Source of the DNA: a virus
Taxonomy: Duplodnaviria; Caudoviricetes
Direction: 5' to 3' (one strand)
Length of the DNA stretch: 64,000 nucleotides
IMG/VR virus record: IMGVR_UViG_3300032295_001098
Span: 1-64,000 of that record
In this document: piece after piece, positions 1 through 64,000 of the stretch
Layout of the letters: each line of letters opens with the position of its first letter
Position numbering within the stretch: the stretch's first letter is position 1
The notes under the pieces: generated by a model
Told to the model about the DNA's origin: nothing
What the model saw: the letters and a program-made list of their open reading frames with translations, nothing else
The model's database searches: none
Program-made: the position numbers and the translations under genes

Positions 1-41
1 ACTCCAGGTTTGATGCCTTGTGTCGTAGCAGAAATAGTCAT
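1..41 (-). CDS. 5' end of a fibre/appendage-family gene running off the window (MTISATTQGIKPG...)
   Basis: ATG at 41 overlaps the stop of 41..625; IKPG resembles the LKPGV preceding the CTSTTRP module in the neighbour. Confidence 0.5.
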   Translation of the reverse strand, partial: MTISATTQGIKPG

Positions 42-625
42 TAGCCAGCAATCTCCATCAAAATCATGTATGAATCACTACCGTTCCCCTGCACTTCTGC
101 CAACGATGCAGCAATAAAGTTTGCATATTGCACCTTGTAAGTAACAGCAGAAGAAGTAGACGGAGAATCCAAGTAAAGAAGTGGAACAGTTCCAACGATT
201 GTCTCGTTTGTCCCAGAATACAAATTTGCATACGAAGTTGTAATTGTTGTGGAATCTCTCACAATTCTTAAGTTAACTGCGCTGCCAGCGTTTGTAGATG
301 TCTTGGCACATGGAACAGACGCGTATACAAGAATCTTGCTAGAAGTAGATTTAGGCGTAATGGAAGCGGACAAACCTGTATCAGAAAAAGTTGTACTAGA
401 TGTTTGCAAAACACCAGTGCCAGTATCAGAAACAACTTGTAAAACAGTTCCGTTAGTTGGCGTTGTAGCGGCAATATAACGCCATGCAGAACCGTTCCAA
501 ATAGCAACCATGTCAGTGTCGGTTTCGTAAACCATCTGACCCTCATAAGGGCTGGCAGGGCGTGTAGTACTAGTGCACACCCCAGGCTTCAATGAGCCAA
601 TGCCATAACCTTCAGTAAATGGCAT
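41..625 (-). CDS. virion fibre/appendage protein
   Basis: N-terminal CTSTTRPASPYEGQMVYETDT module plus Ser/Thr-rich beta domain ending ILMEIAG; tail-gene context. Confidence 0.6.
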   Translation of the reverse strand: MPFTEGYGIGSLKPGVCTSTTRPASPYEGQMVYETDTDMVAIWNGSAWRYIAATTPTNGTVLQVVSDTGTGVLQTSSTTFSDTGLSASITPKSTSSKILVYASVPCAKTSTNAGSAVNLRIVRDSTTITTSYANLYSGTNETIVGTVPLLYLDSPSTSSAVTYKVQYANFIAASLAEVQGNGSDSYMILMEIAG

Positions 626-963
626 TAGGCAGTCTGCTTCTCCCAGCCAACGGCGGTTACCGTGACTTTGGCGGCTGTGTCTGACAATCCTTGTAATGTC
701 TCACCAGCGGCTAGAACAATAGCGGTATCCCAGACCATGAGATCGTTTGCGCCAATAGGGAGCGCCGACATGATGCGGTTAGCGGCTGTAGCCGCAGACC
801 CAATAGCCAACGTCACAGTACGGTCAACCGTATCCGTGTTTGCAATGATTATTTGCTTAATGATGTCAGCGTACCCAGTTGCGGCTGTAACAATTGTGGT
901 CGTAGATGTGCCTAATTGAACTGGGCCACCAAGCCGTGCTTCGTTTCTGTCTCCGATTGCCAT
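625..963 (-). CDS. small virion structural protein
   Basis: 112 aa beta-rich Ala/Thr protein translationally coupled within the fibre cluster. Confidence 0.55.
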   Translation of the reverse strand: MAIGDRNEARLGGPVQLGTSTTTIVTAATGYADIIKQIIIANTDTVDRTVTLAIGSAATAANRIMSALPIGANDLMVWDTAIVLAAGETLQGLSDTAAKVTVTAVGWEKQTA

Positions 964-1434
964 TTACGCTCCTATGGTCATAGTCATAATTGCACCTTCT
1001 GTAGTGGTTGAAAGACCACCAGACGGAGGGATGATTGACCATTTTACACCCGAAGTGGTAGACGAGTCAGCGGTCAGAACGTAGGCGTTAGATGCTCCAG
1101 CCGCTAGTTTTGCCGCCGTAATAGCGTTTGCGGCTATCTTTGCTGTAGTAACTGAATCACTAGCAAGTTTGGCATCAGTAACGGCAAGTGCGGCTATTTT
1201 TGCAGTAGTGACTGCATCAGTAGCAAGTTTTGTCTCCGTAACGGCGTTTGCGGCTACTTTTATAGCAGTAACTGAGTCCGTAGCAAGTTTGTCAGCGGTT
1301 ACTTCGCTATTGGCAATAACATACGTTGCTGGGGTACTTAGGATCCAAGCAGAGCCGTTGTAGACCCAGCGCTTACCCCCAGATACAAAAGCGTCATTAG
1401 TTGACGGGCTGTTAGGAAAGTCAATTGCTGGCAT
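964..1434 (-). CDS. fibre protein with VTxAKLAxDS decapeptide repeats
   Basis: AIDFPNSP N-terminus shared with 1480..2178; about 7 ten-residue repeats. Confidence 0.6.
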   Translation of the reverse strand: MPAIDFPNSPSTNDAFVSGGKRWVYNGSAWILSTPATYVIANSEVTADKLATDSVTAIKVAANAVTETKLATDAVTTAKIAALAVTDAKLASDSVTTAKIAANAITAAKLAAGASNAYVLTADSSTTSGVKWSIIPPSGGLSTTTEGAIMTMTIGA

Positions 1435-1479
1435 TAGGACTCCAATTCATTTTTATTATAAAAAGTAATCATTTGTTAC

Positions 1480-2178
1480 CTATGCAGGTCCAATATCTTC
1501 AACAATAATTACGGATGGGTAATCGGATGCAGCCAATGTTGACGCAGAAGTAATACCTAAAAAGTTGCTTCTGACTTTTCGTGTTTGGCTTCCGCTGAGT
1601 CCAGTTGTATAGCCAGTTACATTGACGCTTGGGTACGATATAGCCGCAGCATATGTTCCGCCTTCAGCAACTCTCACCCCTGAACCGTCAGCAACAGTAA
1701 CAAATAAACTTCCAGTTCCTGCGCCAACAGAGAAATAAACAAAAGCAGTTGTTTTATACATACGACCAGAAATGGCAGTCCACGTAACAGAAAGACCAGT
1801 TACATCGGTGGATGTTGCGCTTAATGTAAATGCTGTTGAGCGACTTGCATAACCAACTTGCCCCCACGCACTATTCCAGTTTGCGTACCAAGCCGATCCA
1901 TTCCATACTAATGTTTTATCCGTGTCAGTCTCGTAAATAGATTGACCATCAAATGGCGATCCTGGTCTGGTAGAAGACGTGCAGATAGTAGTGCCTGACA
2001 AAGTAGATGCTAACTTTGCTTGAGTTACAGCATTATTGGCAAGGTCTGTAGTCCCTACTGTTCCAGCGCCAACCGCACCACTTTTAAGTTCCCAAATCGT
2101 TCCAGTCCATGTCCAAGTACGTGAACCTACCGTGTAGGTGTCATTTGTGGCAGGGGAGTTAGGGAAGTCAATTGCCAT
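1480..2178 (-). CDS. virion fibre/appendage protein
   Basis: MAIDFPNSP module + CTSSTRPGSPFDGQSIYETDT module + C-terminal IIVEDIGPA domain. Confidence 0.6.
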   Translation of the reverse strand: MAIDFPNSPATNDTYTVGSRTWTWTGTIWELKSGAVGAGTVGTTDLANNAVTQAKLASTLSGTTICTSSTRPGSPFDGQSIYETDTDKTLVWNGSAWYANWNSAWGQVGYASRSTAFTLSATSTDVTGLSVTWTAISGRMYKTTAFVYFSVGAGTGSLFVTVADGSGVRVAEGGTYAAAISYPSVNVTGYTTGLSGSQTRKVRSNFLGITSASTLAASDYPSVIIVEDIGPA

Positions 2179-2444
2179 TATGCCTCTGCAATACTCGCTT
2201 CTATTTCTGCTTGTTTCTCTGCGGCAGATTGAATATTTGCGGCAAGAACTACAGCGTCACGGTCAGCAGGGATTTCTGTAATGGTAGGGTCAGACAGCAT
2301 GCGCTGTACTTCTGCTTGGAAGATTTCCTCTATTGCCAAACGACAGCGTTCTTTTACCGCATTGTCAATCCAATCTTGTGGGTCAACAGCAATATAAGCA
2401 AGTGCCTTGTTTTCTGCTTCAGTGAGTGTGATTGTGTAATTCAT
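2178..2444 (-). CDS. putative tail fibre assembly/chaperone protein
   Basis: small acidic helical ORF directly downstream of the long fibre gene. Confidence 0.45.
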   Translation of the reverse strand: MNYTITLTEAENKALAYIAVDPQDWIDNAVKERCRLAIEEIFQAEVQRMLSDPTITEIPADRDAVVLAANIQSAAEKQAEIEASIAEA

Positions 2445-2452
2445 AAAATCTC

Positions 2453-5400
2453 CTAACCTATTAAATAACCAGAAAAGTTGCTGTAATTACCGTCAGTGTA
2501 CATTACGCCAGCACCAGACTCATAACGAAGCGTTACATAGTCGTTAGCCGCTAAATAAATAACACCATAAGCGTAAGTTGACTGCCACCCAGCCGCATCT
2601 TTGAAAAAGATAAACCGCAACCCACCAACGCCACCGCCGTTTTTGTACAATGCATGTCTGTACTCGCCCGTGTTTCCGTTTTGTTGTAGACAATTATATG
2701 CAAACCAGTAAGAGCCAGCAATAGGTGCAGTAAATCTTCCGTTTGATGTGTTGTAACAACTACCAGCGTTTACGGTTGTAGTTGCAAATACAAGGTCTTG
2801 ACCAGCGCTTGCGGCGTTAACATTGTATGATGAGAACGATGGGTTATATGGAGTAGTCACCCAACCAGTGCTACTGGCATTTATTCTGTCAAGTCCAGCA
2901 GTTCTAAGACTTATCCCACCAGTATTATTAATCAGATAACTGTTAGTGTCGGTTGCATGACCTAATAGTAAAAAAGTATTATTAGTGCCAACTCCACGAT
3001 AAGCAGAACCACCAGTCCAATCACCTAGCCAAACATTACCGCTAGCATTTGTTGCCGTGATTCTTCCTGGACCAGCCACATCGCCTGTAAATGTTGGTGA
3101 TGCTGTCGGGGCTTTAGCATTCAACTGTGTCTGGATAGCAGAAGTGACTCCATCCACATAACCCAATTCAGTAGAAGTAATTGTGCCGATAGAAGTTGTT
3201 GAAGGAAGAACTACTGTTCCTGTAAACGTAGGCCCTGCTAATGGGGCTTTAGAATCCAACTGTGTTTGAATTGCCGAAGTTACTCCGTCTACATATCCGA
3301 TTTCGGTAGAGGTAACAGTTCCAATTGAGGTCGTAGAAGGGAGAACTACGGTTCCTGTAAAAGTAGGTCCTGCGGCTGGAGCATAAGTAGGGGTGATCCA
3401 CTCAACCCCATTTGTTGCGGAACTGTTTGCTTGTAGCAATTGACCGTTAGTACCAACTGCTTGGCGAGCCAATGTGTTATCGGCGGTTCCTAAAAGGAGA
3501 TCGCCTTTAGCGTCAACAAGGTTAAACACCGTGTTTGCGGCTACTGCACCTACTTCAATCCATGCTGAATCGTAATAAACGTAGGTACCACCTGTAGAAC
3601 TATTAAACCAAAGTTGTCCAGTTACAGGTGATGCTGGGGCGGCATCTGCGGCTATTGCCGCCATACCTGCCGCACCTACTTCTACCCAGAATGAGTCGTA
3701 GTAAGCAAAGGTTTGGGCAGTATCGGATTTAAACCAAAGTTGACCTTCAAGTGGTGTAGATGGGGCCGTTTCACTGACATACATCTTTGCTCCACCAGAT
3801 GTTCCACCGATTTCAACCCAGAACGAATCGTAGTAAACGTATGTTTTAGCGGTGCTGGAGTCAAACCAAATGCTTCCAGATTCTGGAGAAGATGGTGGAG
3901 TTGTAGAAGCAGTAACTGTAGATCCACCACTAGCCGCTGATGCGGCTGTCCATATAGAGCCGTTATATGTAAGGACATCTCCAGCGGAAGCGCCACTTGT
4001 ATTGACGTCATAAATATCGTCAAGAACAACACTTGCCATTGCTGTTGAGTGGTCAAGGGCGTTATGGCGAGCGTCGGTTAAGTACTGGGTATGGTCATCA
4101 TCTGCAAGACCCGTCATTGACCCGTGGTCAGATACTGGAGTTGATGGGATTGCACTGCCATTGGAGGACACACGGCGCAAGTCATAAATACCACGAATAG
4201 CGGCATTTACGGAGTTCGTGAATGAATCGGTTCCTTGGAATACAACCTTGTGCAGTGGGCGGAATTCAACAATTGGGAAGCCGTCAAGGTTGAGGTCTTC
4301 CCAGGCAGCGGCTTCTGCTTCACCAATAGTTAGATATTCATCTTGGCCCATGATTGCAATAACGGGTTCGTTTAGGTTATTTGTTGCAATAATCCATGAA
4401 ATCGCAAACTTATTATTAGCAATATCTACTGTTGACCAGTTCGGCGAAGAAAACAGGTTGTATTGAGGGCGAGATGTTCCCTGTTTAAATGCAAATTCTG
4501 TTGCAGTATCTTTTTTCCAATGATTGTTTGTTCTGTAAAATACTGGAATTTCAGCATTACCCTCAAGAACCTGCTCCCATGTATTTGCCGTAGGCGTATT
4601 TGAGTGCACAATATCAACTTGTAGGTCTTCATCAAAGAATGTTCCGCCAGCAAGGTCAAACTTGGCATGAGTATCCGACGAACCGTTGCCATCAATTGAA
4701 TAGTTTGAAACTCCAAAACCGTTGGCTATAGCCGCACCACGGGTTCTGTGGAGATACTCATGGGTTGCCCAGTCAAGCGTTATACCATGACGCTCATCAG
4801 CAAAGAAATACGCTTTGTTGTCTACTTCGTTCCAGTAGATGTAAGCAGTTGGAGCGTCTGTGTCCCAAACAAAATAACTGGTGCGATATGAGAGCACACC
4901 CGAGGAACTGAAGTAAATATAGTAGAGACCTGATGTATCAGGAATCTCAACAGTTTCCGTACCCGTTTTTACAAAACGCTTTCCAGCACACCATACGGTG
5001 TAAGAAGTAGATGCTGGAGCAATAGAGAATGTCCTAGTTCCTTCATTAAAGGAAATTACGCTGTCGTCTTTGTTCTCGTGACCCATCGGTTCATTTGATG
5101 GGCGAACTGTGTTAACCCAGTTTGTTCCGTTGTATACAAGTATTTGACCATTGGTTGCTGATGTAATGGTAACGTCAGTAAGACCATCAAGGTTGGTAGC
5201 ACCAACAGTTGAGGAAGCAACGTTTACCCATGCTGTTCCGTTCCACTGGATTAGATCACCGTTTGATGGAGAAGGTGCGGTTACGTTTCCAATGTCATCA
5301 AGTGTTGCAACGCCACCAGATGCACCTACTTCAACCCATGATGAGTCATAATAAACGTATGTCCTAGCATTAGAAGAATTAAACCAAAGGTCACCTACTT

Positions 5401-5767
5401 CTGGTGATGCAGGCGCTGTATCTGAAACAGTAAGTGAGGCACCACCTGATGCGGCAACATCTCCTGGAACAAACTTGACACCGTTAAAGACAAGTGCTTG
5501 AGTTGTTGTCGCACCTGTAGTGTCAATTTCAATGTTGTCTACAAACAGAGTTGGTGTTTTAAAAGTGTCGTCTGTTTGTAATACATCAGCAGATGCACGA
5601 TAAAGGTTTACGTCCCCAGCAGATGCGCCAGAACCCCAAGTAAGACGACCACCTGCCTCAACTTTTAGGCGAGAAAAGGTATCTTGGTCAACATAAACGG
5701 TGACAGCATCAGAACCAGCAGACGCAAGTTGCTTGACAGTAATAGGTACTGTAAATTTCTGTGCCAC
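2453..5767 (-). CDS. long tail fibre with C-terminal C1q/TNF-like domain
   Basis: 1104 aa; repeated GxLWFxSxxAxTYVYYDSxWVEVG modules; C-terminal NGRFTAPIAGSYWF...NFSGYLIG C1q-type signature. Confidence 0.75.
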   Translation of the reverse strand: MAQKFTVPITVKQLASAGSDAVTVYVDQDTFSRLKVEAGGRLTWGSGASAGDVNLYRASADVLQTDDTFKTPTLFVDNIEIDTTGATTTQALVFNGVKFVPGDVAASGGASLTVSDTAPASPEVGDLWFNSSNARTYVYYDSSWVEVGASGGVATLDDIGNVTAPSPSNGDLIQWNGTAWVNVASSTVGATNLDGLTDVTITSATNGQILVYNGTNWVNTVRPSNEPMGHENKDDSVISFNEGTRTFSIAPASTSYTVWCAGKRFVKTGTETVEIPDTSGLYYIYFSSSGVLSYRTSYFVWDTDAPTAYIYWNEVDNKAYFFADERHGITLDWATHEYLHRTRGAAIANGFGVSNYSIDGNGSSDTHAKFDLAGGTFFDEDLQVDIVHSNTPTANTWEQVLEGNAEIPVFYRTNNHWKKDTATEFAFKQGTSRPQYNLFSSPNWSTVDIANNKFAISWIIATNNLNEPVIAIMGQDEYLTIGEAEAAAWEDLNLDGFPIVEFRPLHKVVFQGTDSFTNSVNAAIRGIYDLRRVSSNGSAIPSTPVSDHGSMTGLADDDHTQYLTDARHNALDHSTAMASVVLDDIYDVNTSGASAGDVLTYNGSIWTAASAASGGSTVTASTTPPSSPESGSIWFDSSTAKTYVYYDSFWVEIGGTSGGAKMYVSETAPSTPLEGQLWFKSDTAQTFAYYDSFWVEVGAAGMAAIAADAAPASPVTGQLWFNSSTGGTYVYYDSAWIEVGAVAANTVFNLVDAKGDLLLGTADNTLARQAVGTNGQLLQANSSATNGVEWITPTYAPAAGPTFTGTVVLPSTTSIGTVTSTEIGYVDGVTSAIQTQLDSKAPLAGPTFTGTVVLPSTTSIGTITSTELGYVDGVTSAIQTQLNAKAPTASPTFTGDVAGPGRITATNASGNVWLGDWTGGSAYRGVGTNNTFLLLGHATDTNSYLINNTGGISLRTAGLDRINASSTGWVTTPYNPSFSSYNVNAASAGQDLVFATTTVNAGSCYNTSNGRFTAPIAGSYWFAYNCLQQNGNTGEYRHALYKNGGGVGGLRFIFFKDAAGWQSTYAYGVIYLAANDYVTLRYESGAGVMYTDGNYSNFSGYLIG
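3087..3383 (-). repeat. in-frame tandem duplication (45 codons x2 plus partial third) in tail fibre
   Basis: APxAGPTFTGTVVLPSTTSIGTxTSTExGYVDGVTSAIQTQL twice, then APTASPTFTG; ends approximate. Confidence 0.8.
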
Positions 5768-5815
5768 GACCTCAATCGCTTCCTATGTTGTGACCCCTCA
5801 AGGTCTATTTAATTA

Positions 5816-7114
5816 CTAACCTACTACAACAATAGTGTAATCGTTAGCAGAGATGGTGCCGTACAAGACAACTGAGAGAGTGTCTCCGTTAGAGCGAGTC
5901 ACATCTCCAATAACTGTTGCACCACTTGATACTTCGTAAATCTGCACGTTTACATCAGTTGTTCCAAAGTTGTGAGTAACTGTAGTGGTTGAAACGCCTG
6001 TGCTACTTGCGGCACAACCTTGCTTGGCAATACGAGCAAGTGCTGAAGTAGTTGTTGTAACTGCGCCAGCAGTCGTCTTGATACCAAGGTTCGTACGAGC
6101 AGTTGCCGCATCACTTGCGCCAGTACCACCGTCTGTAACAGCAACATCTGTACCGTTCCATACACCCGTGGTGATCGTACCAAGGGTAGTGATGCTGGAT
6201 TGACCAACATAGTTGGCAGAAATGTCTACAGCATCAGAACTGACAGAAATACGGTCAGTGGTTCCGTTTACATTGAGGGTGTTACCAGTCTTGGTAAGAC
6301 CGTCGCCAGCAAAAATAGATCCAGCAACCGAGAACAAAGCCCATGTTAGACCCGTTACACCTACGTTGATGGTTCCGTTGGTGGTGAGAACCCAACCGCT
6401 GTCTGCGTTAAGTGTTCCTTCTTCAACAAAGGTGAATGCACCAGGGGTTACTTCTGCGTTAGAGTCAAAGTCTGTTGCACGAACTGCGGCACCCGAAGCC
6501 TGCACAACGTAGATACCGTTCTCAGATGCAGTGCTCTGATCTTTAACGAGAACACGGTCACCAGTAGCAAGAGTTACGTTGGTATCAAGGGTGTCACCGT
6601 TTTCAAGGTCTGACGCAAGGTTGATTGGCGCTGTTGTGGCGGCACGAACCGACGCTTTAACATCAAGACCTGAGCGAGCGGCGTCTACATAGCCCTTAGT
6701 TGCGGCATGTGCATCATCGGTAGGGGTGCCAAACTTGGCTTGACCGTTAGCGTCACGGATAACCAACTTGTTGGCGGTTGCTTCTGAAGTAGCATCTGCC
6801 AACTTTGAGAAGTCTGAAGCCGATAGAAGACCAGCACTTGCTGAAGTAGCAAGGTTTGGTGTAATGGTAATAGCACCATTAGATTCACTAATAGTAAGGG
6901 CGGTTGACTGGGAACCAGCAGAGGTAACCCCAGTGATCATCTTTCGCCATGCAGAAGCGGTAGCGTCGTAAACCTTAATAGTACCTTCAGTGCTATTAAA
7001 GATCATGCGACCATCAAAGTTGCCCGTGTTAGGGTCGGTGCCTACAACCTCAAACGTGCCGTTAAGCAGTTGATTCTGATTGAGGTCAATATTAGTTAGA
7101 AACTTTTGAGCCAT
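5816..7114 (-). CDS. tail fibre/collar-type structural protein
   Basis: AATKGYVD...LDVKASVRAATT...GDRVLVKDQSTASENGIYV motif typical of phage fibre proteins. Confidence 0.7.
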   Translation of the reverse strand: MAQKFLTNIDLNQNQLLNGTFEVVGTDPNTGNFDGRMIFNSTEGTIKVYDATASAWRKMITGVTSAGSQSTALTISESNGAITITPNLATSASAGLLSASDFSKLADATSEATANKLVIRDANGQAKFGTPTDDAHAATKGYVDAARSGLDVKASVRAATTAPINLASDLENGDTLDTNVTLATGDRVLVKDQSTASENGIYVVQASGAAVRATDFDSNAEVTPGAFTFVEEGTLNADSGWVLTTNGTINVGVTGLTWALFSVAGSIFAGDGLTKTGNTLNVNGTTDRISVSSDAVDISANYVGQSSITTLGTITTGVWNGTDVAVTDGGTGASDAATARTNLGIKTTAGAVTTTTSALARIAKQGCAASSTGVSTTTVTHNFGTTDVNVQIYEVSSGATVIGDVTRSNGDTLSVVLYGTISANDYTIVVVG

Positions 7115-7123
7115 TAAGATTCC

Positions 7124-7555
7124 TTACGTGAGGTAGGCATAGCCAGAGAACGCTGATGTAAAGTTTACTACAACTTGTGTGGTACTTGAGTAGGTAACTT
7201 CCCCAATAACTACTGTTTTGGCGCTATCCACAATGGAGACCGAAGGGTAGCCACCTAAAGCATGGTTAATTGTCCATGTTGTGGCAACTGTTCCTTGAGT
7301 GTGGACATGGCGAACAGATGCGGGGTAAACAAGGTTTAGTACTTGATTTGGAGAAATACCCGTAATACTGGCGCTTGCTGTTTCGGCAACAGTAACTGTT
7401 CCAATAGTCAGATTGTTTGCAGGACCAGCGACACCTGGGTCATGAACTTCAATTACTTGGTCAGCAGGGTCTGTGACAACAGAAACCGTCTTCTTCTGCG
7501 TTACCGTAACGTACTTGTTCGGTTGCTTTGTTACCTCAACGGTATTGGTGGTCAT
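7124..7555 (-). CDS. virion structural protein
   Basis: likely start ATG 7555 overlapping upstream stop; C-terminal WTINHALGGYPSVSIVD...FSGYAYLT module. Confidence 0.6.
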   Translation of the reverse strand: MTTNTVEVTKQPNKYVTVTQKKTVSVVTDPADQVIEVHDPGVAGPANNLTIGTVTVAETASASITGISPNQVLNLVYPASVRHVHTQGTVATTWTINHALGGYPSVSIVDSAKTVVIGEVTYSSTTQVVVNFTSAFSGYAYLT

Positions 7556-8268
7556 GCGGGCGGTGCGGAGATAGAGGCTTCTACAACAACAGTTCCAGAT
7601 GCCAAACAATCCCAATCACCAGCCGAGTCCTGAACAAACAAATCAAAGTTGTAACTACCTGCGGCAATTGTGTTTTTGTCTGAAATATGCATTTCTAGTG
7701 TCGCACCAGCAATTGGAGCAAGATAACCACGGCGCTCCGCAGGGAGTGCAATGACGGTCGCTTCTGATGGGGTAGACGAGTACCAGCGCAAGTCCAGCAC
7801 AGTGGTGCCTGCGGTGTCCTTTGCCTGCATGTAGGCGTTCTGAACGGTAAGGACGTCGCCATCGGCGTCTTTCCATGTAAATGTGCGACGGAAGTCCACA
7901 CGTTGCTTGAAACGGATTTCCATTGCCTGTGAGTCCTCCATCGGGGTTATATTGTCAAGAGCCGACACAACGATTGTACCCCGTGCAACAGGGCGCTGAA
8001 TATCGTCAATAGTGGCGAGGACGTCATACTCAAGTTCTCCTAGAGGGAGGTCTTGGGTCTCTTCGGCGCTCAAGTAGAGCATAATGCCATTTGCACTTGT
8101 TATTTCAACAGTCAACTCTTTTTTAGCCAAACTCGTTGTCTGGATAAACGACCGAGCCTCAGTAGGCTTTATCTGCTTACGGGTGCGGCGATCCTTGACA
8201 ATGATCAAACGCTCCCAAGGTAACCCACGGACAATTGAATAATTAATGGTGTGGGAATTAGTGGTCAT
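7552..8268 (-). CDS. structural protein with duplicated domain
   Basis: two similar halves (YDVLATID...ARGTIVV / FDLFVQD...ASGTVVV). Confidence 0.5.
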   Translation of the reverse strand: MTTNSHTINYSIVRGLPWERLIIVKDRRTRKQIKPTEARSFIQTTSLAKKELTVEITSANGIMLYLSAEETQDLPLGELEYDVLATIDDIQRPVARGTIVVSALDNITPMEDSQAMEIRFKQRVDFRRTFTWKDADGDVLTVQNAYMQAKDTAGTTVLDLRWYSSTPSEATVIALPAERRGYLAPIAGATLEMHISDKNTIAAGSYNFDLFVQDSAGDWDCLASGTVVVEASISAPPA

Positions 8269-8277
8269 GTTATAAGT

Positions 8278-8451
8278 TTACTCTACGGAGTCGTCACCTT
8301 TTAGAAGGGCGCCAGCGAGGTGTATCACCAAGGAGGCGATTGTAATCCAAATACCCCATTTTAACGTCTGACCGCTAAGGGTGATTAGGACCATGCCCGT
8401 ACCACCCAGCGTCCAAGCCAGAGCGTGCATTTCATTAATAAGTTTCTTCAC
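8278..8451 (-). CDS. small two-TM membrane protein (57 aa, holin-like), not in ORF track
   Basis: AGGAG SD, GTG start; MKKLINEMHALAWTLGGTGMVLITLSGQTLKWGIWITIASLVIHLAGALLKGDDSVE. Confidence 0.6.
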   Translation of the reverse strand: MKKLINEMHALAWTLGGTGMVLITLSGQTLKWGIWITIASLVIHLAGALLKGDDSVE

Positions 8452-8478
8452 AGGTCTCCTAGAAAAAGGTCAGATGGG

Positions 8479-10536
8479 TTATCTACGTCTAGAAACGACT
8501 GGTGCAGGCAATATAAATGATACCGTAGTTACGGCAATGATAACTCTGCGTCCACTGACAGGTATCCCTGATCCAATTGCGGTATAGGTGTCAAAGACAC
8601 CCTCGTAGATATTTAATTCTTCTTCAAAAGATTCCTTAACGGGTTCTGGGGCATCTTGCACAGCGTCAACAATGGCAAGACCATCCTCTGGGGTTACAGC
8701 CGAAGCCACAATCGCATCAAACACCTCAGCCGCTTGCTCTCCTGAAACGCTTTCCAGCACTTTGGCGCTCGTAGCCAGTTCGGTGGCTTGTCCTTCACTT
8801 ACTCCACCTTCTTGAGAAATGACCAAATCCACTACTTGAGCAACCTGATCGTTTGTAATGGTGTCATTTTCAAGGATATTTACTACTTCCTCAAACTTAC
8901 TGTCCGACAGTTCAGGAGTTAAAATGGCATCAAAAGTTTGTGTCAAAACCTCATCAGACACTTCTTCGTCAAAAATGGCATTGATTACCGTTGCAAACTC
9001 GTTGTCATCAAGTGGGCTACTAAGGATCTCTTCAACGAGGGCAACAGTTGCCTCATCGGCTAAGTCCCCGTCAAAGGCAGCCGTAAAGACCGCTTCCAGT
9101 TCTGCCAAAGAAAGGTTAGAACCCAGCAAGTTCTCAACAATTGCTCCCATCTCTTCTACGCTTGCTTCTGCGCTAAAGACGGTATCCATCACAATTGTAA
9201 GTTCTTCGCCTGAAAGATTAGAACTCAACAAAGAAACTAAGACTTCAGACACTTGCTCGGTATCAGTCGTATCAGCAAGTACGGCATCCATTACGGCAGT
9301 AAATTGTTCAGTAGAAAGGTCAGCGCTCAGAATCTCATCAAGTGCATCCGTTATCTCTTCGGTAGAAGCATCGGGGGTAAAGATGTTCTCAAGGATGTCT
9401 GTCAATGGCTCTAAATTTGGCTCTAAATTTGGCTCTAACGTTGTTGTTGTATTTTCTTCAAATGTAGTATCGGGGGGTGCTTCAGTTGTTATGGTTTCTG
9501 GTTCAGTGGTCTCTGGTTCTGGTTCAGTTGTTGTGGTTGTTTCTTCAGGAAGCGTCTCTTCTGGCATGGGTTCCTCTACTACTGTCGTTGTGGTGCCTGT
9601 CGGCACTTCTACGATCGGTTCAGGTTCAGGTTCAGGTTCAGGAGCGGGAGGAATTGTAGATGTTGTGGTTGTGGTTGTGGTGGTTGTTGTGGTTTCTGGC
9701 ACTGTCGTTGAAGTTGACGGTACTGGTGGGACTGTTGACGTGGTTGTGGGAGGATTTGAAGGGATCGTGGTACTGGAAGAAGAGGTCGTGGTAGATGTCG
9801 TCTGAGGTACGGTACTCGTTGTGGATGTCGTCGTCGTCTGAGGTTGAGTACTTGTGGTGGTCGTGGACTCTGTGGTCGTTGTCGGCGGTATTGTTGTTGT
9901 TGTTGTGGATGTTGTCGTCGTCGTTGTGGAAGTGGTGGAAGAAGAAGTAGTAGTTGTCGTAGAGGTGCTAGTAGTAGAAGTGCTAGTGCTAGTGCTAGTG
10001 CTAGTGCTAGTAGTAGAAGTGCTAGTGGAAGAAGTAGTCGTTGTTTGTGAAATACCGTTCCACAAAGACAAATTACTAATTGTAAGATGACCAGGTTGAC
10101 AACAGGTGTCTATTGAGTATTGACGGAACGTGAAGATATCGCCCTCATTAACGGGTACAGATAGCGAACCTGTCGCATTGTTCTGTTGTGTAAGCAAGGT
10201 GTACACGCCATTAACTGCGTACTGCGGTGGATCATAGACCCAACCATCATTGGTTTGATATGACCAAGTGAAATCTATTGTGTCTACATCTGCGGGAATT
10301 GTGGTCTCAATTTTGACCCAATGCGCTCCCCCACAAGGTGATCCTTGCGGCGCTAATTGATTATCAGGACCATGCAGAGTTATGGCGTCGTTTACGACTT
10401 CAATGTATCCACCACAATAAGTAGACTCACTGTATGTCCATTCACCGAGAGCGTCTGCTTTAACAGAAGTGATTGGCGAAATCCAAGCAAATAGCGCTAC
10501 AGGGAAGTAGATCCAAAAGCCTTTACGAAATCTCAT
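8479..10536 (-). CDS. secreted, membrane-anchored Thr-rich (mucin-like) surface protein
   Basis: AAGGAGG SD before ATG 10536; signal peptide, Cys-containing beta domain, long poly-Thr/Ser linker, acidic helical repeats, C-terminal hydrophobic segment followed by RRR. Confidence 0.65.
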   Translation of the reverse strand: MRFRKGFWIYFPVALFAWISPITSVKADALGEWTYSESTYCGGYIEVVNDAITLHGPDNQLAPQGSPCGGAHWVKIETTIPADVDTIDFTWSYQTNDGWVYDPPQYAVNGVYTLLTQQNNATGSLSVPVNEGDIFTFRQYSIDTCCQPGHLTISNLSLWNGISQTTTTSSTSTSTTSTSTSTSTSTSTTSTSTTTTTSSSTTSTTTTTTSTTTTTIPPTTTTESTTTTSTQPQTTTTSTTSTVPQTTSTTTSSSSTTIPSNPPTTTSTVPPVPSTSTTVPETTTTTTTTTTTSTIPPAPEPEPEPEPIVEVPTGTTTTVVEEPMPEETLPEETTTTTEPEPETTEPETITTEAPPDTTFEENTTTTLEPNLEPNLEPLTDILENIFTPDASTEEITDALDEILSADLSTEQFTAVMDAVLADTTDTEQVSEVLVSLLSSNLSGEELTIVMDTVFSAEASVEEMGAIVENLLGSNLSLAELEAVFTAAFDGDLADEATVALVEEILSSPLDDNEFATVINAIFDEEVSDEVLTQTFDAILTPELSDSKFEEVVNILENDTITNDQVAQVVDLVISQEGGVSEGQATELATSAKVLESVSGEQAAEVFDAIVASAVTPEDGLAIVDAVQDAPEPVKESFEEELNIYEGVFDTYTAIGSGIPVSGRRVIIAVTTVSFILPAPVVSRRR
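9960..10040. repeat. (GTGCTA)n/(GTA)n microsatellite encoding poly-Thr/Ser
   Basis: GTGCTA x5 at ~9980-10010; also (GGTTCA)4 at ~9617 encoding EPEPEP. Confidence 0.8.
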
Positions 10537-10652
10537 GTCCCTCCTTAGACACGAAAGACGGGCCGCCCGCAGGCAACCCGTCCTCGTTGAGTCTCGGTAA
10601 TACATTGTACTACATTTGTAACAACGTACTTATAAAATAGTTTGGAAAACAC

Positions 10653-10796
10653 CTAATATACCCCTTCACAGCAGGCGTCTCTGGATCCGCACTCAGGGCA
10701 ACGGTAATGGGCATGTTCTGGGCGCATACGAGCGCCGCACCGAACACACTGCTCGCTACAGTCGGTTACTTCAGTACTTGGAGTTTTACTTCCCAT
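10653..10796 (-). CDS. small zinc-ribbon protein (47 aa), not in ORF track
   Basis: MGSKTPSTEVTDCSEQCVRCGARMRPEHAHYRCPECGSRDACCEGVY; two CxxC. Confidence 0.55.
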   Translation of the reverse strand: MGSKTPSTEVTDCSEQCVRCGARMRPEHAHYRCPECGSRDACCEGVY

Positions 10797-10924
10797 GCAC
10801 CTGCTCCTACAGACCGAATGTTTAATAAAACAGACGACTTGTAGCCATGAGCCTTAGCAAGACGCATTGCTTGATCAATTGCGTCCTGCATAGCAGGGGT
10901 GTGTATCGGGTAAGTAACAATCAC
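10766..10924 (-). CDS. hypothetical protein (52 aa), leaderless, not in ORF track
   Basis: TAGACT-N6-GTG; MIVTYPIHTPAMQDAIDQAMRLAKAHGYKSSVLLNIRSVGAGAWEVKLQVLK. Confidence 0.5.
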   Translation of the reverse strand: MIVTYPIHTPAMQDAIDQAMRLAKAHGYKSSVLLNIRSVGAGAWEVKLQVLK

Positions 10925-10940
10925 ATGTATAGTCTACATC

Positions 10941-11705
10941 ATGGATTTATCTGACCTGACTATACCTGCACCGCTTCCTGGTCCTGCTGATTGGAATGAT
11001 GACGGCTTTGTCATTAAAAAGGGACTGTTGCCAGAAGACTTAATGCAACAGTATGAACAATGCTGGATTGAACACAACTTAGAGCGACCTGGTGGTTGGC
11101 CTGACTGTACTCCGTACCGTCGTCACCCAGAAGTATTAAATATTCTTACCCATCACATGATTAATGACACGATGGAACAATTGATTGGCGAACCTGCCGC
11201 TGTTCACTTAAACCTAACTGGTTGGGTTACTACTCGCCGTAACTGGCATCAAGACACTTATCTCAATCCATCACACGTTGGTGACTACTACGTTGCAATT
11301 TGGATTGCACTGGAAGACATCCATCCAGATTCTGGTCCATTTCAATTTGTTCGTGGATCACACAGGTGGCCTACGGTTACAAGAGAAAAGATACTTAACG
11401 CATTAGACCCATCTGAGCGTGACCATACATGGCCTAAGCACAGTGAGCGCTTGCTCACTCCGTTGTTTGAAGCCGAGATTGAAAAGCGTAATGCGGAAGT
11501 AATCACATATCTTCCAAAACGTGGAGATGTTTTGTTCTGGCATGGTCGTTTGCTACACCGTGGTTCTGAACCAAACGTTCCTGGAATGCAACGCAAATCA
11601 TTAATTGCACATTACTCAGGAGTTAATCACCGAGAAGATATGCCTACTGCTGTACCCCATGGTAGTGGTTGGTACTTTCCAATTGATGGAGGAAATGTTC
11701 AATGA
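10941..11705 (+). CDS. phytanoyl-CoA dioxygenase-family 2OG-Fe(II) oxygenase
   Basis: WHQD, IWIALEDIHPDSGPFQFVRGSH, GDVLFWHGRLLHRG motifs. Confidence 0.85.
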   Translation: MDLSDLTIPAPLPGPADWNDDGFVIKKGLLPEDLMQQYEQCWIEHNLERPGGWPDCTPYRRHPEVLNILTHHMINDTMEQLIGEPAAVHLNLTGWVTTRRNWHQDTYLNPSHVGDYYVAIWIALEDIHPDSGPFQFVRGSHRWPTVTREKILNALDPSERDHTWPKHSERLLTPLFEAEIEKRNAEVITYLPKRGDVLFWHGRLLHRGSEPNVPGMQRKSLIAHYSGVNHREDMPTAVPHGSGWYFPIDGGNVQ

Positions 11706-12283
11706 AACTTTTAAATGTTGGTTGTGGAACACACTACGCACAGGGTTGGGTAAACGCAGATACATGGGAAACAGATGACACTAAACCAGATGTCAAAGTA
11801 ACTCCTGGTGAACCATACCCTTTTGAAGACAATACGTTTGATGCCATCTATATGGGACATGTATTGGAGCACATTCCTTGGTTAGAAGTATCTACATTCC
11901 TTAAAGATATGCAACGCATTGCTAAACCTAATGCACCGATGCTTATTGTTGGACCAGACGTCCATAAAACTATTAAGCGATGGAAAGACGGACAAGAGCC
12001 GTGGTGGCTAGTTGAGTCAGTTATGGAGCATTTAGATGTTCCCGACACACATGTCCCTGGTTTGGAATGGTGGGATGGTGCACACCACCATTGGAACTGT
12101 CACGAGACAAGAGTTGAGAAGTTATTGACTTCGTTGGAGTTCAATAACATTGTTAATCAGTTTGATGTAATACCTAATGATCCAAACGGTAAATCATGGT
12201 TTGACGCAGACAATCAGATTGAATGGCCTGTGGTTGGTAAATACTTCTGGCAATTAGCCTTCAGTTGTAAAAACCCTAGTTAA
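11702..12283 (+). CDS. class I SAM-dependent methyltransferase
   Basis: LNVGCG motif I; YPFEDNTFDAIYMGHVLEHI. Confidence 0.8.
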   Translation: MKLLNVGCGTHYAQGWVNADTWETDDTKPDVKVTPGEPYPFEDNTFDAIYMGHVLEHIPWLEVSTFLKDMQRIAKPNAPMLIVGPDVHKTIKRWKDGQEPWWLVESVMEHLDVPDTHVPGLEWWDGAHHHWNCHETRVEKLLTSLEFNNIVNQFDVIPNDPNGKSWFDADNQIEWPVVGKYFWQLAFSCKNPS

Positions 12284-12884
12284 TCCAAATACCAAGTCTT
12301 TCAACTTCATTACCACTGTCACTAACAAATTTAAAACCTTCTGGCATAGGGTCTGCTTCGTCAAACCATACAGGGATCATGCAAGTGTTACCGTAAGCAA
12401 AGTCAGGATTACCTCTTAAATGAACTTCTATAAGTTTGCCATTAATAAATTCACAATTTATAGTTTTGTATTTAGTGGTTAGATGTTTTAAGAAGGTAGG
12501 TAATGGGTAAGTCTTACTGGTCTTCTCCCAGTAGATAAACCTGCTGTACGGGTGTTCTGAATGCTTGACACCAACAACAGACAGTATTGGCTTACCTAAC
12601 TCGTAATCAATGCTTAAATGCTCACCTGTAAAGATTTCACACCAAAACTCACCTGGGTGTAGATGATTCGTACTATCTGTGAGGTGTTCAACACGTGCTT
12701 TAGCACCCATGCCATTAATGTTCATAACAGGCTTAACAAAGTAGTCATCAGGTTTTGGAACTGTCACACCTGCGGGACCACAAATATGACCAGCATGTCT
12801 TGCAACGATTAATTTATCAAAGACCCATAAGTCTTCGTTAGATACAAATGCACCCCACGCAATGGCGTCTAGGGATGGTTGCAT
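12276..12884 (-). CDS. ATP-grasp-like protein
   Basis: YFVKPVMNINGMG, WCEIFTGEHLSIDY, NCEFINGKLIEVHLRGNP. Confidence 0.55.
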   Translation of the reverse strand: MQPSLDAIAWGAFVSNEDLWVFDKLIVARHAGHICGPAGVTVPKPDDYFVKPVMNINGMGAKARVEHLTDSTNHLHPGEFWCEIFTGEHLSIDYELGKPILSVVGVKHSEHPYSRFIYWEKTSKTYPLPTFLKHLTTKYKTINCEFINGKLIEVHLRGNPDFAYGNTCMIPVWFDEADPMPEGFKFVSDSGNEVERLGIWIN

Positions 12885-12885
12885 A

Positions 12886-13167
12886 CTATTCTTGGTCGTC
12901 AGGGATCCCGTTACCGTCTTTGTCTTCACCGTTACGTCCTGTGGAGATCATTAGACCTGCCAACGTACCTGTGATAAAAGTTGCTACGGAAGAAAGAACA
13001 CCGAAGAACATCTTGTCGTTTTCGGCTTGAGCACCAATTGGCTGTGTTACGAATACGAGTGCCCAGAGAACACCAATAGTTGTAATCATGAGAACGAAAC
13101 CAAGCATGCATCCGATAACAAACTTAAGGCGAGCATCTAGTTCTGCTGGTGTCATACGCTTTTTCAT
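12886..13167 (-). CDS. two-TM membrane protein
   Basis: two hydrophobic helices; DKDGNGIPD tail. Confidence 0.6.
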   Translation of the reverse strand: MKKRMTPAELDARLKFVIGCMLGFVLMITTIGVLWALVFVTQPIGAQAENDKMFFGVLSSVATFITGTLAGLMISTGRNGEDKDGNGIPDDQE

Positions 13168-13388
13168 GGGGCAACTGTCTCCTCTGTAGGAACGGTGTCA
13201 ATAAATAAAGATCCTGAAAGCGGATCAAAGCCGAGCAATACGTCGGGGCATGCTCCATCTACTTCACATGCTGGTCTTTGGCACTGTGGCGCTTCCCAGT
13301 TTTCTGGGTCTTGGCACTCATAACGGTAATTACCGTCATAGCCACAACTTGCAAGCAAAACAACAGAAATAAAAAGTAGTTTCTTCAC
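13164..13388 (-). CDS. lipoprotein
   Basis: signal peptide with LASC lipobox; four further Cys. Confidence 0.6.
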   Translation of the reverse strand: MKKLLFISVVLLASCGYDGNYRYECQDPENWEAPQCQRPACEVDGACPDVLLGFDPLSGSLFIDTVPTEETVAP

Positions 13389-13405
13389 CTACCAATTATA
13401 GATGA

Positions 13406-13615
13406 TTAGACCTTAGAGCGCCTCTTGAAGTCCGTGTGGGTACCAAGGTATGAGTAAGTCTCATACTGTGGTTCCTCTTTAGGGGATGGTGAACCGTATT
13501 CGTAAGATTCTACAGCACGCATAACAAAACGATGAAATGAACGGACAACGAATAGAACGATGGCGGCAATAAAGAAGGTAGTCATAAGGGGTTTAAGTAT
13601 AACCGATTTGGTCAT
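13406..13615 (-). CDS. small membrane protein
   Basis: GGAGG SD; N-terminal TM. Confidence 0.45.
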   Translation of the reverse strand: MTKSVILKPLMTTFFIAAIVLFVVRSFHRFVMRAVESYEYGSPSPKEEPQYETYSYLGTHTDFKRRSKV

Positions 13616-13618
13616 GAT

Positions 13619-13792
13619 TCATCCTCCATTGGAATAAAAGCCACGACCGACCAGATTGACGGCTGGAGAGAAGTAGACAGGGCGTAACTGCTCACCGCAG
13701 TCTGGACAATTGATTACTTGTTGTTCGTCATAGATACTGCGGGTTTCTTCATGACGGTGGTCATTCCCGCATTTGTAAGCATATGTTGGCAT
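13619..13792 (-). CDS. FmdB-type zinc-ribbon protein (57 aa), not in ORF track
   Basis: MPTYAYKCGNDH...CPDCGEQLRPVYFSPAVNLVGRGFYS. Confidence 0.75.
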   Translation of the reverse strand: MPTYAYKCGNDHRHEETRSIYDEQQVINCPDCGEQLRPVYFSPAVNLVGRGFYSNGG

Positions 13793-13801
13793 GACAAAAG
13801 T

Positions 13802-14170
13802 CTAGTCGTATTGAACGGGGATTTCTGAACGTGGGTTGATGTCATTGGCAACCGCAATGCGGTGGTGCCCATCTTCAATGACAGGACCTTTGTAATCGGC
13901 TCCAGGAAAGTAATCGTACATACGACCACGAACACTGAAAGGATGTTGACCTATTGTGATTGGGTCTTGTACACCTTCACTCTTAATTTCATTGTACAAA
14001 CCTTCAGTTTTTGCTTCTTGTACTTTACGAGAAGTTACTTGAGGAAGATCTTTGTACTTTTGTGGTTTATCAGTTTCTGGCTGATCTAGTGGAATCATGT
14101 CCATCAACTTATGTGCAGGGATGAACATAGCCAATTGGGCTTCGTTCAGGACGTGCTTCTTTTTACCCAT
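13802..14170 (-). CDS. stand-alone ParB/Sulfiredoxin-domain protein
   Basis: LYNEIKSEGVQDPI...IEDGHHRIAVA. Confidence 0.75.
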   Translation of the reverse strand: MGKKKHVLNEAQLAMFIPAHKLMDMIPLDQPETDKPQKYKDLPQVTSRKVQEAKTEGLYNEIKSEGVQDPITIGQHPFSVRGRMYDYFPGADYKGPVIEDGHHRIAVANDINPRSEIPVQYD

Positions 14171-14182
14171 TAGGTAATTAGT

Positions 14183-14413
14183 TTAGTATTCTGATCCTGG
14201 GTTCATGACCATATGTGCAATGTCACGATAATCACAGCAACGTGGGCAACCACAGTCACCTGCTACTGCACCAAGGAACGCCGCCTGACGCATAGGTCGG
14301 GTTGTTGGGTTTGGCTGGTCACTTGCACCGATGCGCTGTCCAGAAATGCTTGGAGCGCCCTCACTTGGAGAACTTGGATCAGGGTTGTTTCGGTTTACTT
14401 TGCGTTTTGCCAT
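14183..14413 (-). CDS. hypothetical protein with Cys cluster
   Basis: TACAAT-N6-ATG; CGCPRCC. Confidence 0.5.
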   Translation of the reverse strand: MAKRKVNRNNPDPSSPSEGAPSISGQRIGASDQPNPTTRPMRQAAFLGAVAGDCGCPRCCDYRDIAHMVMNPGSEY

Positions 14414-14558
14414 GTACCGATTGTACAACTAAACAAAATTACCCGCTCACCCCAAAAGTATCACTGATGTATACGAGTTGTCAAGACCTTTTAGCGAAAA
14501 AATACACATGTATATTTCGTACACATGTCAGATGGCAGTTAAACTAAGTGTGTAAAGG

Positions 14559-14885
14559 CTAGTAAGCCTCTGGATTAGTGCCCCAATCCACAATCTTTCC
14601 TGGTTTAAAACCTTTTTTAGAAATATGGGTGGTTACACCGTAAGGATGGCGTGTTTTTTCTTCAGGATCAACGGGTGTGACCTCATAAACAGGTGCAAAC
14701 ATCTGCCCAGTACGCTTTGCCGCTAGTCCACCAAAGTATTTAGCATCAATTTGTGACTCTGTAGCAAAGGCATGCACACCACTTGGGCTGAGTGTCTCCA
14801 TTTTTGGCTCAATAATGTCCCCTTCACCAAAAAAATGTGCTGAACCGTGGAACAACTTAGGACTTAAATGCTCATGTGCCGCCAT
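14559..14885 (-). CDS. Arr-like ADP-ribosyltransferase-fold protein
   Basis: LFHGS...GDIIEP...HAFAT...VYEVTP resembles the Arr ART pattern (FHGT..GDL..P, YFT, YxVEP). Confidence 0.6.
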   Translation of the reverse strand: MAAHEHLSPKLFHGSAHFFGEGDIIEPKMETLSPSGVHAFATESQIDAKYFGGLAAKRTGQMFAPVYEVTPVDPEEKTRHPYGVTTHISKKGFKPGKIVDWGTNPEAY

Positions 14886-15217
14886 TATTCGTAGTTCCTT
14901 ACAGGGACTTCCATATTGGGGTTGGTGTCATAGGCGGCGGCAATACGGTGATGTCCATTTAAGATGACACTGACTCCACGTTCGTCATATTCTGCGATAC
15001 TGACTGGGCTAACCACACCATGTCTAGCCACACTCTTATTTAATGATTCTCGTCCCAGGGATGCTTCGGTGTTCTCTTGGCGTTTCTGACGTAGTAAACC
15101 GTGGGATTCGGAGTAGGTTGAGGCTAAGCGGTCATCTTCGTTAACATCGGTGGGTACGAACGACATGAGTTCATGTGCGGGAATGAACATGCGAAATTGG
15201 TGGTGAGATAACGACAT
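14885..15217 (-). CDS. stand-alone ParB/Sulfiredoxin-domain protein
   Basis: LNKSVARHGVVSPV...ILNGHHRIAAA. Confidence 0.7.
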   Translation of the reverse strand: MSLSHHQFRMFIPAHELMSFVPTDVNEDDRLASTYSESHGLLRQKRQENTEASLGRESLNKSVARHGVVSPVSIAEYDERGVSVILNGHHRIAAAYDTNPNMEVPVRNYE

Positions 15218-15723
15218 TACTTCTTCTCTTTCCCTATTTCACCTACATACTTCACACGACCTGTACCAACTTCAGATTTAGGGATCATGTACGAGATGCT
15301 TCCCTCATCTTCTCCTTTATTTCTGTACGGCTGTACACGACCATGTTCTAAAGTTTCCATACCTGTACTTGGGACAGACTCCCACAAACTCTGCTGTGCG
15401 CCTTCCATCCTTTTTTTAAACTTTTGAGTTTCACCTGTATAAGAAGCGTCACCATAAGTTACTGGGGACATCTCACGAGTGTCTACATCATACACATGCA
15501 TGTATTTGCGAATACCCCCACCAATTTCTTTTGCGGATTCATAGGTGCCAGCGTGAATAATATCTGGGTGAGTATTGTTATGTGATTCCTTTGTACTCAT
15601 TGTTTTTTTAAGGTCCCTTAATTCATCAGCATACTTAGGTTCTACCTCGTGCGGCGGAGTCTCTTCACGAGACGCATGGTAGACACGCATGATGTGGTCA
15701 CCGACATGGTCTGACGCCGCCAT
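15217..15723 (-). CDS. putative ADP-ribosyltransferase-fold protein
   Basis: VYHAS, IHAGT, YRNKGEDEGSISY pattern (H/H-G/E). Confidence 0.4.
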   Translation of the reverse strand: MAASDHVGDHIMRVYHASREETPPHEVEPKYADELRDLKKTMSTKESHNNTHPDIIHAGTYESAKEIGGGIRKYMHVYDVDTREMSPVTYGDASYTGETQKFKKRMEGAQQSLWESVPSTGMETLEHGRVQPYRNKGEDEGSISYMIPKSEVGTGRVKYVGEIGKEKK

Positions 15724-16571
15724 TATTTGTCTTCCATGCCTGGCAACTGTGGCTGGCTGAACTGGTTACTCAATGGTTTAGGAGTGTTTTTACCAATACC
15801 ACGGAGTTCCTTGTAATGTTGTTTTGCCGAACGCATGGTTGAATCAGGTATTTGAGTCCATCCTGACTGCTTTTTTACTGATTTAAGGTGACTAGAAGAC
15901 ATAGTCATGTCTTCGTCCTCAAAACTGTAGTTGTTGGTGACGTCTAGGTCTTCATTTTCTCTATGGCGGGACACAGGAAGACCCAGTTTTTCTGCATGTT
16001 GGGTCATTCGGACGCTGTGTTCTGACAAATCTGCATCTGCGGTTAAAGAACCATACTTTTGATGAAAATATGACGCCATCATAGGCACGGTATGGCGCAT
16101 TGTAGAGTGAGAAAACGCTCCTGCTACGTTTGTAGAAGCAGGATCAGGGGTAAACATCTGTGATGTACCCTTGCGAATGGTTCGTATTTCTTTTGCATAC
16201 GAAATACCTGTATAACGGCGGTATTGTTTGGATTCAGGATGGTCAGGATTGTCTCTGTACTCTTTGAGTCTTTCGGCATGGCGTGATGCGTATGTGTGAT
16301 CCCACCCAAGGTTTCCTGCAAGTTCGTGGTAATCGTAACCTGTGTCGTTGTAAACCTTTTGTTCTCCGTGAGTTCTATCGCTGTAATTCCTATTAGCAAT
16401 AGTAGGGTTTTCTAGTTGATTAAAGTTTTCACGTTCTTCTGCGGGCCTGTGGCGCACAGTCATTTTTGCTACTTTATGCTCACCCTTAGCGTTAGGCTTA
16501 TCGTTGACGGCTACAACTTCTTCATAGGTGTCATTCCCATAGCCGCTTTTATCTGAATAGTACTTAGCCAT
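15723..16571 (-). CDS. hypothetical protein, His-rich, with C-terminal LSNQF tag
   Basis: 282 aa coupled ORF. Confidence 0.55.
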   Translation of the reverse strand: MAKYYSDKSGYGNDTYEEVVAVNDKPNAKGEHKVAKMTVRHRPAEERENFNQLENPTIANRNYSDRTHGEQKVYNDTGYDYHELAGNLGWDHTYASRHAERLKEYRDNPDHPESKQYRRYTGISYAKEIRTIRKGTSQMFTPDPASTNVAGAFSHSTMRHTVPMMASYFHQKYGSLTADADLSEHSVRMTQHAEKLGLPVSRHRENEDLDVTNNYSFEDEDMTMSSSHLKSVKKQSGWTQIPDSTMRSAKQHYKELRGIGKNTPKPLSNQFSQPQLPGMEDK

Positions 16572-16906
16572 TATTCGTCCTTTGTAGGGAACTGTTGGTT
16601 GGAGAGGTATTCACGCCTTCTCTTGGTGTTTCTGTATTTTACTTTTGGTAATGTGATGTCACCAGAAGCCAGCCCGTGTAAGTAATCTTCTTGGGCGGAT
16701 TGGATATAATCGCCCCATTCAGCCTGATTAGGGCGAATACGACCCATATTACGGGGACCCATTGAGATATCGCCGTATTCTTCCTGCTCTACATCGTCTG
16801 TATATCTGCCCATAGGCTTACGAGGCTCTGAATCACCTTTTAACGATGTGTAGTTAGTTACACGCTCTTTAGCCCGAGGCGGAAGTGGTTTACGAGGGTC
16901 TTGCAT
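16571..16906 (-). CDS. hypothetical protein with C-terminal LSNQQF tag
   Basis: TATAAT-N6-ATG leaderless start. Confidence 0.55.
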   Translation of the reverse strand: MQDPRKPLPPRAKERVTNYTSLKGDSEPRKPMGRYTDDVEQEEYGDISMGPRNMGRIRPNQAEWGDYIQSAQEDYLHGLASGDITLPKVKYRNTKRRREYLSNQQFPTKDE

Positions 16907-16948
16907 TTACCAATTATAGACGGTTGTCACCGAAAAAATATGCAGATA

Positions 16949-17203
16949 CTACTTCATACTCCTACGGATTTGACCCATCTTGTAGTCAGCAATACCTGAC
17001 TGGATGGTGTTCCAGTTCTTTTTAGCAAATTCAACATGTTTTGAATCTGCATCAGGCCATTCATTCCATGAGTCGCCGTTCTCTGGGGTCACAATAGACC
17101 ATGCATCGTCTCCAGGACCATTCACTGCGTCACGTGGGGCTTTAGCAATACGGAACGCTTTACCGTAGTGCTGGTCCCAATTAATGGATTCATGTGCTGC
17201 CAT
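16949..17203 (-). CDS. hypothetical protein (MAAHESINWDQ)
   Basis: coupled ORF with shared N-terminal tag. Confidence 0.55.
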   Translation of the reverse strand: MAAHESINWDQHYGKAFRIAKAPRDAVNGPGDDAWSIVTPENGDSWNEWPDADSKHVEFAKKNWNTIQSGIADYKMGQIRRSMK

Positions 17204-17361
17204 TACTTAGTCTTCCGTTCCTGTTTCTGCTTATTCTTCTCTAGCAGGTACTCAGGGTCACGCTTAGTAAAGCCAGCGGCCTTGTGGATCTCTTCACGGG
17301 CGACAGGTTCACCGTCTACCCACACATAGTCATTGAATTGCTGTCCGTCTAGGCGAGGCAT
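17203..17361 (-). CDS. hypothetical protein (52 aa, MPRLDGQQF...), not in ORF track
   Basis: TAATG overlaps with both neighbours. Confidence 0.6.
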   Translation of the reverse strand: MPRLDGQQFNDYVWVDGEPVAREEIHKAAGFTKRDPEYLLEKNKQKQERKTK

Positions 17362-17663
17362 TACTTACCCTTATCCACATCTCTGATAGGTATCTTGTCT
17401 ATACCTAGGTCACGGGCAATGACCGCCCTGTGGTGACCATCATAGAGCATGTTGTTTCTGAGGGATACGTTTAACGGTGTCTTTATACCCTCTTTTTTGA
17501 TGGAAGCGTGTAGTTCGTGGTAGTCATAGTCGTCGTCTGGGTGAAAGACGTTATCCGCATCTAAATTACCAACAGTGTAGTTGTTTTCTTCAAAATGGTC
17601 ATAGAAGTCGTTAGCAAACATTCCACGCAACTGTTCCTGGTTGATGTGCTCGTGAGCGGGCAT
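17361..17663 (-). CDS. stand-alone ParB/Sulfiredoxin-domain protein
   Basis: LHASIKKEGIKTPL...LYDGHHRAVIA. Confidence 0.75.
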   Translation of the reverse strand: MPAHEHINQEQLRGMFANDFYDHFEENNYTVGNLDADNVFHPDDDYDYHELHASIKKEGIKTPLNVSLRNNMLYDGHHRAVIARDLGIDKIPIRDVDKGK

Positions 17664-17981
17664 TTATTGACCCATCTTCTTTTTCCAGTTTTCACCTTCA
17701 TCCGATGAGGTCGGACCAATATCAATTGGACCATAGTGTGACTCGGCGGCGTTGAACATGGCTGTGGCTACACCTCTGTTTTGATACCGTTTGTTCGTAG
17801 CAATACCGAACACCACGTGCTCACGCTCTTGTCCAGAATTAAAACCGAGCATCACGCCTAAACGACCAGTCGTGGTCTTGCCACTGCGTGCCTCCACGTC
17901 CCCAAACGGGTTCGTACGGATCGTGTGCTCTTTACCACGCTTGTCTATGAACTGGTGGCTAAGGCTCTCATATGCTGCCAT
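17664..17981 (-). CDS. GNAT acetyltransferase-like protein
   Basis: IATNKRYQNRGVATAM acetyl-CoA motif A. Confidence 0.7.
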   Translation of the reverse strand: MAAYESLSHQFIDKRGKEHTIRTNPFGDVEARSGKTTTGRLGVMLGFNSGQEREHVVFGIATNKRYQNRGVATAMFNAAESHYGPIDIGPTSSDEGENWKKKMGQ

Positions 17982-18355
17982 TAGTGATCCCTCGGATGGG
18001 TTACAGAATATGTTACAGGTATTTCGGTATCTGGGTTGATGTCATGTGCCGCTACGAGTCGGTGTTGACCATCCCATATTTGTGTACCGCCACCACGTTG
18101 GGCTGAGTGGAGCCGCAGGTGTACAGGGATTTTAACCCCTTCTTTTTTAATACTGTCGTAGAGACTGTCTTTGTACCCCCCATAAGGGTGTCCCTCTTTA
18201 GATTCTCGCAATTTCCTAGCACGGACATTAGGAGACTCAGTCATAGGAAGGTAACCTGAACTAGAGGTTTCTTCATCTCCTGCGGGGTATTTCATAATCT
18301 CCCGTGCAGGGAGAAACATGGACAGTTGACCACTGAGGTGCTCTTGTGCTGGCAT
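17981..18355 (-). CDS. stand-alone ParB/Sulfiredoxin-domain protein
   Basis: LYDSIKKEGVKIPV...IWDGQHRLVAA. Confidence 0.75.
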   Translation of the reverse strand: MPAQEHLSGQLSMFLPAREIMKYPAGDEETSSSGYLPMTESPNVRARKLRESKEGHPYGGYKDSLYDSIKKEGVKIPVHLRLHSAQRGGGTQIWDGQHRLVAAHDINPDTEIPVTYSVTHPRDH

Positions 18356-18371
18356 TTATCTAGTATAGATG

Positions 18372-18650
18372 TTAATTAAACCATGAGGAATACGTTTTTT
18401 GAGTATTCCTGCGGTTAGTAAAGCCGCCCCTGATGAGTTGACTTTTACCAAAACCGTCATCTGAAGACATATGCATGTCAACCATGCCTATGGCTTGATC
18501 ACGACCATCCTGCAACAGTTCTACAGGGTGTGTAGGAGTGCCTTCACCTGTCAACATCCCTGCATACCGTGTTGCCCAGTTCCGTGCATACGACTCTCTG
18601 AGCCGTGGATAAGGATGCTTCACCGAAAATTGTTCAGGGTTTAGCGACAT
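18372..18650 (-). CDS. hypothetical protein (MSLNPEQF)
   Basis: coupled ORF with shared tag. Confidence 0.55.
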   Translation of the reverse strand: MSLNPEQFSVKHPYPRLRESYARNWATRYAGMLTGEGTPTHPVELLQDGRDQAIGMVDMHMSSDDGFGKSQLIRGGFTNRRNTQKTYSSWFN

Positions 18651-18832
18651 CAGTCGTTGTCAGCCGCACGAGGGCGCTGTCTCAACCTCTCCTCTAGATC
18701 CCTGTCATAGAGTGATGAAGTGTTAGGTGTGAACCCTGACGCTTTACGCTGTTCTTTTAACTCTGCAAGGAGTGGGTGACCCCGACCAACTTTACGGTTA
18801 AGATTATGTGCTTCGTTTTTGCCTCGTGCCAT
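18650..18832 (-). CDS. small basic hypothetical protein
   Basis: TATACT-N6-ATG leaderless start. Confidence 0.55.
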   Translation of the reverse strand: MARGKNEAHNLNRKVGRGHPLLAELKEQRKASGFTPNTSSLYDRDLEERLRQRPRAADND

Positions 18833-18849
18833 TTATCTAGTATAGATGG

Positions 18850-19155
18850 TTACTTACGTGGGGTAATACGTGGAGGAAGTGGGTCACCCGTAGATTTAGC
18901 CCAAGCGTCGCCTTCTACAGTGCGAATTGGATTATGTTGGGGCGGTGCTACATCGTCAAATTGGGTAGAAATGTGCTGGGCATGACGGTACATTCCTGTA
19001 GCGATACCTTTCCTACGGTGGTTTTCTTCAACAAAGACATTTTCAATCTGTGGGTGCCACGATAAACGACCTACAACTTTGTTATCCTCTTTCGCAATGA
19101 CTTCATGTGGCACATCTTCGTCAGACGGGCCGTACTGAAAGGTGTACTCAGGCAT
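18850..19155 (-). CDS. GNAT acetyltransferase-like protein
   Basis: VFVEENHRRKGIATGMY motif A. Confidence 0.75.
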   Translation of the reverse strand: MPEYTFQYGPSDEDVPHEVIAKEDNKVVGRLSWHPQIENVFVEENHRRKGIATGMYRHAQHISTQFDDVAPPQHNPIRTVEGDAWAKSTGDPLPPRITPRK

Positions 19156-19292
19156 ATTTCAAGTATAGGGCTATTTGGGCGAGTTGGGTGGTCGGTCGGA
19201 TTTTTGGATGGGGCTATTGAGCCGTGGAGCATTGGGTGGGGCCTGTTGTCTACCCCCCGCCTCCGCTTGCCCCCTCACTTAACCATGGGGGG

Positions 19293-19392
19293 TTATCCAC
19301 AGCCCGCTCCATGCCCTGTATGGCTCTGCTGGGTTATCCACAGGTACCCCTGTGTACAGCCTGTGGATACTGTGGAACATCTCTGTGGAACA
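19293..19392. promoter_or_regulatory. DnaA-box cluster
   Basis: perfect TTATCCACA at 19293 and 19334; inverted near-matches at 19351, 19362, 19371, 19384. Confidence 0.7.
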
Positions 19393-19399
19393 TTGGGGG

Positions 19400-19413
19400 C
19401 GAACACCCGTTTG
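19400..19413. promoter_or_regulatory. LexA (SOS)-box-like site
   Basis: CGAAC-ACCC-GTTTG versus Gram-positive CGAAC-N4-GTTCG. Confidence 0.4.
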
Positions 19414-19478
19414 TGTGTCGTTCGTCACAGTGTGACCATCGTCACATGGATTGTTCCAATCGTGTGACATTCGTCACA
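19414..19478. promoter_or_regulatory. three CRP/GlxR-type sites
   Basis: TGTGT-cgttcg-TCACA 19414-19429, TGTGA-ccatcg-TCACA 19431-19446, TGTGA-cattcg-TCACA 19463-19478. Confidence 0.7.
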
Positions 19479-19959
19479 AACCCTTGACAACTCGCAATTG
19501 GCACGAGACGCACCACAATGCGTTCTCAGAGGAGGAGGGAGGGATGTAAGGGGTCAAGGCGGGCAGTGGTACAAAGTACCCTCAGAGAGGCTGTTGTGCG
19601 TCTACGAATGGGGCTATGAGCCTTGCTGGGTAAGGGTTTGCGGGGTATGGGTAGGTTACGAAGTACTCGCCACAGCGCCCCAATTGCTATCCACTGCACC
19701 ATCGCTCCATATCGGCACCTGCACGCACCACAGAGCCTCCTAGGCACCTCTCCTGCCATCCTGCGGTATTCATTGATTAATTGAATTCTCTGCCGATTCG
19801 CACCTGCATCTCCTCCATGCCTCCCTCTATCTCCTCCTCCATCCGATGGATGGCTGGTCGTTGGGGGCGCCCAATTCCAGCCCTGTCCCCGCCGTCCCGA
19901 GGCTCCAGCCCATACGGGGCATGGCTCAGAAGAATTCAGAAGAATTGTTTAATTGGGGG

Positions 19960-19989
19960 TTGACAGATGTACTCAATCCATGATTGAAT
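19960..19989 (+). promoter_or_regulatory. candidate early promoter
   Basis: TTGACA at 19960, 18 nt, TG-a-TTGAAT (imperfect -10). Confidence 0.35.
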
Positions 19990-20113
19990 TGGGGTGGAGG
20001 GGGATGCGTCCCCCGCCTCGGTTCCTTGACAAGTGGCAGGTACGGCACGCAGGCTTCGCCCTGCGCATTTTGCGTTCCTGCCCTCAGAATCAAACATGGT
20101 TCAAAATTCCTCA

Positions 20114-20204
20114 GCGTCACGGGCTGGCTTCGGCTGGCTCGTGGCGCTCAATGAGGGCTGGAGGCATTCCCCCTGCTTCAGCCCTGATTGAGCGCACAGC
20201 GCTC
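20114..20204 (+). ncRNA. triple overlapping-hairpin element B, copy 1
   Basis: GCGTCACGGGCTGGC-TTCG-GCTGGCTCGTGGCGC; long H2; GAGCGC-ACA-GCGCTC. Confidence 0.65.
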
Positions 20205-20244
20205 CATTGGCACACTGCCAATGCAGTCTTGAGGGAGACACACC

Positions 20245-20763
20245 ATGAAAGCAACACGACAGCAACTACTCAATCTCGGAGCCAGCATCCTGAGCACTGC
20301 CTACGAAGGCGGATCTTGCGGAATGGCTTCTTGGGCAGTTTCCAACGGCACCTACAAGTGGGGCACGGAGAAGGGCGAAGGCGAATTGCACGGCAACGAG
20401 CACTACGCATCAGTCACCGTGTACGACACCGAAGCGTGCGAGTTGGTGGAAGACGAAGCCGAGTTGGCAAAGTTGACCGATGACGATGGCTTTGGTGGTT
20501 GGGGCGGGTTCTACCGCTTCGGCAAGCCACTCGTGATCAATGAGTCCATCATTGCTGACTTCATTGAGAAGATCGGCACGGGTGAGTTCAATCAGGACAG
20601 CGTTCCTGACTACGGTCAATTGTCAATCAAGCGAGTGAGTGCCCTAGCAGGGTGCTACCTCTTCGGTGAGGACGCCATTGACGAATTTGAGTCCGACAAT
20701 GACTGCATCGTGTCTGACACCATCGTGCAGTTCATCCTGCTCGGTGAGGTCACATACGGCTGA
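20245..20763 (+). CDS. hypothetical early protein
   Basis: GAGGGAG SD; ends DTIVQFILLGEVTYG. Confidence 0.7.
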   Translation: MKATRQQLLNLGASILSTAYEGGSCGMASWAVSNGTYKWGTEKGEGELHGNEHYASVTVYDTEACELVEDEAELAKLTDDDGFGGWGGFYRFGKPLVINESIIADFIEKIGTGEFNQDSVPDYGQLSIKRVSALAGCYLFGEDAIDEFESDNDCIVSDTIVQFILLGEVTYG

Positions 20764-20766
20764 TCA

Positions 20767-20828
20767 TTCCCCCAGCGCCTAGGGCGTGCCCGTTCAATCG
20801 GGACTGGGGACTACTGGCACACGCCAGT
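20767..20828 (+). ncRNA. T-loop element A, copy 1
   Basis: CCCCAG[CGCC-TAG-GGCG]TG[CCCG-TTCAAT-CGGG]A-CTGGGG-ACT + ACTGGC/GCCAGT hairpin. Confidence 0.7.
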
Positions 20829-20851
20829 TACAACTGCCTAGAGGAGGCACC

Positions 20852-21109
20852 ATGGATACCACTACAGATGCAGTGCAGAACTACATCGCCACGAGACGGC
20901 GTGCACAGGAGGACATCATCGTGGGGCTGGTCAAACGGCTCAACGATGGATTCTCAGACATGGACGGCGCCGTGAGCAATCTAGGGCTGTTTCATCAGGC
21001 ACATCACATCTTCAAGTCACAGACCAACTGGATCGGTCAACTGGGCGAAGCATTCGCCAAGTACGAGTCACTGGCTTACCTTGAGGATGACTTCACGCCG
21101 AGTGAGTGA
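20852..21109 (+). CDS. hypothetical early protein
   Basis: CCTAGAGGAGG SD before ATG 20852. Confidence 0.65.
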   Translation: MDTTTDAVQNYIATRRRAQEDIIVGLVKRLNDGFSDMDGAVSNLGLFHQAHHIFKSQTNWIGQLGEAFAKYESLAYLEDDFTPSE

Positions 21110-21113
21110 GTGT

Positions 21114-21175
21114 TTCCCCCAGCGACTAGGTCGTGGCTCTTCAATGAGCACTGGGGACTGTGAGCAACCGCTCAC
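21114..21175 (+). ncRNA. T-loop element A, copy 2
   Basis: CCCCAG[CGAC-TAG-GTCG]TG[GCTC-TTCAAT-GAGC]A-CTGGGG-ACT + GTGAGC/GCTCAC hairpin. Confidence 0.7.
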
Positions 21176-21203
21176 TACAAATACCTTGAGGGAGGTATTC
21201 ACC

Positions 21204-21755
21204 ATGAAAACATCAGACATCAAGCAGATTCTTGCCAAGGATCCAAATGCAGTGTTTCTTGTCAGTCAACGGCACCGCACTTACTACGCCACAATCGTTG
21301 AAGTGGTGGAGCGTGAGGTGCCTGTGTATGACAACTACAGGCAGACGGGTACACGCACTTCGGTGTACTTCAATGTGCTCGGCTCGGTTTACAAGCACGG
21401 CATACAAGCCGACAAGTACCGAGAAGAGCGTGTGCCTTCGTACACCTTGGAGAAGAGTCACTGGATCAAGCCACGAGACATTCAGAGTCAGTTTGACTTC
21501 GGCACTGGTGAGACACTTCAACAGTGGATCGCCAATGAAGACCGTCAAATGAAGACTGACTGGCAAGCCAGCAAAGATGAAGAAACTGCGAAGTCGGATC
21601 AAGTGAAGGCAATCGTTCGCAAGATCAGTAGCCCGAAGGTCACCGACAGAGAATGGGACGAACTGAGTGATGAACTCAGCCGACTCAGTCTTCAGACACT
21701 GAAAACACTCAATGAGAAGATCAACCCGCAGATCGGTTTCGTACGATCAGCGTGA
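21204..21755 (+). CDS. hypothetical early protein
   Basis: GAGGGAGG SD before ATG 21204. Confidence 0.65.
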   Translation: MKTSDIKQILAKDPNAVFLVSQRHRTYYATIVEVVEREVPVYDNYRQTGTRTSVYFNVLGSVYKHGIQADKYREERVPSYTLEKSHWIKPRDIQSQFDFGTGETLQQWIANEDRQMKTDWQASKDEETAKSDQVKAIVRKISSPKVTDREWDELSDELSRLSLQTLKTLNEKINPQIGFVRSA

Positions 21756-21765
21756 GGTGAGCGAC

Positions 21766-21829
21766 TCCCCCGTGCACTTTAGGTGTGGCGTTCAATCGCA
21801 ACACGGGACTAGCGACATGCGAATGTCGT
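21766..21829 (+). ncRNA. T-loop element A, copy 3
   Basis: CCCGTG[CAC-TTTAG-GTG]TG[GCG-TTCAAT-CGC]AA-CACGGG-ACT + GCGACAT-GCGA-ATGTCGT. Confidence 0.7.
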
Positions 21830-21858
21830 GAATACAAATACCTAGAGGAGGTATAGCC

Positions 21859-22545
21859 ATGAATACAGAAGCAATCTACGACAAGGTGCAGGCAATCCTT
21901 GATCGTGCCAATCATCCGAACACGCCACAAGCGGAAGCCGAGACGGCTCTCGCCATGGCACAACGGCTCATGATGAAGCACGGTCTTGAAGAGTCCGCAT
22001 TCGCCAAGGCTCAAGATCGTGACGAGAACATCGTTACCGATCAGATCCCAATCAGTGGTCAATGGCAACTTCGCCGTCTCGGTCTTGCTGGTGCAATCGC
22101 TAGTGCCAACTCTGTTGCCAACTACCGCTCCAAATCGTGGGCGGATGGCAAGAAGTCGTTGGTGTTGGTGGTGTACGGCACTGCTGGTGACATCTTCGCT
22201 GTCAAGACACTGTTCGCATCGGCAGACTTGCTCGCTTCTCGTGTGATCCCAAAGGGTGATCGGTCATTCCGCAATGCGTGGTGGCTCGGATTCTCCTCGG
22301 GAGTGCGTGAGGTGTTGCGCAAGTCCAAGAACGAAGTGATCGCAGAGCAAGGTGTGGGCACTGGGTTAGTGCTCGCTGACAAGTTCAAGCGTGCAGACGC
22401 TGAGATGCGTTCAAAAGTCAAACTCAAGTCCAGTGGGTACTACAGGTACTCATCGGGTAACGGTTACAACGCTGGTCGTTCTGCTGGTCGTTCGTTCAAC
22501 ACTGGTGGCATCGGTAACGGTGTCGCTGGAGCGCTCGGACGATGA
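21859..22545 (+). CDS. DUF2786-domain protein
   Basis: KVQAILDRANHPNTPQAEAETALAMAQRLMMKHGL. Confidence 0.8.
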   Translation: MNTEAIYDKVQAILDRANHPNTPQAEAETALAMAQRLMMKHGLEESAFAKAQDRDENIVTDQIPISGQWQLRRLGLAGAIASANSVANYRSKSWADGKKSLVLVVYGTAGDIFAVKTLFASADLLASRVIPKGDRSFRNAWWLGFSSGVREVLRKSKNEVIAEQGVGTGLVLADKFKRADAEMRSKVKLKSSGYYRYSSGNGYNAGRSAGRSFNTGGIGNGVAGALGR

Positions 22546-23018
22546 GCATCCATGCATACATGGAGGTAGTGCGGGAGGGCGTTGCAAAGCGCTCTCCCAA
22601 AATGCCCGAACATCAAGCCACGGTGTATGCGATTGAGAATGTGGTGGAGCGTCACTTGCCATCGCAAGTGATCGCTACCAAGAACGCATTCGCTTGGCTG
22701 GATCGTGTGTGTGAGACCGAAGGCTGGGACACGCCGATGGTTGATCGCATCCGATCCACCAAGTGGGCAGGTGTCGCTAGTGCCGAAGGCAATGTCATCG
22801 GCATCAGTGGCTCCAGCACGACAGCACTGGTACTGGCTCACGAACTCGCTCACATCGTGTGTGGCGAGCGTGGTCACAATGAGTGTTGGCGTAATGCGTT
22901 CGTGAACATCGTCCGAGATCACATCTCGGTACAGCATGCGTCACTCCTGCATACCTTGTACGAGCGTTTCCAACTTCAATCAGGTCAGTGGAGACTGACC
23001 GACACATCACGAGTGTGA
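22542..23018 (+). CDS. SprT-like HEXXH metallopeptidase/metallohydrolase
   Basis: VLAHELAHIV...GHNECW; coupled to the DUF2786 gene. Confidence 0.7.
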   Translation: MSIHAYMEVVREGVAKRSPKMPEHQATVYAIENVVERHLPSQVIATKNAFAWLDRVCETEGWDTPMVDRIRSTKWAGVASAEGNVIGISGSSTTALVLAHELAHIVCGERGHNECWRNAFVNIVRDHISVQHASLLHTLYERFQLQSGQWRLTDTSRV

Positions 23019-23083
23019 ACTCGTGGTGCTGTCATGGCTCATCAGCGCAAGTTGGTGAGTCATGACAGCATCATCCGATGCTG
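23004..23083 (+). ncRNA. element B, copy 2
   Basis: CATCACGAGT-GTGA-ACTCGTGGTG; 24-bp H2 with GCAA loop; CAGCATC-ATCC-GATGCTG. Confidence 0.65.
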
Positions 23084-23109
23084 AACCAAATGCCTAGAGG
23101 AGGCAAACC

Positions 23110-23433
23110 ATGAGTTATCAACTGACAGACTGGGATCTAGAACAGATCACTGACACACTGGACATGTACGAGGCGGGTTCCGTAATGGAGTACTCGGGTC
23201 GTGCAATGTACGGCGCTCAATGCCTTGGCATTGTGACACCTGATGTGGCATCAGCATTCATGATCCTCGGATCGGCACTCGCTGATTTGGGCAATGACGG
23301 TAATGCATTGACGAGGAAACTTCTTCGTGAAGTGCGCACCGACAGCATGGGTCGTGACGAGACAGTTGTCTACTTCCCATCCATCACAATGCCAGCAGGC
23401 TATGTGGAGGAGGACGAAGACAGCGACAACTAG
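23110..23433 (+). CDS. hypothetical early protein
   Basis: YSGRAMYGAQCLGIV...DSMGRDETVVYFP; strong SD. Confidence 0.7.
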   Translation: MSYQLTDWDLEQITDTLDMYEAGSVMEYSGRAMYGAQCLGIVTPDVASAFMILGSALADLGNDGNALTRKLLREVRTDSMGRDETVVYFPSITMPAGYVEEDEDSDN

Positions 23434-23447
23434 TCGTAAGTGATAGT

Positions 23448-23530
23448 CGGGAGCATCACGGCGTAAGCCGTGGTGCCCTCACAGTGCATCGGCGTTGTGT
23501 CGGTGCATTGTGAGGGCATACAATTGCCCG
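23448..23530 (+). ncRNA. element B, copy 3
   Basis: GCATCACGGC-GTAA-GCCGTGGTGC; long H2; GGGCA-TACAAT-TGCCC. Confidence 0.7.
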
Positions 23531-23556
23531 TTCAATTAACGCCTAGAGGAGGCACC

Positions 23557-23814
23557 ATGGATGCAAGTATTCACAAAGTAACTGGGCTACGGATTGAGCG
23601 ATCCGATGACTCACGACTCAACACAATTGATCTCGTGATTCAGTACGAGGACTTAGCCTTCAGCCGTCCCCAGTGGGTTGACTACGACAAGGAGTCATTC
23701 GGTTACGCAAAATTGGAGACCACGATCACTCTCTTCATCAGTGATGAGGTGAACATGGACACAGTGTTGTGGCAAGCAATTGCAGATGTCACTTCACAAC
23801 TCTCCAAAGTGTGA
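23557..23814 (+). CDS. hypothetical early protein
   Basis: CCTAGAGGAGG SD before ATG 23557. Confidence 0.65.
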   Translation: MDASIHKVTGLRIERSDDSRLNTIDLVIQYEDLAFSRPQWVDYDKESFGYAKLETTITLFISDEVNMDTVLWQAIADVTSQLSKV

Positions 23815-23825
23815 GTAATGAGCAA

Positions 23826-23904
23826 TGGGCAGTCATGGCGTGAGCCATGGCGTGCTCGGAGTGCACTGATCCCCCATCGGTGCATTCCGAGGACGCAAGT
23901 CCAT
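23826..23904 (+). ncRNA. element B, copy 4
   Basis: GTCATGGC-GTGA-GCCATGGC; long H2; GGAC-GCAA-GTCC. Confidence 0.7.
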
Positions 23905-23943
23905 AGTTAGAAAAACAAAACAGAATCAGAGGAGGTTCTTACC

Positions 23944-24669
23944 ATGGGTGCAATAACACCAAAACAGCAAGCGTTCATTCGCACAATGCTTCTTGAGCGT
24001 GCTTCAACACTCGGTCTTGATGAGGCTGGCGTTGATCAGTACATCATTGATCAGAAGGTGAATGAGTTGTCAAATAAGTCAGCGTCCACCGTCATTGATG
24101 CAATCAAGAAGATTGAGATCAAGCGTGTGGGCACCGATCACTTGCCGAAGGCAGAGCGCAACATCGTCAACAAGTATGCGAACCCGTGCACATTGTGCGG
24201 GCATCCTGTGCCTGTCGGTGCTGGTCATGCGTTACTGATCAACAGCAAGTGGCAGACATACCACGCTCTCGGACAGTGCTCAACAGAGCCTGCCGTACAG
24301 CCTGAGCGTGTGAGCAATGAATTGTTCGGGACATTGCCTGATGGCTTCTATGCAATGAGGTCAACGGGCACGAACGATCTCGTGTTCTATGCGGTGAAGA
24401 CAAATAAGGGTTTTCATAACCCTCAGTTCAAGGGTCACCGCTCCATCTACTTAGTTGTGGGTGGTCACGATGACGAGCGACTCACTGGTGAGCGTGGCGT
24501 GAACGCTGTGAAGCGTCTCGTAACACTCACTGATGAACAGCGTGTGCAGGCACGAGCACTGTACGGTCAAGAGATCGGACGGTGTGGTGTGTGCGGACGG
24601 CACTTAACTGACGAAGTCACACGCAAGCGTGGCATCGGCAATGACTGCGCAAGCAGGTTGGGCATCTAG
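23944..24669 (+). CDS. DUF6011-type zinc-finger protein
   Basis: C-terminal CGVCGRHLTDEVTRKRGIGNDCA; second CxxC..H..C motif. Confidence 0.7.
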   Translation: MGAITPKQQAFIRTMLLERASTLGLDEAGVDQYIIDQKVNELSNKSASTVIDAIKKIEIKRVGTDHLPKAERNIVNKYANPCTLCGHPVPVGAGHALLINSKWQTYHALGQCSTEPAVQPERVSNELFGTLPDGFYAMRSTGTNDLVFYAVKTNKGFHNPQFKGHRSIYLVVGGHDDERLTGERGVNAVKRLVTLTDEQRVQARALYGQEIGRCGVCGRHLTDEVTRKRGIGNDCASRLGI

Positions 24670-24674
24670 CCCGA

Positions 24675-24748
24675 GGGCGTCATGGCGTGAGCCATGGCGT
24701 GCTCACAGCACATGGGTACGCTCATGTGTTGTGAGGACGCAAGTCCAT
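24675..24748 (+). ncRNA. element B, copy 5
   Basis: H1 and H3 identical to copy 4; H2 differs in sequence but still pairs. Confidence 0.7.
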
Positions 24749-24773
24749 AACACTTACCTGAGGAGGTAAATAT

Positions 24774-26312
24774 ATGACCATGAATACACAACTAGGAGAA
24801 CTAAGCGCATTGCTTAGTCGTGTTGAGCGTGTAGCGCCAGCCATCACGGCTGACCCTGCGCTCCATGCGTTAAGTAGTGCTCACGATGGCGAAGTCGCTG
24901 TAGACCTCGCCCAGCCTCTCTTCCCATTCCAGCGTGCTGGTGTGGCGTATGCTCTCAAGCAACGCCGTGCCATCATCGGAGATGAGATGGGGCTGGGTAA
25001 GACTCCACAAGGCATCGCAGTAGCAGTGCACGCACACAAGGAGGGACACAAAGTCCTCGTTGTAGTGCCACCATCGCTCCGCATCAACTGGCAACGCTCC
25101 TTCGCACTGTTCGCACCGTGGCTGACAACAGCCATTGTGTCGGGCAACAAAGTGACGGCTCTTCCCAAAGCAGATGTGCTCATTATTGGTGACAGCATCA
25201 TTGACACTTGGTCAGTGAGGCTTGTCAATGCCAAGTTCGGCGCACTGATCGTGGACGAGGCGCATCGTGCGAAGAATGCAAAGTCAGGACGCACCAAGGG
25301 CATCGCACATATCGCTAAGTCAATCCCGACTGAGGGTTATGTGACGCTCTTGAGCGGAACGATCATCGTGAACCGTCCGAACGAATTGGTCTCGCCACTG
25401 TCAATCATTGGCAGACTTGACCGAGTGTTCGGTGGTAAGTCAGCGTTCCTGTTTCGTTACTGTGACCCGATCCACAATGGTTGGGGTTATGTGTACAACG
25501 GAGCAACCAACACCACTGAGTTGAACGACAAATTGCGTGGCACCTGCTATGTGAGGCGTAACAAGTCAGATGTGTTGAAGGAACTACCTGCCAAGCGCCG
25601 TGCTCAGGTTGCTACCGAGATCAGCAACACCGATCTCGTGGCATATCGCTCTGCTGAAGAGAACTTCCGTGACTTCGTTATCGCCAACGGCGGTGTTGAA
25701 GCATGGCAGAGAGCCTCTAAGGCTGAAGTGATCACACGCCTGAATGCATTGCGCAGGTTGCTCGGTATCGCAAAGATCCCGTATGTGGTGGAGCATGTAG
25801 AAGAACTTGTCGCACAAGGCGAGAAGGTCATCGTGTTCGCACATCACAAAGAAGTCATCGCACAACTAAGCAGTGCTCTGCATGAGCATGGCGTAGTCAA
25901 GGTGGCTGGCGGACTCAGCGATACACAGAAGCAGGAAGCAGTTGACGCATTCCAAACTGGTAGCGCCAAGGTGTTCATCGGACAATTTCAATCCGCTGGT
26001 GTTGGTCTCACATTGACCGCATCATCGCATGTCGTGTTCGCTGAATTGCCATGGGAGCCAGCCTCCGCAGTGCAAGCCGAAGACCGTGCGCATCGCATCG
26101 GTCAAGACAACGCTGTGGTCGCATGGTGGCTACTGGCTGTAGACAACACAAGCGAGATCCCAACAGTGGACGATCGCATGTGGGCGCTACTGAATGCCAA
26201 ACACGAGACAGTTTCGGCTGTCTTGACGGGGCACGGTGAGGACATGGGCGCCGAGGGTGCGACAAGCATCACTCAATCGCTCATTGAAGGCATCATCGGC
26301 AACGGAGGTTGA
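24774..26312 (+). CDS. SNF2/HARP-like DEAH helicase
   Basis: GDEMGLGKT, DEAH, SGT, QAEDRAHRIGQ. Confidence 0.9.
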   Translation: MTMNTQLGELSALLSRVERVAPAITADPALHALSSAHDGEVAVDLAQPLFPFQRAGVAYALKQRRAIIGDEMGLGKTPQGIAVAVHAHKEGHKVLVVVPPSLRINWQRSFALFAPWLTTAIVSGNKVTALPKADVLIIGDSIIDTWSVRLVNAKFGALIVDEAHRAKNAKSGRTKGIAHIAKSIPTEGYVTLLSGTIIVNRPNELVSPLSIIGRLDRVFGGKSAFLFRYCDPIHNGWGYVYNGATNTTELNDKLRGTCYVRRNKSDVLKELPAKRRAQVATEISNTDLVAYRSAEENFRDFVIANGGVEAWQRASKAEVITRLNALRRLLGIAKIPYVVEHVEELVAQGEKVIVFAHHKEVIAQLSSALHEHGVVKVAGGLSDTQKQEAVDAFQTGSAKVFIGQFQSAGVGLTLTASSHVVFAELPWEPASAVQAEDRAHRIGQDNAVVAWWLLAVDNTSEIPTVDDRMWALLNAKHETVSAVLTGHGEDMGAEGATSITQSLIEGIIGNGG

Positions 26313-26391
26313 TCGTGGGCGCTCGGCGCCTCATGGTCGGCGCCCGTAGCGACAGACGATGTGTTCTTGTCCTCACGGGAACCATCACAGT

Positions 26392-26472
26392 GCATCACGG
26401 GCGCAAGCCCGTGGTGTTCTGACAGTACATCGGCACACCGCTGGTGTACCGTCAGAACATCACCCGATGTTC
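26392..26472 (+). ncRNA. element B, copy 6
   Basis: GCATCACGGGC-GCAA-GCCCGTGGTGT; long H2; GAACATC-ACCC-GATGTTC. Confidence 0.7.
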
Positions 26473-26495
26473 AAACAACGCCTAGAGGAGGCACC

Positions 26496-26711
26496 ATGTA
26501 CAACTTAAATGTAAATCTCAGCGGAGGCATTGATCGCCGTGGATCCGAACTGGACATCCTGTACCAGTTAGTTGAAGAGGGCATGGAAGCCATCTACAAC
26601 CGACTTGGTGACGATGGCATTTATCCATGGGGAACTGTGGAGCAATATGTCGCTGTACAGCAGAAGATTCAAAATGCTCTCGGAGAGATCTGTTCTAAGA
26701 ACGGTTTCTAG
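26496..26711 (+). CDS. hypothetical early protein
   Basis: CCTAGAGGAGG SD before ATG 26496. Confidence 0.6.
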   Translation: MYNLNVNLSGGIDRRGSELDILYQLVEEGMEAIYNRLGDDGIYPWGTVEQYVAVQQKIQNALGEICSKNGF

Positions 26712-26715
26712 AGAG

Positions 26716-26776
26716 TTCCCCTAGCGCTTTAGGCGTGGCGTTCAATCGCAACTAGGGACTGTGAACACCCGTTCAC
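26716..26776 (+). ncRNA. T-loop element A, copy 4
   Basis: CCCTAG[CGC-TTTAG-GCG]TG[GCG-TTCAAT-CGC]AA-CTAGGG-ACT + GTGAAC/GTTCAC hairpin. Confidence 0.7.
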
Positions 26777-26805
26777 TATAAGTAAACAAAGCCTGAGGAG
26801 GCACA

Positions 26806-27042
26806 ATGAAAGTAAGCCATGCAATTAAATTATTGAGTGAGATCAATCCTGACGAAGAGATATGTATCTCTTGGTGGGAAGCAAATCTGTTTACTGACGA
26901 ACATGATGAAACATTGTCGGCAGACTCAGAGGGATGGCTAAGGGCAGTTGCCGATTTTACTTCTGCGGATGGTTATGCAACCATCAACAGTCAAATGTGG
27001 GATTTTCTTTGGTATTCAATTACAGAACAAGGAGAGTTCTAA
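26806..27042 (+). CDS. hypothetical early protein
   Basis: CCTGAGGAGG SD. Confidence 0.6.
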   Translation: MKVSHAIKLLSEINPDEEICISWWEANLFTDEHDETLSADSEGWLRAVADFTSADGYATINSQMWDFLWYSITEQGEF

Positions 27043-27344
27043 TGACAATCGGAACACCAATAGGTGCGTGGGCAATCATTCAATGGAAGGACACGCAAGA
27101 TGAAAGCGAGGTGTATTTCTCGTTTGGCACATGGAATGAGAACGAGTGGGGCGGTGAGTTTGACTCACTGGGCAACAAAGACGATGAGGTTTTCTTTTAC
27201 TGCGAAGGCGGAGAAGAAGAACTCAAGTCGCTCGTAGGCAACAACGGCGAAGACTTCAATGTCTTGTCGTATGACATTGACTACAGCGTTCCACTCGTGC
27301 TCGCTGACATGGACGAGCCAGTATTCAAGGAGGAAGCACAATGA
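27042..27344 (+). CDS. acidic hypothetical protein
   Basis: AAGGAG SD, TAATG coupling. Confidence 0.6.
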   Translation: MTIGTPIGAWAIIQWKDTQDESEVYFSFGTWNENEWGGEFDSLGNKDDEVFFYCEGGEEELKSLVGNNGEDFNVLSYDIDYSVPLVLADMDEPVFKEEAQ

Positions 27345-27604
27345 TCGGTACAAAGAGTTGGCTACTGACAGGTTGTTATGTAGACGGCACACACGGCGTC
27401 TACAGCGCCATGGAAGCGTGCAGGATCGCACGAGAACTCGGATGGGATGGGCAACAGCCCACAGACATTGAGGACTCGTGGTACCAAGAAGAGGTAGCCA
27501 CGGAATGGCTGAACAAGGTGATCGCTGACGATGGTCACTCGTTCGGTTGGCATGACGCCGAGTACTTCTACATGCCACAAGCATGGTGGGAGGATGTCGC
27601 TTGA
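27341..27604 (+). CDS. acidic hypothetical protein
   Basis: AGGAGG SD, ATGA overlap. Confidence 0.6.
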   Translation: MIGTKSWLLTGCYVDGTHGVYSAMEACRIARELGWDGQQPTDIEDSWYQEEVATEWLNKVIADDGHSFGWHDAEYFYMPQAWWEDVA

Positions 27605-27605
27605 T

Positions 27606-27687
27606 CGGGAGCATCACGGGCTACGGCTCGTGGTGTCCTCACAGCCCATAAATCATATTTGTGGGTTGTGAGGGCACTCAGTGCCCG
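27606..27687 (+). ncRNA. element B, copy 7
   Basis: GCATCACGGGC-TACG-GCTCGTGGTGT; long H2; GGGCAC-TCA-GTGCCC. Confidence 0.7.
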
Positions 27688-27723
27688 ATAAATTAATTAA
27701 TCCCTATGACCTGAGGAGGTCTT

Positions 27724-28083
27724 ATGTTAGAGCCAGTAATCACGATGACCGTTGAGCAATGGGAAGAGCAATACGAACCCTTTGTCAATCACCTAGATGC
27801 AGATGCATCATGGGCAACCGATGACGCCAACGGCATCATGTTTGAAACATACGGTGCCGAAGTTGATTATGTGTATGCCCGACCACTCAACCACACATGG
27901 ACATATGTGGATGGCGAAGAGGGCACATACATTCTTGCTGGACGCCATCTCGTAAATCGCATCGGTTACTTCGTAACTGCGGTGCCATGGAAGGATGACT
28001 TCAACACCAAGTATGAAATTCAAGTAAGTGCCAATGATGATTATTACCAAACAGTGTTAGACCTTGAAGGAGGCAACAAATGA
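27724..28083 (+). CDS. hypothetical phage protein
   Basis: MFETYGAE...WTYVDG...GRHLVNRIGYFVT; strong SD. Confidence 0.7.
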   Translation: MLEPVITMTVEQWEEQYEPFVNHLDADASWATDDANGIMFETYGAEVDYVYARPLNHTWTYVDGEEGTYILAGRHLVNRIGYFVTAVPWKDDFNTKYEIQVSANDDYYQTVLDLEGGNK

Positions 28084-28289
28084 AAACAATCAATGTGAAA
28101 GCAGGAGACGAGGTAGAAATTCTTGTGCAGATCTATCAGAACGAGACCTTTGAATACACAGGAATCGTTTCAAATATCAGCGACACCGAGTTGACATTGT
28201 GGACTGAAGACAGCCCACACTTTGACACTGGTGTTGAGCGTGAGATTGACATCCCGCTCAACAAGATCCTTGAAGTGGACATCTTTTAG
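28080..28289 (+). CDS. small SH3/Sm-like hypothetical protein
   Basis: beta-rich 69 aa; SD. Confidence 0.5.
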   Translation: MKTINVKAGDEVEILVQIYQNETFEYTGIVSNISDTELTLWTEDSPHFDTGVEREIDIPLNKILEVDIF

Positions 28290-28341
28290 TAAGAAGCAAC
28301 CCTGTAACACCTATCAACAACAATGATCTGAGGAGGTCATC

Positions 28342-28587
28342 ATGAAAAAATGGAATGTAAGTATCTCGCTCCAAACGGGCGTGTATCTAGAAGAGGTCAG
28401 TGCAAAGGATCCATTGGCGTTATACGAGGGAGACCTCAGTTACAACGCTGTGGTCACAGCATTGATTGATCAATTGCAATCAGGTCAAGCAACACTTGAC
28501 TGGGTTGTGGAGGAAGTGGAGACACTGGACGGCGTCACTGTATGTCGTGACGATGAAGACCGTGTATGGCTGGGAGATGCAGTATGA
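28342..28587 (+). CDS. hypothetical protein
   Basis: CTGAGGAGGT SD. Confidence 0.55.
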   Translation: MKKWNVSISLQTGVYLEEVSAKDPLALYEGDLSYNAVVTALIDQLQSGQATLDWVVEEVETLDGVTVCRDDEDRVWLGDAV

Positions 28588-28790
28588 GTAAGGGCTGGGT
28601 CACACAGATCGTCATGCTTCTCGGTGTTACAGAGATGGAAGCCGAGCAGATTGACAAGTACGCCCTTGAAGAAGGGCTGTACAACGAGATAGACAGCAGT
28701 GAAGCCACTGTGGCAGAACTTAAAGGGTTCTACGCAATGGTTAGCGATGAGTACCGAAGAGCAAACAACATTGAAACAAAGAGCCTTTAG
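28584..28790 (+). CDS. hypothetical protein
   Basis: ATGA overlap. Confidence 0.5.
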   Translation: MSKGWVTQIVMLLGVTEMEAEQIDKYALEEGLYNEIDSSEATVAELKGFYAMVSDEYRRANNIETKSL

Positions 28791-28801
28791 GAGGGCACAA
28801 C

Positions 28802-29098
28802 ATGGGAACAATTAATGCACTAGGCATGGCGGAAGCCGTGGAAGACGGAATGATTGAACTGCGTCAGGCGCTCGCATGGCACCTGCAAAGCAATCACTAT
28901 CCAGCAGTACCACTGAACATGGTTGATCCATGTGTTATTGCAATTCAGTTAGTCACCGAAGGTGAGCACGACAGCAATGTCTCGCTTCCCGATGGGATCT
29001 TGTGGCGAGGTCAGCCAGTTGCTCCAGCGTGGGCAGTTGTAGACGCACACCACCTTGAATCATTCATTGACATCAGCGAAGAGGAATGGGGTTTCTAA
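28802..29098 (+). CDS. hypothetical phage protein
   Basis: WHLQSNHYPAVP...VDAHHLESF; AGGAGG SD. Confidence 0.65.
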   Translation: MGTINALGMAEAVEDGMIELRQALAWHLQSNHYPAVPLNMVDPCVIAIQLVTEGEHDSNVSLPDGILWRGQPVAPAWAVVDAHHLESFIDISEEEWGF

Positions 29099-29649
29099 TG
29101 AGCGAAGACACAGAGAACAAGTGCTGTGAGTGCGAGGAGATCGTGGACACCGAAGGTGACTACGGCTGGAGCACCGTCAAGGAGGAATACCTCTGCTGGG
29201 GTTGCTACGAGTCAGATCAGAACCACGCTTCAACTCTCCATGTCATTGACGATGGTGCAGTACTCAAGTATTACATCGGAGATCATGTACGCATGGACGA
29301 GTACGGCGATGACATGTTTCGTACCAACATCACGGTCAACCGTGAGTATGTGCACTCCAGTGCATGGCGTGGTTACTTCAACACCACGATTGAAGGCTGG
29401 ACACAGGTCATGGACGGTTGGACTACGGGTGGCTGGGGTGACCCAATCGCTCAACGCAAGCAGACATTCAATGAATGGGCTGAGTCACTAATGACAGGTG
29501 AACTGGTACCACCAGTCCCTGTAGCCATCGTGGCTGACCCAACGAGCAATGTGTTCAGCATGGGCATCTCGGTGCTCACACCTGAACCAAACAGGCTCAA
29601 GGAGTGGATCAACGGAGACTTTGATGCACTCTACGGAGCGCTGTCATGA
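29098..29649 (+). CDS. zinc-finger hypothetical protein
   Basis: CCECE...CWGC. Confidence 0.6.
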   Translation: MSEDTENKCCECEEIVDTEGDYGWSTVKEEYLCWGCYESDQNHASTLHVIDDGAVLKYYIGDHVRMDEYGDDMFRTNITVNREYVHSSAWRGYFNTTIEGWTQVMDGWTTGGWGDPIAQRKQTFNEWAESLMTGELVPPVPVAIVADPTSNVFSMGISVLTPEPNRLKEWINGDFDALYGALS

Positions 29650-29930
29650 GGGACTACACAGAGTTCAATCGCAGAGTGACTACGGGGTTCTTCGTATACC
29701 TCGCAGTCCTTGTGTCAGCGTTTGTAGTGTTCTTGTTCCGAGACTATGCACAACGCATGGACTTGTATGTCTGCAACACAAAGCAACACATCGTGACATA
29801 CGGGGAGAGCCTGTGGGAGATCGCTCAGAGCAACTGCTCAGGCAATATCCGATCAGCCGTAGATGACCTCGTAGACACCTACGGGTCAACCATCCAAAAC
29901 GGGCAGGTCATTGACCTCCCCACAAAATAG
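29646..29930 (+). CDS. membrane-anchored LysM protein (YneA/ChiZ/DivS-like architecture)
   Basis: N-terminal TM then HIVTYGESLWEIA...IQNGQVIDLP LysM. Confidence 0.7.
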   Translation: MRDYTEFNRRVTTGFFVYLAVLVSAFVVFLFRDYAQRMDLYVCNTKQHIVTYGESLWEIAQSNCSGNIRSAVDDLVDTYGSTIQNGQVIDLPTK

Positions 29931-29939
29931 AAATAGAAG

Positions 29940-29968
29940 TTGCAATTCCCAATCCACGGAGGTAGTTT
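29940..29968 (+). promoter_or_regulatory. sigmaA-type promoter
   Basis: TTGCAA-N17-TAGTTT upstream of the DUF932 gene. Confidence 0.55.
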
Positions 29969-30019
29969 TATCTCAGTGGTACAACAAATCAAATAAGTCA
30001 AACAACAAGGAGAAATATC

Positions 30020-31045
30020 ATGTCAAGAGAAACCAGCCAGTGGCTCAACCAGAATGTTCTGGTGGGCTTTACATCCAAGCGTGGAAACGCATGGCACTAC
30101 AAGGCAACTGAACAAGGAACCGAGCCAAACCATTATGAGCAGGCGATCCCTGTTGAAGATGTGCGTAGGCGTTTGTTCAACTGGCAGGCTGTTGAAGCCC
30201 CAGTGTTCGTTCAAGTTCCTGACAACGCTGGAGTCAATCGTTACATTGAGCAGAGTGACCGCAAGGCAATTGTTCGTAACGACACTTATGAGACTCTCGG
30301 TCTCTTCAAGGACTCGTATCAGATACACCAGTACAACGAGTGGTTGATCGGAACCATCAGCAACATCATTGATGACAGCAACTTGCAGATCGGATCTGCG
30401 GGCTTGCTCCGCAACGGTGGAGTTGCTTGGGTCAGCATTGAGATGCCTGAGACAGTTCAGACCAAGGCGGGATTTGAGTTCCGTCCACACCTACTCGGAA
30501 CCACGAGCCACAACGGCACACTTGCCACCACCTTCAAGCGCACAGTCACCGCCGTGGTGTGTGACAACACACTTGCTGGAGCACTTGGTGAGAGCGGATC
30601 AGAGTTCAAGACCCGTCACAGCAAGTTCAGCAACGGACGCATCCAAGACATTCGTGATGCTCTCGGAATCATCCACACCATGGCAGACGAAGTCAGCCTT
30701 GAGATTGAGCGCTTGTCATCATTGACAGTCACCCAGTCTGAGTGGGACGCCATCGTTGACCGCTTGGTACCAGTTGGTGTCGGTGAAGAGGCTCGCCCTC
30801 AAGCCGTGAGCCGTGCTCAGAACAAGCAGGAGTTGATCCGTCACCTCTACAAGAATGACCCACGCTGTGCTCCATGGGTTGGTACACAACTCGGAGTGTT
30901 ACAGGCATTCAACACATGGACTCACCACTTCAGTGGCAAGGACGAGTCCCGTGTAGAGCGCAACGCAATGAATGCACTCAACGGCAAGACCGATGAGTTT
31001 GACCGTCAGGTGCTTCGCATCATGAATGATGTGGTACTCGTATGA
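30020..31045 (+). CDS. DUF932-family phage protein
   Basis: SAGLLRNGG..W, TTSHNG, VVCDNTL, KTRHS motifs. Confidence 0.8.
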   Translation: MSRETSQWLNQNVLVGFTSKRGNAWHYKATEQGTEPNHYEQAIPVEDVRRRLFNWQAVEAPVFVQVPDNAGVNRYIEQSDRKAIVRNDTYETLGLFKDSYQIHQYNEWLIGTISNIIDDSNLQIGSAGLLRNGGVAWVSIEMPETVQTKAGFEFRPHLLGTTSHNGTLATTFKRTVTAVVCDNTLAGALGESGSEFKTRHSKFSNGRIQDIRDALGIIHTMADEVSLEIERLSSLTVTQSEWDAIVDRLVPVGVGEEARPQAVSRAQNKQELIRHLYKNDPRCAPWVGTQLGVLQAFNTWTHHFSGKDESRVERNAMNALNGKTDEFDRQVLRIMNDVVLV

Positions 31046-31434
31046 CCGAAGCGCTGGTGGGGGAGCAATCCCCCACCTATGCTCGGGACACCGAATACAC
31101 AGCCTTACCATTCCCCGAAGTGATGGCGGAATGGAGATCGCAAGCCAAGTGCAAAGATGAAGACGGATCACTGTGGTTTGCCAGCAAGCCGAAAGGCATT
31201 AACAACTCATCCATCAAAGGAAGAATTGTTAACAGCCGTAGGAAGCGGGCACAGCGTATTTGTAAAGTGTGTCCTGTTCAGTATGAATGCCTGCGCTACG
31301 CCGTCTTGAATGACTTCAGGGATGGCATATGGGCTGGTTATGAAATGGATGACCTCACACATACAGACCGTCAAGTACTTCGTCAGCGTATTAAACGAGC
31401 AGAACGAAAGTTAAATAAGACTGTCAACAAGTGA
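31042..31434 (+). CDS. whiB: WhiB-family transcription factor
   Basis: W...AKC...CKVCPVQYECL...GIWAG. Confidence 0.85.
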   Translation: MTEALVGEQSPTYARDTEYTALPFPEVMAEWRSQAKCKDEDGSLWFASKPKGINNSSIKGRIVNSRRKRAQRICKVCPVQYECLRYAVLNDFRDGIWAGYEMDDLTHTDRQVLRQRIKRAERKLNKTVNK

Positions 31435-32484
31435 ACTGAGGCGGTGTGCTCCGAGGCTGATGTCTCGTGAGCGCACCGCTTCTAGTAAAGCCTCTCCCTC
31501 GTCTGCTCGCCTGACTGGATCCCGAAGATCCTTCAGATGTTTGAGCCACTGCGATGGTTTACTCGCAGTACGACCAATCCCCCAACTCTTACGCAAGCCC
31601 TCATACGCTGATAGCGATGAACCAATCCATGGAATGCCCGAGGCTGAGTACTCCAGCAACTTGATGTCGCTCTTGGCATGGTTGAATGGTGTGTCACGCA
31701 ATGGTGCGATGCCCACGTCCATGGTCAAAAGAGATGGGTAATCCCTAGCGTCTACAGCGTCTAAAACACTTACTTGATCTTCGTGAAGTCCAAGTTTGCT
31801 GGCAACAGATACTGCATGTGAATAGTGACCACTGTGTTGAAACTTAATATCGTTATTAGCAAGCAAAGGGTTGATAACCCCCTTCATGATCTCTAAGTCA
31901 CTGGAGCGATGGCTCGTGGCTCCCACCCACCCAACTACAGGAACAGAACTATCGGTGTGCACATGCGGAGTAAATCGTGCGATGTCTACGGTGTTTTCCA
32001 GCACGATGATCGGACAATGCACAAAGGACTTAATGCGATCAGCGAGGTACTGCGTAGACACTGTGACCATATTGCTGGAAGCAATCACCTTCTTGTAATG
32101 GTCTCGGTTCTCTCTTGGGTTTGTCTTTGGGTGCGATGAACTGAATGCGTCATTGGCTGGGTCAAGACCCCAGTACCAATCGTCTAGGTCATTCACTACT
32201 ATCTGACCAACGGAACGAGCCTTATAGATGTGATCGGCAAGCGAATCGTGCATGAGGCGTTGCATGATAATCATGTCAACTTCCTGTAGTTCTTCGTACT
32301 GGTCACGAATGAGGAAGCGATTGTCCTTCCATGTCAGCACGCCTGTAAACACTTCTTTCTCCAAGTGCTCTAACCATTCAACGTACTGACCAAAGCGTGC
32401 CCATCCCGAGCCACCCCAATGCTCTAATCCATCTTTGGATTTCAATGCTGGCAGGTAGTCTCCGCTAGCAAACCCAACCCTCAC
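31411..32484 (-). CDS. GT-B glycosyltransferase
   Basis: DLDD, GWVGATSH, DVGIAPLRDTPFNHAKSDIKLLEYSASGIP. Confidence 0.85.
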   Translation of the reverse strand: MRVGFASGDYLPALKSKDGLEHWGGSGWARFGQYVEWLEHLEKEVFTGVLTWKDNRFLIRDQYEELQEVDMIIMQRLMHDSLADHIYKARSVGQIVVNDLDDWYWGLDPANDAFSSSHPKTNPRENRDHYKKVIASSNMVTVSTQYLADRIKSFVHCPIIVLENTVDIARFTPHVHTDSSVPVVGWVGATSHRSSDLEIMKGVINPLLANNDIKFQHSGHYSHAVSVASKLGLHEDQVSVLDAVDARDYPSLLTMDVGIAPLRDTPFNHAKSDIKLLEYSASGIPWIGSSLSAYEGLRKSWGIGRTASKPSQWLKHLKDLRDPVRRADEGEALLEAVRSRDISLGAHRLSSLVDSLI

Positions 32485-32618
32485 TTCTTCTCCACCATTT
32501 CAATAGTGATACTGCTGTGTTTGTCAGGGTTAGTGCATGTTGGTGGTACCGATGGCTTGACATACACGGTGAGCACCTTCCCACATTGTGGGCATTCGTA
32601 GTGTCGCTTGTCGCTCAT
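32481..32618 (-). CDS. small zinc-ribbon protein (45 aa), not in ORF track
   Basis: MSDKRHYECPQCGKVLTVYVKPSVPPTCTNPDKH...; overlaps both neighbours by 4 nt. Confidence 0.55.
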   Translation of the reverse strand: MSDKRHYECPQCGKVLTVYVKPSVPPTCTNPDKHSSITIEMVEKK

Positions 32619-32824
32619 TGTTGTGCCACCTTCCATGGACGCCACTCAGCAAGGAATGCCTGAATGTCACGCTTATCCCAAATTGGTGTTGATGCCAAGT
32701 TTGCGATTGGTTGTGGAAACTTCTTCTGCTTACGCAGTGCATGGATGCGCTGTTTGGTTACTCCAAGAATTACAGCGATCTCGCTAGTGCCTGCTAAGTG
32801 TTCGGGTTGTAGTTGGTTTGTCAT
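32615..32824 (-). CDS. AlpA/excisionase-like HTH DNA-binding protein
   Basis: GTSEIAVILGVTKQRIHAL...FPQPI...PIW. Confidence 0.75.
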   Translation of the reverse strand: MTNQLQPEHLAGTSEIAVILGVTKQRIHALRKQKKFPQPIANLASTPIWDKRDIQAFLAEWRPWKVAQQ

Positions 32825-32856
32825 GTTTACATCCTACCTTGTTGTGTACGTTGTTG

Positions 32857-33354
32857 CTACAACCTCCAGTGACCAAGTCCTCCGTTGTCATACAGATACT
32901 TCGCTACCGACAAGTTGCAATCCACATTGAATAATCCTTTTATTTCTGTCCCGCAGATGTTCCTCGTGACCGTTTTCCATGAGGAATTAATCTGTACGAG
33001 TCCAAGGTCTTGTGAGCCGTTTTTGTTTAGAGTGCGGTTCCAAGCATTTACGTTGCACCGACTTTCTCTGTACGAGATGTACGAGAATGCAACTACTGGC
33101 AAGCCATACTCACGGAACTTGGCTTCCCATTGTGGGCATCTCTTTGTCTTATCTTTCGGTATTCCTTTAGGCACTGCCATGGCTTCGGGTGCCAATTCCT
33201 TTGCATTTACTACCTCAAGTGATACCGATTGCACTAGAGGGGTTAACTGAACTGTTGTTACTTCGGGCGTTGGTGATTGTGAGGAGATCCCAAGTACCAA
33301 TGTCATTATTGAGTACAGGACTGTCCCCGCTACTACTAGCGTGCGATCTAACAA
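32857..33354 (-). CDS. secreted lytic transglycosylase (SLT)
   Basis: N-terminal TM; RESRC, DLGLVQIN, CNLSVAKYLY, GLGHW. Confidence 0.8.
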   Translation of the reverse strand: MLDRTLVVAGTVLYSIMTLVLGISSQSPTPEVTTVQLTPLVQSVSLEVVNAKELAPEAMAVPKGIPKDKTKRCPQWEAKFREYGLPVVAFSYISYRESRCNVNAWNRTLNKNGSQDLGLVQINSSWKTVTRNICGTEIKGLFNVDCNLSVAKYLYDNGGLGHWRL

Positions 33355-33443
33355 TATTCTTCTCCTTGATAGGCGGATAAAGCAAAACGCCCACAGGATT
33401 CTGTGAAGAACTCTATGGGCGTTACCCTTCTAGTTTACAGGTG

Positions 33444-33860
33444 TTAAGGCTGAATCAACCTAAACTTAAGCATCTCTAAATCAATCTCTTTGTCACCCAT
33501 CTTGGGAATCTCTTCAATATTTATTTTATTAATCTCTGCTGACTCTGCTTCCGCACACTCATTACAGCGACAACCTTGTCTGTAACGCACCCATGTGCCA
33601 TGTTGACGCATGATGCTTGCTTTAGGATGCTCTACAGTGAGCGCTGTTCGTTCTTGTGGTGTGAGACCGCCCCACATTCCCCACTTCTCTTCCACTCCAT
33701 CGTCTAAACATTCTTTCCACACAGGACATTGACGACATACTGCTTTAGAAATTATGTAGTAATTATCTGGTACGTCAGTGTCTAATGGCGGATACCAAAG
33801 GTCAATGGCTCGGTCTTTGCAAAGGGCATCAACACGCCAGTCCTCTGCGAACTGTGGCAA
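33444..33860 (-). CDS. whiB: WhiB-family transcription factor with extra C-terminal Zn motif
   Basis: CRQCPVWKEC, GMWGGLTPQER; HGT..RY..GCRCNEC. Confidence 0.85.
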   Translation of the reverse strand: MPQFAEDWRVDALCKDRAIDLWYPPLDTDVPDNYYIISKAVCRQCPVWKECLDDGVEEKWGMWGGLTPQERTALTVEHPKASIMRQHGTWVRYRQGCRCNECAEAESAEINKINIEEIPKMGDKEIDLEMLKFRLIQP

Positions 33861-34295
33861 TTAAAACTCTTCCGTTGGAACTTCATCGTGGATGCGCTTG
33901 TCACGAATCGGACGAATGGTGTTTTCAATAGCGGTGTATATCGCTGTACTCATGCGCTCTACTTGCTCATTCATCTTTTCAATCTGTCCGAGAAGGGCAA
34001 CAACCTCACCTGACAGGCGTTTGTTTTCTACAGCCAATTGAAGGATGTTGTCCCAGTTATCTAGCAAAATCTCTGCCATGGACAACTCAGCCTGAGCCGA
34101 GAACTCTTCCAATGTAGGTGTTGTTTCTTGCTTTACAATCTGTGGAATCATGCTGAGGGCATAAGACATGCGCTTGCGCTCACGCTCTAACTCCTGTTGC
34201 ATCGTCCAATGGTTTGGCTCACTGGGGTTGTATATGTAGCGTGGGTCTTTATTTGACATCCACTCATTGTAATAGTCGTGGTTGTTGTACATCAT
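33861..34295 (-). CDS. coiled-coil hypothetical protein
   Basis: coupled ORF. Confidence 0.5.
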   Translation of the reverse strand: MMYNNHDYYNEWMSNKDPRYIYNPSEPNHWTMQQELERERKRMSYALSMIPQIVKQETTPTLEEFSAQAELSMAEILLDNWDNILQLAVENKRLSGEVVALLGQIEKMNEQVERMSTAIYTAIENTIRPIRDKRIHDEVPTEEF

Positions 34296-34609
34296 TGAAG
34301 ACCCTCTTCCTGCACTTCGCAATCCCAACCGCAGGCGCCATAACCAATAGCGTCAGTCCAGTGGTCACGCTTTTCAGGAGTCCATGAGAGTCGGGCGATC
34401 TTGAGAAGCATCATCATGACAGCCACGTCATGTGGTTTGATCTGCACTTCTTGACGGCGGTCAATAATGCGCCGAAGGTAAGTGCTCCACAAGTCTCCTG
34501 TGGTGGCAAAGTCATCAATTGGATCGCCGTAGTCGGCGTCTCGGACACCATTTACTAGGTGATCGGCTTCCGCCAAGATGTTGGTACGGTTGGTGGGATT
34601 ACTAGTCAT
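34292..34609 (-). CDS. DUF6378-type protein
   Basis: RDADYGDP...DVAVMMMLLKIAR...DHWTDAIGY. Confidence 0.7.
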   Translation of the reverse strand: MTSNPTNRTNILAEADHLVNGVRDADYGDPIDDFATTGDLWSTYLRRIIDRRQEVQIKPHDVAVMMMLLKIARLSWTPEKRDHWTDAIGYGACGWDCEVQEEGLQ

Positions 34610-34662
34610 GGTGCACCTCGCTGTTGGGTTGCGGGAATTATAGAGGTGCGTGAGCGGTTCTG

Positions 34663-36099
34663 TCAATTATCTTCGGATAGATCCAAGATATCTGAGTACA
34701 TGGAATTGGTCGCATTTGGTCCCATTCCGCCACCTTCTAGCATGCGATTGGATTCTCCAGCCTTGGCTCCAAATAATCTAGATAAAACTCCGCTGGATCC
34801 TCGTGCTTCCATCTCTAAACGGATGGTGTCACGGGTGTCTGAGATGTTCTTGAAGCGGTCAATCAAGTTGAACAAGCGATCCATTTCGTTGGACAACGCT
34901 GGGTCAAGACCTTGACCTTCTAGTTCTTCAGCAAAGCGAGCGAACATCACACGACCTACTTGCATCTCTAACAGGGCACGCATCGCCGCCTGTAATTGAT
35001 CCTTTGTGCGGATCTCAATCGGCAAGTTAAATGCACATTCTGTGTTTTCTTTAAATGAAGGACATCTACTGCTCAAATAGCAATTATTGCATTGGCGTAA
35101 AGGGTTCGCATTGTAACGAATTACGTTCACTTTTTCAGGGTCAATTTCTATTGATTCCCCTTGATTATCAACGGTTTGCGAGCCAAAGGAGGTGATTGTT
35201 TCCATACCCATTACTGGTAGCAATACACGGTCACTCTCGTGCCGCTTGTTTGGTACGTTGATAGCAATAGATGACCCCCCTGAAACCGCTAAAGTGGGGG
35301 TATGTGGTTTAGGGTCAATAGCAATTATTGACCCATCTTCAGTACTACTGATCTCTTGCTCGTCATCGTCATTCATAGGGTCATAGCCCCCAAAAGTATG
35401 GGTCTCCCACTGGCGCCATGAAGCGATAGCGAGGGTACCGATTGCGGATACGTTGTCATCCATTACAGCATCAAAGTCAATACCGAGTCGGATGATGTCC
35501 GCTCGGTGCTTCTTTCGTGAAGACTCTTTCTGTTGTGCTGGGTATCGGCGCAAGCCGTGACCGTCCCACACCTGTGTCTCGCCGTAACGGATAGCGCTCG
35601 TCCATGATCCCACGATTACGGTGTCCCATGGGATGCGCTCAATCAGATCGGGCTTAGATGTAATGCCGACTAACTTGGCACTCCAGCGCTGTTGTATGGA
35701 CGCTATGCGCCCCACATTGCGTCCTGTGACCGCCTTGTCGCTGATCGCAGCACGACCGTACTTCTGGCACAGCCATGTCAGGCGCTCCAGATCTTGCTCG
35801 TCATTCCATAGCGGGTAGTACTTATCACCCAGCCATGTCCCGTCATACTCAGGACGACCAATTACAATATGTATATTATCTGCGTGATCCCGTACGAACT
35901 GGTCAAATCGGCTTGTGTCCTCATCGTTCTCGGATGTGTACACAATGACCTCGCCACCTCCGAAGAGCACGCTGAGGTCTAGTTCTTTCTTCTTGGGGAT
36001 CGGAAAGTGGGTCAGGTTGATGGCATGACGCTCTACCCCAGCGTCAATGAGCATCTTCCGATACGTCCCCTTTTCCGCTCCGCCAAAGAAGACTTTCAT
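34663..36099 (-). CDS. hypothetical phage protein with C-terminal Cys cluster
   Basis: 478 aa; CNNCYLSSRCP..C. Confidence 0.65.
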   Translation of the reverse strand: MKVFFGGAEKGTYRKMLIDAGVERHAINLTHFPIPKKKELDLSVLFGGGEVIVYTSENDEDTSRFDQFVRDHADNIHIVIGRPEYDGTWLGDKYYPLWNDEQDLERLTWLCQKYGRAAISDKAVTGRNVGRIASIQQRWSAKLVGITSKPDLIERIPWDTVIVGSWTSAIRYGETQVWDGHGLRRYPAQQKESSRKKHRADIIRLGIDFDAVMDDNVSAIGTLAIASWRQWETHTFGGYDPMNDDDEQEISSTEDGSIIAIDPKPHTPTLAVSGGSSIAINVPNKRHESDRVLLPVMGMETITSFGSQTVDNQGESIEIDPEKVNVIRYNANPLRQCNNCYLSSRCPSFKENTECAFNLPIEIRTKDQLQAAMRALLEMQVGRVMFARFAEELEGQGLDPALSNEMDRLFNLIDRFKNISDTRDTIRLEMEARGSSGVLSRLFGAKAGESNRMLEGGGMGPNATNSMYSDILDLSEDN

Positions 36100-36350
36100 T
36101 CGTTTGAAGGAAGTTCTTCCCAGCCAGCCTTACGCCATACTGACGGGCTGTGGTTCTGCTCTACGAGCATCGCCTCAAGATCGTCTACATAAAGACGCAA
36201 GATATGAATGCAAGGGTCATCGCCCTCGTCCCATGCGCTGTCTTCGTCCTCGGTGGATGGTAACCCATCATGTGTTGAACACACAGGAGGACCGACCCAC
36301 TTATTCTCTAATCCCATTTTAAGCCATGAGTCAAAATCCAATTTAGACAT
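36096..36350 (-). CDS. hypothetical protein
   Basis: GPPVCSTHDG...DDPCIH. Confidence 0.55.
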   Translation of the reverse strand: MSKLDFDSWLKMGLENKWVGPPVCSTHDGLPSTEDEDSAWDEGDDPCIHILRLYVDDLEAMLVEQNHSPSVWRKAGWEELPSNE

Positions 36351-36825
36351 CGCCCCAATTCCTTTCCGCTCTTGCAAGAGCCTGCTTCTCAGTTTCTTCT
36401 ACAATCTCGCCCCACTCTTTCTTAAAGCGGGACTCAGACCATTCAGGTCTAACGGTGTGTGGCACCGTCATTAGCAGTGTAGGGATTCCGTTATGGGCTA
36501 CACGGGCTATGACATTTGGGTCAACGTCAATGTACCAGTTGATGCGTCCATAAACAGCGTGCAGATTACTAATTCTTGCAACCTTGGCTTCAACAGTGTT
36601 TTCAGGAATAAAATCAACCGTTGATGCTTTAAAGTTTTCACGCTTCAACCAACTAAGCAAACCCTCTTGGTTTTCTACGCCATGAGCAAACACCACCATT
36701 CGTCCGCTGTATGCAGGGAACAATGTGTTCCATAGTTTCCGACCCTCAGGTGTTGGTTGCCTTGCTCCGACATCATCACTTACTGGGCTAGGTACCGAAA
36801 GGACATCTAGCGACAGGATAATCAT
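36343..36825 (-). CDS. HAD-fold-like protein
   Basis: N-terminal ILSLDVL, later YIDVDP; degenerate HAD motifs. Confidence 0.45.
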   Translation of the reverse strand: MIILSLDVLSVPSPVSDDVGARQPTPEGRKLWNTLFPAYSGRMVVFAHGVENQEGLLSWLKRENFKASTVDFIPENTVEAKVARISNLHAVYGRINWYIDVDPNVIARVAHNGIPTLLMTVPHTVRPEWSESRFKKEWGEIVEETEKQALARAERNWGDV

Positions 36826-37289
36826 CAGTCGTAGAGACCCAACTCAATTCGTTGACGGTGCGTGTAGTACTCGGCGGCTGGGCAGTACATGCAAAGATAC
36901 TGGCGCTTATCTTTAGGGACACCAACCTTGCGACCGACTGTCTTGTCGTCTGCACACCAGTCAAGACAACCTTGCTTAGGACGGTTATGTCGGTTAAAGC
37001 ACTTGAGTGCATCTACCTTTAACTCGTCACGAGTGTCACGGATGTAGACGTCATTCTTTTCTAGTTCACTCTTGACGGCTGTCTCGGTGTCTAGTTTCTT
37101 GGCGGTCTCTTCATCTGTGCGGAAGATAATGGCGTTGCAGTCTTGTGGGTTTGGAACCTGTGCGTTGTGACGGTCACAGAGTTCACGCAACTCTTGGTCA
37201 TACTCCGCAGGTCCGTCATACGGCTTCATCTTGTACATGACACCGTGTGTTTTGCATACCAAAAGACGATGCGCTTGATCATTGGACAT
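36825..37289 (-). CDS. Cys/His-rich hypothetical protein
   Basis: AGGAG SD; CKTH, CFNRH, CMYCP. Confidence 0.6.
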   Translation of the reverse strand: MSNDQAHRLLVCKTHGVMYKMKPYDGPAEYDQELRELCDRHNAQVPNPQDCNAIIFRTDEETAKKLDTETAVKSELEKNDVYIRDTRDELKVDALKCFNRHNRPKQGCLDWCADDKTVGRKVGVPKDKRQYLCMYCPAAEYYTHRQRIELGLYD

Positions 37290-37330
37290 GTTGTGCTCCT
37301 AACTTCGGTCTAGCCGAAGCCTACTATAAA

Positions 37331-37516
37331 TTATTCCGTGTCTGTTCTGCCGTACAAAGGTTGCATAGTCAACAAGCCATCATTGCATGATTTACACAAA
37401 TGGGCTGTGAGATGCTCAGGGCTTTCTTGCTCTGTATCGCAGTGGACACAGGTGCGCTTATAGTCCTTCTTGTTGACCGAAGGGTTGCCTCTAAACGCCC
37501 GATAGTCGGGACGCAT
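37331..37516 (-). CDS. small zinc-finger protein
   Basis: two CxxC. Confidence 0.5.
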   Translation of the reverse strand: MRPDYRAFRGNPSVNKKDYKRTCVHCDTEQESPEHLTAHLCKSCNDGLLTMQPLYGRTDTE

Positions 37517-37517
37517 G

Positions 37518-37721
37518 TTATTGGTGCAGGTGTGCTTCGGGAGCGTTAGCCAAAGGGGTGCGCTCTACTATGCCGTATTGTGCTTGGAGTTCCATAGCAC
37601 GCACTGAAGCGTCAGTTGGATCAAGGTCACCACCACGGTCTGGTGTGGTGCTCTTAAACTTACCGTCCTTGGCGCCGAGGCGAAGGTCGTTGTTCATTGA
37701 GCGGGTTTCGTTTACAGCCAT
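37518..37721 (-). CDS. hypothetical protein
   Basis: TAGGAT-N7-ATG leaderless start. Confidence 0.55.
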   Translation of the reverse strand: MAVNETRSMNNDLRLGAKDGKFKSTTPDRGGDLDPTDASVRAMELQAQYGIVERTPLANAPEAHLHQ

Positions 37722-37740
37722 AGTATTAATCCTATCATTT

Positions 37741-38436
37741 TTATTTAAGAAAATCTGGGGTGTTTTGTTCGTTTAGTGATTGACGAATCCTGTTAATAGC
37801 CTCTGTGCCCATTGTCCTACGTTGTGAACGGGTCTTTGCTGGAGTCTTAGACGTTGCTGTAGGTGTTGGTTGACGTGCTGCTTTCATCTGAGCCACTCCA
37901 GCAACAGCACTTTGTTGCAGTGGAGTCAATGGTGGGCGGGCAGGTGCAGGAGTTCCTGGTGCTGGGAATGCTTGGTTCTGCGATGGAGTTCCAAATGGCT
38001 GTACTCCTGGCGCTGGTGGTGGCATTGCTTTACTAGGCAATGCTGGTGCAGGGGACTTTTGAAAAGCGGCTTGATATTGTGCTCGGTTAGCAAGTCCTAC
38101 ATACTGACTATAAAAGTTCTGACCAGCCTGTTGACTCTGTTGAGCCTTCTGTGCTTGTGCTTGACGGTTCAGGTTTCGGTTAACAAACCCTTGTCCAATT
38201 GCATTAACAGCATCGGCAGTAGCGCCTGGTTTGGTGCGGGTGTCACGAATTTCTCCACCACGCCACGCCTGTTGTACGCCAGCATTTGGTGCTTGATACT
38301 TGTTTTGCGAAGTACGATTACCCTGCTTAAATTCGCCCTGCATCCATGATGGTGTGCGGTTTAGGTAACTCGCATTCATTGACTGCCAGCGAGAGGTGCT
38401 TAAGTTACCAATGTAGTCACTGTCATTGTCAGCCAT
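37741..38436 (-). CDS. Gln/Pro/Ala-rich disordered protein
   Basis: 231 aa coupled ORF. Confidence 0.55.
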   Translation of the reverse strand: MADNDSDYIGNLSTSRWQSMNASYLNRTPSWMQGEFKQGNRTSQNKYQAPNAGVQQAWRGGEIRDTRTKPGATADAVNAIGQGFVNRNLNRQAQAQKAQQSQQAGQNFYSQYVGLANRAQYQAAFQKSPAPALPSKAMPPPAPGVQPFGTPSQNQAFPAPGTPAPARPPLTPLQQSAVAGVAQMKAARQPTPTATSKTPAKTRSQRRTMGTEAINRIRQSLNEQNTPDFLK

Positions 38437-38438
38437 AG

Positions 38439-38756
38439 TTACATCCCCAAACTTTGCATTGAATAGCGACTAGAACCTGAGAAGTTGTCTTCCATGAATG
38501 TACCATCACGGAACATTACAGGAGCGCCAGAAACCCATGAACGGTTTGAAGCCGCATAACGGTCAATGTTCAGTACATCCATGATGCCCATTGTTTGTTT
38601 TTCAAAACCACGGTTCTGCGGGAACACTTGCTGTGGGTACACAGGGCGAATCTTGCGAATGGTGTCTGGATCAGATATGGCGTTCTGCAATGCCATGTCA
38701 ACGAGCATCTCGGTGTGAGACTGCCACGGGCGTGAAGGTGGGACTTGTTGAGCCAT
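38439..38756 (-). CDS. hypothetical protein
   Basis: coupled ORF. Confidence 0.55.
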   Translation of the reverse strand: MAQQVPPSRPWQSHTEMLVDMALQNAISDPDTIRKIRPVYPQQVFPQNRGFEKQTMGIMDVLNIDRYAASNRSWVSGAPVMFRDGTFMEDNFSGSSRYSMQSLGM

Positions 38757-39079
38757 TATTTAATCGGTTTTCCTCTGAAGGATGGATTGTTGTTTTCGTC
38801 CCATGAGAACATTGGCTTCTTGGCAACTTGTCCAGTGCCACCCTTGGCTTTGTCAATCAAGTTGCGTGGAGCAAGGTCAGAGATGCGTGCTACTTGACCT
38901 GTGTACTCAGGTGTATTTGGGTCATCCAAGTCTGGGTTTGCTGGACCGCCAACAATGGCGTCCTTGATGCGACTAACGCCCTTTTTCATGCCACCAGAGG
39001 CAGGGTGGTTGCGCATCTTGTATGCATTCATGTCAACAATGCGTGCACCGTTGCGTGATTCGTCATTACCTTTTGCCAT
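38756..39079 (-). CDS. basic hypothetical protein
   Basis: coupled ORF. Confidence 0.55.
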   Translation of the reverse strand: MAKGNDESRNGARIVDMNAYKMRNHPASGGMKKGVSRIKDAIVGGPANPDLDDPNTPEYTGQVARISDLAPRNLIDKAKGGTGQVAKKPMFSWDENNNPSFRGKPIK

Positions 39080-39081
39080 GG

Positions 39082-39573
39082 TTATTTCCAGTTCGGTGCT
39101 AGGGATTTGAGTTGAGAACGGCGTTGAAGGCTGATTTCTGTAGCCTCGTCACGCTTTTGGTCTCGTGAAATACCACGAGGACCGACCTTGCCATCATTAG
39201 TAAGACGCACAGGCTCTGCACCAGTTGGCGCAAACTTCAAACCTTGTGCTTGATACTGAAGAGCAGTATAAAGGTTGAACTCATCGGGCCAAATGTAATC
39301 GCCCGCATTAATCCGTTCACCTTTATGCACACCACGTGAGTACTGGCGAGCATTCATTCGGCTGAGTGAGCCGAGGATCTTGTCTTGACGGCGGTTAGCC
39401 GACATGGTGCCAAGGTATCCGTCTGGATACTGGGTGTCAGCGCCTGTCTGGTAACCAGATAGCGCTAAGTCTTTGGCGTTGCGGAATACTGGGCTAGGAC
39501 CAAAGTCGGACTGCGTGCCTACACCGTTTTGCGCCGCTGGAGTCATCCATGATGTAAAAGTGTTTTTGCTCAT
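39082..39573 (-). CDS. hypothetical phage protein
   Basis: YPDGYLGT..RRQDK..YSRGVHKGERI. Confidence 0.6.
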   Translation of the reverse strand: MSKNTFTSWMTPAAQNGVGTQSDFGPSPVFRNAKDLALSGYQTGADTQYPDGYLGTMSANRRQDKILGSLSRMNARQYSRGVHKGERINAGDYIWPDEFNLYTALQYQAQGLKFAPTGAEPVRLTNDGKVGPRGISRDQKRDEATEISLQRRSQLKSLAPNWK

Positions 39574-39737
39574 ATGCCCGTTTGACCTTGTCCGCTCGGA
39601 CTGAGCAGACCACCCATTATACCGCCACCTAGAGGTGAGATTGGGCGTATTGCATAGCGGGCACCGCCACGCTCACCAGTCATAGATGCAGGAGTCCTAC
39701 CAATAGTAGGTTTGCGAGGCTTCTTTTTGGAAGCCAT
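39570..39737 (-). CDS. small basic protein (55 aa, MASKKKPRKP...), not in ORF track
   Basis: fills the gap, ATGA overlap downstream. Confidence 0.5.
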   Translation of the reverse strand: MASKKKPRKPTIGRTPASMTGERGGARYAIRPISPLGGGIMGGLLSPSGQGQTGI

Positions 39738-39739
39738 AA

Positions 39740-40366
39740 TCACATCTCGTTAGGTTTTTTGGCTTTAGGGTTAGGAATTGTTGCCTTCGGGTAAGTCTTG
39801 TTGGCAACTGAAGGTGCATCAATGCGCTTAGTGCGCTTGCTAGGTTTGTCGTTAGGCAACAATGCCATGCGCCGTTCACGCTTTGCTTTACGGGTTGCAT
39901 TTAGTTTTTCTGTAGCCATTGCTTTAACAGTTGCATTGCGCTCTTCAACATACTTGTCTCTGCCAGCCATATACTCATCATGAGTAGCAGGAGCGCCTAC
40001 CGTCTTACCCAGTAAGCGTGGATGGTTCTTTTCTAGTTGCTCAGGTGACGCTGTTTTACCTGTTGACTCAAGTCTTTCAACTGTCTGGGTATTTGGGTCA
40101 CGCAAAGCAATGCGAACGTTTCCTACATCACCAATGTGGCTTGTCTTGGTTGAAATGTTGCGCTCAATTTTAATACGGTTAGTCCACTTGACTGGATACC
40201 CAGCATCGTCTGGACCAAGTGTCCCCGCTTCACGAGCAGGGGTATGGATCATAGGGACAACAGTTTCAGTAGGTTCTTCTGAAGACTTAGCCGTATTTGG
40301 TAGATCCCATATTTTAAATGGAGACTCTGAACCAGCGCCAGATGCGAAGTGGTCTTTACGAGCCAT
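39740..40366 (-). CDS. basic hypothetical protein
   Basis: coupled ORF. Confidence 0.55.
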   Translation of the reverse strand: MARKDHFASGAGSESPFKIWDLPNTAKSSEEPTETVVPMIHTPAREAGTLGPDDAGYPVKWTNRIKIERNISTKTSHIGDVGNVRIALRDPNTQTVERLESTGKTASPEQLEKNHPRLLGKTVGAPATHDEYMAGRDKYVEERNATVKAMATEKLNATRKAKRERRMALLPNDKPSKRTKRIDAPSVANKTYPKATIPNPKAKKPNEM

Positions 40367-40617
40367 TAACGACCAGATACATCGTATGGTTTGGCGTACC
40401 CGTTCTTCATGCCCCAGTCTTTATCCATCTCTGACAATCGTGCATCAACTTGTGCAGTTGTCATTGCTGGCTTACCGCCTGATCCCAGTTTTCCTTGGGC
40501 ATCAAGTTGTTTAGGAGAGCCAGTTGGACGAGTCTTTACCCACGATGGTGGCTCAGGTGGAGCGCTACGCATACCACGATGTGGCTCGTTGTTTGAAATA
40601 CGGCTGTGGATGCTCAT
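40366..40617 (-). CDS. hypothetical protein
   Basis: coupled ORF. Confidence 0.5.
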   Translation of the reverse strand: MSIHSRISNNEPHRGMRSAPPEPPSWVKTRPTGSPKQLDAQGKLGSGGKPAMTTAQVDARLSEMDKDWGMKNGYAKPYDVSGR

Positions 40618-40622
40618 GGCTG

Positions 40623-40928
40623 TTAATAACCTAGTTCTTTCAACCAACTGTCGTCTTCTGGAGCGCTTGACTGAGGTTCAGGTGCTTTAGCAGGAATTGC
40701 TTTACCCCATACGTCTGTTTTTGCCTGCCCAAACTTACCTTGTTCGTAAGCCCTGTTTTGAGGAGCCATAGGCTTATCGCCAAAAATCCCTCTAGATGGT
40801 TTGTAACCAGCGGATGAAAAATCGTTAACTGCACCTGGAACGTACGCTTGCCCTGGTTGGCTAAACTGTTTCTTCTTTGGTGGGTACTCAGAGTATGAAC
40901 CACCACGAATCTTGTTAAAAATGCCCAT
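40623..40928 (-). CDS. hypothetical protein
   Basis: coupled ORF. Confidence 0.5.
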   Translation of the reverse strand: MGIFNKIRGGSYSEYPPKKKQFSQPGQAYVPGAVNDFSSAGYKPSRGIFGDKPMAPQNRAYEQGKFGQAKTDVWGKAIPAKAPEPQSSAPEDDSWLKELGY

Positions 40929-40930
40929 AG

Positions 40931-41137
40931 TTAGTCTTCTACTTTCGTCAAAAAGGATTTAGAGGAATCATAATCAGGATGCTTTTCCATACCTGCTGGC
41001 ATGTCAAGATCATCACTGTCTTGTGTTACGCCGTGAGGGTCATCCCCACGACCTGCGTTGTAAGCACGATGGTGCACCATTTTTGAACGGGCAGCGGCTG
41101 GAAGAGTGCCTCGCAATTTTGGGCTGATATCTGCCAC
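40931..41137 (-). CDS. hypothetical protein
   Basis: GAGG SD, GTG start. Confidence 0.5.
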   Translation of the reverse strand: MADISPKLRGTLPAAARSKMVHHRAYNAGRGDDPHGVTQDSDDLDMPAGMEKHPDYDSSKSFLTKVED

Positions 41138-41139
41138 GA

Positions 41140-41430
41140 CTACCTCACAATTGGTTTGAAGGAGATAGCCGAAATGGATTCTCCGTTATCACCAATAATA
41201 TCATCAAACCCAATAATGTAAGTAAGATCAACACCACGTGGGGCAACAAAGCCTCTGGCAATTGCGGCGGCTTTTGCGGCTTGGTTAACAGCACTAGCAC
41301 CGATTGCTCGCATCTTTGGCGCTTGCCCTGCGTTCACTGCACGGGCAAGAATGGATCCAACGCTCTGTGGGTTGCTGGAACCCGAGACTTTAAGGACGTC
41401 TTCAATTGGGGAATTAAGTTCTTGTGACAT
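41140..41430 (-). CDS. spoVS: SpoVS-family protein
   Basis: VLKVSGSSNPQSV...RAIGASAVNQAAKAAAIARGFVAP.G.DL. Confidence 0.9.
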   Translation of the reverse strand: MSQELNSPIEDVLKVSGSSNPQSVGSILARAVNAGQAPKMRAIGASAVNQAAKAAAIARGFVAPRGVDLTYIIGFDDIIGDNGESISAISFKPIVR

Positions 41431-41474
41431 GTTTGTACTCCTAGTAGAACAATGAATTAAATTGTTCCCAAAGT

Positions 41475-41840
41475 TTAGAAGTACTCTGCCTCTTTCAAGA
41501 GTTCTATCAGGTCATCTAGCCTCATCACAGCGTACGACTCACCCAACGCTTTTTCCCCTTTACCTTTCCTCTTCACTACCAACGCAGGAACGCCATCACC
41601 TAGACGATCCGCCTGCTCTACAGTGTCATTGAGCCACCCACTGATATTGAATGACTTGTCGTTCTTGCACTGGATCGCAACCTCTCGTTCGGTCACACGG
41701 CGCACAATGCCATTGATGTCACCTGTGTCCATGGCTCCAGCAAGGGCTGTTCTGCGGGCGTTCTTAAACCCTGCACTAATCAAGTACTCCTTGACCAAGG
41801 TCTCAAAGGCTGTCCCTTTGGCTTTATGTTTATTTCCCAT
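41475..41840 (-). CDS. Holliday junction resolvase (PD-(D/E)XK)
   Basis: KAKGTAFE, DTGDI, IQCKN. Confidence 0.75.
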   Translation of the reverse strand: MGNKHKAKGTAFETLVKEYLISAGFKNARRTALAGAMDTGDINGIVRRVTEREVAIQCKNDKSFNISGWLNDTVEQADRLGDGVPALVVKRKGKGEKALGESYAVMRLDDLIELLKEAEYF

Positions 41841-42237
41841 AACCCAAACTTTCTAAGGCATCTCTACCTTTAAAACTAATCTTGTATATACCTTGTGACC
41901 CCCCAGCACGGCTTAAGCGCTTTCTAAAAGTGTCAGTAAGGTACCCTTCTTCTTTAAGATGTGACACCAATACCCACCAACCATGTGCGGTCTGATCTAG
42001 CCCTGTGTACTCACCCATTTCATCTGTAGTCATATCTTTATGTTCGGCGTAAGCACTAAGGATTGTGTAATACCTGTTACCTTCAACGAGTACTACTTTT
42101 TCTTTGTCATCCTTCTTCTTAGTAGAGACTTTGGCTTCTTTAAGTAAAGTTGTAAGTCTTTCAATTTCACTAGCGGCTTCTACACAATCCGCTTTTTTAG
42201 GGAAGTCAGAACGAAGTCTTTCTATTAATGTAGGCAT
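41830..42237 (-). CDS. winged-helix-like hypothetical protein
   Basis: SHLKEEGYL...GIYKISFKG. Confidence 0.45.
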   Translation of the reverse strand: MPTLIERLRSDFPKKADCVEAASEIERLTTLLKEAKVSTKKKDDKEKVVLVEGNRYYTILSAYAEHKDMTTDEMGEYTGLDQTAHGWWVLVSHLKEEGYLTDTFRKRLSRAGGSQGIYKISFKGRDALESLGYGK

Positions 42238-42246
42238 GTTATTCCT

Positions 42247-43032
42247 TTACTTATACTTTGTGATGACAGGGTACCCAGTTAGTGGGCACATTTCTAAATC
42301 TGGCGATACTGGGCTGGTGTAACTGCGGACAAGCAAACGCTGAACCCAACGGTCGGTCCCGTCATAACTGGCTTGGAATGGCTTACGACCATGGACGGTG
42401 TTGGAGTTATCAATAATCAAAAGATCACCTCTAGTTAATGCTATTTCGTTAGTGTGCTTTTCTATTGCACGACCAAACTCTTCTAGAGCCTCTTGAGCCG
42501 CCACTGTAGTGCCACGCATGACGGACTTGTCGTAGCACATGGTGCTACGCCCATCCTTAACTCCTAATACAGAAGTTGTAACAACAGTGTCAGGTTCTCC
42601 GTTCGTCCTAAAACTGTCATCAACAGTTGTTTCAAATAGAGGCATTGACAACAGCGCAATACAAACATCATCTAACTCAGGCAAGATGTTTTGCAACTGC
42701 GCATAAGTTGTAAAGGCTTGTGGATCACCACGTAGGCACAGCAACATAATGTAGTCAGGCTTGTACGGGTGGAAGGCTGTCTCAGTATGGAGCGCCAAGG
42801 TTGTTTTAGATGACGAAGATATCTGTGAGTACTCAGTCTTTGGGTTGGGCACAACGTTTTGAATCAGTCTGCCGTTTTGTTCTTGTTTGTACCCTACTGG
42901 TACGCCAAGGTTCTTTGCGTAATGAAACAAGGTGTCACGAGCAATAGGACAAGTATCCTCGGATATGTGTGGTGTAATTGGGGTCGTTGGAATCGGACCA
43001 ACAGGAACGTCTTTAAATAGAACGATGGTCAT
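42247..43032 (-). CDS. TauD/clavaminate-synthase-like 2OG-Fe(II) dioxygenase
   Basis: LHTETAF, PDYIMLLCLR, GDLLIIDN..VHGR, RWVQR. Confidence 0.85.
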   Translation of the reverse strand: MTIVLFKDVPVGPIPTTPITPHISEDTCPIARDTLFHYAKNLGVPVGYKQEQNGRLIQNVVPNPKTEYSQISSSSKTTLALHTETAFHPYKPDYIMLLCLRGDPQAFTTYAQLQNILPELDDVCIALLSMPLFETTVDDSFRTNGEPDTVVTTSVLGVKDGRSTMCYDKSVMRGTTVAAQEALEEFGRAIEKHTNEIALTRGDLLIIDNSNTVHGRKPFQASYDGTDRWVQRLLVRSYTSPVSPDLEMCPLTGYPVITKYK

Positions 43033-43553
43033 GGGTTATATCGTGCTTGTCTACGCTCCTGCGGAGCAATGCTGATACGGCGACTAAGTTCTCGGGACAA
43101 CACCTGTGCACCACGCTCACAGCGCTCAAACACTGAGTCCACCATCTTGCGGTATGCACGAGAGTTCAAGTGTTCTTCCTGCTGTTCAATAACGTCAGGG
43201 TCAACATCTCGGCGGGCTTTAGCCAAGGTCACTGTGTCACCTTTAGCGGTGTCACTCCATTGACCGATCAAGCAACGTGCTTCAACGATCCGACAATTGT
43301 TTGCTTGTCGTTCTTCGTTGATTTCTGCTTCAACTAATTCTGCTTTGGCATATGACACCCATGCCATGAACTCTCCGTAGAGAGACATGAGTTCAGCGTC
43401 TGATAACTCGTCCAGATACTGAGGTACCTGTGGCATTTCCCCCGCTGGTCGTGGGGGCATCGTGAACTTCTGATTGAACCTCTCCCTCACTGAGGAGTTG
43501 TCCTGTGAAGGGCTTGTCATTGTCATCGGTTCTGGTCGCAGTATTGTTCGCAT
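43029..43553 (-). CDS. helical hypothetical protein of the recombination module
   Basis: AAGGA SD; ends LSRELSRR. Confidence 0.6.
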   Translation of the reverse strand: MRTILRPEPMTMTSPSQDNSSVRERFNQKFTMPPRPAGEMPQVPQYLDELSDAELMSLYGEFMAWVSYAKAELVEAEINEERQANNCRIVEARCLIGQWSDTAKGDTVTLAKARRDVDPDVIEQQEEHLNSRAYRKMVDSVFERCERGAQVLSRELSRRISIAPQERRQARYNP

Positions 43554-44421
43554 CGTTTTCCTTCCAGCATGTGTTTTTAAATGGGCATTGCTTGCATGTC
43601 TTATGTTCTGAGTCCGTTACCCACGCTGGACGCATGGGTGGGACTGATGAATCTAGCGCCCGAACTACTGTTTCGCAAGCGCTAAGAATCGGATCAACTA
43701 GTTCCTGTTGGAACTGGACTACGAACTCTTTTACTTCTTGGGTGGCTTTCCATTCGTAGATAAACACCATGGTATGAATGCCTGTGCAGTACATGTACAG
43801 CATGGCTTGACGGACATGAGACTGAAACGGTTGACGGATGCGTTTCCACATCTCATCAGGTTTACCTTCAGACTCTTTAAATATGTCATAACTCTCAAAA
43901 CGGATGGTGCCAGCGCCAACACTCTTAATCTCAATAAGAAATGGCTCTTCTTTCCCGTTGTTGACAATACCGTCAGCATGCCCAAGGATATGAAATTGAT
44001 CGTTGGTTACAGGAACTTCACGATAGATAGGACCAGGGGTCCCGCATGATGGGCACTTTTGTGGACTCAAATCTACCCATTTGTGACTACAAATATCGTT
44101 CTTGCACTGCCACGTACCGTGAAGAACGCCTGCGTCACGAAGCCACCCTTGCCACTTGGCATGAATAGCGTGACCTTCTGCAAAGACGTTCAAGCGTTGA
44201 AACGCAAACTTCTCGTCTTCTTTCTCATAACCCTTGATGGTGTACCAAGACGAACGAGGGCACCAATCCTTTTTAGCAATCTCGCTTGGGTGTAGGTGAG
44301 CAGTGTCTCGTGTAGATGACAAGCGCTCTTTGATTAACTGAGCCTGCACAATAGGAATGACCTTACCTTTACTGGTACGAGCCTTCTTATACTCCTGTAA
44401 GTGCCATGGTGTTTCAGTCAT
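43393..44421 (-). CDS. Cas4-like PD-(D/E)XK exonuclease
   Basis: HPSE..WCPR, GHADG, IEIKS, QAMLYM, CKQCPFKNTC. Confidence 0.85.
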   Translation of the reverse strand: MTETPWHLQEYKKARTSKGKVIPIVQAQLIKERLSSTRDTAHLHPSEIAKKDWCPRSSWYTIKGYEKEDEKFAFQRLNVFAEGHAIHAKWQGWLRDAGVLHGTWQCKNDICSHKWVDLSPQKCPSCGTPGPIYREVPVTNDQFHILGHADGIVNNGKEEPFLIEIKSVGAGTIRFESYDIFKESEGKPDEMWKRIRQPFQSHVRQAMLYMYCTGIHTMVFIYEWKATQEVKEFVVQFQQELVDPILSACETVVRALDSSVPPMRPAWVTDSEHKTCKQCPFKNTCWKENDANNTATRTDDNDKPFTGQLLSEGEVQSEVHDAPTTSGGNATGTSVSGRVIRR

Positions 44422-44749
44422 CGTTTATCCCGCTCATCTCTAGAAAATCATCTTCAGTAATTATTACGTACCTACGGTTGTTAAGGTCAAACTGAAGTAC
44501 AGGAAGGCGATCTTCCAAAATGGCACGTTCAACTAACTCTGATAGATCTTTATGTTTAATGGTGATTTGTTTGGTGTTGGTGGTGAACTTGTTCTCAATC
44601 AAGATGTCGGCAGTGCGTACGTCATTCTTACGCAACCAACCTGAGCCTGACCCAGCATTGCGACTTCCTTTGTAGGACTTAGCGCTTCGCTGTTCCTGTT
44701 TCTTGGATGTCTTATTAATGGCTTTGCGGTCATCACCACCAAGGATCAT
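44414..44749 (-). CDS. small PD-(D/E)XK nuclease/resolvase
   Basis: QE...GSGS...KNDV...IENK. Confidence 0.65.
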   Translation of the reverse strand: MILGGDDRKAINKTSKKQEQRSAKSYKGSRNAGSGSGWLRKNDVRTADILIENKFTTNTKQITIKHKDLSELVERAILEDRLPVLQFDLNNRRYVIITEDDFLEMSGINDD

Positions 44750-45762
44750 TCAAGACCAAACTTTGCAAACACTTCTTTAGTGATCTTGTCTCTCAGGTCA
44801 AGGTCTTCACGAACTGCTTGAAGCACTCCGTCCTTACCTTGCCACTTCTGGTCTCCGTAGGAGTAGTAGGCACCTGCACGGGTAACCAACTCATATGCAA
44901 TTGCAATGTTGACAACGTCTTTTACAGTGTCATACTCACCACGATTGAATCCAGGAGTATCTGCAAAGTAGTAGTCAACTACAGCAACTTGCTGTGGTCG
45001 GTACGTCTTGTTCTTCATGGTACGAGCCTTAATGGTTTGACCTACGGTCTCGTCCTTGGCTTTGATCCACTCGTCACGCTTTACTTCAACACGGCAGAAG
45101 TAATGGAAGTTCTTAGCCTTACCACCTGGGGTAGTGCGGTTGTCTCCCCACATCACACCAATCTTCTCACGCCACTGGTTGATCATGATGCCTGTGCACT
45201 GGCGCTCGTCATGTATCAGTGAGCGCTTCTGTGACTTAGAAGACTTGCGGAAGAACTTACCTGTGAGGCGAGCACCAAGACCAACAGTGAACTCTTCCAT
45301 CATCTTTTCTGACTCGTCACTTGGTACGAGAGCAGGGAGTGAGTCAATCACGATCATGTCAACGGCACGGTTGTCCAGTGCTTTAATGACAAGGTCATAA
45401 ACCTGTTCCATGATGTTGGACTCAACGACCCACAAACGGTCAAGGTCTACGCCAATGCTCTTGGCATAGTCAGGTACGTACTCTTCAGCCGCAATCCAAA
45501 GCGCTGTAAAGTCTGGGTCAAGTGCTTGGTTAGCCGCAATGGTCTTGTATGCAAGTGCAGTCTTACCTGAAGACTCTTCACCGATGATTTCACTCCACTG
45601 GTTAGCAGGCCAACCTCCACCAAGCATGAGGTCATAGGCAAGGATGCCCGTGGTGATGCGAGGCATTAACTCACGAACGGAACTGCCCTTAACGAGCGTG
45701 CCGTCTCCGTACTTCTTGTTCATCGCATTGATGATTGAATTGAGTGATTCGTAATCAGTCAT
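44746..45762 (-). CDS. recA: RecA recombinase
   Basis: GEESSGKT, IVIDSLPAL, INQWREKIGV, TTPGG. Confidence 0.95.
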   Translation of the reverse strand: MTDYESLNSIINAMNKKYGDGTLVKGSSVRELMPRITTGILAYDLMLGGGWPANQWSEIIGEESSGKTALAYKTIAANQALDPDFTALWIAAEEYVPDYAKSIGVDLDRLWVVESNIMEQVYDLVIKALDNRAVDMIVIDSLPALVPSDESEKMMEEFTVGLGARLTGKFFRKSSKSQKRSLIHDERQCTGIMINQWREKIGVMWGDNRTTPGGKAKNFHYFCRVEVKRDEWIKAKDETVGQTIKARTMKNKTYRPQQVAVVDYYFADTPGFNRGEYDTVKDVVNIAIAYELVTRAGAYYSYGDQKWQGKDGVLQAVREDLDLRDKITKEVFAKFGLE

Positions 45763-46152
45763 TTATACTCCCCAACTAGATCCGTCGCCTTGTGAAAACC
45801 TACCGTTCCAACCACACGCATAACAACGTGGTGCTGGCTGTGCTCCGTTGATCATACTGTTTGATCCTCGTCCTACACGGCTAAATACATAAATACTTCC
45901 GCATTCAGGACAAGTTGAGTTTCCTTCTTTACGAGCCGCTTCTCCACCTTTCCACAAGCGAATTGCATCACTCATGTTTAGTTGGTCAGTCGGTAAACGA
46001 TTAGGGTCTAACAACTCTTGGTTACCTTGTTGTACTTGTTGTTGCGGTTGTGCAACAGGGAAATTTAGAACAGGAGAAGTCGGAGGTGTTGCGTACGTGC
46101 GAGGTGTTGTTGGCTTCTCCCCTGCAATCTTTTTACTCCACCAGTCACTCAT
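45763..46152 (-). CDS. zinc-ribbon protein
   Basis: CPECGS...CYACG. Confidence 0.6.
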   Translation of the reverse strand: MSDWWSKKIAGEKPTTPRTYATPPTSPVLNFPVAQPQQQVQQGNQELLDPNRLPTDQLNMSDAIRLWKGGEAARKEGNSTCPECGSIYVFSRVGRGSNSMINGAQPAPRCYACGWNGRFSQGDGSSWGV

Positions 46153-46498
46153 CGTCTTCTTCCTCCATCAGGTTGTCTAACATTATTAAAATTCTCTCTG
46201 AGTCCGCAAGTTTGTTAACTGCCGCCATACCGAACACTGTCAATATGGCAACAATCTCATCTTTAGGGGACACTAGTTTATCCGATTTCTCTAGTAGATC
46301 AGCAAACCAGTTAGCGCCTTCTAAGATTTCATTGTAAATGTCAGTAGCAATAAAGACGCCCCATCGGGACAGTACATCTGCGTATTCCACTTCTCTTACA
46401 TCTTCTGATGGTGGTGAAAACCCCATAGTGCTGGCGTAGTCCTGCCCGTCAGGGACAGACAGCATAAGGTAGAAGTTACGCTGTTCTATTTCCTGCAT
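46145..46498 (-). CDS. hypothetical protein
   Basis: coupled ORF. Confidence 0.55.
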   Translation of the reverse strand: MQEIEQRNFYLMLSVPDGQDYASTMGFSPPSEDVREVEYADVLSRWGVFIATDIYNEILEGANWFADLLEKSDKLVSPKDEIVAILTVFGMAAVNKLADSERILIMLDNLMEEEDDE

Positions 46499-48579
46499 TA
46501 CTTAGCGTCTGCCCAGTTGTGCGCAACATTGCAGGACACCTTGAGTGGCACACCACGCAAGATAACACCGTCACCCATGGCTTCAATAAAACGTGGCATG
46601 ATTTCCTCCCAAGAGTTCTCTGGTACAGCGGTCACGATTTCGTCATGGACCTGTACCAACATCCTAGTGTCAGTTCCTTGGAGGGCTTTTTCAATGTCAA
46701 TCATGGCAATCTTGCAGATGTCAGCCGCACTGCCTTGGACCACGGCGTTAATAGCCTGTCTCTCTGCTCTGGAGCGCTTCTCATCGTCTGTGGACTTGAT
46801 ATCGGGCAAACGGCGTCTGCGCCCCGTCAGAGTCGTTACGTAGCCTTTGGCACGGGCTTGGGATACAACATGGCGCTTCCACTGGGTTAGCCCTGCAAAC
46901 TGCTCGTAGTAACGGTTGATCATGTACTTGGCACGGTCCTCAGGGATCCCTGTGGTGCGAGCCAGTTTCATGTAACCACCGCCGTAGGCAGTGAGGAAGT
47001 TCACTCCCTTTCCGATCTGGCGCTCTTCACTGGTTACCTCTGAAACGTCCTTGCCAAACAACAGAGCAGCAGCACCTGCGTGAATGTCAATGTCATTATT
47101 GAAGATGTGGATCAACTCAGGATCCTTAGAGAACATCGCCATGACTCGGAGTTCAATCTGGTCGTAGTCAGCCACCATCAAGGTGTAACCCTCGGGAGCA
47201 ATGAAGAGACTACGAATACTGGACTCACGAGGAATGTTCTGTAGGTTCGGATTAGAAGCAGACAAACGACCTGTAGCAGTTCGGTGCAGGTTGTATGACG
47301 GGTGCAAACGACCCTTGGACAACTTAGGCAACAGTCCGTCAACATAAGTTGATTTAAGTTTCTGAGTTTCAGACCATTGCAAGAGCAACGTAATCGCTGG
47401 GTGCTTGGATTCCAGGCGCTTCAATGACTCTTCGTCTACTGATGGCGCTCCACCTTTGGTCTCCTTGAATGGTTTTAGTCCCAAACCACCTTCACGCTTC
47501 TTGTTAAACAAGAACGCTTGCTTGTGCTTTGTGGAGTCAGGGTTAAACCCAATTGGTGCGTACTTGGACAACTCCAACAGAGTGTCTCGCATCTTCCCGT
47601 CTAGTTCCTTACCAAGAATCTTTAACTGGAGATGGTCTACTGGGATGCCTTCGTTCTCCATCTGCATGAGGACACGAAGCACTGCGGAGTCTTGTTCAAC
47701 AACTCGGGTCAGGTCATTATGGTGCTGGAGGTAATTAGACAGACGCTCATAAAGCATCCATGTCCAACGGGCATCAAGGTGTACATAACGAGCCGCTGAA
47801 TCAAATGGAACCTCATCAATGATCTTGCCCAACTTACCTTCACGGGAATAGGCGTTGTGCTTGTCATAGTTATGTTGGATCAAACTTTCAAGTGAATAAG
47901 ACATCAAGTTCTCATTGATGGCGTGCTGTAAGAGCATGGTGTCCCTGAATGGATTAGACGGGACTTCGTTGTAGTACTTGCTCAATGAGCGAGCATCAAA
48001 CTTCACGTTGTGCCCAACTTTAATCAAGTCACTAAAAAACAAAGGGCGCAACTCTTCAAGTACAACGGAGCGAGACAGTTGCTCAGGTACTGGTGAGTAT
48101 TGCGCTGGTATGTGGTAACGAGCCTTAGCGGTGGACTCTTGACCGCTCTTAAGAACTTTGCGGTAACCCTCAGGTGGGACAGTAGTACCGTCACCAATCT
48201 CCTCGGGTACCAAGATGGAACCACGACTGTGCCCCATAGGGATTGCCCATGAGTGTCCTTTAGTAGCGATACCTAACCAAAAGACTTCGTTGCGCAAAGG
48301 ATCAAGCGCAAGCATCTTGCGGTAATCGCCTTCTATTTTCTCCCGTGCTTTACGAGCGATGTCGGGGGAAGGGTTCTTGAGTTTTGCGACATGCGCTTTC
48401 CATTCCTTTTCAATGTGTTCAAGAAGGTCGGGATGGCGATCAAGGATTCCACGGGACTCAATGTCAAACGCAAAAGCCCCAACGTTTTGGATAACTTTGA
48501 TGATTTCATGTAGTTCTGCGATGGTAGACACAACATGGGGCGCTTGGCGCCCCATGTCATTGTCGTTAGTTGTGGTCAC
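46498..48579 (-). CDS. polA: family A DNA polymerase with 3'-5' exonuclease
   Basis: FDIE, GHNVKFD, TGRLS..PNLQNIP, DYDQIELR, KGVNF..YG, VHDE. Confidence 0.95.
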   Translation of the reverse strand: MTTTNDNDMGRQAPHVVSTIAELHEIIKVIQNVGAFAFDIESRGILDRHPDLLEHIEKEWKAHVAKLKNPSPDIARKAREKIEGDYRKMLALDPLRNEVFWLGIATKGHSWAIPMGHSRGSILVPEEIGDGTTVPPEGYRKVLKSGQESTAKARYHIPAQYSPVPEQLSRSVVLEELRPLFFSDLIKVGHNVKFDARSLSKYYNEVPSNPFRDTMLLQHAINENLMSYSLESLIQHNYDKHNAYSREGKLGKIIDEVPFDSAARYVHLDARWTWMLYERLSNYLQHHNDLTRVVEQDSAVLRVLMQMENEGIPVDHLQLKILGKELDGKMRDTLLELSKYAPIGFNPDSTKHKQAFLFNKKREGGLGLKPFKETKGGAPSVDEESLKRLESKHPAITLLLQWSETQKLKSTYVDGLLPKLSKGRLHPSYNLHRTATGRLSASNPNLQNIPRESSIRSLFIAPEGYTLMVADYDQIELRVMAMFSKDPELIHIFNNDIDIHAGAAALLFGKDVSEVTSEERQIGKGVNFLTAYGGGYMKLARTTGIPEDRAKYMINRYYEQFAGLTQWKRHVVSQARAKGYVTTLTGRRRRLPDIKSTDDEKRSRAERQAINAVVQGSAADICKIAMIDIEKALQGTDTRMLVQVHDEIVTAVPENSWEEIMPRFIEAMGDGVILRGVPLKVSCNVAHNWADAK

Positions 48580-48582
48580 GGC

Positions 48583-49305
48583 TTATTTGTCAAAGCCGAG
48601 TTCTTCTGATGCAATCTGCATCAAATCACGCTTAGAAGGGACCTGAATGATCTCCTCGGTGTATGCACCCTCTGTAAGTTCAGCGAGTTGCTCAGGTGTA
48701 ATCACTGCAAGACCCCACTCTTCAAGGTCAGCCGCTTTGACCATCTGAAGCAAGGTGGACGATGTTGCGCCCTTACCTGTGCGTGAGATAGCCCAGTAGT
48801 GCTTATCAAGAGGACCAGTGCGGTCACTGTTGTGGAAATTCTTCAACTGGTCAATTACTCGTGGACCAATCTCCAATGAACGGAGCGCTGGCTCTTCACC
48901 TTCGGTAAGAAGTGCAACGTTGAAATTGTGACGCTTGGATGGGCGACTGCCTGCTTTGCAAAGTGGGCAATCCTCTCCGATACAAACGAATGACTTCTGA
49001 CCAGAACGCTCAAGCCAGTGCTGACCATACGAAGCGTATGGGGCATCACCAATGAAGCGAATGATCTGAGTGTCTTCGGTCAACTTAAGACGGACGGCGT
49101 AGTTGCTGTCGCCTGTCTTTACGGAGTCAACACCGCTCCAACCACTGCGGACAACACGGCGTGCTTTTGGAGCATCGTCTTCGTCTGCAACACGGGCTGG
49201 TCGTGGCTTGGCTGTAATCTCATCGTCATCGTTTGAGACGATTGGCTTCTTACGAACGACAGGTTGAAATTCCTGCTCGTCATCTTCAAATTCATTAAAT
49301 GGCAT
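48583..49305 (-). CDS. single-stranded DNA-binding protein (gp32-like)
   Basis: IIRF...HW...CIGEDCPLC, ISRTGKG; adjacent to polA. Confidence 0.7.
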   Translation of the reverse strand: MPFNEFEDDEQEFQPVVRKKPIVSNDDDEITAKPRPARVADEDDAPKARRVVRSGWSGVDSVKTGDSNYAVRLKLTEDTQIIRFIGDAPYASYGQHWLERSGQKSFVCIGEDCPLCKAGSRPSKRHNFNVALLTEGEEPALRSLEIGPRVIDQLKNFHNSDRTGPLDKHYWAISRTGKGATSSTLLQMVKAADLEEWGLAVITPEQLAELTEGAYTEEIIQVPSKRDLMQIASEELGFDK

Positions 49306-49323
49306 CGTTTTTCTTTCTATGAG

Positions 49324-49758
49324 TTATTTTGGATAGTTTTTTGATGTGTGATTTGCAAACCCTGCCCAGTCTGCTTGCGCAGTATCTAGTTTGAAGGTTT
49401 GTATTGCATCAAGTAGAAACTCTACCTGTGCTCTGCTGTAAAGCCTACGACCTTTTACAGATTTATTAGGAATCTGTGCAGTCTTCGGAGCGGGAGTGCG
49501 ATAGGTGGCTTTAGGTACCCACCCACGTGTTTCCCACATACGAATTGTTACGGGCTTTCGGTTTACAGCAATTGCTAACTGACCAATAGTAAACATTTGC
49601 ATGTCTTCTCCATTGATCCGATAGACCTTGTAGCGAGCGCCATTAAAGCGATCACTTAATAATGAGTTTTGTTTCTTAGAAGAGGGGCGGTTCTTAGGAA
49701 CACGAGAACCTGGGAAGTCAGGCAGGTCGCCAAACATCTCAAGTGCTTTGTCGCTCAC
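49324..49758 (-). CDS. MerR-like HTH protein
   Basis: FTIGQLAIAVNRKPVTIRMWETRG...RRLYS. Confidence 0.75.
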   Translation of the reverse strand: MSDKALEMFGDLPDFPGSRVPKNRPSSKKQNSLLSDRFNGARYKVYRINGEDMQMFTIGQLAIAVNRKPVTIRMWETRGWVPKATYRTPAPKTAQIPNKSVKGRRLYSRAQVEFLLDAIQTFKLDTAQADWAGFANHTSKNYPK

Positions 49759-50189
49759 GCTTTGAATGCCCACGTTTCTTTCTCAACATAGAACGAAGTA
49801 ACAGTCTCTTCATGGTCTTTGTGTTCCCATGCAAACTTAACAAGGTTGTCCTCGTCTACGACTTCTACAATTTTCTTGATGGTGTCCCAATAACCATTGG
49901 AACGTGCCCACTGCTCTACAGCCATGACGTCCAATGAACGGGAGATACGGCGTTCACGCTTCAATTCAAATGAACCAACTTTGAGCCATTGATGACCCTT
50001 GTCATCGGTGTAACCGAAAACGGTAACAGCCTCGGCAAGTTGCTTCTTCATATCACCTAGGCGCTTTTCAAGAATGTCAATAGTCTCTTTGGACTTCTTG
50101 AACTCTTCAGCAAGGCGCTCTAAATGCATTTCATCAAAATCTTTGATGATTGATTCTTCTGCTGGTTTTTCTCTTTTTACTGTTGCCAT
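49755..50189 (-). CDS. coiled-coil hypothetical protein
   Basis: AAGGA SD. Confidence 0.55.
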   Translation of the reverse strand: MATVKREKPAEESIIKDFDEMHLERLAEEFKKSKETIDILEKRLGDMKKQLAEAVTVFGYTDDKGHQWLKVGSFELKRERRISRSLDVMAVEQWARSNGYWDTIKKIVEVVDEDNLVKFAWEHKDHEETVTSFYVEKETWAFKA

Positions 50190-50198
50190 CGTTTTTCC

Positions 50199-51746
50199 TT
50201 ATAGTTGTGATGTTGATATGAAGTCAGACAAGGTACCGATTGTTAATTCAAACTTACCTTGGCTGTCGTAGTTTCCGTCAATAAAAGCCTCATTGATGCC
50301 ACGCTTCTGTTGAAGCATTTCGTACTGGCGTTCCTCAATTGAACCTTTCATAACGAAGGATGCAACTGTAACGTGGGGGTGTAACGAAGACAACCTAATG
50401 ATGCGAGCCTCTCGTTGATCCAGTTTCCCAGCGCTCCATGGCAGGTCGTAGGAGATGAGGTAGTTGGCATTTGGCAAATCCACGCCATAACCACCAGCGT
50501 CTGACGATAAGAAGATACGGGTATTTGGGTCTGTAGCGAACTGTTGTTTAGCGGCGTCCCGTTCTTCGGCAGTCATGCCACCCATAAAAAGAACACTATT
50601 AGTCTGAGGTTTAAAAGCCGTTTGCAATAGTCGTAGGTTCTGTTTAAAGAATGAGAATAGAACAACCTTGCTATCAGGGTCACCCGACAAAATGTCAGTC
50701 ACATACTCAATGACTGATGCCATCTTTGGCGCTTTGGCAGTTTCTGATAACCAACCAGCCTTGATGATCTTGTCTGCATACTGGCTTCCATCTTTGCCTT
50801 GTGTCTCTCGGAACTTACGAGCAGAGTCATACACAAGGGCTGGGTTGTCACACAGCATGCGCAAGATAGTTAGGCGGGACATGATTTGCCCCTGCGCTTC
50901 TCCGCCACCGTCTCCACCGTTGTAGTGGGACCATAGATCAAAACCACGTCCATGTGTTGCAATGGCATTTGCTATCTCTTTTAGAAGATCTTTAGCAATT
51001 GCTTCGTAGGCAACTGCGCCAGCGTTATCAAAAGACACAGGTATTACTTGATGTATAACTTTTGGCAACTGATCTGCAATGTCTGCCCGTGTCTTACGAA
51101 CCATGGACTCAGTGAGACTGTCTTGTAGTTGCTTAAGGTTTCGGTAGCGGACTGGCTTGCCGTAGTGATCACGGACAATAAAGGTGCGGTCAAAGATGTC
51201 AAAGCGACCTAGCACTCCCTTATCTACGAACTCCATGATGGAAAATAACTCTTCTGGTTTGTTCTCAATTGGTTGACCTGTTAGAGCGAAGCGGTAGTGG
51301 CACTTAGAGCCAAGTCGCTTGAGCAACTTAGAACGCTTTGCTCTAGGAGACTTGATGATGGTTGCCTCGTCTATGACCATGGCGTCAAACTTAAGTGCAA
51401 GAAACTCTTTCTCGTCTTTTACCAACATCTCAGGGTTGACAATAACGTAACGACAACGCAAAGCATTGCGCCACAAAGGTGCACGAGCGGCTTTGGTACC
51501 GTCAATGACAATTGCTTTTGAGTTAGTGAACTTCTTAATCTCACGTAACCACTGGAACTTAAGTGATGAGGGAACTACTACGGCTACACGATCAATCTCC
51601 CCGTCATCAAACAGTCGTTCAATAGCGGCAAGTGTTGTTGGTGTTTTACCAGCACCCATGACCATGGCAAGCATCATCTGCCCACGATCAACCATGCGTT
51701 CCATGGCTTCCTGTTGGAATGGATAGAGGGTGCCGTTAAAAGTCAT
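50199..51746 (-). CDS. SNF2-family helicase
   Basis: MGAGKT, IDEAT, LTGQP, QREARIIR. Confidence 0.9.
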   Translation of the reverse strand: MTFNGTLYPFQQEAMERMVDRGQMMLAMVMGAGKTPTTLAAIERLFDDGEIDRVAVVVPSSLKFQWLREIKKFTNSKAIVIDGTKAARAPLWRNALRCRYVIVNPEMLVKDEKEFLALKFDAMVIDEATIIKSPRAKRSKLLKRLGSKCHYRFALTGQPIENKPEELFSIMEFVDKGVLGRFDIFDRTFIVRDHYGKPVRYRNLKQLQDSLTESMVRKTRADIADQLPKVIHQVIPVSFDNAGAVAYEAIAKDLLKEIANAIATHGRGFDLWSHYNGGDGGGEAQGQIMSRLTILRMLCDNPALVYDSARKFRETQGKDGSQYADKIIKAGWLSETAKAPKMASVIEYVTDILSGDPDSKVVLFSFFKQNLRLLQTAFKPQTNSVLFMGGMTAEERDAAKQQFATDPNTRIFLSSDAGGYGVDLPNANYLISYDLPWSAGKLDQREARIIRLSSLHPHVTVASFVMKGSIEERQYEMLQQKRGINEAFIDGNYDSQGKFELTIGTLSDFISTSQL

Positions 51747-52660
51747 TACATCCACCAAGGAAGCACTGATGCGTGCTTGATTGCATAATCTACTTCTGCG
51801 TCAGTCATGTCACCAATGTCTTTGGCGTCTGTCTTGCTGTAATCAAGGAAGAAGATACCGTCACGAAAACGTGGCAATGCTTTTAGCAAAGTCTTAGCGG
51901 ACTCAATTCCTGCTTTGTCGTTATCCATTGCAATGATCACTCGCTCTGCTGATTCAGAAAGCAAAGTCATTTGCTCGTGACTTACATGGGCACCAAATGT
52001 GGCGAGTGCTTGCATACCCCCGAATGATGATGCAAACCTCACCACATCTAGTGGTGACTCAACAAGCACAGCAGTCCTTGATTGAAAACGTTCAATACCA
52101 AAAAGAGTCCTGCTCTTCTTTATCCCAACTGGGTTGTTGTTGAAGTACTCAGGACCTTTTTCTTGCCATCCCATTAGTTCACCTAACGGAGAGACAATAG
52201 GAATTACCCATGCTTTCTTAAGCGTGTTCCATTTGATACCGTGCACTAGTGCAACGTCAGCGTCAAGGTGTCGCTTTACTAACTCTCTGTGAGGCACCTG
52301 TTCAAAGCGACTGTACGAAACCCAATCAACTTCTGGCTGGTACTCAACACGTTCTGGAGCAGTGAGACGATTGATACCTGTCTCAATCAACAACTGGTTA
52401 ACAGCCGAAACACTGTCAGGGTTACCTGTCAACTCTGAAACAAGACCAGCAAGTGTTCCACGAGCGCCACATGAGTGACAGATCCACAAACCGCTCTCTG
52501 CATTCATTGACCATGAAGGAGAACCATCTGCACGACCAGTGCGCTTCTCATGTACAGGACAGCATCCTGAAATCTCACGACCACTTGTTCGGCGTACATC
52601 TACGCCAAGTTCTATAAGAACATTAGAAAGATCAGTAGTACCAGTTGTCTGTGTCGCCAT
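51746..52660 (-). CDS. dnaG: DNA primase (CHC2 zinc finger + TOPRIM)
   Basis: CPVH...CHSC; VESPLD; MDNDKAG. Confidence 0.9.
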   Translation of the reverse strand: MATQTTGTTDLSNVLIELGVDVRRTSGREISGCCPVHEKRTGRADGSPSWSMNAESGLWICHSCGARGTLAGLVSELTGNPDSVSAVNQLLIETGINRLTAPERVEYQPEVDWVSYSRFEQVPHRELVKRHLDADVALVHGIKWNTLKKAWVIPIVSPLGELMGWQEKGPEYFNNNPVGIKKSRTLFGIERFQSRTAVLVESPLDVVRFASSFGGMQALATFGAHVSHEQMTLLSESAERVIIAMDNDKAGIESAKTLLKALPRFRDGIFFLDYSKTDAKDIGDMTDAEVDYAIKHASVLPWWM

Positions 52661-53888
52661 TGTCATTTTCATCAACCTCCGTAAAGTTCATATTTTCCCA
52701 ATCCCATTTAATTCTTACTTCACCCTTAGGTGATGACCGAGACAAGATAACTCTGATGATTGCTTGGTTATCTACGTCAGGATCTGATTCCACACCGAGC
52801 ACAAGGTCTGAGTCCTGTGCGAACGATGATGTGTAACCAATTGCTTCCGCCGTAATCTGTCGTGACTTCTTGTTTCCAAGTTTCCACGACAATACTTGTG
52901 TTGTCCCGATGATAGGGATATCAAAGCGCTGTGCCAACCTCTTAAGCGAGCGTGTGATATTTGTCAATGCTTGTGGTGAACCCTTTGGTTCTCCTTGCTC
53001 ATCGTCCATGAGGTATACACCGTCAACGATAAGCAAACGTGGTCGGTGTTGTTGCACCTTTCCAGCAAGTGCACTTACTGTTGTTAGAGAGTGCGTATCT
53101 TCGGTCATGATGAACGGGTGCATGTTCTTGCGAAGTTTCAGCGCTTTTGAAATACGCTCCATGTCTTGCGCAGTCAAATCACCTCGGATGATGCGTGTAT
53201 GTGGCACTCCTGAAATGATGGCGTCATAACGAGCCGCTTGCTCTTCAATACTCATTTCAAACGAAACATACATTGGCGTGATGCCGTGGCTGTGAGCCGC
53301 ATCAGCCATGATCAAGGTCATTAATGATTTACCTTTTTTCGCTTCACCAACGAATGTAACCAACTGCTGAGGCCGAAGACCAGCAGTGATCCGATCAAGA
53401 CCCAAGAAGCCTGTCGGAATGCCACGTAGACCGTTCGGGGTGTTACGCATTTCTTCATACTTTGCTAATCGTCCTTCCCATGATTCCATGAGGTCAATGT
53501 CTCGGAGTCGTGCAACTTCTACTGATGCCTTCTGTAGACCCTCGGAGAGTTTGTTAAAGGCTTCTTCAGTCTCGTTGTTATTAAGCGATGGGAGCGCAGA
53601 TGTAATTGCGCTGACCAAGTGCTGGTGTTTGTAAGCAATATAGATTTCGTCAATGAGCGCTTGAAATGGTTCGTTCTCAGCGTTGAGCAAACGTAGGTCT
53701 GCGTACTGTTGCTTGAACACACGAGCGCTTGGCACCACGCTGTATTCACGCCAGTAGTCAAGAACCCATAGCCAGATGTCAGACCATTCACCACTGAAGT
53801 GATCAGGGCGAAGTCCACCGTCAATGATCTCGCTGAGGTCAGCAGTCTGAATAACCTTGCTAATTAAGAGATGTTCAGTTGATGCCAT
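52632..53888 (-). CDS. dnaB: replicative DNA helicase
   Basis: GIPTGF, GEAKKGKS, SFEM, VDGVYLM, QDSDLV. Confidence 0.9.
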   Translation of the reverse strand: MASTEHLLISKVIQTADLSEIIDGGLRPDHFSGEWSDIWLWVLDYWREYSVVPSARVFKQQYADLRLLNAENEPFQALIDEIYIAYKHQHLVSAITSALPSLNNNETEEAFNKLSEGLQKASVEVARLRDIDLMESWEGRLAKYEEMRNTPNGLRGIPTGFLGLDRITAGLRPQQLVTFVGEAKKGKSLMTLIMADAAHSHGITPMYVSFEMSIEEQAARYDAIISGVPHTRIIRGDLTAQDMERISKALKLRKNMHPFIMTEDTHSLTTVSALAGKVQQHRPRLLIVDGVYLMDDEQGEPKGSPQALTNITRSLKRLAQRFDIPIIGTTQVLSWKLGNKKSRQITAEAIGYTSSFAQDSDLVLGVESDPDVDNQAIIRVILSRSSPKGEVRIKWDWENMNFTEVDENDNGDTDNWYY

Positions 53889-54328
53889 TAGAAAACCCAA
53901 GCGCTTGTAGGAGATGAAACTGTCGCACGAATACCAAGCGCAAATGCTTGTTCTTGGTGCGGGACGAAGATTGTACGGACAGATCTCTTGAAACGCAAGT
54001 CGTATTCAAGTTCTCCTACATTTTTATAATAGAGAACAGGAAGAGACATTCCTTTACGTTGTAGCCAGTTGTCTACTGCTTCAACTGCGTCTATTGCCAA
54101 GAAGGTGTACACCTCTGCACCAATACCTAAACGATGCGTTGTGTCATAGAGCGACTTCAACGGAAGGTCGTGTGGCTCCCACAAGTTAAGAACACGGTTC
54201 CAGTTGTTGCGTGCTTTGTACAACGAACTACCAATACCTTTAAACCCTCCAGGAGGAGAAGCAAGTAGTTCTTCAAAGATAACTCCGTATCCAACATCAT
54301 CGTATGACTGAATATCGTTACCGAACAT
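53888..54328 (-). CDS. hypothetical protein
   Basis: coupled ORF in the replication operon. Confidence 0.6.
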   Translation of the reverse strand: MFGNDIQSYDDVGYGVIFEELLASPPGGFKGIGSSLYKARNNWNRVLNLWEPHDLPLKSLYDTTHRLGIGAEVYTFLAIDAVEAVDNWLQRKGMSLPVLYYKNVGELEYDLRFKRSVRTIFVPHQEQAFALGIRATVSSPTSAWVF

Positions 54329-54960
54329 TAGTGCTCCAACCTGTAGTCAGCACCAGTTACTCCCATAATGAAACATGATTGTTTGATAATGGAATGCACT
54401 CGTGGACTGTACAGAGTTGGTAACTTGTCGGGGTTGATTTCTGTTGTAAAGATTGTTGGCAGTTGCATGTCGTAGCGAGACTCAATCATGCTTGACACAG
54501 TCTTGGACATATATTCAGTCAAGCGGTCTGCATTCAAGTTGTCAACAACAACGATGTCATAAATGCGGCGCATGTACTTAAGCAAGTTTGGATCGCCATA
54601 CATCTCAGGAAGTTCACCATCGTTGTTGCGTGAGTCGTGCACCATCTCAACAAAGATGTCGTAGGAGATAAACAAACCACTGAGTTCGTTCTTTGAAACA
54701 ACTTCACGCAAAGCGGATACCGCCATGTGTGTTTTACCAAGACCTGTCTTGCCATGGATATACAAACCCATGCCGTCTTCCATTCGCTTTTCAATATTGT
54801 TTGTCCACTTGATGACAGCATCTTTGAATGCAGGAGAACCTTCGTTCTCGTCATAGTTTGCAAACGTGCTGTTCTTGTAGCGAGGTGGTATGCGCAGGTT
54901 ACGAACCCGTTCTTCAACGGGGCGGTTGCGCCAGTACTTTGAACTCTTCCAGTCAGTCAT
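54328..54960 (-). CDS. DnaC/IstB-like AAA+ helicase loader
   Basis: IPPRY..TF.NY, GKTGLGKT, VVDNL, PTIFTT, GADYR. Confidence 0.85.
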   Translation of the reverse strand: MTDWKSSKYWRNRPVEERVRNLRIPPRYKNSTFANYDENEGSPAFKDAVIKWTNNIEKRMEDGMGLYIHGKTGLGKTHMAVSALREVVSKNELSGLFISYDIFVEMVHDSRNNDGELPEMYGDPNLLKYMRRIYDIVVVDNLNADRLTEYMSKTVSSMIESRYDMQLPTIFTTEINPDKLPTLYSPRVHSIIKQSCFIMGVTGADYRLEH

Positions 54961-55067
54961 GCTTTTCCATTTTGTGAGGGGGTAACGATGATACCGCACA
55001 CCTGTGGTCTAAAAACGTAACTGCATCTAAAAAGTAAAGATCACAGCAAATACAATGTATATACGAT

Positions 55068-55475
55068 CTACTCTTCGGTAAGTCTTGGGTCAATTGAGAT
55101 TGAGGTCGGCTGATCGTCTTCTTTGACATAGTTTTCCTTTGCGTATTTATCTAAGTTTGCTAAGAATGCTCTCCACGGCGCAACCTCCACTGGTAACGGT
55201 CTCCGTGTTATCTCTTTTACAAACGCCATGATCATGGCACGTATCTGGTCAGTTGTAAAGCCCTTGTCGGTGAGTTTCTTGAAACCCTTCATCAAGGCGG
55301 GACCATTCACTGGGGCGGTGATTCTGTCCAGCGTCTCGGTCGGGAGACTGTCACGGAAGAAGTACACCAAGTTACCTCGGGAGTCCTGTCGGGTCTGTTT
55401 TGGGGCGGGTTCTTTTTTGTCGGGGTCTTCACCTAAGCCGACGCCCCAGTCGTCAGAAAGTTTCTTCATCTTCAA
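55068..55475 (-). CDS. hypothetical protein (possible initiator partner)
   Basis: overlaps the initiator 3' end. Confidence 0.55.
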   Translation of the reverse strand: MKMKKLSDDWGVGLGEDPDKKEPAPKQTRQDSRGNLVYFFRDSLPTETLDRITAPVNGPALMKGFKKLTDKGFTTDQIRAMIMAFVKEITRRPLPVEVAPWRAFLANLDKYAKENYVKEDDQPTSISIDPRLTEE

Positions 55476-55938
55476 GCCTCTGATCTACTTGTGTTGAAAT
55501 TTTCCCTTTCTTGTTAAATTTACTCTTGTTATATACTCTTGATTGGGTGTCACCCGTGACACTACTAGTGGTGTCTCCCGTGACACTACCTAGTGTCTCC
55601 ATGGACACTACTAGGGGTGACTCGTGTGACACTACTGGGTTGTTAAAATTGACGTAATAACGGTTCGTCAAGTTCTTGTTGTTACGGGTCACACGGTGCT
55701 GTTTGACGATCAAGCCAATCTCTTCTAGGCGCTTCATGGAGCGGATTACGGTTCGGCGGTCACAGCCCAACTGGTCAGCAATGTGCTGGTAGGAGGTTGT
55801 CAGTTCCTGCGTATCTGGGTGAAGGTACTGAAGCATGTGGTTCAGTACTGCATGCGAGATGTAGTCCGTAGAGATGTATGGAAGCACCCATCTCGGGACA
55901 GGTAAAAAAGGTCCGCTCAACTTATTGTTTCGTGCCAT
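55453..55938 (-). CDS. HTH replication-initiator-like protein
   Basis: SYQHIADQLGCDRRTVIRSMKRLEEIGLI..NRY; GAGGAG SD before ATG 55938; internal iterons. Confidence 0.75.
   Translation of the reverse strand: MARNNKLSGPFLPVPRWVLPYISTDYISHAVLNHMLQYLHPDTQELTTSYQHIADQLGCDRRTVIRSMKRLEEIGLIVKQHRVTRNNKNLTNRYYVNFNNPVVSHESPLVVSMETLGSVTGDTTSSVTGDTQSRVYNKSKFNKKGKISTQVDQRLEDEETF
55547..55635. repeat. four palindromic iterons GTGWC-N6-GACAC-TAC (putative origin)
   Basis: starts at 55547, 55571, 55593, 55617; AT-rich tract at ~55495-55545. Confidence 0.75.
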
Positions 55939-55990
55939 ACTGCTCCTCAGGTTGTTATCTAGGGTCGCCATGCTACACTCTCGCTAGTCG

Positions 55991-56021
55991 CTTTAGCACT
56001 TCCCTGATCGGGTGCTAAAGT
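55991..56021 (+). promoter_or_regulatory. inverted repeat CTTTAGCAC/GTGCTAAAG overlapping an extended -10
   Basis: TG-c-TAAAGT at 56013-56021. Confidence 0.5.
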
Positions 56022-56027
56022 GGGCAT

Positions 56028-56122
56028 AGTGTTGGGGGGAGGGCGACCTCCTCAGGAACTACAGAGCAAGGGTCTTTCCCTCCTTTCTGCCCTTGCCCTT
56101 GTTAACGGCCCTCCCTTCAACC
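56028..56122 (+). ncRNA. candidate structured sRNA with anti-Shine-Dalgarno segments
   Basis: 14-bp closing stem with G-U pairs; GCAAGGG/CCCTTGC hairpin with loop containing CCTCCTTTCT. Confidence 0.5.
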
Positions 56123-56136
56123 GCTAAACTATGTTC

Positions 56137-56301
56137 ATGGCATCTAAAAAAGAAGTATGGGATAAACCCAATCCAAAGAAGAAGTCAACCAAGTTGACAC
56201 CTGACCAGAAGTCAGAAGCAAAGGCTCGTGCTAAAGCCGCTGGTCGTCCATATCCAAACCTTGTTGACAACATGGCTGTCTCCAAGAAAGGTAAGAAATA
56301 A
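56137..56301 (+). CDS. small basic protein (54 aa), not in ORF track
   Basis: TAAACT-N6-ATG; MASKKEVWDKPNPKKK...AGRPYPNLVDNM. Confidence 0.7.
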   Translation: MASKKEVWDKPNPKKKSTKLTPDQKSEAKARAKAAGRPYPNLVDNMAVSKKGKK

Positions 56302-56570
56302 TGGCTGAGAGTAAGAAAGACCCACGACTTGCACGTGCAGGTGTGTCTGGTTTCAACAAACCAAAAGCAACACCTGACCACCCAACTAAGTCGCATGTTG
56401 TTGTTGCTAAAGAAGGCGACAACGTTAAGACCATTCGCTTTGGGCAACAGGGCGTCAAAGGTTCACCTGATGGTTCCGCACGCAATGCTTCGTTCAAGGC
56501 ACGTCATGCCAAGAACATCTCTAAAGGAAAGATGTCTGCCGCCTATTGGGCTGACAAGGTGAAGTGGTAA
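56301..56570 (+). CDS. small basic phage protein
   Basis: KSHVVVAKEG..IRFGQQG..FKARH..SAAYWADKVKW. Confidence 0.7.
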   Translation: MAESKKDPRLARAGVSGFNKPKATPDHPTKSHVVVAKEGDNVKTIRFGQQGVKGSPDGSARNASFKARHAKNISKGKMSAAYWADKVKW

Positions 56571-57392
56571 CTAAATAGTTGCACCGAAGCCAAACAACTG
56601 TTTGACTTCTTCCACGTTTGCAGGACGGCTCATGATCACTCCGCTAGGGAATGTTGCCGTAAGCATGCAGGTGTCATAAGAATTAGTAACTGCTCGGTCG
56701 TTTTGAGCACTACTTACAACATGGAATGTACCTAGATCAATAGGTGGCAAGATGTCTACTTCTTCTACTTCGGTATCTTCAATAATTGGGTCTGGCATCG
56801 TAACGTCATTGAGTATTGCATCAACGATTTGTTCTTTAGTCATGGTCGTTCCTACTTGGATACCTTGAGCCTTTGCGTTCTTGCGAAGGACACCAATAGA
56901 CATTGACAACATTTCAGCACGGCTAAATGGTTCAATCTCAACTTCTTCAGTAGGTACTGGTGTTGCTTTCTCTTCGTGTGTAATGTCCACAACAATTGGG
57001 ACCAATCCATTAGTCAAGTCCAGGATTGTTACACCAGCGTCAGCCGCATCAAAACAGATCTCTTCCATTTCAGGTACTAATGTGTCATCCCAAAGAAGCA
57101 AAAGAGTTCCTTTGGTCTTTGACAAATAGTGAATGATGTCCCTTGCTGGGTTTGCATCTAGTCGTTCAATTGAAGCCTTCTCAATAAACTCCGCAGGAGC
57201 CTTACCATTGTGGGTAAGCATGAAATCAACTTCCATGTCAATCAACCAGTTGATTACTCTTGACTCTGACTCTGATGGCTTGGCACCACAGGTAACAATA
57301 AAGTTGTTATCTACGCCCAGTTCATTAAGAGCATCTTCAATGATGTTCTTGCTGGTTCTACCTGTTCCTAAAATCCCATATTTCTTTAGCAT
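56571..57392 (-). CDS. hypothetical protein (Rossmann-like N-terminus, Rho-N-like motif)
   Basis: AGGAG SD; LRKNAKAQGI...TKEQIVDAIL. Confidence 0.55.
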   Translation of the reverse strand: MLKKYGILGTGRTSKNIIEDALNELGVDNNFIVTCGAKPSESESRVINWLIDMEVDFMLTHNGKAPAEFIEKASIERLDANPARDIIHYLSKTKGTLLLLWDDTLVPEMEEICFDAADAGVTILDLTNGLVPIVVDITHEEKATPVPTEEVEIEPFSRAEMLSMSIGVLRKNAKAQGIQVGTTMTKEQIVDAILNDVTMPDPIIEDTEVEEVDILPPIDLGTFHVVSSAQNDRAVTNSYDTCMLTATFPSGVIMSRPANVEEVKQLFGFGATI

Positions 57393-57401
57393 CGTTTTCT
57401 C

Positions 57402-57656
57402 CTATTTTAATGATTTGCGTTGTGACATGTCCCCCACAAGCGTAATCATTCGGAGTACACCGTGGCAGGCGCCAGCCAGTGTAGCGACAACAAGACCCGA
57501 AGTCCACATGTCTTCAATACTTAAAACAAAAGATGCGCCGTATCCAAATACAACGCCAGCAAGAATCTTGACCCAAGGCATCGCTTCCCTTGGAGTTAAT
57601 ACGTTTAGTAGTTGAACCAATTTGTATACCGCTAACCCAGCGATTATGTAGTTCAT
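57402..57656 (-). CDS. holin-like membrane protein
   Basis: three hydrophobic segments. Confidence 0.5.
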   Translation of the reverse strand: MNYIIAGLAVYKLVQLLNVLTPREAMPWVKILAGVVFGYGASFVLSIEDMWTSGLVVATLAGACHGVLRMITLVGDMSQRKSLK

Positions 57657-59275
57657 AAAGCCTTTCCAGGAATCCAATCAAACATAAGTTGATACTTAGG
57701 TTGCCCGCTCACGGTACCAAGCATTGTAACTGGAAGGATCTGGGGAAGCAAACGCTCAATTGCGCTTTGTGTCTTCTGACGGTTCGTTGTATAAATTGAA
57801 TAAGAAGCCTGTTCTGTACCAGACCACTTGTAGTCAGAACTAAAACCTTGGTACAAGAACCCACCAAAAACGGTATCCCCGTCAAAGAACTGCCCAACCT
57901 TATTTGGTTCAACCATCCAACGAGATAGTGTTACAGATTGATTAGCACTAAGTTTAAACAAAAATACAGGTCGGTTGCTTCCCGACGCCACTGACGTCAT
58001 TGGGTAGGCAACACGGTTAGCGGCGCTTACAGGGACGCTTGCCCCAGCAGTCGTGGCTGACCAATCTGACCATGAAGCACCAGACGACCAGTAACCACCA
58101 TAGACAACCTCTGGTGCTTGGCTAAATTCCCCAGACATGTAGTAAGTACGGGTTGCTTCCATAACCACTGCTGTCTTACACATAACAGCAACCTGGGTAG
58201 CAGTCGCACCAGCCGTTATTGTGATGCCTTCAGTAGGAGTGGTGCTAACTGTTACAGAGTTTTCAGAATAGACAGCCCATGTAGATCCCGAAGCACCCAC
58301 AAAACGTGGGTCGGCAATAAGGTTTGCTCGCTCTGCGTGTACTGCAAAGGTGTAATAAGGAGCGGATGCTCCAGTAAAGACAGTGACGTCTCCGCCACTT
58401 ACTGCTGTGACATAGTCTTTGGTTGCCTCAAGGGTTCCTTTGTTTTTACGAAGGTACCCAATGTCATGTAATAACGCACGAGTTCTTGATACACCGATGT
58501 CAGAAACACCAATCTCCAGACCAAGCATCTTTGCCAGTTCGTTAACTGCCTCGGCTTCAGCCAATAATGGGTCATACTGGACCATCATGGTGTCAATAAG
58601 CGTACGGCTTCGGTCTAACTCAAATCCAAAAGTATCAATAAAGCGTTCTAACTGTGTGTCATTTGCTTCATCCTGCTCACGGTAGTACTTAGGGATTCTT
58701 CTCCACATCTCATCCCGTGATCCATAATCTTTAGGAACAATTAGTTCAAGTTCAGACAGTAACTCATAGTGGTATGTACCGCTTGTTCCTTCAGTGTTGT
58801 AATAAACAAACAAAGAATAATACGCCCATTTACCAGTTGCTGGTTCATTTTCGTACACAATTCCTTGGTCAGTTGTGATCGCAATACTTTCTTGATGAAG
58901 GTAACTATTGTCAGTACCTTGGTAGATGAGTTTGCCATCAGTCACAGTTTGTGGGTAGCCAGTTTTTGAATAAACTATTGCAACATTAAGGATTCCAGAC
59001 TCACCAACACCAATATCAGCAAGTTCTGAATATGTCTCTGTCAATGTCCAATTTAAAAGAACAGCAGTGTACTCAATAGCAGTTGCTTCAAATGTTGATT
59101 CTGGAGTTGTTGGGATAACAGTAATAATGTCTTTTGAACGGATTGCCGAGTCTTGGTCAAACGACGATGCCCCAGCGGTTGCTTGAATATCGCTTGTACC
59201 TCTTACAAACGAACCAACACCAACGACGTCTCCAGAGACAATTGGACGCCTAAGTCTAAATGATTTGCGTGCCAT
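57653..59275 (-). CDS. baseplate wedge / tail protein I-like
   Basis: IPKYYR..LERFIDTFG..LAKMLG..KGT; follows baseplate J. Confidence 0.7.
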   Translation of the reverse strand: MARKSFRLRRPIVSGDVVGVGSFVRGTSDIQATAGASSFDQDSAIRSKDIITVIPTTPESTFEATAIEYTAVLLNWTLTETYSELADIGVGESGILNVAIVYSKTGYPQTVTDGKLIYQGTDNSYLHQESIAITTDQGIVYENEPATGKWAYYSLFVYYNTEGTSGTYHYELLSELELIVPKDYGSRDEMWRRIPKYYREQDEANDTQLERFIDTFGFELDRSRTLIDTMMVQYDPLLAEAEAVNELAKMLGLEIGVSDIGVSRTRALLHDIGYLRKNKGTLEATKDYVTAVSGGDVTVFTGASAPYYTFAVHAERANLIADPRFVGASGSTWAVYSENSVTVSTTPTEGITITAGATATQVAVMCKTAVVMEATRTYYMSGEFSQAPEVVYGGYWSSGASWSDWSATTAGASVPVSAANRVAYPMTSVASGSNRPVFLFKLSANQSVTLSRWMVEPNKVGQFFDGDTVFGGFLYQGFSSDYKWSGTEQASYSIYTTNRQKTQSAIERLLPQILPVTMLGTVSGQPKYQLMFDWIPGKAL

Positions 59276-59278
59276 TTA

Positions 59279-60853
59279 TTAGCCTCCTGAAGCGACAATA
59301 CCACCACTAGGTGTAATGGTAAAGGTTGAGGATGGAGCAATAGTTAGTAGCGATGTGCTTGGAGCAACAACTCCAGTAAACCCACCACTACTATCAATTA
59401 CGTTTCCGCTTGTTGTAGTAAACCTAGTCACTACTGCGTAGTCCACACCTGGAATGTCAAGAACAGTTCGGTACAAGGTACCAAGTGATACCCTGCTACC
59501 AAAGTCCATGTTGTCAAATGAGAATAATGCACGTATTGCCGTTTTTACATTGTCGTTTACTGCTTCTTGGATATACCCGTTTTGAACTTGTACGGTTGCA
59601 ACAACATTGACTTTTGTTAAACTAACTGAGGCTCCTACGTTTGAAGTAGCAAATACAATTTCACGTGGTTCTAGGTAGTCAATAATTTCTTGTTTTTTAA
59701 TTGTGTCAATTGCAACTGTTAGTGCAGAACCATAATCAGATGGTTCTTCCATAGCCAGAATTTGCACTACGTTACTACCGTCAACATAAGCAGTTGATCG
59801 TACAATTCCAGGAATACGCTTTACAATATCTTTGTAATCTTGCAAAGATACAGCACGGTCTTGTGTTCTAAAAGTTGTAGGGATGTTGGCTTTCAAAGAA
59901 GCCATTGATTCAATGTCAACACCACCAGCCGCCGCAGAAGTATTTGGGATCACAACTAACCCATCAAGAGATGGTTTACTTGGAACAGTGGTGCTTTCCA
60001 ATGTAGTGATTGAACCAACTGCTACGTTTCCAGAAGCACCACGACTACGTCGGTATTCAATAGTTATTGAAGAGTTAGTCGTTGGTATCTTTCCGTTAAT
60101 ACCATTTCCAAAAGAAACAATAGTGTAGTTATCGGCATCAATGTCAACAGTAAATATATTTGAACTACTACCTCCATCAATAATTCGTGAGGCATACGCA
60201 TAGCGAATATCTGATGAATCAGTACCTTCTCCAACGTTTACTACAATACTGGTAGTTACTACACCACTTTGACGTAAAGTGATTTGTTGACCAGAAAGAC
60301 CTGTAGCCGTGTATGTTTCTGTGAAGCGCTCACCTTCTGTAACACCAACAGAAACAGTTGTTGTCTTTGGGTATGTTACATACGTAACTCCATCAGAGAC
60401 TAAGTTTGCGCTTGCTCCAGATACAGTGCCCACAAAAGCAATTGGATTGTTTAAAGTAAAAATGACACTTGTTGAGGTGTCTACCAATGGGGATGCTACA
60501 AAGCGGGTGTACTGAGGGATATAAATTGGAGTTGCATCAGTGGCGGTTGTTGCCGAAGCATTTAATTGAATAACAGCCGTTGCTGAACGACGGCCCGATG
60601 GTACGTAGTCTAAAAGGTTGGCAATAGCCAAAACGCTTTCACGTTGTGTAGCGGTTCCAAGAAACGCTTCACCAGCCGCACGGTCCACATAAAAATGCAA
60701 AACGTCTCCCATGTATGACCATAGGTCAACCATGACCATACCGAAGTCTGAAGACTCACGTGATGTCCATTCAGGGATTTGTGTAGAAGCACGTGCAAGC
60801 AAGTCTGCTTGAATAGACGTGTAATCACGACTTGTGTAATCAAAAGTGGTCAT
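59279..60853 (-). CDS. baseplate J/gp6-like wedge protein
   Basis: DYTSRDY..IPEWT..DFG; GGVDIES; RAVSLQDY. Confidence 0.85.
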   Translation of the reverse strand: MTTFDYTSRDYTSIQADLLARASTQIPEWTSRESSDFGMVMVDLWSYMGDVLHFYVDRAAGEAFLGTATQRESVLAIANLLDYVPSGRRSATAVIQLNASATTATDATPIYIPQYTRFVASPLVDTSTSVIFTLNNPIAFVGTVSGASANLVSDGVTYVTYPKTTTVSVGVTEGERFTETYTATGLSGQQITLRQSGVVTTSIVVNVGEGTDSSDIRYAYASRIIDGGSSSNIFTVDIDADNYTIVSFGNGINGKIPTTNSSITIEYRRSRGASGNVAVGSITTLESTTVPSKPSLDGLVVIPNTSAAAGGVDIESMASLKANIPTTFRTQDRAVSLQDYKDIVKRIPGIVRSTAYVDGSNVVQILAMEEPSDYGSALTVAIDTIKKQEIIDYLEPREIVFATSNVGASVSLTKVNVVATVQVQNGYIQEAVNDNVKTAIRALFSFDNMDFGSRVSLGTLYRTVLDIPGVDYAVVTRFTTTSGNVIDSSGGFTGVVAPSTSLLTIAPSSTFTITPSGGIVASGG

Positions 60854-61263
60854 ATAAAAGACTCCTCAGTGAGGCCAGTGGGGGTTGCTATTTTAAAAGA
60901 AAAGATTCGGTTGCTAGACAAAGCCATACTGTATTGGACTTTGATTTCAATAACTACGGATGGGTCTTCATCTACATATGGAGTTTCTGCTGGCTGTATT
61001 AACATGTTTGTTACGTTAGCCATACTTAATTGTTTATTTAATTCCATTAATGCGTCTGTTTTAAACTCACCATAAACTAAATCGTCCACTGGCTCATAGA
61101 GTAACTGGGTGGCACCAGCACCATATGTTGGTCTCATGACTCGTTCAAATTTAGAGGTTGTTAGCACATCAATGATCTGCTGTTCCACAATTCGTTCAGG
61201 GGTGTTGGTTTTAGCAATTCTTCCTGAAGAATCAATTCTAAATGGTGTGTAAATGGATGGCAT
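60850..61263 (-). CDS. gp25/GpW-like baseplate protein
   Basis: LTTSKFERVMRPTYG. Confidence 0.85.
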   Translation of the reverse strand: MPSIYTPFRIDSSGRIAKTNTPERIVEQQIIDVLTTSKFERVMRPTYGAGATQLLYEPVDDLVYGEFKTDALMELNKQLSMANVTNMLIQPAETPYVDEDPSVVIEIKVQYSMALSSNRIFSFKIATPTGLTEESFI

Positions 61264-61265
61264 AG

Positions 61266-61556
61266 TTACCTAAATACTCCTAAAAAGAGGGCGTCTATTT
61301 GAGGTTGTAGAGCAGTTGTTGCTTCTGGGGAAACCTGTACCCAAAACACATTAGTAAGGTTAGCGTCGTCAGCAGTGACTACTATTTGTGAACCGATTGA
61401 TGGAACAGACCAGACTCCATTGTACGCTGTTCTACCGATATAGGAAATGGGTATGTTGCCACTAACGCCAGTAAGCAAAGGGACACGAACCTTGATTTCT
61501 CCAGTAGTACTATCAGAATATGTAACAGTTCCTCGGTATACAGGATGATCAAGCAT
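61266..61556 (-). CDS. gpV/gp5 OB-fold-like baseplate spike protein
   Basis: YRGTV..GEIKVRVP..VPSIGSQIVV. Confidence 0.65.
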   Translation of the reverse strand: MLDHPVYRGTVTYSDSTTGEIKVRVPLLTGVSGNIPISYIGRTAYNGVWSVPSIGSQIVVTADDANLTNVFWVQVSPEATTALQPQIDALFLGVFR

Positions 61557-62718
61557 AAACGTCCCCGTAAGCCTTAGAAGCCCTCCAAGTATTGTCAGAT
61601 AACGATGGGGTTGGGGGTTGGGTGTACGCCGATACGGGCTGTACTTCTGGGTTCATACCATTTGTAGAATCTGTGGAGATAGTCAATTCTGTAAGGAAGT
61701 TTGACCTAGTCACAGTATGTTTTACTGACCTTACAATCCAATACCCATCAAAGTTAGAGTCATAGTTGTCAATTTTGGCAATGGATCCAGGAACAGGGTC
61801 TGGGATACCAGTAACTGTAACTTTGGCGTTGTAGGGGTATCGTTTACGTACAGCAGCATTTGAAAACTTATTTAACATCTCTACTGAAGAAACGTTGGTA
61901 TGTACAGTAGTTGTATACCGAGATGGTACTACTTCACCTAACTTGCTGTAGTTAGTATCGTCAGTTGAGGCGGTTACGGGTTTACCTGAGGAATCAATAC
62001 CGATGTATTCAAAACGATTGGAGTTACCTTCTGGGGTTACATCACCAAAGGTCCCTGTGAATTCCATAATACGCCCTGGTAGGTACACAGGATCCCCCGA
62101 TGCCCCACGTACTGTAAGCAGTTCTACGTAAGGTAATTTACGACCAAGAGCCTTATAAGGATCATACACATGTATGTGCGTACCATTGGTCGTTATCGCA
62201 TAACCTAAAGATGTGCAGGTATCTTTAAGAAAAGCCCAGTCAGATTTTTGATTTTGCAACAACCTAGTCCATACAAAGTAATCAGATGGTACGGAATAAG
62301 AATAATTATAAGTAGAGGACAATGTTTCAACAATGTTAGGAATAGTTGCATTTTCCCAAACTTTGTTTTTATTATTAGTCATGTCGTAACTTGCGCCAAA
62401 ACAAACAACAGTTGCTGATTGCACTGGACTGTTATTAACAAGACCTTGTCGTGTAATCATTTCTGGTTCTACATATGTAACATACCCATAAAAGGTCGTG
62501 GTTTGGGCAGGACTAACTGCTATTGAAATATAAACAGGGGCACCAACATACTCAGTAATTGCTTTTGGCAAAAGCCCTACAAAATCAATAGTTGCCATAT
62601 CATGCTGGTTTTCACTAATATCAATAGATACCGTTTGAATAGAGGTGTAATCCACCGATACCCCGCTTAACACTACGGTTACGTCTGGGGCATTTGGAAA
62701 CTTATTCTTAAATATCAT
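61549..62718 (-). CDS. baseplate hub (gpD/gp27-like)
   Basis: QKSDWAFL, FDGYWIVRSVKH. Confidence 0.75.
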   Translation of the reverse strand: MIFKNKFPNAPDVTVVLSGVSVDYTSIQTVSIDISENQHDMATIDFVGLLPKAITEYVGAPVYISIAVSPAQTTTFYGYVTYVEPEMITRQGLVNNSPVQSATVVCFGASYDMTNNKNKVWENATIPNIVETLSSTYNYSYSVPSDYFVWTRLLQNQKSDWAFLKDTCTSLGYAITTNGTHIHVYDPYKALGRKLPYVELLTVRGASGDPVYLPGRIMEFTGTFGDVTPEGNSNRFEYIGIDSSGKPVTASTDDTNYSKLGEVVPSRYTTTVHTNVSSVEMLNKFSNAAVRKRYPYNAKVTVTGIPDPVPGSIAKIDNYDSNFDGYWIVRSVKHTVTRSNFLTELTISTDSTNGMNPEVQPVSAYTQPPTPSLSDNTWRASKAYGDVYA

Positions 62719-62963
62719 GACGGGATTCTAAGTTGAGTACCCACTGGTATTTCATTAGGGAACTTAACCTGAGGGTTAAGATTAGCAATACGCCAATATT
62801 GACGTGGGTCACGATAAATACGAGTAGCAATTGTATCTAATGTATCTCCCGCCTTAGACACATATGAAGTGTATCGCTCAGATGATATTGGTTTAGTTAC
62901 AGCAATGAGTACGGAAGTTGTTGGATCTTTATAAGTGGTGTAGCGAGATGAAGAATCAAGCAT
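62715..62963 (-). CDS. LysM / tail X-like baseplate protein
   Basis: GDTLDTIA..YRDPRQYWRIANLNP..GTQLRIP. Confidence 0.8.
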   Translation of the reverse strand: MLDSSSRYTTYKDPTTSVLIAVTKPISSERYTSYVSKAGDTLDTIATRIYRDPRQYWRIANLNPQVKFPNEIPVGTQLRIPS

Positions 62964-64000
62964 TGTTTCTTTCCTTTGCTATTAAATCATCATTCAAAAT
63001 TGCTGTTTGTAGATCCTTAGAGATATACCAAGTTTCATTAAAAGTAACAGTTTTATTTGCTTTTGCTATTTGGTTAGCATCTACATCTCCCCCAGAAGCA
63101 CCACTAAGATGATAAAGAATTTTAATGTCTATTTCATACTTAGCATTTGATGCTCTATCCAATAATTTACCAGGATCGGGTGTTGGGTTTGTTATGTTAT
63201 ATGTAACCGCATTTCGTCCATTTTTAATTTTAGACATATCAAAATCTGCATTAATGCTATCTCGGTGTACTACTTCATTTAATGTGTACCCGCCAGAAGG
63301 AGAGCCACTTGTCTTTCCTTTATAAGTAACAGTAAATTGTAAAGTGGAACTTACTGTTCCAAGATTACCTTTAGCAAAGTTCTTAAAGTTCTCAGTAGGT
63401 AAAAATATGATTTCTAAAGCAGACACCCCATCACCATCAATATCAAAAATACGATCAGGGTTTAACTTGTTTTTATCTATGTTGGTAATTAAAAAATCGC
63501 TAAATAAGTTATTACCATAACCCTTTAGTGCTTTGTTTTGAGCAACATCTCCTGCTACTGCTGTTATTCTTTCTTTTTCTTGGTCTTTAAACAACTGTGT
63601 TAAGTATGTGTCCTTATTAGCAAAGCCAATGTACATTGCTTGCATTTGTACATCAATCTGGCACTGCGTAGGGACCATTGATGCATTAAATTTATTAAAC
63701 ATAACTGTTGTGCTGGTAACAAAGCCTTCAACCATAAAACTTGAAGAGAATACTACACGTATTGGTTGTGCAACTAAAAATGCTGAGTTACCAATATTTG
63801 TTCCTAAGAACGTTGTTGCTTTGTTAAAGTCCACTTTAATTTCTTGGTCCGCTTGGTCTTTAGTTCCAGCATCCTCTGATACACCCCTGTTGTAAGCAAC
63901 CGTGGCTTCCTCTGCTTTTTTAATAATACTTTGAATGAGGTCTTTGTTCATACCTTGACCAATGATCTGATCAAAAACCATGAGGTCAGCCAGCACTCCA
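62956..64000 (-). CDS. tail tube initiator-like protein (probably 5'-truncated)
   Basis: RVVFS..VEGFVTS..F...MVP..C; position upstream of the LysM gene. Confidence 0.5.
   Translation of the reverse strand, partial: GVLADLMVFDQIIGQGMNKDLIQSIIKKAEEATVAYNRGVSEDAGTKDQADQEIKVDFNKATTFLGTNIGNSAFLVAQPIRVVFSSSFMVEGFVTSTTVMFNKFNASMVPTQCQIDVQMQAMYIGFANKDTYLTQLFKDQEKERITAVAGDVAQNKALKGYGNNLFSDFLITNIDKNKLNPDRIFDIDGDGVSALEIIFLPTENFKNFAKGNLGTVSSTLQFTVTYKGKTSGSPSGGYTLNEVVHRDSINADFDMSKIKNGRNAVTYNITNPTPDPGKLLDRASNAKYEIDIKILYHLSGASGGDVDANQIAKANKTVTFNETWYISKDLQTAILNDDLIAKERNNA

Follow-up and report, generated by a model that had tools for sequence, protein, structure and literature searches.

Why should a row of small, unrelated phage proteins carry the same short peptide at one end? 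The question is raised by a gene cassette in a 64,000-nucleotide stretch of viral DNA (the window; positions 1 to 64,000 of IMG/VR record IMGVR_UViG_3300032295_001098), in which the first-pass annotation had listed twelve such peptides. The stretch is part of a ~95-kb genome (94,977 bp) of an actinophage, a myovirus.

The shared peptide and its bearers

All twelve peptides are present where they had been placed, on the minus strand, ten at N-termini and two at C-termini (Table 1), and the earlier count of five ParB genes has to be lowered to four ParB-like genes. The reading of the peptide as a plug-in tag on unrelated folds holds: the ADP-ribosyltransferase (ART) was modeled with AF2 and has Arr-2 and Arr as its best fold matches, the GNAT assignment is backed by Pfam, and the ParB/Srx assignment by PHROG and PDB profile matches.

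Table 1. Cassette genes and leaderless promoter-like sites (positions in the window).
Position	Strand	Feature	Tag or remark
13395..13401	-	CTATAAT-N6-GTG, same promoter type	lies before a lipoprotein-like gene, immediately downstream of the cassette
13802..14170	-	ParB/Srx-like, 122 aa	basic prefix shifts tag inward: MGKKKHV-LNEAQL, then MFIPAHKLM
14183..14428	-	81-aa ORF	untagged; kept in related locus L006
14559..14885	-	Arr-like minimal ADP-ribosyltransferase, 108 aa	variant tag MAAHEHLSPKLF, K-L replacing x-Q
14885..15217	-	ParB/Srx-like, 110 aa	short N-terminal tag MSLSHHQF
15217..15723	-	168 aa, family unknown	N-terminal MAASDHVGDHI, tag prefix only (MAASDH..)
15723..16571	-	282 aa, family unknown	extended C-terminal tag ..PLSNQFSQPQLPGMEDK (contains PLSNQF)
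16571..16906	-	111 aa	tag close to C-terminus, ..YLSNQQFPTKDE (contains YLSNQQF); promoter-like site immediately upstream
16913..16919	-	CTATAAT-N6-ATG, leaderless promoter-like site
16949..17203	-	84 aa	variant tag MAAHESINWDQH (N-terminus MAAHESINWDQ)
17203..17361	-	52 aa	weak N-terminal tag MPRLDGQQF
17361..17663	-	ParB/Srx-like, 100 aa	N-terminal tag MPAHEHINQEQL
17664..17981	-	half-size GNAT, 105 aa	N-terminal tag MAAYESLSHQF
17981..18355	-	ParB/Srx-like, 124 aa	N-terminal tag MPAQEHLSGQL
18362..18368	-	CTATACT-N6-ATG, leaderless promoter-like site
18372..18650	-	92 aa, family unknown	short N-terminal tag MSLNPEQF
18650..18832	-	60-aa ORF	untagged; promoter-like site before it
18839..18845	-	CTATACT-N6-ATG, leaderless promoter-like site
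18850..19155	-	GNAT paralogue	untagged; aligns with tagged GNATs beginning one residue past their tag
19162..19168	-	CTATACT-N6-ATG, leaderless promoter-like site

Enrichment over shuffled ORFs had been named beforehand as a test, and the motif stands far above shuffles both in the genome and in its relatives. The strict pattern [LI][SN]x(1-2)Q[FL] is N-terminal (within the first 18 residues) in six of the 12 cassette ORFs versus one of 139 other greedy ORFs (one-sided Fisher p = 4.2e-7). At either terminus it is found in 8/12, a number reached in none of 5000 within-protein shuffles (maximum 1), and a six-frame scan of the whole 94,977-bp genome returned it 39 times, nine of them in frame within cassette genes. 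Among the 1020 unique greedy ORFs of G000 plus 48 related loci, 150 matches to a relaxed pattern fell within the N-terminal 15 positions (200 shuffles: 4.8 +/- 2.2, maximum 11) and 26 within the C-terminal 15 (shuffles: 4.3, maximum 12). Chance is excluded as the source of the shared peptide, and the phenomenon is much larger than first reported.

Of the 48 related viral loci, 40 have the tag, and its 174 distinct bearer proteins fall into 62 BLAST clusters; after removal of 20 clusters by eye, 42 clusters with 147 proteins (about 42 sequence families) were kept. Recognised families are the ParB/Srx-like proteins, half-size GNATs, Arr-like ADP-ribosyltransferases and HExxH proteins, and the bearers further include 41-aa peptides and many orphans (median size of tagged proteins 112 aa, quartiles 88-133). 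Most proteins carry the tag at the N-terminus and some at the C-terminus; homologs of the 168-aa cassette protein in four loci (L004, L015, L088, and L103) have ..HL[GS]xQF closer to the C-terminus. Tagged and untagged GNAT paralogues coexist within one genome. The tag is modular and terminal.

Its long form reads M-[AS]-A-x-[DE]-[NH]-L-[SN]-x-x-Q-[FLW] and its short form M-S-N-L-[SN]-x-x-Q-F, while the C-terminal form is in some proteins, among them a family of 240-340 aa, extended by Q-P-[EQ]-L-P-G-M-E. When 98 distinct N-termini were selected on the prefix M[SAP]A.[DEN][HNS] alone, the remainder of the tag emerged unaided, with Leu (82) or Ile (12) at position 7, Ser (56), Asn (23) or Gly (11) at position 8, and Gln at position 10-11 in 81/98. 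This Gln is followed by F (46), L (18), W (10), H (3), M (3) or R (1), and V, I and Y do not occur there; at the next position basic residues are frequent (R 17, H 15, K 8 of 98) and acidic ones rare (D 5), and no conserved residue was found downstream of the tag among the 98. Every synonymous codon is in use at the conserved positions in approximately background proportions (Leu TTA 29, CTA 27, CTT 24, CTC 22, TTG 12, CTG 8; Ser TCN 68, AGY 36; Gln CAA 83, CAG 78), which indicates that selection acts on the peptide.

In structural models the tag is predicted to be a free extension, with the fold beginning at about residue 11: residues 1-6 of the Arr-like protein (first strand at residues 11-14) and residues 1-7 of the ParB-like protein at 17981..18355 (residues 11-20 with a mean pLDDT of 91) are disordered, with pLDDT <50. 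In both, the tag's final hydrophobic residue continues into the first strand and may therefore not be free to dock.

Distribution and genomic context

The tag is restricted to viruses, and among these to a single lineage of actinobacterial myoviruses that resemble BRock and live in lakes. In 596 Gb of prokaryote genomes, a strict DNA pattern had nine lone matches, none in an N-terminal ORF position and none titled as an actinobacterium; in viral contigs it had 27 matches, of which 24 are real and 23 of these lie with at least two tagged ORFs within 3 kb. All tag-bearing contigs long enough to judge share sheath, capsid or polymerase genes with the source myovirus. The GC content of the viral contigs matched by the strict pattern ranges from 0.39 to 0.65; that the tag is kept across hosts differing so widely in GC speaks for a partner on the side of the phage. 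Streptomyces phage BRock, the closest isolate, is without the tag (10 N-terminal pattern matches, none with the prefix and none in a cassette) despite 60% identity in the capsid, 54% in the portal and 29% in the scaffold, so that any receptor among the core structural proteins would have to possess a site specific to the tag-bearing lineage. No gene stands out as common to all tag-bearing genomes yet absent from BRock.

Eight gene junctions in the cassette share a base and one abuts, which suggests that the proteins are made together. Shine-Dalgarno sequences are missing from these genes, whose start codons either lie in TAATG or ATGA overlaps or directly follow promoter-like sites. Genome-wide, CTATAMT-N6-start was found at only six starts, five of them in or adjoining the cassette and one (CTATGAT) before TerL; the gene immediately before TerL has the same promoter type in G001 and G004, and this type was not seen in the replication module. 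The cassette begins at a large divergent intergenic region with four host-like -10 elements in 2.3 kb, an arrangement that would suit an immediate-early operon equally well. The phage also has a DpdA/TGT-like gene, and its DNA is therefore probably modified. G000-G004 each encode an HslV/proteasome-like Ntn peptidase, such a gene adjoins the cassette in G002, G003, and L009, and tagged HExxH proteins occur in G001, G004, L023, L025, and L037; the complete tag-bearing genome G006 has no HslV-like gene, and no HExxH homolog was found in G000, G002, G003, and G006.

Comparison with known systems

The parallel with T4 drawn by the first-pass annotation is apt. As described in PMC3012670 and PMC12373910, diverse internal proteins encoded in a T4 hotspot have only their leader in common, and it is in the context of modified DNA that T4 needs inhibitors of type IV restriction to be injected along with it (PMC12373910). 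Like the tag, the leader of Ip1-3 and Alt is described as a short N-terminal stretch that is the only shared part of unrelated small accessory proteins, with genes clustered in a variable hotspot and several payloads per genome (PMC3012670, PMC12373910, PMC5512222). In contrast to T4, the tag phage belongs to a separate lineage of actinobacterial myoviruses with a separate scaffold, and no sequence likeness is claimed; neither a gp21-type protease nor a cleavage site was found in it, its tag stands at C-termini too, and a place of the tagged proteins in the virion is putative. Polyvalent proteins, according to Iyer et al. (2017, PMC5512222), are packaged in the head and injected and have the same fast-evolving repertoire of ART, GNAT, ParB/Srx and HExxH metallopeptidase-like domains deployed together, including solo forms. 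In the tag phage, however, each domain is its own translationally coupled, tagged ORF rather than part of one giant polypeptide, and no MuF or portal fusion was seen.

The N-terminal motif processed by Prp on ribosomal protein L27 and on capsid and scaffold proteins of phage 80alpha contains Leu-Asn..Gln-Phe and is likewise short and borne by non-homologous proteins, but here the Prp gene (PF04327) was found in none of six genomes searched, the residue after Phe is unconserved and the hosts belong to the Actinobacteria rather than to the Firmicutes. Encapsulin cargo-loading peptides are also short, occur at either terminus of unrelated enzymes and bind inside an HK97-fold shell; encapsulins are, however, cellular compartments with a different motif, and binding of the tag to the capsid protein of this phage is putative. 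In extracellular contractile injection systems (PVC and others), toxins that are unrelated to one another and have their genes next to a contractile-tail operon possess a common N-terminal loading region, as the tagged proteins share theirs, but those signals are ~50 residues long and poorly conserved, compared to ~12 residues for the tag, and the particle whose tube holds the cargo is tailocin-like and no phage.

What the tag may do

Most likely, the tag is a terminal docking or address label of about 10-12 residues. The opposite view, that the peptide has no function and reflects an mRNA-level aid to translation that is leaderless or re-initiating, a linker for recombination or a remnant of common ancestry, would suit the start sites, but is largely refuted by the codon freedom at conserved positions, which extends to both Ser codon families; as the motif is also found at C-termini, across the whole GC range and on different folds, we regard it as very improbable. 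Docking to a host protein is an unlikely but more substantial alternative, in which a linear motif would anchor many effectors of early host takeover at a single conserved hub of the actinobacterial cell (e.g., sliding clamp, RNA polymerase or ribosome), so that ARTs, acetyltransferases and ParB-like nucleases would be concentrated where their targets are. A disordered tag at either terminus is typical for linear motifs, the divergent promoter region, host-like -10 elements and leaderless starts are early-operon-like, and no phage gene strictly co-occurs with the tags. Moreover, the tag of ParB-like proteins continues into Q-L-[SDA]-[ML]-[FYW], in some exactly Q-L-S-L-F, resembling the beta-clamp-binding consensus QL[SD]LF. 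Most families, however, have L-[SN]-x-x-Q-F alone, which is not a clamp motif, and the M-F of the clamp-like stretch lies inside the first strand of the ParB model (pLDDT 91). A host hub also fits poorly with a tag confined to one phage lineage with presumably very different hosts and missing from BRock, likewise an actinophage, and the lack of any host protein starting with the long tag in the 596 Gb argues against mimicry of a host N-terminus.

Somewhat less probable again is that the tag is a protease site, where cleavage would either strip off an inhibitory propeptide or, if it occurs after Gln, leave F, L or W as the new N-terminus, so that toxic effectors would be destroyed on a timer. 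Such N-termini are read by the bacterial N-degron adaptor ClpS, and the residues after Gln, the often basic and rarely acidic residue that follows and the peptidases recurring beside cassettes are all in line with this. Neither peptidase is universal, though, and Prp was found in none of the six genomes searched; cutting after Phe would cost the shortest Arr-like forms part of their first strand, and tags at C-termini do not match an N-degron. A handle for a phage-encoded chaperone or antidote, or for joining the mini-enzymes into a cytoplasmic multi-enzyme particle, would explain how half-size domains are completed or held inactive until needed. The truncated domains (~100-aa GNATs, ParB N-domain only), their coupled stoichiometry and the 240-340-aa family with the extended C-terminal tag, which could be the hub, agree with it, but no candidate binder co-occurs with the tags and we consider it improbable.

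We tentatively favor, at a probability of about 40%, the tag as a loading signal for co-delivered effectors, similar to the internal proteins of T4 or to a polyvalent protein split into separate parts. Evidence on both sides is circumstantial. Unlike in T4, no canonical prohead protease or cleavage site and no conserved post-tag residue were found, the cassette lies at an early-operon-like divergent promoter region, BRock has related capsid, scaffold and portal proteins (29-60% identity) without tags, no gene marks off all tag-bearing genomes from BRock, and docking may be hindered where the last tag hydrophobic is modeled in the first strand. Conversely, the tag is modular, disordered in the models, under selection as a peptide and confined to one viral lineage, its bearers are small and encoded by coupled genes, the payload set (ART, GNAT, ParB/Srx, HExxH peptidase-like) matches that of polyvalent proteins, one promoter type is common to the cassette and the TerL operon, the T4 precedent of leader-only likeness fits, and the DNA is probably modified, as in T4. 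In this loading model, of which we infer the receptor, loading and injection steps, the flexible tag would bind a single common phage-encoded receptor while the virion assembles, and a variable set of small effectors, supplied in fixed proportions from translationally coupled genes, would be loaded into the particle and delivered along with the DNA. The tag would then work as the T4 capsid-targeting leader does on internal proteins, and would substitute functionally for the covalent linkage in polyvalent proteins.

Terminal Tag Is Enriched in the Cassette and Its Relatives

The cassette of small genes at 13802-18650 is characterized by a short terminal peptide (the tag), with a long form M-[AS]-A-x-[DE]-[NH]-L-[SN]-x-x-Q-[FLW], a short form M-S-N-L-[SN]-x-x-Q-F, and some C-terminal copies. 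All ten N-terminal and two C-terminal peptides listed in the first-pass annotation were found in place. Among greedily called ORFs, the pattern [LI][SN]x(1-2)Q[FL] lies within the first 18 residues in 6 of the 12 in the cassette versus 1 of 139 others (one-sided Fisher p = 4.2e-7), the lone outsider being a tail-fiber-like protein. The enrichment anticipated by that annotation also holds against shuffled sequence: 8 of the 12 cassette ORFs carry a terminal tag, a number reached in none of 5000 within-protein shuffles (maximum 1).

An alignment of the four ParB-like paralogues retrieved 48 related loci from viral contigs. A relaxed pattern, [LIVM][SN]x(1-2)Q[FLW], applied in six frames to the whole genome (G000) and these loci, gave 546 matches, divided into 222 N-terminal (the most distant upstream start codon no more than 12 residues away, and 35 or more residues following), 51 ambiguous, 48 of the C-terminal class and 225 others, mostly in wrong frames. 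At least one N-terminal tag is present in 40 of the 48 loci, at least two in 39 and at least four in 30. The N-terminal matches correspond to 174 distinct proteins, which, when the part behind the tag was compared by BLAST (E < 1e-4, single linkage), form 62 clusters with 35, 23, 10, 10, 9, 8, 7, 5, 4 and 4 members, seven of two, and 45 singletons. Visual inspection excluded twenty clusters (27 proteins), taken to be wrong-strand ORFs or to lack any tag-like prefix, leaving 42 clusters and 147 proteins; the 171 complete tagged proteins have a median length of 112 aa (quartiles 88-133). In 1020 unique greedy ORFs, 150 matches fall within the first 15 positions against 4.8 +/- 2.2 in 200 shuffles (maximum 11), 26 within the last 15 (4.3 +/- 2.0, maximum 12), and 55 are internal (20.7 +/- 4.9, maximum 38), the internal ones including some mis-called starts or C-terminal-tail copies.

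Tag Sequence and Selection

To profile the tag, 98 distinct N-termini were anchored on the prefix M[SAP]A.[DEN][HNS] alone. Position 7 is L in 82 and I in 12, and position 8 is S in 56, N in 23, G in 11 and H in 5; Q occupies position 10 or 11 in 81 of the 98, followed by F (46), L (18), W (10), H (3), M (3) or R (1), and never by V, I or Y. In total about eight positions are constrained. The long form, with the hydrophobic residue at position 7, accounts for 57 of 161 tags, and the short form, with this residue at position 4, for 28. A subset runs on as Q-[FW]-x-Q-P-[EQ]-L, and the extended tag ..L-S-x-Q-F-x-Q-P-Q-L-P-G-M-E.. constitutes the C-terminal end of a family of 240-340 aa with one member in the cassette.

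Synonymous codons are freely used at the conserved positions, which argues for selection on the peptide: all six Leu codons occur (29, 27, 24, 22, 12 and 8 times), Ser is encoded by TCN 68 and AGY 36 times, Gln by CAA 83 and CAG 78 times, and Phe by TTT 72 and TTC 38 times, close to the usage in the remainder of the same genes. This codon use rules out a DNA-level repeat or recombination linker, and contradicts a feature of the mRNA or a relic, to which we give a negligible chance. An N-glycosylation sequon (N-L-S) was likewise rejected, as H-L-S and S-L-S forms without Asn occur.

Tagged Proteins Have Unrelated Folds

The earlier claim that the tag sits on unrelated folds is upheld by profile matches for Arr-like ADP-ribosyltransferase (ART), ParB/Srx and GNAT proteins, and for the ART by an AF2 model as well. 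Five of the 11 members of the Arr-like family (the 108-aa cassette protein and ten relatives) match Pfam Arr-ms PF12120 (best E 2.2e-7), the cassette protein on its own giving no such match; the family profile finds the Arr structure 2hw2 in the PDB at E 0.006. In fold comparison, the AF2 model (mean pLDDT 82.9) came closest to Arr-2 and Arr (E 2e-4, TM 0.68). The protein is thus predicted to have the sequence profile and fold of an Arr rifampin ADP-ribosyltransferase, the catalytic-residue check being limited to H-G-[ST].

Four genes, rather than the five first annotated, encode ParB/Srx-like proteins. They match ParB-like PHROG families down to E 7.5e-8, while their Pfam match falls below cut-off, and a profile of the wider family gave nine weak PDB matches, all to ParB, Srx, KorB or SbnI. 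G-x-H-R is invariant in this family, the GxxR-type box here being D-G-H-H-R. Two proteins are putative GNATs, judged by their acetyl-CoA-binding motif region: for PF00583, the untagged paralogue passes the cut-off (E 4.3e-6), the tagged one lies just under it (E 1e-3), and a relative reaches 7e-8. The family is about half the usual size, covering roughly the C-terminal half of GNAT only, and the untagged paralogue aligns with tagged GNATs from just behind their tag. For most other tagged families, Pfam and PHROG gave no match.

In the related genome G001, HExxH motifs (H-E-M-G-H, H-E-L-G-H) are found in two tagged proteins, 467 and 546 aa long, which terminate in or include ..L-P-G-M-E / Q-P-E-L-P-G-L and have homologues in G004, L023, L025 and L037; the assignment consists of the motif and weak ESM-atlas leads (LPD23, zinc metalloproteases; scores 0.82-0.87). 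Ten loci encode tagged peptides of about 41 aa ending in ..Y-V-N-V-A-M-Q-M-x-P-P-S-x-A-S-N-T-A-S-S-T-K-A, a size too small for an enzyme.

Apart from the tag (residues 1-6 and 1-7), neither AF2 model contains a long run of residues scoring under 50 in pLDDT, and in this sense the models show it as flexible. With the fold beginning at about residue 11 in both, the tag's final hydrophobic residue would abut or enter the first strand.

Distribution of the Tag

The long tag, written as a strict DNA pattern, was searched for in viral contigs and in a prokaryote collection with a single genome for each species (596 Gb). The prokaryote genomes gave nine lone matches, for a rough chance expectation of about 17, and none of the nine is an N-terminal ORF by the criteria applied, has a tagged neighbor or is labeled as an actinobacterium. 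Of 27 matches in the viral contigs, 24 proved to be genuine tagged ORFs, 23 with two or more such ORFs inside 3 kb. Tagged contigs range in GC from 0.39 to 0.65, some lying at 0.64-0.65. Six related genomes or large fragments (G001-G004, G006, G007) have structural or replication genes in common with G000; G005, G008 and G016 share its sheath and G009 its polymerase. No tags were found in the loci of G011 and G012, complete ParB-containing phages without the G000-type sheath, or in BRock, where a looser pattern gave ten scattered N-terminal-class matches lacking the prefix.

When 5.8 billion proteins were searched with a ParB-like profile, 233 relatives came up, every one from a metagenome or an uncultured phage. 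Among the best 120 of these, 66 match the strict pattern within the first 22 residues and most others, inspected by eye, are near variants (L-Q-x-x-Q-L, L-G-R-Q-W) or have late-called starts. The tag is a modular terminal peptide, confined to viruses of one lineage and carried by a changing set of co-made small enzyme-like proteins, which make up about 42 families and come from no fewer than 60 related lake viral contigs.

Genome Context and Expression of the Cassette

The 94,977-bp record, of which the window is the first 64 kb, is a single virus (99% complete by CheckV), and its structural genes, including sheath, tube and baseplate, are those of a myovirus. Two WhiB genes and the nearest isolates, BRock-type Streptomyces phages (capsid protein 59% identical), indicate an actinophage. 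Lake-water metagenomes of at least 13 further studies contain 24-34% of the region's sampled words; among RNA runs, none was listed as containing 13000-19500. GenBank phages gave no match to the ParB-like, Arr-like or 282-aa proteins, nor to the DNA, and no Rfam families or tRNAs were found within the window.

Features of the window, the genome and related loci (coordinates of G000 unless another record is named).
Feature	Coordinates	Strand	Remarks
Tail-fiber-like paralogues (four)	964-1434, 1480-2178, 91646-91999, 92157-93644		First two in window
PhyH-type dioxygenase and methyltransferase	10941-12283	+	PF05721, 9e-19
Zinc-ribbon protein, 57 aa	13619-13792	-	C-x-x-x-H .. C-P-x-C-G
ParB-like genes	13802-14170, 14885-15217, 17361-17663, 17981-18355	-
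Arr-like gene	14559-14885	-
Family with C-terminal extended tag	15723-16571	-
GNAT-like gene, tagged	17664-17981	-
GNAT-like gene, untagged	18850-19155	-
Leaderless promoter-like sites	19168, 18845, 18368, 16919, 13401	-	CTATA[AC]T
Promoter-like site of TerL	86608	-	CTATGAT
Divergent gap	19156-20244		About 1.1 kb, GC 0.51-0.54
Plus-strand block	20245-31434	+
DpdA/queuine tRNA-ribosyltransferase-like gene	34663-36099	-	phrog_887, 1.3e-33
Replication-module ORFs	48583-49305, 49755-50189
Sheath	68885-70462
Major capsid protein	75586-76662
Scaffold	76701-77498
Portal	77547-79235
HslV/proteasome-like Ntn peptidase	80349-80981 (L002:2349-2981)		Outside window; phrog_1040, 1.5e-25; PF00227, 3e-8
Large terminase (TerL)	85036-86595
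Tube and baseplate genes			Also among structural genes found
Tagged HExxH proteins (two)	G001 70541-73588 (L061:10541-13588)	-
Tagged 41-aa peptides	L009:4885-5007, L010:4298-4426, L020:5208-5330		Others in further loci

All genes from 19155 to 13802 lie on the minus strand. At the cassette junctions, a base is shared between stop and start in eight cases and one pair abuts. Shine-Dalgarno sequences are missing from all of these genes but present in the structural genes and in the higher-GC plus-strand block, where CCT(A/G)AGGAGG precedes nearly every gene. Where CTAT[AG][AC]T stands exactly 6 nt before the start codon, the mRNAs are apparently leaderless. G000 has only six such starts, one of them TerL, one a lipoprotein-like gene and the rest in the cassette. 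G001 and G004 have the same promoter type ahead of the gene upstream of TerL; the comparison gave nothing clear in G002 and G003, and a generic sigma-70 and terminator scan gave no signal above shuffles. Clues to timing conflict, as the promoter type is common with the TerL operon, yet the cassette position looks early.

The GC-rich gap separates the cassette from the divergent plus-strand block, which includes an SNF2-type helicase and a WhiB gene. It contains no convincing ORF, tRNA or Rfam family, and may serve in regulation or as an origin. The dioxygenase and methyltransferase, which lie a short way downstream of the cassette, are the sole plus-strand genes within a long minus-strand block. 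The zinc-ribbon gene adjoins the cassette here and in G001, G002 and G003 (37-86% identity). The tail-fiber-like paralogues have a common N-terminus M-[AP]-I-D-F-P-N-S-P, and two of the four are preceded by an ORF of about 55 aa ending in ..EEWNP. A DpdA-like gene, also present in BRock, makes a 7-deazaguanine modification of the phage DNA probable; the PHROG hits included no genes for preQ0 synthesis.

Possible Functions of the Tag

The tag most resembles the leader of the T4 internal proteins, which is likewise short, N-terminal and carried by unrelated small proteins of a variable locus. The T4 leader, however, runs up to the cleavage site of a prohead protease encoded by T4 itself, whereas here the head module, scanned with PHROG and Pfam, gave no prohead protease family, only the non-universal HslV-like peptidase, and no residues after the tag are conserved. 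For this reason we do not class the tag as a T4-type member. Polyvalent proteins deploy ART, GNAT, ParB/Srx and MPTase domains together, a repertoire that recurs here (for HExxH, as a motif with weak leads), but do so in one polypeptide in place of separate ORFs with stop-start overlaps; the cassette has polyvalent-protein logic, not architecture. The likeness to the Prp motif, which has a conserved Phe/Ala cleavage junction, is superficial only: Prp protease (PF04327) is found in none of six phage genomes, and position 13, where R, H, F, Q and K are among the residues present, does not have Ala among its nine commonest. To our knowledge, there are few cases, besides the T4 internal proteins, of a phage marking many unrelated proteins with one short peptide. 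The openly available full-text articles searched contained no description of the tag, and one study of freshwater phages in which ADP-ribosyltransferases are reported makes no mention of N-terminal motifs or of ParB (PMC6802176).

We infer that the tag has a common partner, and rank first the loading of tagged proteins into the virion, as the first-pass annotation had proposed, with a probability of about 0.4. Several observations lead to this ranking. The cassette matches the T4 internal-protein hotspot, where the leader alone is common to the proteins (PMC3012670, PMC12373910), and its payload is the repertoire attributed to head-packaged polyvalent proteins and to the solo forms that lie near late genes (PMC5512222). 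The tagged proteins are small, and outside the cassette their unusual promoter type occurs only where the packaging operon begins (G000, G001, G004). The DNA is probably modified, and in T4 modification makes pre-made co-injected anti-restriction proteins useful (PMC12373910). Finally, the tag tracks the phage lineage across very different GC contents, which argues for a phage partner. A docking motif for a host hub is, in comparison, doubtful. In ParB-like proteins (P0034, P0040, P0049, P0052 and the family generally) the tag runs into Q-L-[SDA]-[ML]-[FYW], in some exactly Q-L-S-L-F, and we take the Q-L-[SD]-L-F-type stretch of this subset to resemble the beta-clamp-binding consensus; the sequence fits many members, but its M-F lies within the first strand of the AF2 model.

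Counting against loading are the failure to find a prohead protease or cleavage site and the early-looking position of the cassette by the divergent gap of about 1 kb. BRock has no tags despite homologous head proteins, and sequence comparison yielded no lineage-specific receptor candidate: the only genes in all tag-bearing genomes and not in BRock were two replication-module ORFs, which were rejected as tag-specific partners since BRock has positional counterparts. Mimicry of the scaffold was also dismissed, as P-M-V-E-Q-F near the G000 scaffold N-terminus is not conserved in homologues. Complex prediction of the tagged GNAT with capsid and scaffold scored 0.00, which is evidence neither way. 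A protease or degron signal would account for the restriction to F/L/W after the Gln and for the recurrent HslV-like and HExxH neighbors, but these are not universal, and we consider it unlikely. The HslV-like gene, which starts M-T-T, lies between portal and TerL in G000 and adjoins the tag cassette in G002, G003 and L009; its absence from the complete G006 (it is also absent from BRock) rules it out as an obligatory partner, as patchy distribution does for the HExxH proteins. That the tag is a handle for a common chaperone or complex we find quite improbable. More elaborate, and very improbable, would be a two-stage signal, in which the intact tag loads more than 40 mini-enzyme families and a cut behind the Gln after delivery exposes a Phe/Leu/Trp N-degron as a self-destruct timer, the four ParB-N-only paralogues acting as decoys that poison GmrSD-type (ParB-N-containing) type IV restriction of 7-deazaguanine DNA. 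T4 Ip1-3 counter type IV restriction by means other than decoy subunits.

If the tag is a loading signal, the cassettes would provide a list of candidate injected effectors and anti-defense proteins for the dominant uncultured freshwater Actinobacteria, the polyvalent-protein strategy would prove achievable by a shared tag instead of fusion, and a small transplantable tag would be at hand to put cargo into actinophage. If it is instead a host-hub motif or a conditional degron, it would point to one host vulnerability exploited by the whole accessory arsenal of the lineage.

Follow-up and report, generated by a model that had tools for sequence, protein, structure and literature searches.

Setting of the array

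We analysed a window of 64,000 nt (positions 1 to 64,000 of IMG/VR record IMGVR_UViG_3300032295_001098) from the 94,977-bp (~95 kb) genome of a freshwater (lake) actinobacterial myophage. A motif array at 19293-19489 lies inside a 1.09-kb ORF-poor gap, which is the only strand-divergence point of the genome: the leftward genes end at 19155 and the rightward genes start at 20245. The array therefore sits at the strand switch, where the sequence-only reading had placed it, and all motifs listed for its 200 bp, including two perfect and four inverted DnaA boxes, were recovered. Outside the array, the gap contains the following features.

19153-19167, minus strand: putative leftward early promoter as read from the sequence, with a presumed start site; -10 TATACT at 19162-19167, ATG at 19153-19155 (6 nt spacing)
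19960-19989, plus strand: candidate rightward promoter suggested by the alignment; TTGACA, 18 nt, TGA-TTGAAT (extended -10)
20048-20075, plus strand: terminator-like hairpin, CGCAGG-CTTCGC-CCTGCG followed by a T-run, within the leader
20107-20236, plus strand: structured 5′ leader of the first rightward gene (ATG at 20245), with three hairpins and a closing helix

Since the leftward -10 hexamer is only 6 nt upstream of the ATG, the mRNA of the first leftward gene is probably leaderless. In the alignment this -10/ATG element was invariant in all relatives, though the gene behind it differs, and the 21-nt leftward promoter motif also precedes a GNAT gene in genome G003. The rightward transcription unit comprises DUF2786, DUF6011, SNF2-helicase, DUF932 and WhiB genes. 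Its candidate promoter at 19960-19989 reads TGG-AAGACT in relatives and was not called by a strict promoter scan. The hairpin is maintained in the related contig L007 despite changes on both sides, and the closing helix of the leader pairs CCTCAG with the ribosome-binding site CTGAGGAGG. Folding seven sequences with RNAalifold gave 47 pairs in the leader, 9 of them changed on both sides, 10 on one side and 4 with a non-pair. A long-range pairing of 19309-19323 with 19910-19924 was dropped, as covariation in relatives gave it no support. An Rfam scan of 19000-20400 (E ≤ 1) returned three sub-threshold chance matches only, and megablast of 18000-22000 against the phage GenBank collection gave no match. 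Neither tRNA genes nor an integrase or repressor gene were detected in the phage.

DnaA-type boxes

The left part of the array consists of direct and inverted DnaA-type boxes.

19293-19301, plus strand: DnaA box a, TTATCCACA (9/9), inside an exact 13-mer repeat, GGGTTATCCACAG; invariant at 9/9 positions in eight variants
19334-19342, plus strand: DnaA box b, TTATCCACA (9/9), in the second GGGTTATCCACAG copy, 41 bp after box a; invariant at 9/9 positions in eight variants
19352-19360, minus strand: weak inverted DnaA-like box f, TGTGTACAG, three mismatches; TGTGTATAT in relatives; 5/9 positions invariant
19362-19370, minus strand: inverted DnaA box c, TGTGGATAC (minus strand GTATCCACA), one mismatch
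19371-19379, minus strand: inverted DnaA-like box d, TGTGGAACA, two mismatches; 8/9 positions invariant
19384-19392, minus strand: inverted DnaA-like box e, TGTGGAACA, two mismatches; 9/9 positions invariant

Start-to-start spacings of the boxes were 41, 28, 9 and 13 bp. Boxes b and c together form the inverted repeat TATCCACAGG-N15-CCTGTGGATA; the low invariance score of box c is caused by a 1-nt alignment shift in two rows. Under the relaxed pattern TTWTNCACA, two 9/9 boxes and one 8/9 box qualified as DnaA boxes, and boxes d and e did not fit. The repeated sequences are largely confined to the array, as it holds five of the six CTGTGGAWM sites in the whole genome and three of the four copies of TCGTCACA. 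Among the matches listed, an Arthrobacter genome and a lake Microbacteriaceae MAG each have pairs of the 11-mer GTTATCCACAG located 0.5-0.8 kb downstream of a match to the DnaA ATPase domain. These placements suggest that the box is used in chromosomal origins of the presumed host group.

A LexA-like box and Crp-type palindromes

To the right of the DnaA-type boxes, the array continues with further palindromic sites.

19400-19413: LexA/SOS-box-like palindrome, CGAACACCCGTTTG (CGAAC-ACCC-GTTTG), one mismatch to CGAAC-N4-GTTCG
19414-19429: Crp-type palindrome 1, TGTGTCGTTCGTCACA, one mismatch to TGTGA-N6-TCACA; 12/16 positions invariant
19431-19446: Crp-type palindrome 2, TGTGACCATCGTCACA, perfect TGTGA-N6-TCACA, abutting palindrome 1
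19449-19461: dyad GATTG-TTC-CAATC; TTGTTACAA at the same place in relatives
19463-19478: Crp-type palindrome 3, TGTGACATTCGTCACA, perfect, present in only 4/8 variants
19484-19489, plus strand: TTGACA, possible -35 of a rightward promoter; invariant at 6/6 positions in eight variants

The mismatch of the LexA-like box falls at a conserved C (GTTTG). Only three such sites (≤1 mismatch) exist in the whole genome, including this one. The published actinobacterial LexA motif is tCGAAC-N4-GNNCGa (PMC9380542).

The Crp-type palindromes are 16 bp long and have the form TGTGAC-N4-GTCACA, with palindromes 1 and 2 spaced 17 bp centre to centre here and 16 bp in most relatives. Each of the three palindromes matches GTG(N)6GNCAC, the footprint-derived Crp consensus of Streptomyces (PMC3520106). 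This consensus also accounts for the extra conserved C and G at positions 6 and 11. Perfect TGTGA-N6-TCACA occurs at just two sites in the phage genome, both in the array. Perfect Crp-type sites were also rare in actinobacterial genomes (0-2 per 1-3.9 Mb), in which Crp-family HTH proteins were found. We rejected the iteron-like junction GTCAC-N2/3-GTGAC as an alternative binding unit: its spacing is sometimes N2 and sometimes N3, in contrast to the invariable N4 within each palindrome.

Against 200 dinucleotide shuffles of the genome, the clustering of the Crp-type sites stands out, since no shuffle had three of them (≤1 mismatch) within 210 bp. For DnaA boxes under the same limits, 9/200 shuffles contained three, so the DnaA cluster alone is only modestly unusual, and DnaA boxes were not enriched across the window (15 found versus 17.2 expected).

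TTGACA alone is common (103 in the genome), and its distance to palindrome 3 ranges from 4 to 11 nt among relatives. No -10 element is conserved 16-18 nt after TTGACA 19484 in any relative, and the promoter scan calls none there. A sigma-54 reading of TTGGCACGAGACGCA was dropped because its GG/GC spacing is wrong; moreover, Actinobacteria are not known to have sigma-54.

Conservation, replication origin and DNA entry

The region proved to be conserved in relatives. The 1.09-kb gap was 70-95% identical among them, with the genes on both sides replaced, and the leftward ATG is the exact breakpoint of lake-metagenome contigs. Boxes a, b and e as well as TTGACA were invariant in 8/8 variants. The LexA-like box was perfect at 19400-19413 in four of the eight variants; two others have a perfect box ~140 bp upstream instead (perfect at either position: 6/8), and all eight retain one with at most one mismatch at either of the two positions. 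By alignment, the motifs show a phylogenetic footprint, in which the LexA-like box turns over between two positions. The DnaA block is absent from the distant relatives L319, L344 and G014, which retain the rest of the region, and G003 lacks the entire module, so this phage family can do without the array.

The phage has a replication module of its own far from the array, and the iteron origin that the sequence-only reading had located elsewhere is real.

55453-55971, minus strand: O-like replication initiator gene (172 aa), the phage's own initiator, in contrast to the array
55546-55636: iterons, 24 bp × 3.9 copies, inside the initiator gene region
54328-54999: DnaC-like loader, downstream in the replication module
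52632-53900: DnaB, downstream in the replication module

This lambda-like module, complete with O-like initiator and iterons, DnaC-like loader, DnaB, primase and PolA, argues against a second, DnaA-dependent origin at the array, be it for the first round of replication, as proposed from the sequence, or for a plasmid-mode replicon. P1 oriR and plasmids carrying DnaA boxes are models for such an origin. The two opposed sets of boxes recall the layout of oriC, and the array is at the only divergence point of transcription. Furthermore, an unrelated IMG/VR cluster (L061, L102, L113, L117 and L119) has the same layout of two direct boxes (N30) and two or three inverted ones, which is followed there by a long AT-rich run and makes a plausible origin. 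In our phage, however, no AT-rich element adjoins the boxes: the flanks are G+C-rich, and the nearest AT-rich run (19765-19790) is ~370 bp off and deleted in L007 and L008. The DnaA block is also an indel, as shown by its loss from the three distant relatives, and the module is dispensed with in G003. We therefore consider a second origin very unlikely.

The DnaA boxes in the injection-stop region of phage T5, cited in the sequence-only reading, are indeed described in print (Davison, bioRxiv 10.1101/866236). According to this preprint, the terminal repeat of T5 holds eight DnaA boxes in its iss region, paired with a 3-bp spacing inside inverted repeats that lie 52 bp from each other. Like T5 iss so described, our array lies in a long, conserved, untranslated stretch rich in repeats and palindromes, with consensus and variant DnaA boxes, in a large phage of virulent type and away from the phage replication origin; in both cases a function is hypothesised. 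The array differs in having two direct and three to four inverted boxes, adjoining LexA- and Crp-type sites and another host phylum. By analogy, the array could be an injection stop or ratchet at whose boxes DnaA on the membrane retains the first-entering DNA, and DnaA-box clusters of other IMG/VR contigs often have small-terminase or lysis genes as neighbours, which places them near module ends. However, the boxes of our array are not arranged in 3-bp-spaced pairs inside inverted repeats as in T5, the record is linear without end repeats, and contigs of relatives start at different places. A ratchet would account neither for the LexA- and Crp-type sites nor for relatives having lost the DnaA block, and the proposal that the array serves the first-injected end consequently appears extremely improbable.

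Recurrence in other phages

Arrays combining the three types of sites were also found in phages outside the close family. Genome G011 has three DnaA/LexA/Crp arrays in 2 kb, each with 7-8 Crp-type, 3 LexA and 5 DnaA sites per 250 bp, and G016 has one; neither phage's arrays could be aligned to the source region by BLAST. The array of G015 contains nine palindromes. The distant relative G014 has an array of six sites immediately upstream of the DUF6011 and SNF2 operon; of the 20 Crp-type sites in this genome, 19 are within the 14-kb early region. Across IMG/VR, a LexA box and GTGAC-N4-GTCAC within 30 nt of each other occurred in 70 stretches (34 sequence clusters), compared to three for a composition-matched control pattern; 10 of the 70 also contained at least two DnaA boxes. 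In these other phages, the LexA box is often fused to the Crp-type palindrome with a gap of exactly 1 nt. Outside the close family, WhiB was found in only 5/10 records with an array, many of these records being fragments. In bacterial genomes, 38 of the 80 records listed for the LexA and Crp pattern were from Actinomycetota and 18 from Acidobacteriota, counts that carry no evidential weight because they are not normalised for composition or database make-up.

The recurrence of mixed arrays suggests that these phages may read or disturb the physiological state of their hosts. The second of these possibilities would make the array a regulator sponge, a high-affinity sink that multiplies with the phage genome copies and draws DnaA, LexA and Crp off host sites, with no phage promoter being controlled. 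Several features fit such a sink. The sites are at or near perfect consensus, as opposed to 0-2 perfect Crp-type sites per actinobacterial genome, they are packed edge to edge, and their numbers in other phages (G011, G015) exceed the needs of a promoter. The promoter scan found no convincing core promoter adjoining the array. Chromosomal DnaA-box clusters that titrate or modulate DnaA, such as datA and DARS, show that the principle exists. On the other hand, the sites per genome are few here (5-6 DnaA, 1 LexA and 3 Crp), the array always heads early operons, which a pure sink would not need, and the Crp-type sites of G014 are spread through the early region in the manner of a regulon. On balance, we think it unlikely that the array is a sponge. 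It is similarly doubtful that host replication initiation would be blocked, SOS genes turned on and carbon metabolism rewired by it, and we would give little credence to several unrelated actinophage lineages having independently assembled DnaA/LexA/Crp 'landing pads' as amplifiable sponges. If true, the small host cell would lose three master regulators at once as genome copies accumulate, and the landing pads would stop chromosome initiation, fire SOS and reset carbon metabolism: a host takeover by DNA sequence, with no takeover protein.

Candidate phage-encoded binders

A domain search of the phage proteins revealed no phage-encoded DnaA, LexA or Crp. Neither a LexA DNA-binding nor a cNMP-binding domain was found in the phage, and the sole DnaA-ATPase match was the DnaC-like loader. 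The palindromes, and perhaps the CTGTGGA repeats, could instead be operators bound by phage proteins, their likeness to host consensus sequences being a coincidence. Tandem abutting palindromes are typical of repressor operators, and the dispersed sites of G014 recall the stoperators of cluster A mycobacteriophages, with which the arrays share many copies of a short site around the early region. They differ from stoperators in that no cognate phage repressor was found and that the sites are palindromes matching a host factor. One candidate binder is the 172-aa O-like initiator with its CAP-resembling HTH, whose best PDB sequence matches are E. coli CAP chains (E 0.02-0.03). Its iterons contain GTGTCAC-GG-GTGACAC and share the pentamer GTGAC/GTCAC with the palindromes. 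In addition, the initiator sequence GCDRRTVIR aligns to GCSRETVGR of CAP and keeps both arginines that contact the G bases of TGTGA (PMC10187061).

Several observations count against this candidate. G003 and G005 carry the initiator and iterons but no array, whereas the complete genomes G014 and G015 carry arrays but no CAP-like O-type initiator. The geometry is GTG-N10-CAC in the iterons and GTG-N8-CAC in the palindromes. No protein is common to all five array-bearing genomes compared (G000, G011, G014, G015 and G016), and no HTH gene adjoins any of the 14 arrays examined. Moreover, coincidence can hardly account for exact matches to three different host consensus sequences that recur jointly in unrelated phages. 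Operators for phage proteins thus seem distinctly improbable.

A control region that may read the host state

It is likely that the array consists of high-affinity sites for the host's DnaA, LexA and Crp. The motifs themselves, their conservation and recurrence and the lack of phage genes for the three regulators are observed; binding by host proteins, the promoter that would be controlled and the sign of this control are inferred. Our preferred explanation, at about even odds, is that the sites form a multi-input early control region that reads the host state and gates infection. Of the suggestions in the sequence-only reading, the host-factor sites gained support, the decoy corresponds to the sponge judged unlikely above, and the origin and ratchet functions are disfavoured; a host-state sensor for early transcription is the most parsimonious of its four proposals.

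In such a control region, a 200-bp composite cis-regulatory module would lie between the leaderless leftward promoter and the rightward unit, made up of two consensus DnaA boxes facing three to four weaker inverted ones, one SOS-type box and two to three abutting Crp palindromes. On entry of the phage DNA, host DnaA, LexA and Crp would occupy these sites, and the bound regulators might jointly set the firing strength of the diverging early promoters. The start of infection would then be tied to the replication and growth status of the host, to DNA damage and to its cAMP or energy state. For a phage whose hosts are slow-growing and nutrient-poor, this could provide a delay-or-go gate.

Some features run counter to gating. 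Abutting palindromes 16-17 bp apart (up to nine elsewhere) bear a closer resemblance to operator arrays or sinks than to classical Crp-dependent promoters. For a phage in which neither integrase nor repressor could be detected, LexA control of early genes would be odd. Four of the eight variants lack palindrome 3, and the LexA-like box of the window carries a mismatch.

Comparison with known systems

Host-factor sites in phage control regions are known singly: some temperate phages have LexA sites, and T5, lambda and P1 have DnaA boxes. Host LexA acts as a direct repressor of lytic genes in GIL01, CTXphi and coliphage 186. Our phage resembles these in having a host-type SOS box in a phage control region; it differs in that the box is one element of a mixed array and that no integrase or repressor gene was detected in the phage. 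E. coli oriC, datA and DARS are chromosomal DnaA-box clusters, which, like the array, combine several boxes of mixed affinity and opposed orientation within ~100 bp. Unlike them, the array is carried by a phage and has no unwinding element beside its boxes. A LexA-bound phage tail fibre gene is reported for Streptomyces venezuelae (PMC9380542). With the Crp/GlxR promoters of Actinobacteria (PMC3520106 and PMC10187061), the array shares a 16-bp palindrome that satisfies both TGTGA-N6-TCACA and GTG(N)6GNCAC; the phages have 2-9 abutting perfect sites, in contrast to one imperfect site at a fixed promoter distance.

We found no description of composite DnaA/LexA/Crp arrays in the literature searched, and phage DnaA-box clusters only in the T5 preprint and in one incidental mention. 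Here, putative sites for three host master regulators are fused in one conserved array of an uncultured lake actinophage. If the sites are bound, they would offer a testable handle on the timing of infection in phages of slow-growing, nutrient-poor bacteria, or on the disarming of host regulation. They would also yield a sequence signature by which uncultured phages could be assigned to actinobacterial hosts. Among the proteins of the phage considered as host clues, WhiB gave only 20-residue matches, to Saccharibacteria MAGs, and RecA one Gemmatimonadales match at 52%.

The array at the divergence point of the phage genome

The full virus record comprises 94,977 bp and is rated 99% complete in IMG/VR, the window being its first 64 kb. 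It encodes a contractile-tail phage with sheath, tube, baseplate, portal and terminase genes, and near-identical DNA is present in lake and freshwater metagenomes from several studies. Because the genome carries two WhiB genes, a family that matched only Corynebacterium among 14 control genomes, we read the phage from its gene content as actinobacterial. Genes run leftward in two blocks, 94.9–31.4 kb and 19.2–0 kb, where a simple ORF call places only a few plus-strand ORFs, short or doubtful, and rightward at 20.2–31.4 kb. Since gene directions switch there, the ORF-poor gap at 19156–20244 is the sole real transcription divergence point. G+C is ∼47% overall and 51–57% in the 19–31 kb segment. 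At 2453–5767 (minus strand), a probable tail-fibre protein of 1104 aa has a C1q domain at its end (Pfam E 3.8e-14).

Every motif reported by the sequence-only reading was found in this gap:

Sites of the array
19293–19301 and 19334–19342, direct: boxes a and b, perfect DnaA boxes (TTATCCACA), each within an exact 13-mer repeat
19362, 19371, 19384 and 19352, inverted: boxes c, d, e and f, three to four DnaA boxes facing the two TTATCCACA boxes (mismatches 1, 2, 2, 3)
19400–19413: LexA-like site (CGAACACCCGTTTG), next after the DnaA boxes
19414–19429, 19431–19446 and 19463–19478: Crp-type palindromes 1, 2 and 3, each 16 bp; two are perfect TGTGA-N6-TCACA and the first two abut
19449–19461: small dyad, GATTG-TTC-CAATC
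19484–19489: TTGACA, closing the stretch after the dyad

The only two perfect Crp-type sites of the entire genome lie in the array, and three or more such sites (≤1 mismatch) within 210 bp arose in none of 200 shuffles. Taken alone, the DnaA cluster was weaker, being matched in 9 of 200 shuffles, and DnaA boxes showed no excess across the window (15 found versus 17 expected). LexA-like sites number three genome-wide, including the array box, and TTGACA is common (103 copies).

Conservation of the gap and of its sites

Two protein-guided scans of IMG/VR yielded 21 loci. The whole gap was present at 70–95% identity in L005/L006 (identical to L019/L020), L007/L008, L009, L010, L012 and L013/L015, and partly, in the same identity range, in L011; it was not found in L014, L016, L017, L018 and L021–L025, of which L014, L016 and L023 gave only short matches of 21–36 nt. 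Flanking genes on both sides vary among the gap-holding loci, and in contigs from lake metagenomes the divergence sets in precisely at the leftward ATG, so the gap behaves as a conserved module within a mosaic. On a larger scale, G003, a genome with 65–75% nucleotide identity to the window phage in core genes, has no DNA-level match to 19.2–34.8 kb, a segment whose G+C is 51–57% up to ∼31 kb versus ∼46% elsewhere; for both reasons, the control region and rightward operon look like an exchangeable module.

The sequence-only reading had proposed conservation in relatives as a check on the sites, and eight distinct variants were aligned. All positions were invariant in boxes a, b and e (9/9 each) and in TTGACA (6/6), as were 8/9 in box d and 12/16 in each of palindromes 1 and 2; the spacers, by comparison, were invariant at 40/89. 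Palindrome 3 was present in four of the eight variants. The LexA-like box at 19400 was perfect in four variants, had one mismatch in two (the window included) and was absent from two, both of which carry a perfect CGAAC-N4-GTTCG ∼140 bp upstream. That the box changes position while all eight variants keep one argues for selection on possessing it. Two distant relatives of the control region, L319 and L344 (records G012 and G013), keep the palindromes and lack the DnaA block, which is therefore an indel module.

Similar arrays in other phages

Scanning IMG/VR for two GTTATCCACAG 11-mers (extended DnaA boxes) 20–40 nt apart gave pairs in at least 120 viral contigs. The 80 loci fetched from these (L041–L120) formed ∼40 unrelated sequence clusters, none alignable to the window's gap, with 2–13 boxes per locus, mostly within ORF-poor gaps; neighbours include endolysin (lysis), small and large terminase, helicase-primase and RusA genes. 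One cluster has the layout of the window's array, two direct boxes separated by N30 plus two to three inverted ones, followed by an AT-rich run. Bacterial sequences hold such pairs too, in at least 121 stretches, of which many are actinobacterial; in an Arthrobacter genome and a lake Microbacteriaceae metagenome-assembled genome, the pairs sit a short way downstream of dnaA.

A scan for abutting palindromes returned 86 stretches, mostly single chance matches, with nine relatives among them, and arrays of 2–9 TGTGAC-N4-GTCACA sites were found in ∼14 unalignable contigs. G014, a 107-kb genome of 65% G+C, belongs to the same myovirus family as the window phage (amino-acid identity 58% for terminase, 59% for portal, 55% for capsid); 19 of its 20 Crp-type sites fall inside 14 kb, and a six-site array directly precedes the operon that holds its DUF6011 and SNF2 genes. 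The unrelated phages G011 and G016 combine DnaA, LexA and Crp-type sites, G011 in three arrays within 2 kb, where LexA and Crp boxes alternate edge to edge.

Composites with a perfect LexA box ≤30 nt from a perfect GTGAC-N4-GTCAC numbered 70 IMG/VR stretches (L400–L469; 34 clusters, G+C 0.38–0.74), versus three for a control pattern with the last half-site reversed; ten of the 70 also carry at least two DnaA boxes. The commonest spacing was a 1-nt gap (16 of 94 matches), giving the fused element CGAAC-N4-GTTCG-N1-GTGAC-N4-GTCAC, whose recurrence in several unrelated contigs suggests a fixed two-protein arrangement. No protein was common to all of the genomes G000, G011, G014, G015 and G016, and no common family lay beside the 14 arrays examined. 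WhiB was present in five of the ten array-bearing records tested, many of them fragments.

Candidate binders and function

The Crp footprint consensus of Streptomyces coelicolor is GTG(N)6GNCAC (PMC3520106). The phage palindrome is its perfect symmetrical form, a fit that accounts for the C and G conserved in addition to TGTGA/TCACA. The Streptomyces venezuelae LexA motif is tCGAAC-N4-GNNCGa (PMC9380542). Perfect TGTGA-N6-TCACA is rare in five actinobacterial genomes (0–2 each); all five have Crp-type helix-turn-helix (HTH) matches, above the family cut-off in two only.

The phage encodes a lambda-like replication module with an O-like initiator, DnaC-like loader, DnaB, primase, PolA and RecA. 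A six-frame search of the phage found neither a LexA DNA-binding domain nor a cNMP-binding domain, and its DnaA-ATPase match was the DnaC-like loader alone. The O-like initiator (172 aa; 55453–55971, minus strand; PHROG replication-initiation families) was a candidate palindrome binder, since the best solved-structure sequence matches of its HTH are E. coli CAP chains (E 0.02–0.03; GCDRRTVIR versus GCSRETVGR in CAP). Its gene contains four 24-bp iterons (55546–55636; near-palindrome GTGTCAC-GG-GTGACAC) that encode the peptide repeat SVTGDT, and is conserved with them in G001, G002, G003 and G005. However, G003 and G005 keep initiator and iterons and lack the array; G014 and G015, both complete and bearing arrays, lack the initiator; and iteron geometry is unlike that of the palindromes. 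Host DnaA, LexA and Crp are the most economical, and the probable, binders, because the three consensus matches are conserved, recur together in unrelated phages and have no phage counterpart gene.

As the array heads the early operons, the host-state sensor for early transcription proposed by the sequence-only reading is the best functional reading, at roughly even chances of being right; the TTGACA at 19484 has no −10 element downstream of it, which counts against this and every other reading. Titration of host regulators by the array as a sponge would fit sites that are perfect and edge to edge, and the very large arrays of other phages, and we consider it unlikely. A DnaA-dependent origin, also proposed, is disfavoured, given that this phage brings a replication module of its own, that no unwinding element adjoins the boxes and that the DnaA block can be dispensed with. 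By analogy with T5, the only case of a phage DnaA-box cluster that our literature search turned up, the array might act as an injection stop, which would leave its other sites unexplained.

Further elements of the gap and the rightward operon

Because promoters, repeats, invariant blocks, a hairpin and a leader fill the rest of the gap, the control region is layered, the array being merely its first layer:

Remaining elements of the gap
TATACT 6 nt before the leftward ATG: candidate leaderless promoter
19165–19174, 19208–19217 and 19608–19617 (+): direct copies of ATRGGGCTAT
19607–19658, 19680–19745 and 19830–19870: invariant blocks
19838–19850: perfect 13-bp palindrome TCCATC-C-GATGGA, inside the third block, once per genome
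19960–19989 (+): candidate promoter (TTGACA, 18 nt, TGA-TTGAAT)
20048–20075: terminator-like hairpin and T-run, ∼60 nt after the candidate promoter
20107–20236 (+): structured 130-nt 5′ leader of the first rightward gene, three hairpins within a closing helix

The first AT(A/G)GGGCTAT copy overlaps the leftward promoter's −10, and all three are kept in relatives, including the distant L319 and L344. The hairpin is conserved via compensatory changes, its stems covarying among relatives, and 19960–20075 (+) could be a short RNA or attenuator ahead of the early operon. In the predicted closing helix of the leader, CCTCAG pairs with the ribosome-binding site CTGAGGAGG. Across seven sequences, the 47 predicted pairs showed changes on both sides in 9, on one side in 10 and to a non-pair in 4; the leader had no Rfam match and, as modelled, looks like a translational switch.

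The first leftward gene, encoding a 101-aa GNAT-like protein, and its 21-nt leaderless promoter motif (18827–19179) have a counterpart of 99% identity in G003 (42550–42902), a genome that is distant otherwise. The copy there lies in opposite orientation behind other genes; promoter plus gene form a recently exchanged cassette. In the rightward operon, the translation-start motif CCTAGAGGAGG occurs five times (20837, 21841, 23093, 23542 and 26481, plus strand), extending to GCCTAGAGGAGGCA in four copies and to GGAGGCACCATG in three, so several GTG/TTG starts in the simple ORF list were probably placed too far upstream.

Follow-up and report, generated by a model that had tools for sequence, protein, structure and literature searches.

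A previously undescribed small folded RNA with a tRNA T-loop-like loop, repeated between the genes of a freshwater phage

Is a short sequence that recurs between the genes of an uncultured freshwater phage a mimic of tRNA, or is it a working part of the mRNA in which it lies? We analyzed a window of 64,000 nucleotides (positions 1 to 64,000 of the 94,977-bp record IMGVR_UViG_3300032295_001098), in which an element of ~46 nt occurs four times on the + strand (Table 1). A sequence-only reading had located copies at these four positions and interpreted them as tRNA mimics that serve as a processing signal, a nuclease block or a decoy; all four are present on that strand. The source is probably an actinobacterial myovirus from freshwater, uncultured, with one metagenome-assembled contig of Acidimicrobiia and the phage's WhiB genes as the only pointers to its host.

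Copies, fold and covariation of the element

The pattern TTCAAT-N8-GGGACT matched the window four times, against a mean of 0.01 in shuffled sequences (0 of 100 shuffles reached four), and gave the same four forward matches and no reverse match over the whole record. A covariance model search, as the sequence-only reading had proposed, run with the filters off, recovered just the four copies in the window at 58.9–76.8 bits; the next-best match there scored just 9.1 bits (E 2.2), and no further copy turned up in the remaining 31 kb of the genome. These four copies are the sole ones in the record. Related freshwater phage contigs contained 2 to 8 copies per record, and 63 distinct copies were found in total, including those of the window. 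No Rfam family matched the element.

RNAfold gave the same structure for all four copies, namely a three-way junction followed by a hairpin, with energies of −30.4, −28.1, −23.1, and −21.7 kcal/mol and z-scores of −3.2, −3.6, −1.8, and −1.7 for copies 1–4, respectively. A 6-bp outer stem encloses, in order, a 4-bp hairpin with a 3-nt loop (hairpin 1), the bases UG, a T-like hairpin of 3–4 bp with the loop UUCAAU in the four window copies, and A or AA; in copies 3 and 4, the T-like arm has 3 bp and is followed by AA. On the 3' side of the junction lie ACU, a second hairpin, an A-rich spacer, and a strong ribosome-binding site, the last three as the sequence-only reading had described them.

Table 1. 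Positions of the element copies, their parts, and the surrounding gene block in the window.
Feature	Positions	Strand	Details
Gene block with all four copies	19105..31434	+	ORF content
Copy 1 core	20767..20812	+	covariance model 76.8 bits, pattern, RNAfold, alignment
Copy 1 outer stem	20770-20775 / 20804-20809	+	
Copy 1 hairpin 1	20776-20786	+	junction UG 20787-20788
Copy 1 T-like hairpin	20789-20802	+	loop 20793-20798; A 20803
Copy 1 ACU	20810-20812	+	
Copy 1 second hairpin	20813..20828	+	6 bp, 4-nt loop, directly 3' of ACU
Copy 1 ribosome-binding-site small hairpin (NNCC..GAGGAGGNN)	20835..20854	+	ATG 20852, 85-aa ORF
Copy 2 core	21114..21159	+	T-like loop 21140-21145; ACU 21157-21159; 71.8 bits
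Copy 2 second hairpin	21160..21175	+	6 bp, 4-nt loop
Copy 2 palindrome with ribosome-binding site	21181..21206	+	ATG 21204, 183-aa ORF
Copy 3 core	21766..21810	+	T-like loop 21791-21796; ACU 21808-21810; 58.9 bits
Copy 3 second hairpin	21811..21829	+	7 bp, 4-nt loop, 1 nt after ACU
Copy 3 hairpin with ribosome-binding site	21838..21861	+	ATG 21859, 228-aa DUF2786 protein
Copy 4 core	26716..26760	+	T-like loop 26741-26746; ACU 26758-26760; 66 bits
Copy 4 second hairpin	26761..26776	+	6 bp, 4-nt loop
Copy 4 ribosome-binding-site context	26790..26808	+	ATG 26806, 78-aa ORF

In a MAFFT alignment of the four window copies and 22 copies from related contigs (23 distinct rows), bases paired in 317 of 317 cells and both sides had changed in 9 of 14 pairs; the compensatory changes that had been claimed for all stems are thus real and widespread. 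The covariation score was 0.51, against 0.136 after shuffling, and was reached by 0 of 500 shuffles. When all 63 distinct copies were aligned by fitting them to the covariance model, 99.7% of 863 pair cells formed base pairs, and the score was 0.582 against 0.145 (again reached by 0 of 500 shuffles). About 30 stem cells hold G·U, which on the opposite strand are A·C mismatches. Because of this pairing, with its many compensatory changes and G·U pairs, we conclude that the element is a structured single-stranded RNA of the sense strand.

The stems are variable and the loops and junction bases invariant, with ~20 near-invariant bases per ~46 nt. The loop of the T-like hairpin had been reported as an invariant TTCAAT: the hexaloop is kept, but its family form is TTCRAT, with TTCGAT in 5 of 39 distinct cores in one scan and 9 of 36 in another. 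UUCRAU, which contains the tRNA T-loop pentad UUCRA, was found in 39/39 and 36/36 cores in two scans whose pattern did not demand it, and is present in every structured copy; the pair that closes it is variable. The "(TT)TAG" loop described for hairpin 1 is not conserved, and homologues show only a U-N-R triloop (UAG, UUG, or UCG with C-G closing; UUA, UCA, or UGA with U·G closing). The D-loop partner proposed for the hexaloop, "TAG", is variable. Among the distinct copies, the linker bases were A in 62/63, C in 62/62, and U in 56/63, two of the three search patterns having required these bases. An unpaired C at the stem base, opposite the discriminator-like A, is also conserved.

Gene context and resemblance to tRNA

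All copies are oriented as the genes. Those in the window start 6–13 nt past a stop codon, and all four have a strong ribosome-binding site downstream. In 48 of 49 distinct modules, a second hairpin starts 0–1 nt after the tail, and in 38 of the 49, a GGAG-type ribosome-binding site lies at +27 to +35 and the start codon at +38 to +49. The surrounding block consists of small ORFs without known families, DUF2786, an SNF2 helicase, DUF932, and a WhiB-like protein, a content that makes these probable early genes. The element precedes single, variable genes, and gene order differs between related phages: the element-flanked genes are permuted among six related records, and copy number rises and falls with that of the single-gene cassettes. 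A second family occupies other long gaps of the operon: perfect 19–21-bp hairpins, of the length class of RNase III substrates, with the same spacer and ribosome-binding-site hairpin downstream. Public RNA-labelled runs that contain the element DNA hold it in assembled contigs only, and such contigs cannot show RNA ends.

The element resembles tRNAs and t-elements in its UUCRA loop pentad and in its GC-rich terminal stem followed by an unpaired A; t-elements define mRNA ends, and the element likewise lies between cistrons. Unlike tRNA, it has three helices instead of four, with no anticodon arm, a 6-bp outer stem, a T-like stem of 3–4 bp whose 6-nt loop is closed by a variable pair, and the tail ACU instead of CCA. 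Its zero-length joint connects the outer stem to hairpin 1, whereas in tRNA it connects the outer stem to the T arm, and the junction lengths predict a stacking unlike that of tRNA. ARAGORN called no copy, as had been anticipated, and an Rfam search gave no tRNA match even at E ≤ 10; on these results and the junction topology, "tRNA mimic" fails as a claim of membership. The idea of a decoy against tRNA-targeting defences found no support, as the element has no anticodon loop and every copy lies in cis before a gene. Of the functions first suggested, the class that fits best is still that of a processing signal or a nuclease block.

A putative punctuation cassette of the early mRNA

From the observed fold, conservation, position, and gene shuffling, we infer, with a probability of roughly 0.4, that the element is a punctuation cassette that marks cut sites in the early mRNA and protects the pieces. 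It would be a cis-acting sense-strand module of a polycistronic mRNA transcribed by the host RNA polymerase; when all greedy ORFs of at least 70 aa were scanned against Pfam, no RNA polymerase, sigma factor, or RNase family was found in the phage. Each module runs from the stop codon through 3–13 nt, the three-way junction, ACU, the hairpin, an A/C-rich spacer, and a small hairpin with the ribosome-binding site to the start codon. A host endoribonuclease would cut the sole exposed linker, between the A and C of ACU. The favoured candidate is an actinobacterial RNase E, cutting single-stranded RNA 5' of cytidine; RNase Z, cutting after the discriminator-like A, would be the alternative. Mycobacterial RNase E is described as cutting single-stranded RNA at RN|CNU, 5' of cytidines, more commonly in 5' UTRs and intergenic regions (PMC10641625). 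The ACU linker agrees with this motif at the C only, its +3 base being A or G and not U, and the preferences of the mycobacterial enzyme may not transfer to the host of this phage.

After such a cut, the upstream mRNA would retain the GC-rich junction, which would cap its 3' end against 3'-to-5' exonucleases, with the T-loop-like hexaloop probably docked on the adjacent U-N-R loop. The downstream mRNA would start with two or three free bases and then the hairpin, which would shield it from 5'-end-dependent decay (RNase J or RNase E), and its ribosome-binding site would be kept free of upstream context. A 5' hairpin stabilises bacterial mRNA only when very few bases precede it, and in the synthetic insulator RiboJ, a three-way junction that cleaves is likewise followed by a hairpin and then by a ribosome-binding site. 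The early mRNAs of T7 and SP82 are cut at repeated intercistronic structures; the RNase III sites of T7, T3, and SP82 are thought to leave protective end structures when cut. The element resembles these sites in being a structure that recurs between the early genes on a polycistronic phage mRNA, but its helices are far too short for RNase III, and the second family in the operon fits the comparison better.

Some features count against the cassette. A plain cap needs no invariant UUCRAU, invariant UG, or conserved A; these point to a particular tertiary fold or a particular partner, neither of which the model specifies. Ribosomes that terminate 6–13 nt upstream would open the outer stem for a short time, and the second hairpin is missing in one module of the 49.

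Alternative readings

We consider it unlikely that the element is a translation enhancer, which would not be cleaved and whose loops would dock as the D and T loops do in tRNA; a folded domain ~30 nt before the ribosome-binding site would lift initiation through ribosome contact or site insulation. The set distance to the ribosome-binding site fits this role, as do the UUCRAU loop, the adjacent U-N-R loop followed by an invariant G, and the equal length of the arms (4 bp and 3–4 bp), by which the loops could meet. There is experimental precedent, in that tRNAs or the tRNA-like yjdF aptamer, grafted in cis before a ribosome-binding site, are reported to raise in vitro translation 2- to 6.3-fold, depending on two elbow guanines (PMC9142559). 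Both those leaders and the element are folded cis domains with T-loop-type and partner loops. However, the element lacks the anticodon arm and L shape of those constructs, and the yjdF aptamer is described as a ligand-responsive four-way junction homologous to tRNA-Lys (PMC9142559), whereas the element is a smaller three-way junction with many copies and unrelated downstream genes. Loop docking is a prediction, and an enhancer would leave unexplained the near-universal second hairpin, the conserved ACU, and the long perfect hairpins in the other gaps of the operon.

More doubtful is a substrate of tRNA processing, in which RNase P would cut ahead of the outer stem, on its 5' side, and RNase Z between the A and C of ACU. 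The operon would be punctuated as by mitochondrial tRNAs, releasing a stable ~45-nt mini-RNA that may act in trans as a decoy or sponge. Consistent with this are the UUCRA pentad, the tail that opens with a discriminator-like A and then C, the unpaired C opposite that A, arrays of up to 8 copies per record like those of tRNAs, and a phage in which ARAGORN found no tRNA genes; plant mitochondrial t-elements, described as tRNA-like end-forming signals in mRNAs (PMC1920247), offer a precedent. Besides the ARAGORN and Rfam results, the missing CCA, and the variable closing pair, the combined outer and T-like stems (9–10 bp, against 12 in tRNA) argue against it, as does the un-tRNA-like stacking predicted where 1–2 bases separate the outer stem from the T-like stem and 0 from the other hairpin. 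A 5' cut would also strip the upstream mRNA of its protective 3' structure, and a decoy of anticodon nucleases would have no anticodon loop.

Less plausible again is a binding site at which a phage or host protein, or RNA polymerase, would recognise the conserved loops and junction bases, leading to repression or timing of translation of the downstream early gene or to processive antitermination like that of lambda nut or HK022 put. Invariant loops and junction bases on variable stems are typical of RNA hairpins recognised by proteins or polymerase, the location is a probable early operon, and among the phage products are an HTH protein, two WhiB-like proteins, and numerous small proteins without assigned function. 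The put RNA has a two-hairpin layout, which that of the element recalls. Yet one antitermination signal normally suffices for an operon, whereas the copies number 2 to 8 per record and track the cassettes; no RNA-binding protein family was identified among the phage ORFs, and no terminator-like sites lie 3' of the copies.

It is improbable that the element is a bacterial counterpart of the viral exoribonuclease-resistant RNAs (xrRNAs), whose T-loop tertiary structure would stall RNase J arriving from upstream and shield each downstream cistron. The element does precede each such cistron, and the class 3 xrRNAs of plant viruses, also ~45 nt, are described as having a compact T-loop core with two guanines docked as in the tRNA elbow, which deals with nucleases (PMC12397905). 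However, the required pseudoknot ring round the 5' end was not evident in a covariation scan of 49 core columns, the secondary structure is unlike that of all three xrRNA classes, the host is bacterial, and the literature consulted offered no bacterial xrRNA precedent.

A new small self-cleaving ribozyme cutting at or near ACU is very improbable: a ~46-nt three-way junction with its near-invariant bases beside a conserved single-stranded linker has the architecture of the synthetic ribozyme-plus-hairpin insulator, but no Rfam ribozyme family matched at E ≤ 10, and a hammerhead core needs longer junction strands than the 0, 2, and 1–2 nt present here.

A DNA-level signal (promoter, operator, or structured recombination site) has just as little probability, even though gene cassettes are exchanged at these repeats and there is precedent in the PeSL (promoter plus terminator) cassettes of T4-type phages, described as regulatory repeats in the intergenic spaces of a plastic early region, where they border variable single genes and act as points of genetic exchange (PMC2839356, PMC4122927). 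PeSL is a DNA-level signal, whereas here RNA pairing is conserved and none of the window copies overlaps a sigma-70-like promoter match or a terminator match. Short stems that covary freely around fixed loops are unlike the evolution of double-stranded DNA sites, G·U pairing is possible on just one strand, the copies all run in the direction of the genes and keep a constant spacing to the ribosome-binding site, and neither a phage polymerase or sigma factor nor an integrase was found among the ORFs; the earlier view of an RNA element rather than a double-stranded DNA operator is thus upheld.

As a punctuation cassette of the mRNA, the element would have exchange as a side effect. Because the cassette of ~100 nt is repeated, it also serves as a site of homologous exchange, with single genes being shuffled from one related phage to another.

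A repeated RNA element and its relatives

The four copies of a mini tRNA-like element noted in the sequence-only reading were recovered at the same coordinates, on the + strand, and the pattern TTCAAT-N8-GGGACT matched exactly these four sites in the window (shuffle mean, 0.01; 100 shuffles). The whole 94,977-bp record contained the same four matches, and none occurred on the opposite strand. RNAfold gave one fold common to all four copies. It comprises a 6-bp outer stem, which is abutted by a 4-bp hairpin with a 3-nt loop (hairpin 1); an unpaired UG is then followed by a 3-4-bp hairpin with a UUCAAU loop and by one or two A. The outer stem is then closed by its second strand, and a single-stranded ACU and a separate 6-7-bp hairpin complete the fold. 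Each copy starts 6-13 nt past the stop codon of the preceding ORF, and on the 3' side of every copy we found the A-rich spacer and the strong ribosome-binding site that had been described from the sequence; an ATG follows them. The coordinates of the copies and of the neighboring structures are summarized in the table.

Structured RNA features of the window
Feature	Position	Strand	Basis
Element copy 1	20767-20812	+	sequence
Element copy 2	21114-21159	+	sequence
Element copy 3	21766-21810	+	sequence
Element copy 4	26716-26760	+	sequence
Ribosome-binding-site palindromes of the window block	20835-20849, 21838-21854, 23091-23105, 24754-24767, 27708-27721, and others; also in sequences L125-L129, compared with the window
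Second structure family	23019-23112, 23434-23556, 23815-23946, 24670-24776, 26313-26500, 27605-27726	+

A scan of IMG/VR with a pattern derived from the window yielded 47 loci, and the 37 distinct matches consisted of 23 with the whole architecture and 14 chance matches without the fold. The four window copies and 22 relatives were aligned with MAFFT into 23 distinct rows, in which 317 of 317 pair cells were standard pairs. Both sides were altered in 9 of the 14 pairs, which bears out the compensatory changes claimed for the stems. The covariation score was 0.51, compared with 0.136 after shuffling, and was reached by none of 500 shuffles; in every slid control, pairing dropped to 22-50%. A covariance model, a check that the earlier reading had named, was built from this alignment. 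With filters off, it detected only the four copies in the window (next match, 9 bits) and no copy in the other 31 kb of the genome, and in the regions flanking the related loci it revealed many more copies, to which the pattern had been blind. The larger set contained 150 matches, 63 of them distinct, with 99.7% of 863 cells paired and a covariation score of 0.582 against 0.145, in an alignment that leans towards the model because it was fitted to it. About 30 cells of this set, mostly at the closing pair of hairpin 1, were G·U pairs, and therefore the fold belongs to the sense strand.

Because the first pattern demanded the hexaloop, its invariance could have been an artifact, so the hexaloop was left free in two scans. 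The IMG/VR scan detected 70 loci on 47 contigs, with 39 distinct cores (TTCAAT in 34, TTCGAT in 5). The scan of metagenome contigs detected at least 121 loci; among the matches listed, 99 were distinct, comprising 36 with both stems paired (TTCAAT in 27, TTCGAT in 9) and 63 unstructured GC-rich chance matches. Thus, the loop reads UUCRAU and consists of the T-loop pentad of tRNA, UUCRA, with one additional base: the hexaloop claimed as invariant TTCAAT is kept, but its fourth base is either A or G. The TAG loop, also claimed as conserved, proved to be variable, taking the form U-N-R. With a C-G closing pair (36 copies), the third base of this loop is G; with a U·G pair, A predominates (21 A, 5 G). 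The UG junction, on which the first pattern placed no demand, was near-invariant (47/47), as were the basal C-G pair of hairpin 1, the A following the T-like arm, the three basal C-G pairs of the outer stem, and the unpaired C 5' of this stem with the opposite A on its 3' side. The tail A-C-U was also near-invariant, a conservation partly built into the search patterns, and a few model matches outside the patterns had ACA, GCU, or ACG. The closing pair of the T-like arm varied (A-U 23, G-C 23, C-G 17 in the 63 distinct copies). Covariation gives good support for the element as an RNA family, which is widespread in uncultured freshwater actinobacterial phages (47 IMG/VR contigs in one scan).

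The cassette and the + strand block

All four copies lie within the sole long + strand block (19.1-31.4 kb), which contains small unknown ORFs and genes for a DUF2786 protein, an SNF2 helicase, a DUF932 protein, and a WhiB-like protein; this gene content suggests that the block is early. The second hairpin was found 0-1 nt past the ACU tail in 48 of the 49 distinct modules with enough flank, with just 4 bp in one of the 48, and was absent in the other. In 38 of the 49 modules, a GGAG-type ribosome-binding site occurred at +27 to +35 and the start codon at +38 to +49; most of the remaining 11 either had short flanks or came from a lineage that is more distant and uses another type of binding site. 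The binding site sits within a short palindromic sequence, NNCC(U)GAGGAGGNN; its outer bases pair in 48 of 56 distinct contexts (mean of 16.5 and maximum of 27 in 2,000 shuffles) and covary (GA/TC, TA/TA, TG/CA, GT/AC, CT/AG).

The other long gaps of the block are filled by a second structure family, which likewise forms a junction, built from an outer stem, a tetraloop hairpin of 6-7 bp, and a 19-21-bp hairpin with perfect pairing (z-scores of -4 to -8). On its 3' side, an A-rich spacer and a ribosome-binding-site hairpin follow, as behind the element; thus, with the element and the second family in its gaps, the operon is punctuated throughout by structured RNA. One ORF had been called from GTG 23470, but its start is probably an ATG near 23557 because such a structure fills its first 85 nt. 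RNase III cuts helices of the 19-21-bp length class, and one or both of the structure families look like a classical processing site. A T7-type RNase III site requires about two turns of near-continuous dsRNA, whereas the longest helix of the element is 6-7 bp; in this respect the second family, at 19-21 bp, differs from the element.

Upstream, 19964-20247 (+) contains a 281-nt untranslated stretch before the first gene that is trailed by a copy. It includes a TTGACA box at ~20040, a short GC hairpin that runs into T-rich sequence (20048-20065), and, at 20136-20203, a long hairpin with imperfect pairing, and may be the operon promoter and leader; a second TTGACA box is located near 19484. In the neighboring - strand block, a 22-nt repeat occurs three times in short gaps between small genes (16901-16922, 18350-18371, 18827-18848; 77-100% identical); it may serve that block as a signal for translation or as a promoter.

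Possible functions and comparison with known systems

The favored reading, with a probability of about 0.4, is that the element is a processing site that protects the ends of both message pieces, because this reading uses all four features: the compact GC-rich junction with its fixed, tertiary-type loop, the conserved single-stranded ACU, the immediate hairpin, and the free, strong ribosome-binding site. A host endonuclease would cut the ACU between A and C; the junction would stay on the upstream message as its 3' end, and the downstream message would start with two or three free bases followed by the hairpin. In mycobacteria, the sites at which RNase E cleaves single-stranded RNA follow RN|CNU, with the cut directly 5' of cytidine, and are more common in 5' UTRs and intergenic regions (PMC10641625). 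The linker of the element matches the C of this consensus but not the U at +3. Cleavage by RNase Z after the discriminator-like A would break the same bond. The one true metatranscriptome covers 6 of 30 bins of the region, as assembled contigs. One of these contigs ends at 26755, which is 3 nt short of where the cut is proposed, but as a single assembled-contig end this is not evidence. The contigs compared, from three RNA-labeled runs and one DNA run, are assembled sequences that carry no starts, ends, or strand.

Next in order, the elbow-like fold might act as a translation enhancer. It has a direct experimental precedent (PMC9142559), but the ACU linker and the second hairpin are left without explanation, and we regard this function as unlikely.

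The junction as a minimal mimic of the tRNA elbow, which would recruit RNase P and/or RNase Z to cut the operon into single-gene messages and release stable mini-RNAs, is a doubtful proposal. The pentad UUCRA is shared with the tRNA T-loop (TTCAAT or TTCGAT in 39/39 cores and in 36/36 structured metagenome cores among the matches listed). In the tRNA elbow, D-loop guanines dock into the T-loop; in the element, the partner loop U-N-R is followed by an invariant G, and the two arms are equal in length. If true, the mimic would do in a phage what tRNA punctuation does in mitochondria, with a 46-nt module that lacks an anticodon arm.

A full tRNA-processing substrate that releases a mini-RNA is rather improbable, and is weakened because the tests of tRNA membership failed. 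As expected from the earlier reading, ARAGORN did not call the element, and it detected no tRNA genes in the window or the rest of the genome. The Rfam tRNA model had no match at E ≤ 10 over 19900-28400, and no Rfam match to the element was found at the gathering threshold. The element has three helices and lacks the cloverleaf with an anticodon arm. Whereas the tRNA T-arm has 5 bp, a 7-nt loop, and a G53-C61 closing pair, the arm of the element has 3-4 bp, a 6-nt loop, and a variable closing pair; in place of the 7-bp acceptor with discriminator and CCA, it has a 6-bp stem, a conserved C facing an A, and the ACU tail. No linker separates the acceptor and T-stem of tRNA, but A or AA stands between the T-like and outer stems of the element, and no base separates its outer stem from hairpin 1, so judging from these junction lengths, tRNA-type stacking of acceptor and T-stem is probably absent. 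Thus, of the proposed tRNA-like mimic, the T-loop pentad stands, and the cloverleaf, T-arm, acceptor/CCA, and T-stem continuity do not.

A site for factor binding or antitermination agrees with the fixed loops but disagrees with the variable copy number, and is improbable. Very unlikely is a fold that resists RNase J: the T-loop core of class 3 xrRNAs is suggestive (PMC12397905), but in those RNAs a pseudoknot between the apical loop and the 3' sequence forms a ring that encircles the 5' end, and a covariation scan of 49 core columns showed no pseudoknot in the element. A new ribozyme can hardly be expected, given that the 10 sub-threshold Rfam matches at E ≤ 10 included no ribozyme family and none fell on a copy. 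Equally implausible is a DNA-level signal: action as a DNA promoter or operator, which had been named as an outcome that would count against the RNA interpretation, was not borne out by a simple consensus scan, in which none of the 6 sigma-70-type promoter-like or 12 terminator-like sites (18500-32000) overlapped a copy.

Several specific candidates were also rejected. For a host-type promoter, the A-rich boxes after the hairpin (TACAAC, TACAAA, TATAAG) lack the final T of the -10 hexamer. No RNA polymerase or sigma family was found (Pfam, PHROGs; the + block and, outside it, ORFs of ≥ 70 aa) for an N4-like hairpin promoter or a phage RNA polymerase promoter. The junction strands are too short for a hammerhead or other known ribozyme, and no Rfam match supports one. 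An integron attC-like site was dismissed, with no integrase and an unconserved putative core. Reading the second hairpin as a preQ1-type hairpin plus A-rich tail was likewise dismissed, since its loops have just 4 nt. Watson-Crick kissing fails in that the loops lack complementarity. No family in Rfam 15 matches the element, and we found no description of the motif in the literature searched, which took in few subscription journals and no supplements of RNA-motif surveys, so that such a survey may already list it. We file it as a new RNA family of a known kind, the structured cassettes that recur between the cistrons of early operons in phages.

Gene exchange and the biology of the phages

The numbers of copies in six records were 2, 2, 4, 7, 8, and 6, and the copies of any one record occupy a single strand and span a few kb. 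A gene-family map of the six records showed that the element precedes single genes, the order of which is permuted between phages (e.g., families 35, 36, 22, 24, 0, 37, and 7), while the site between families 13 and 9 is retained in four of the six. Such single genes are also gained or lost between related phages (window 19.1-27 kb compared with L125-L129). Contigs from related strains were joined across copies (21165 to 21845; 21181 to 23106 or 23116), and one join, 26710 to 26780, deletes copy 4. These joins were mapped at 90% likeness and some have short sides, so we regard them only as agreement with the gene-family map. The cassette acts as an exchange point, in parallel with the PeSLs of T4-type phages (PMC2839356, PMC4122927). 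The two share a repeated intergenic cassette, variable flanking genes, and a role as exchange points, whereas the promoter and terminator stem-loop of PeSLs had no counterpart in the element in a simple consensus scan. The cassette accounts for the swapping of single unknown genes among element-bearing phages.

The phage is tailed, with a contractile tail. Its structural genes are those for sheath, tube, baseplate J, gp25-like protein, portal, capsid, and terminase, and it carries a family A DNA polymerase, DnaB, primase, RecA-like protein, and two SNF2 helicases for replication. Its two WhiB-like genes point to an actinobacterial host. In Pfam scans of all greedy ORFs of ≥ 70 aa, none matched a family of RNA polymerases, sigma factors, RNases, or RNA ligases; Pfam and PHROGs together covered the + block and, outside it, ORFs of ≥ 70 aa. 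A blastn search with 7.9 kb matched no cultured phage, the 91-nt cassette gave only a 23-nt chance match to a Microbacterium phage (E = 10), and the DNA polymerase shared no more than about 35% identity with those of Streptomyces phages; hence, the element is not carried by any cultured relative. Parts of the region occurred in 20 public runs, mostly lake or freshwater DNA metagenomes. Among 185,579 species genomes, a strict pattern matched only once, in an Acidimicrobiia genome assembled from a metagenome. This copy (TTCGAT loop, 51 bits) lies at 3000-3046 (-) of the 48-kb contig L124, among small ORFs; it may point to a prophage, to a phage contig that was binned with the genome, or to the host.

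Other features of the genome were also observed. A 478-aa protein (34666-36099, -) matches the PHROG queuine tRNA-ribosyltransferase (E = 1.3e-33), had no Pfam family at E ≤ 0.001, and may be an enzyme that modifies DNA in the manner of DpdA; nothing was found to connect it with the RNA element. A SpoVS-family protein is encoded at 41143-41430 (-; Pfam E = 5.5e-20), and this family is predicted to bind nucleic acid. Direct repeats (1093-1302, 3084-3906, 5321-5424, 9485-10044) lie inside large - strand structural genes, including those for a 1104-aa tail-fiber-like protein with a C1q domain and a 708-aa protein with GT-rich 9-21-nt periodic repeats.

If the model of processing with end protection holds, the element would represent a way in which phages of high-GC Gram-positive hosts cut and stabilize polycistronic early messages, and would indicate that a T-loop can organize a very small mRNA-embedded domain. 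It would also constitute a natural portable cassette of ~100 nt, combining fold, cut site, hairpin, and ribosome-binding site, that frees the expression of a gene from its neighbors and may be used for operon design in actinobacteria.
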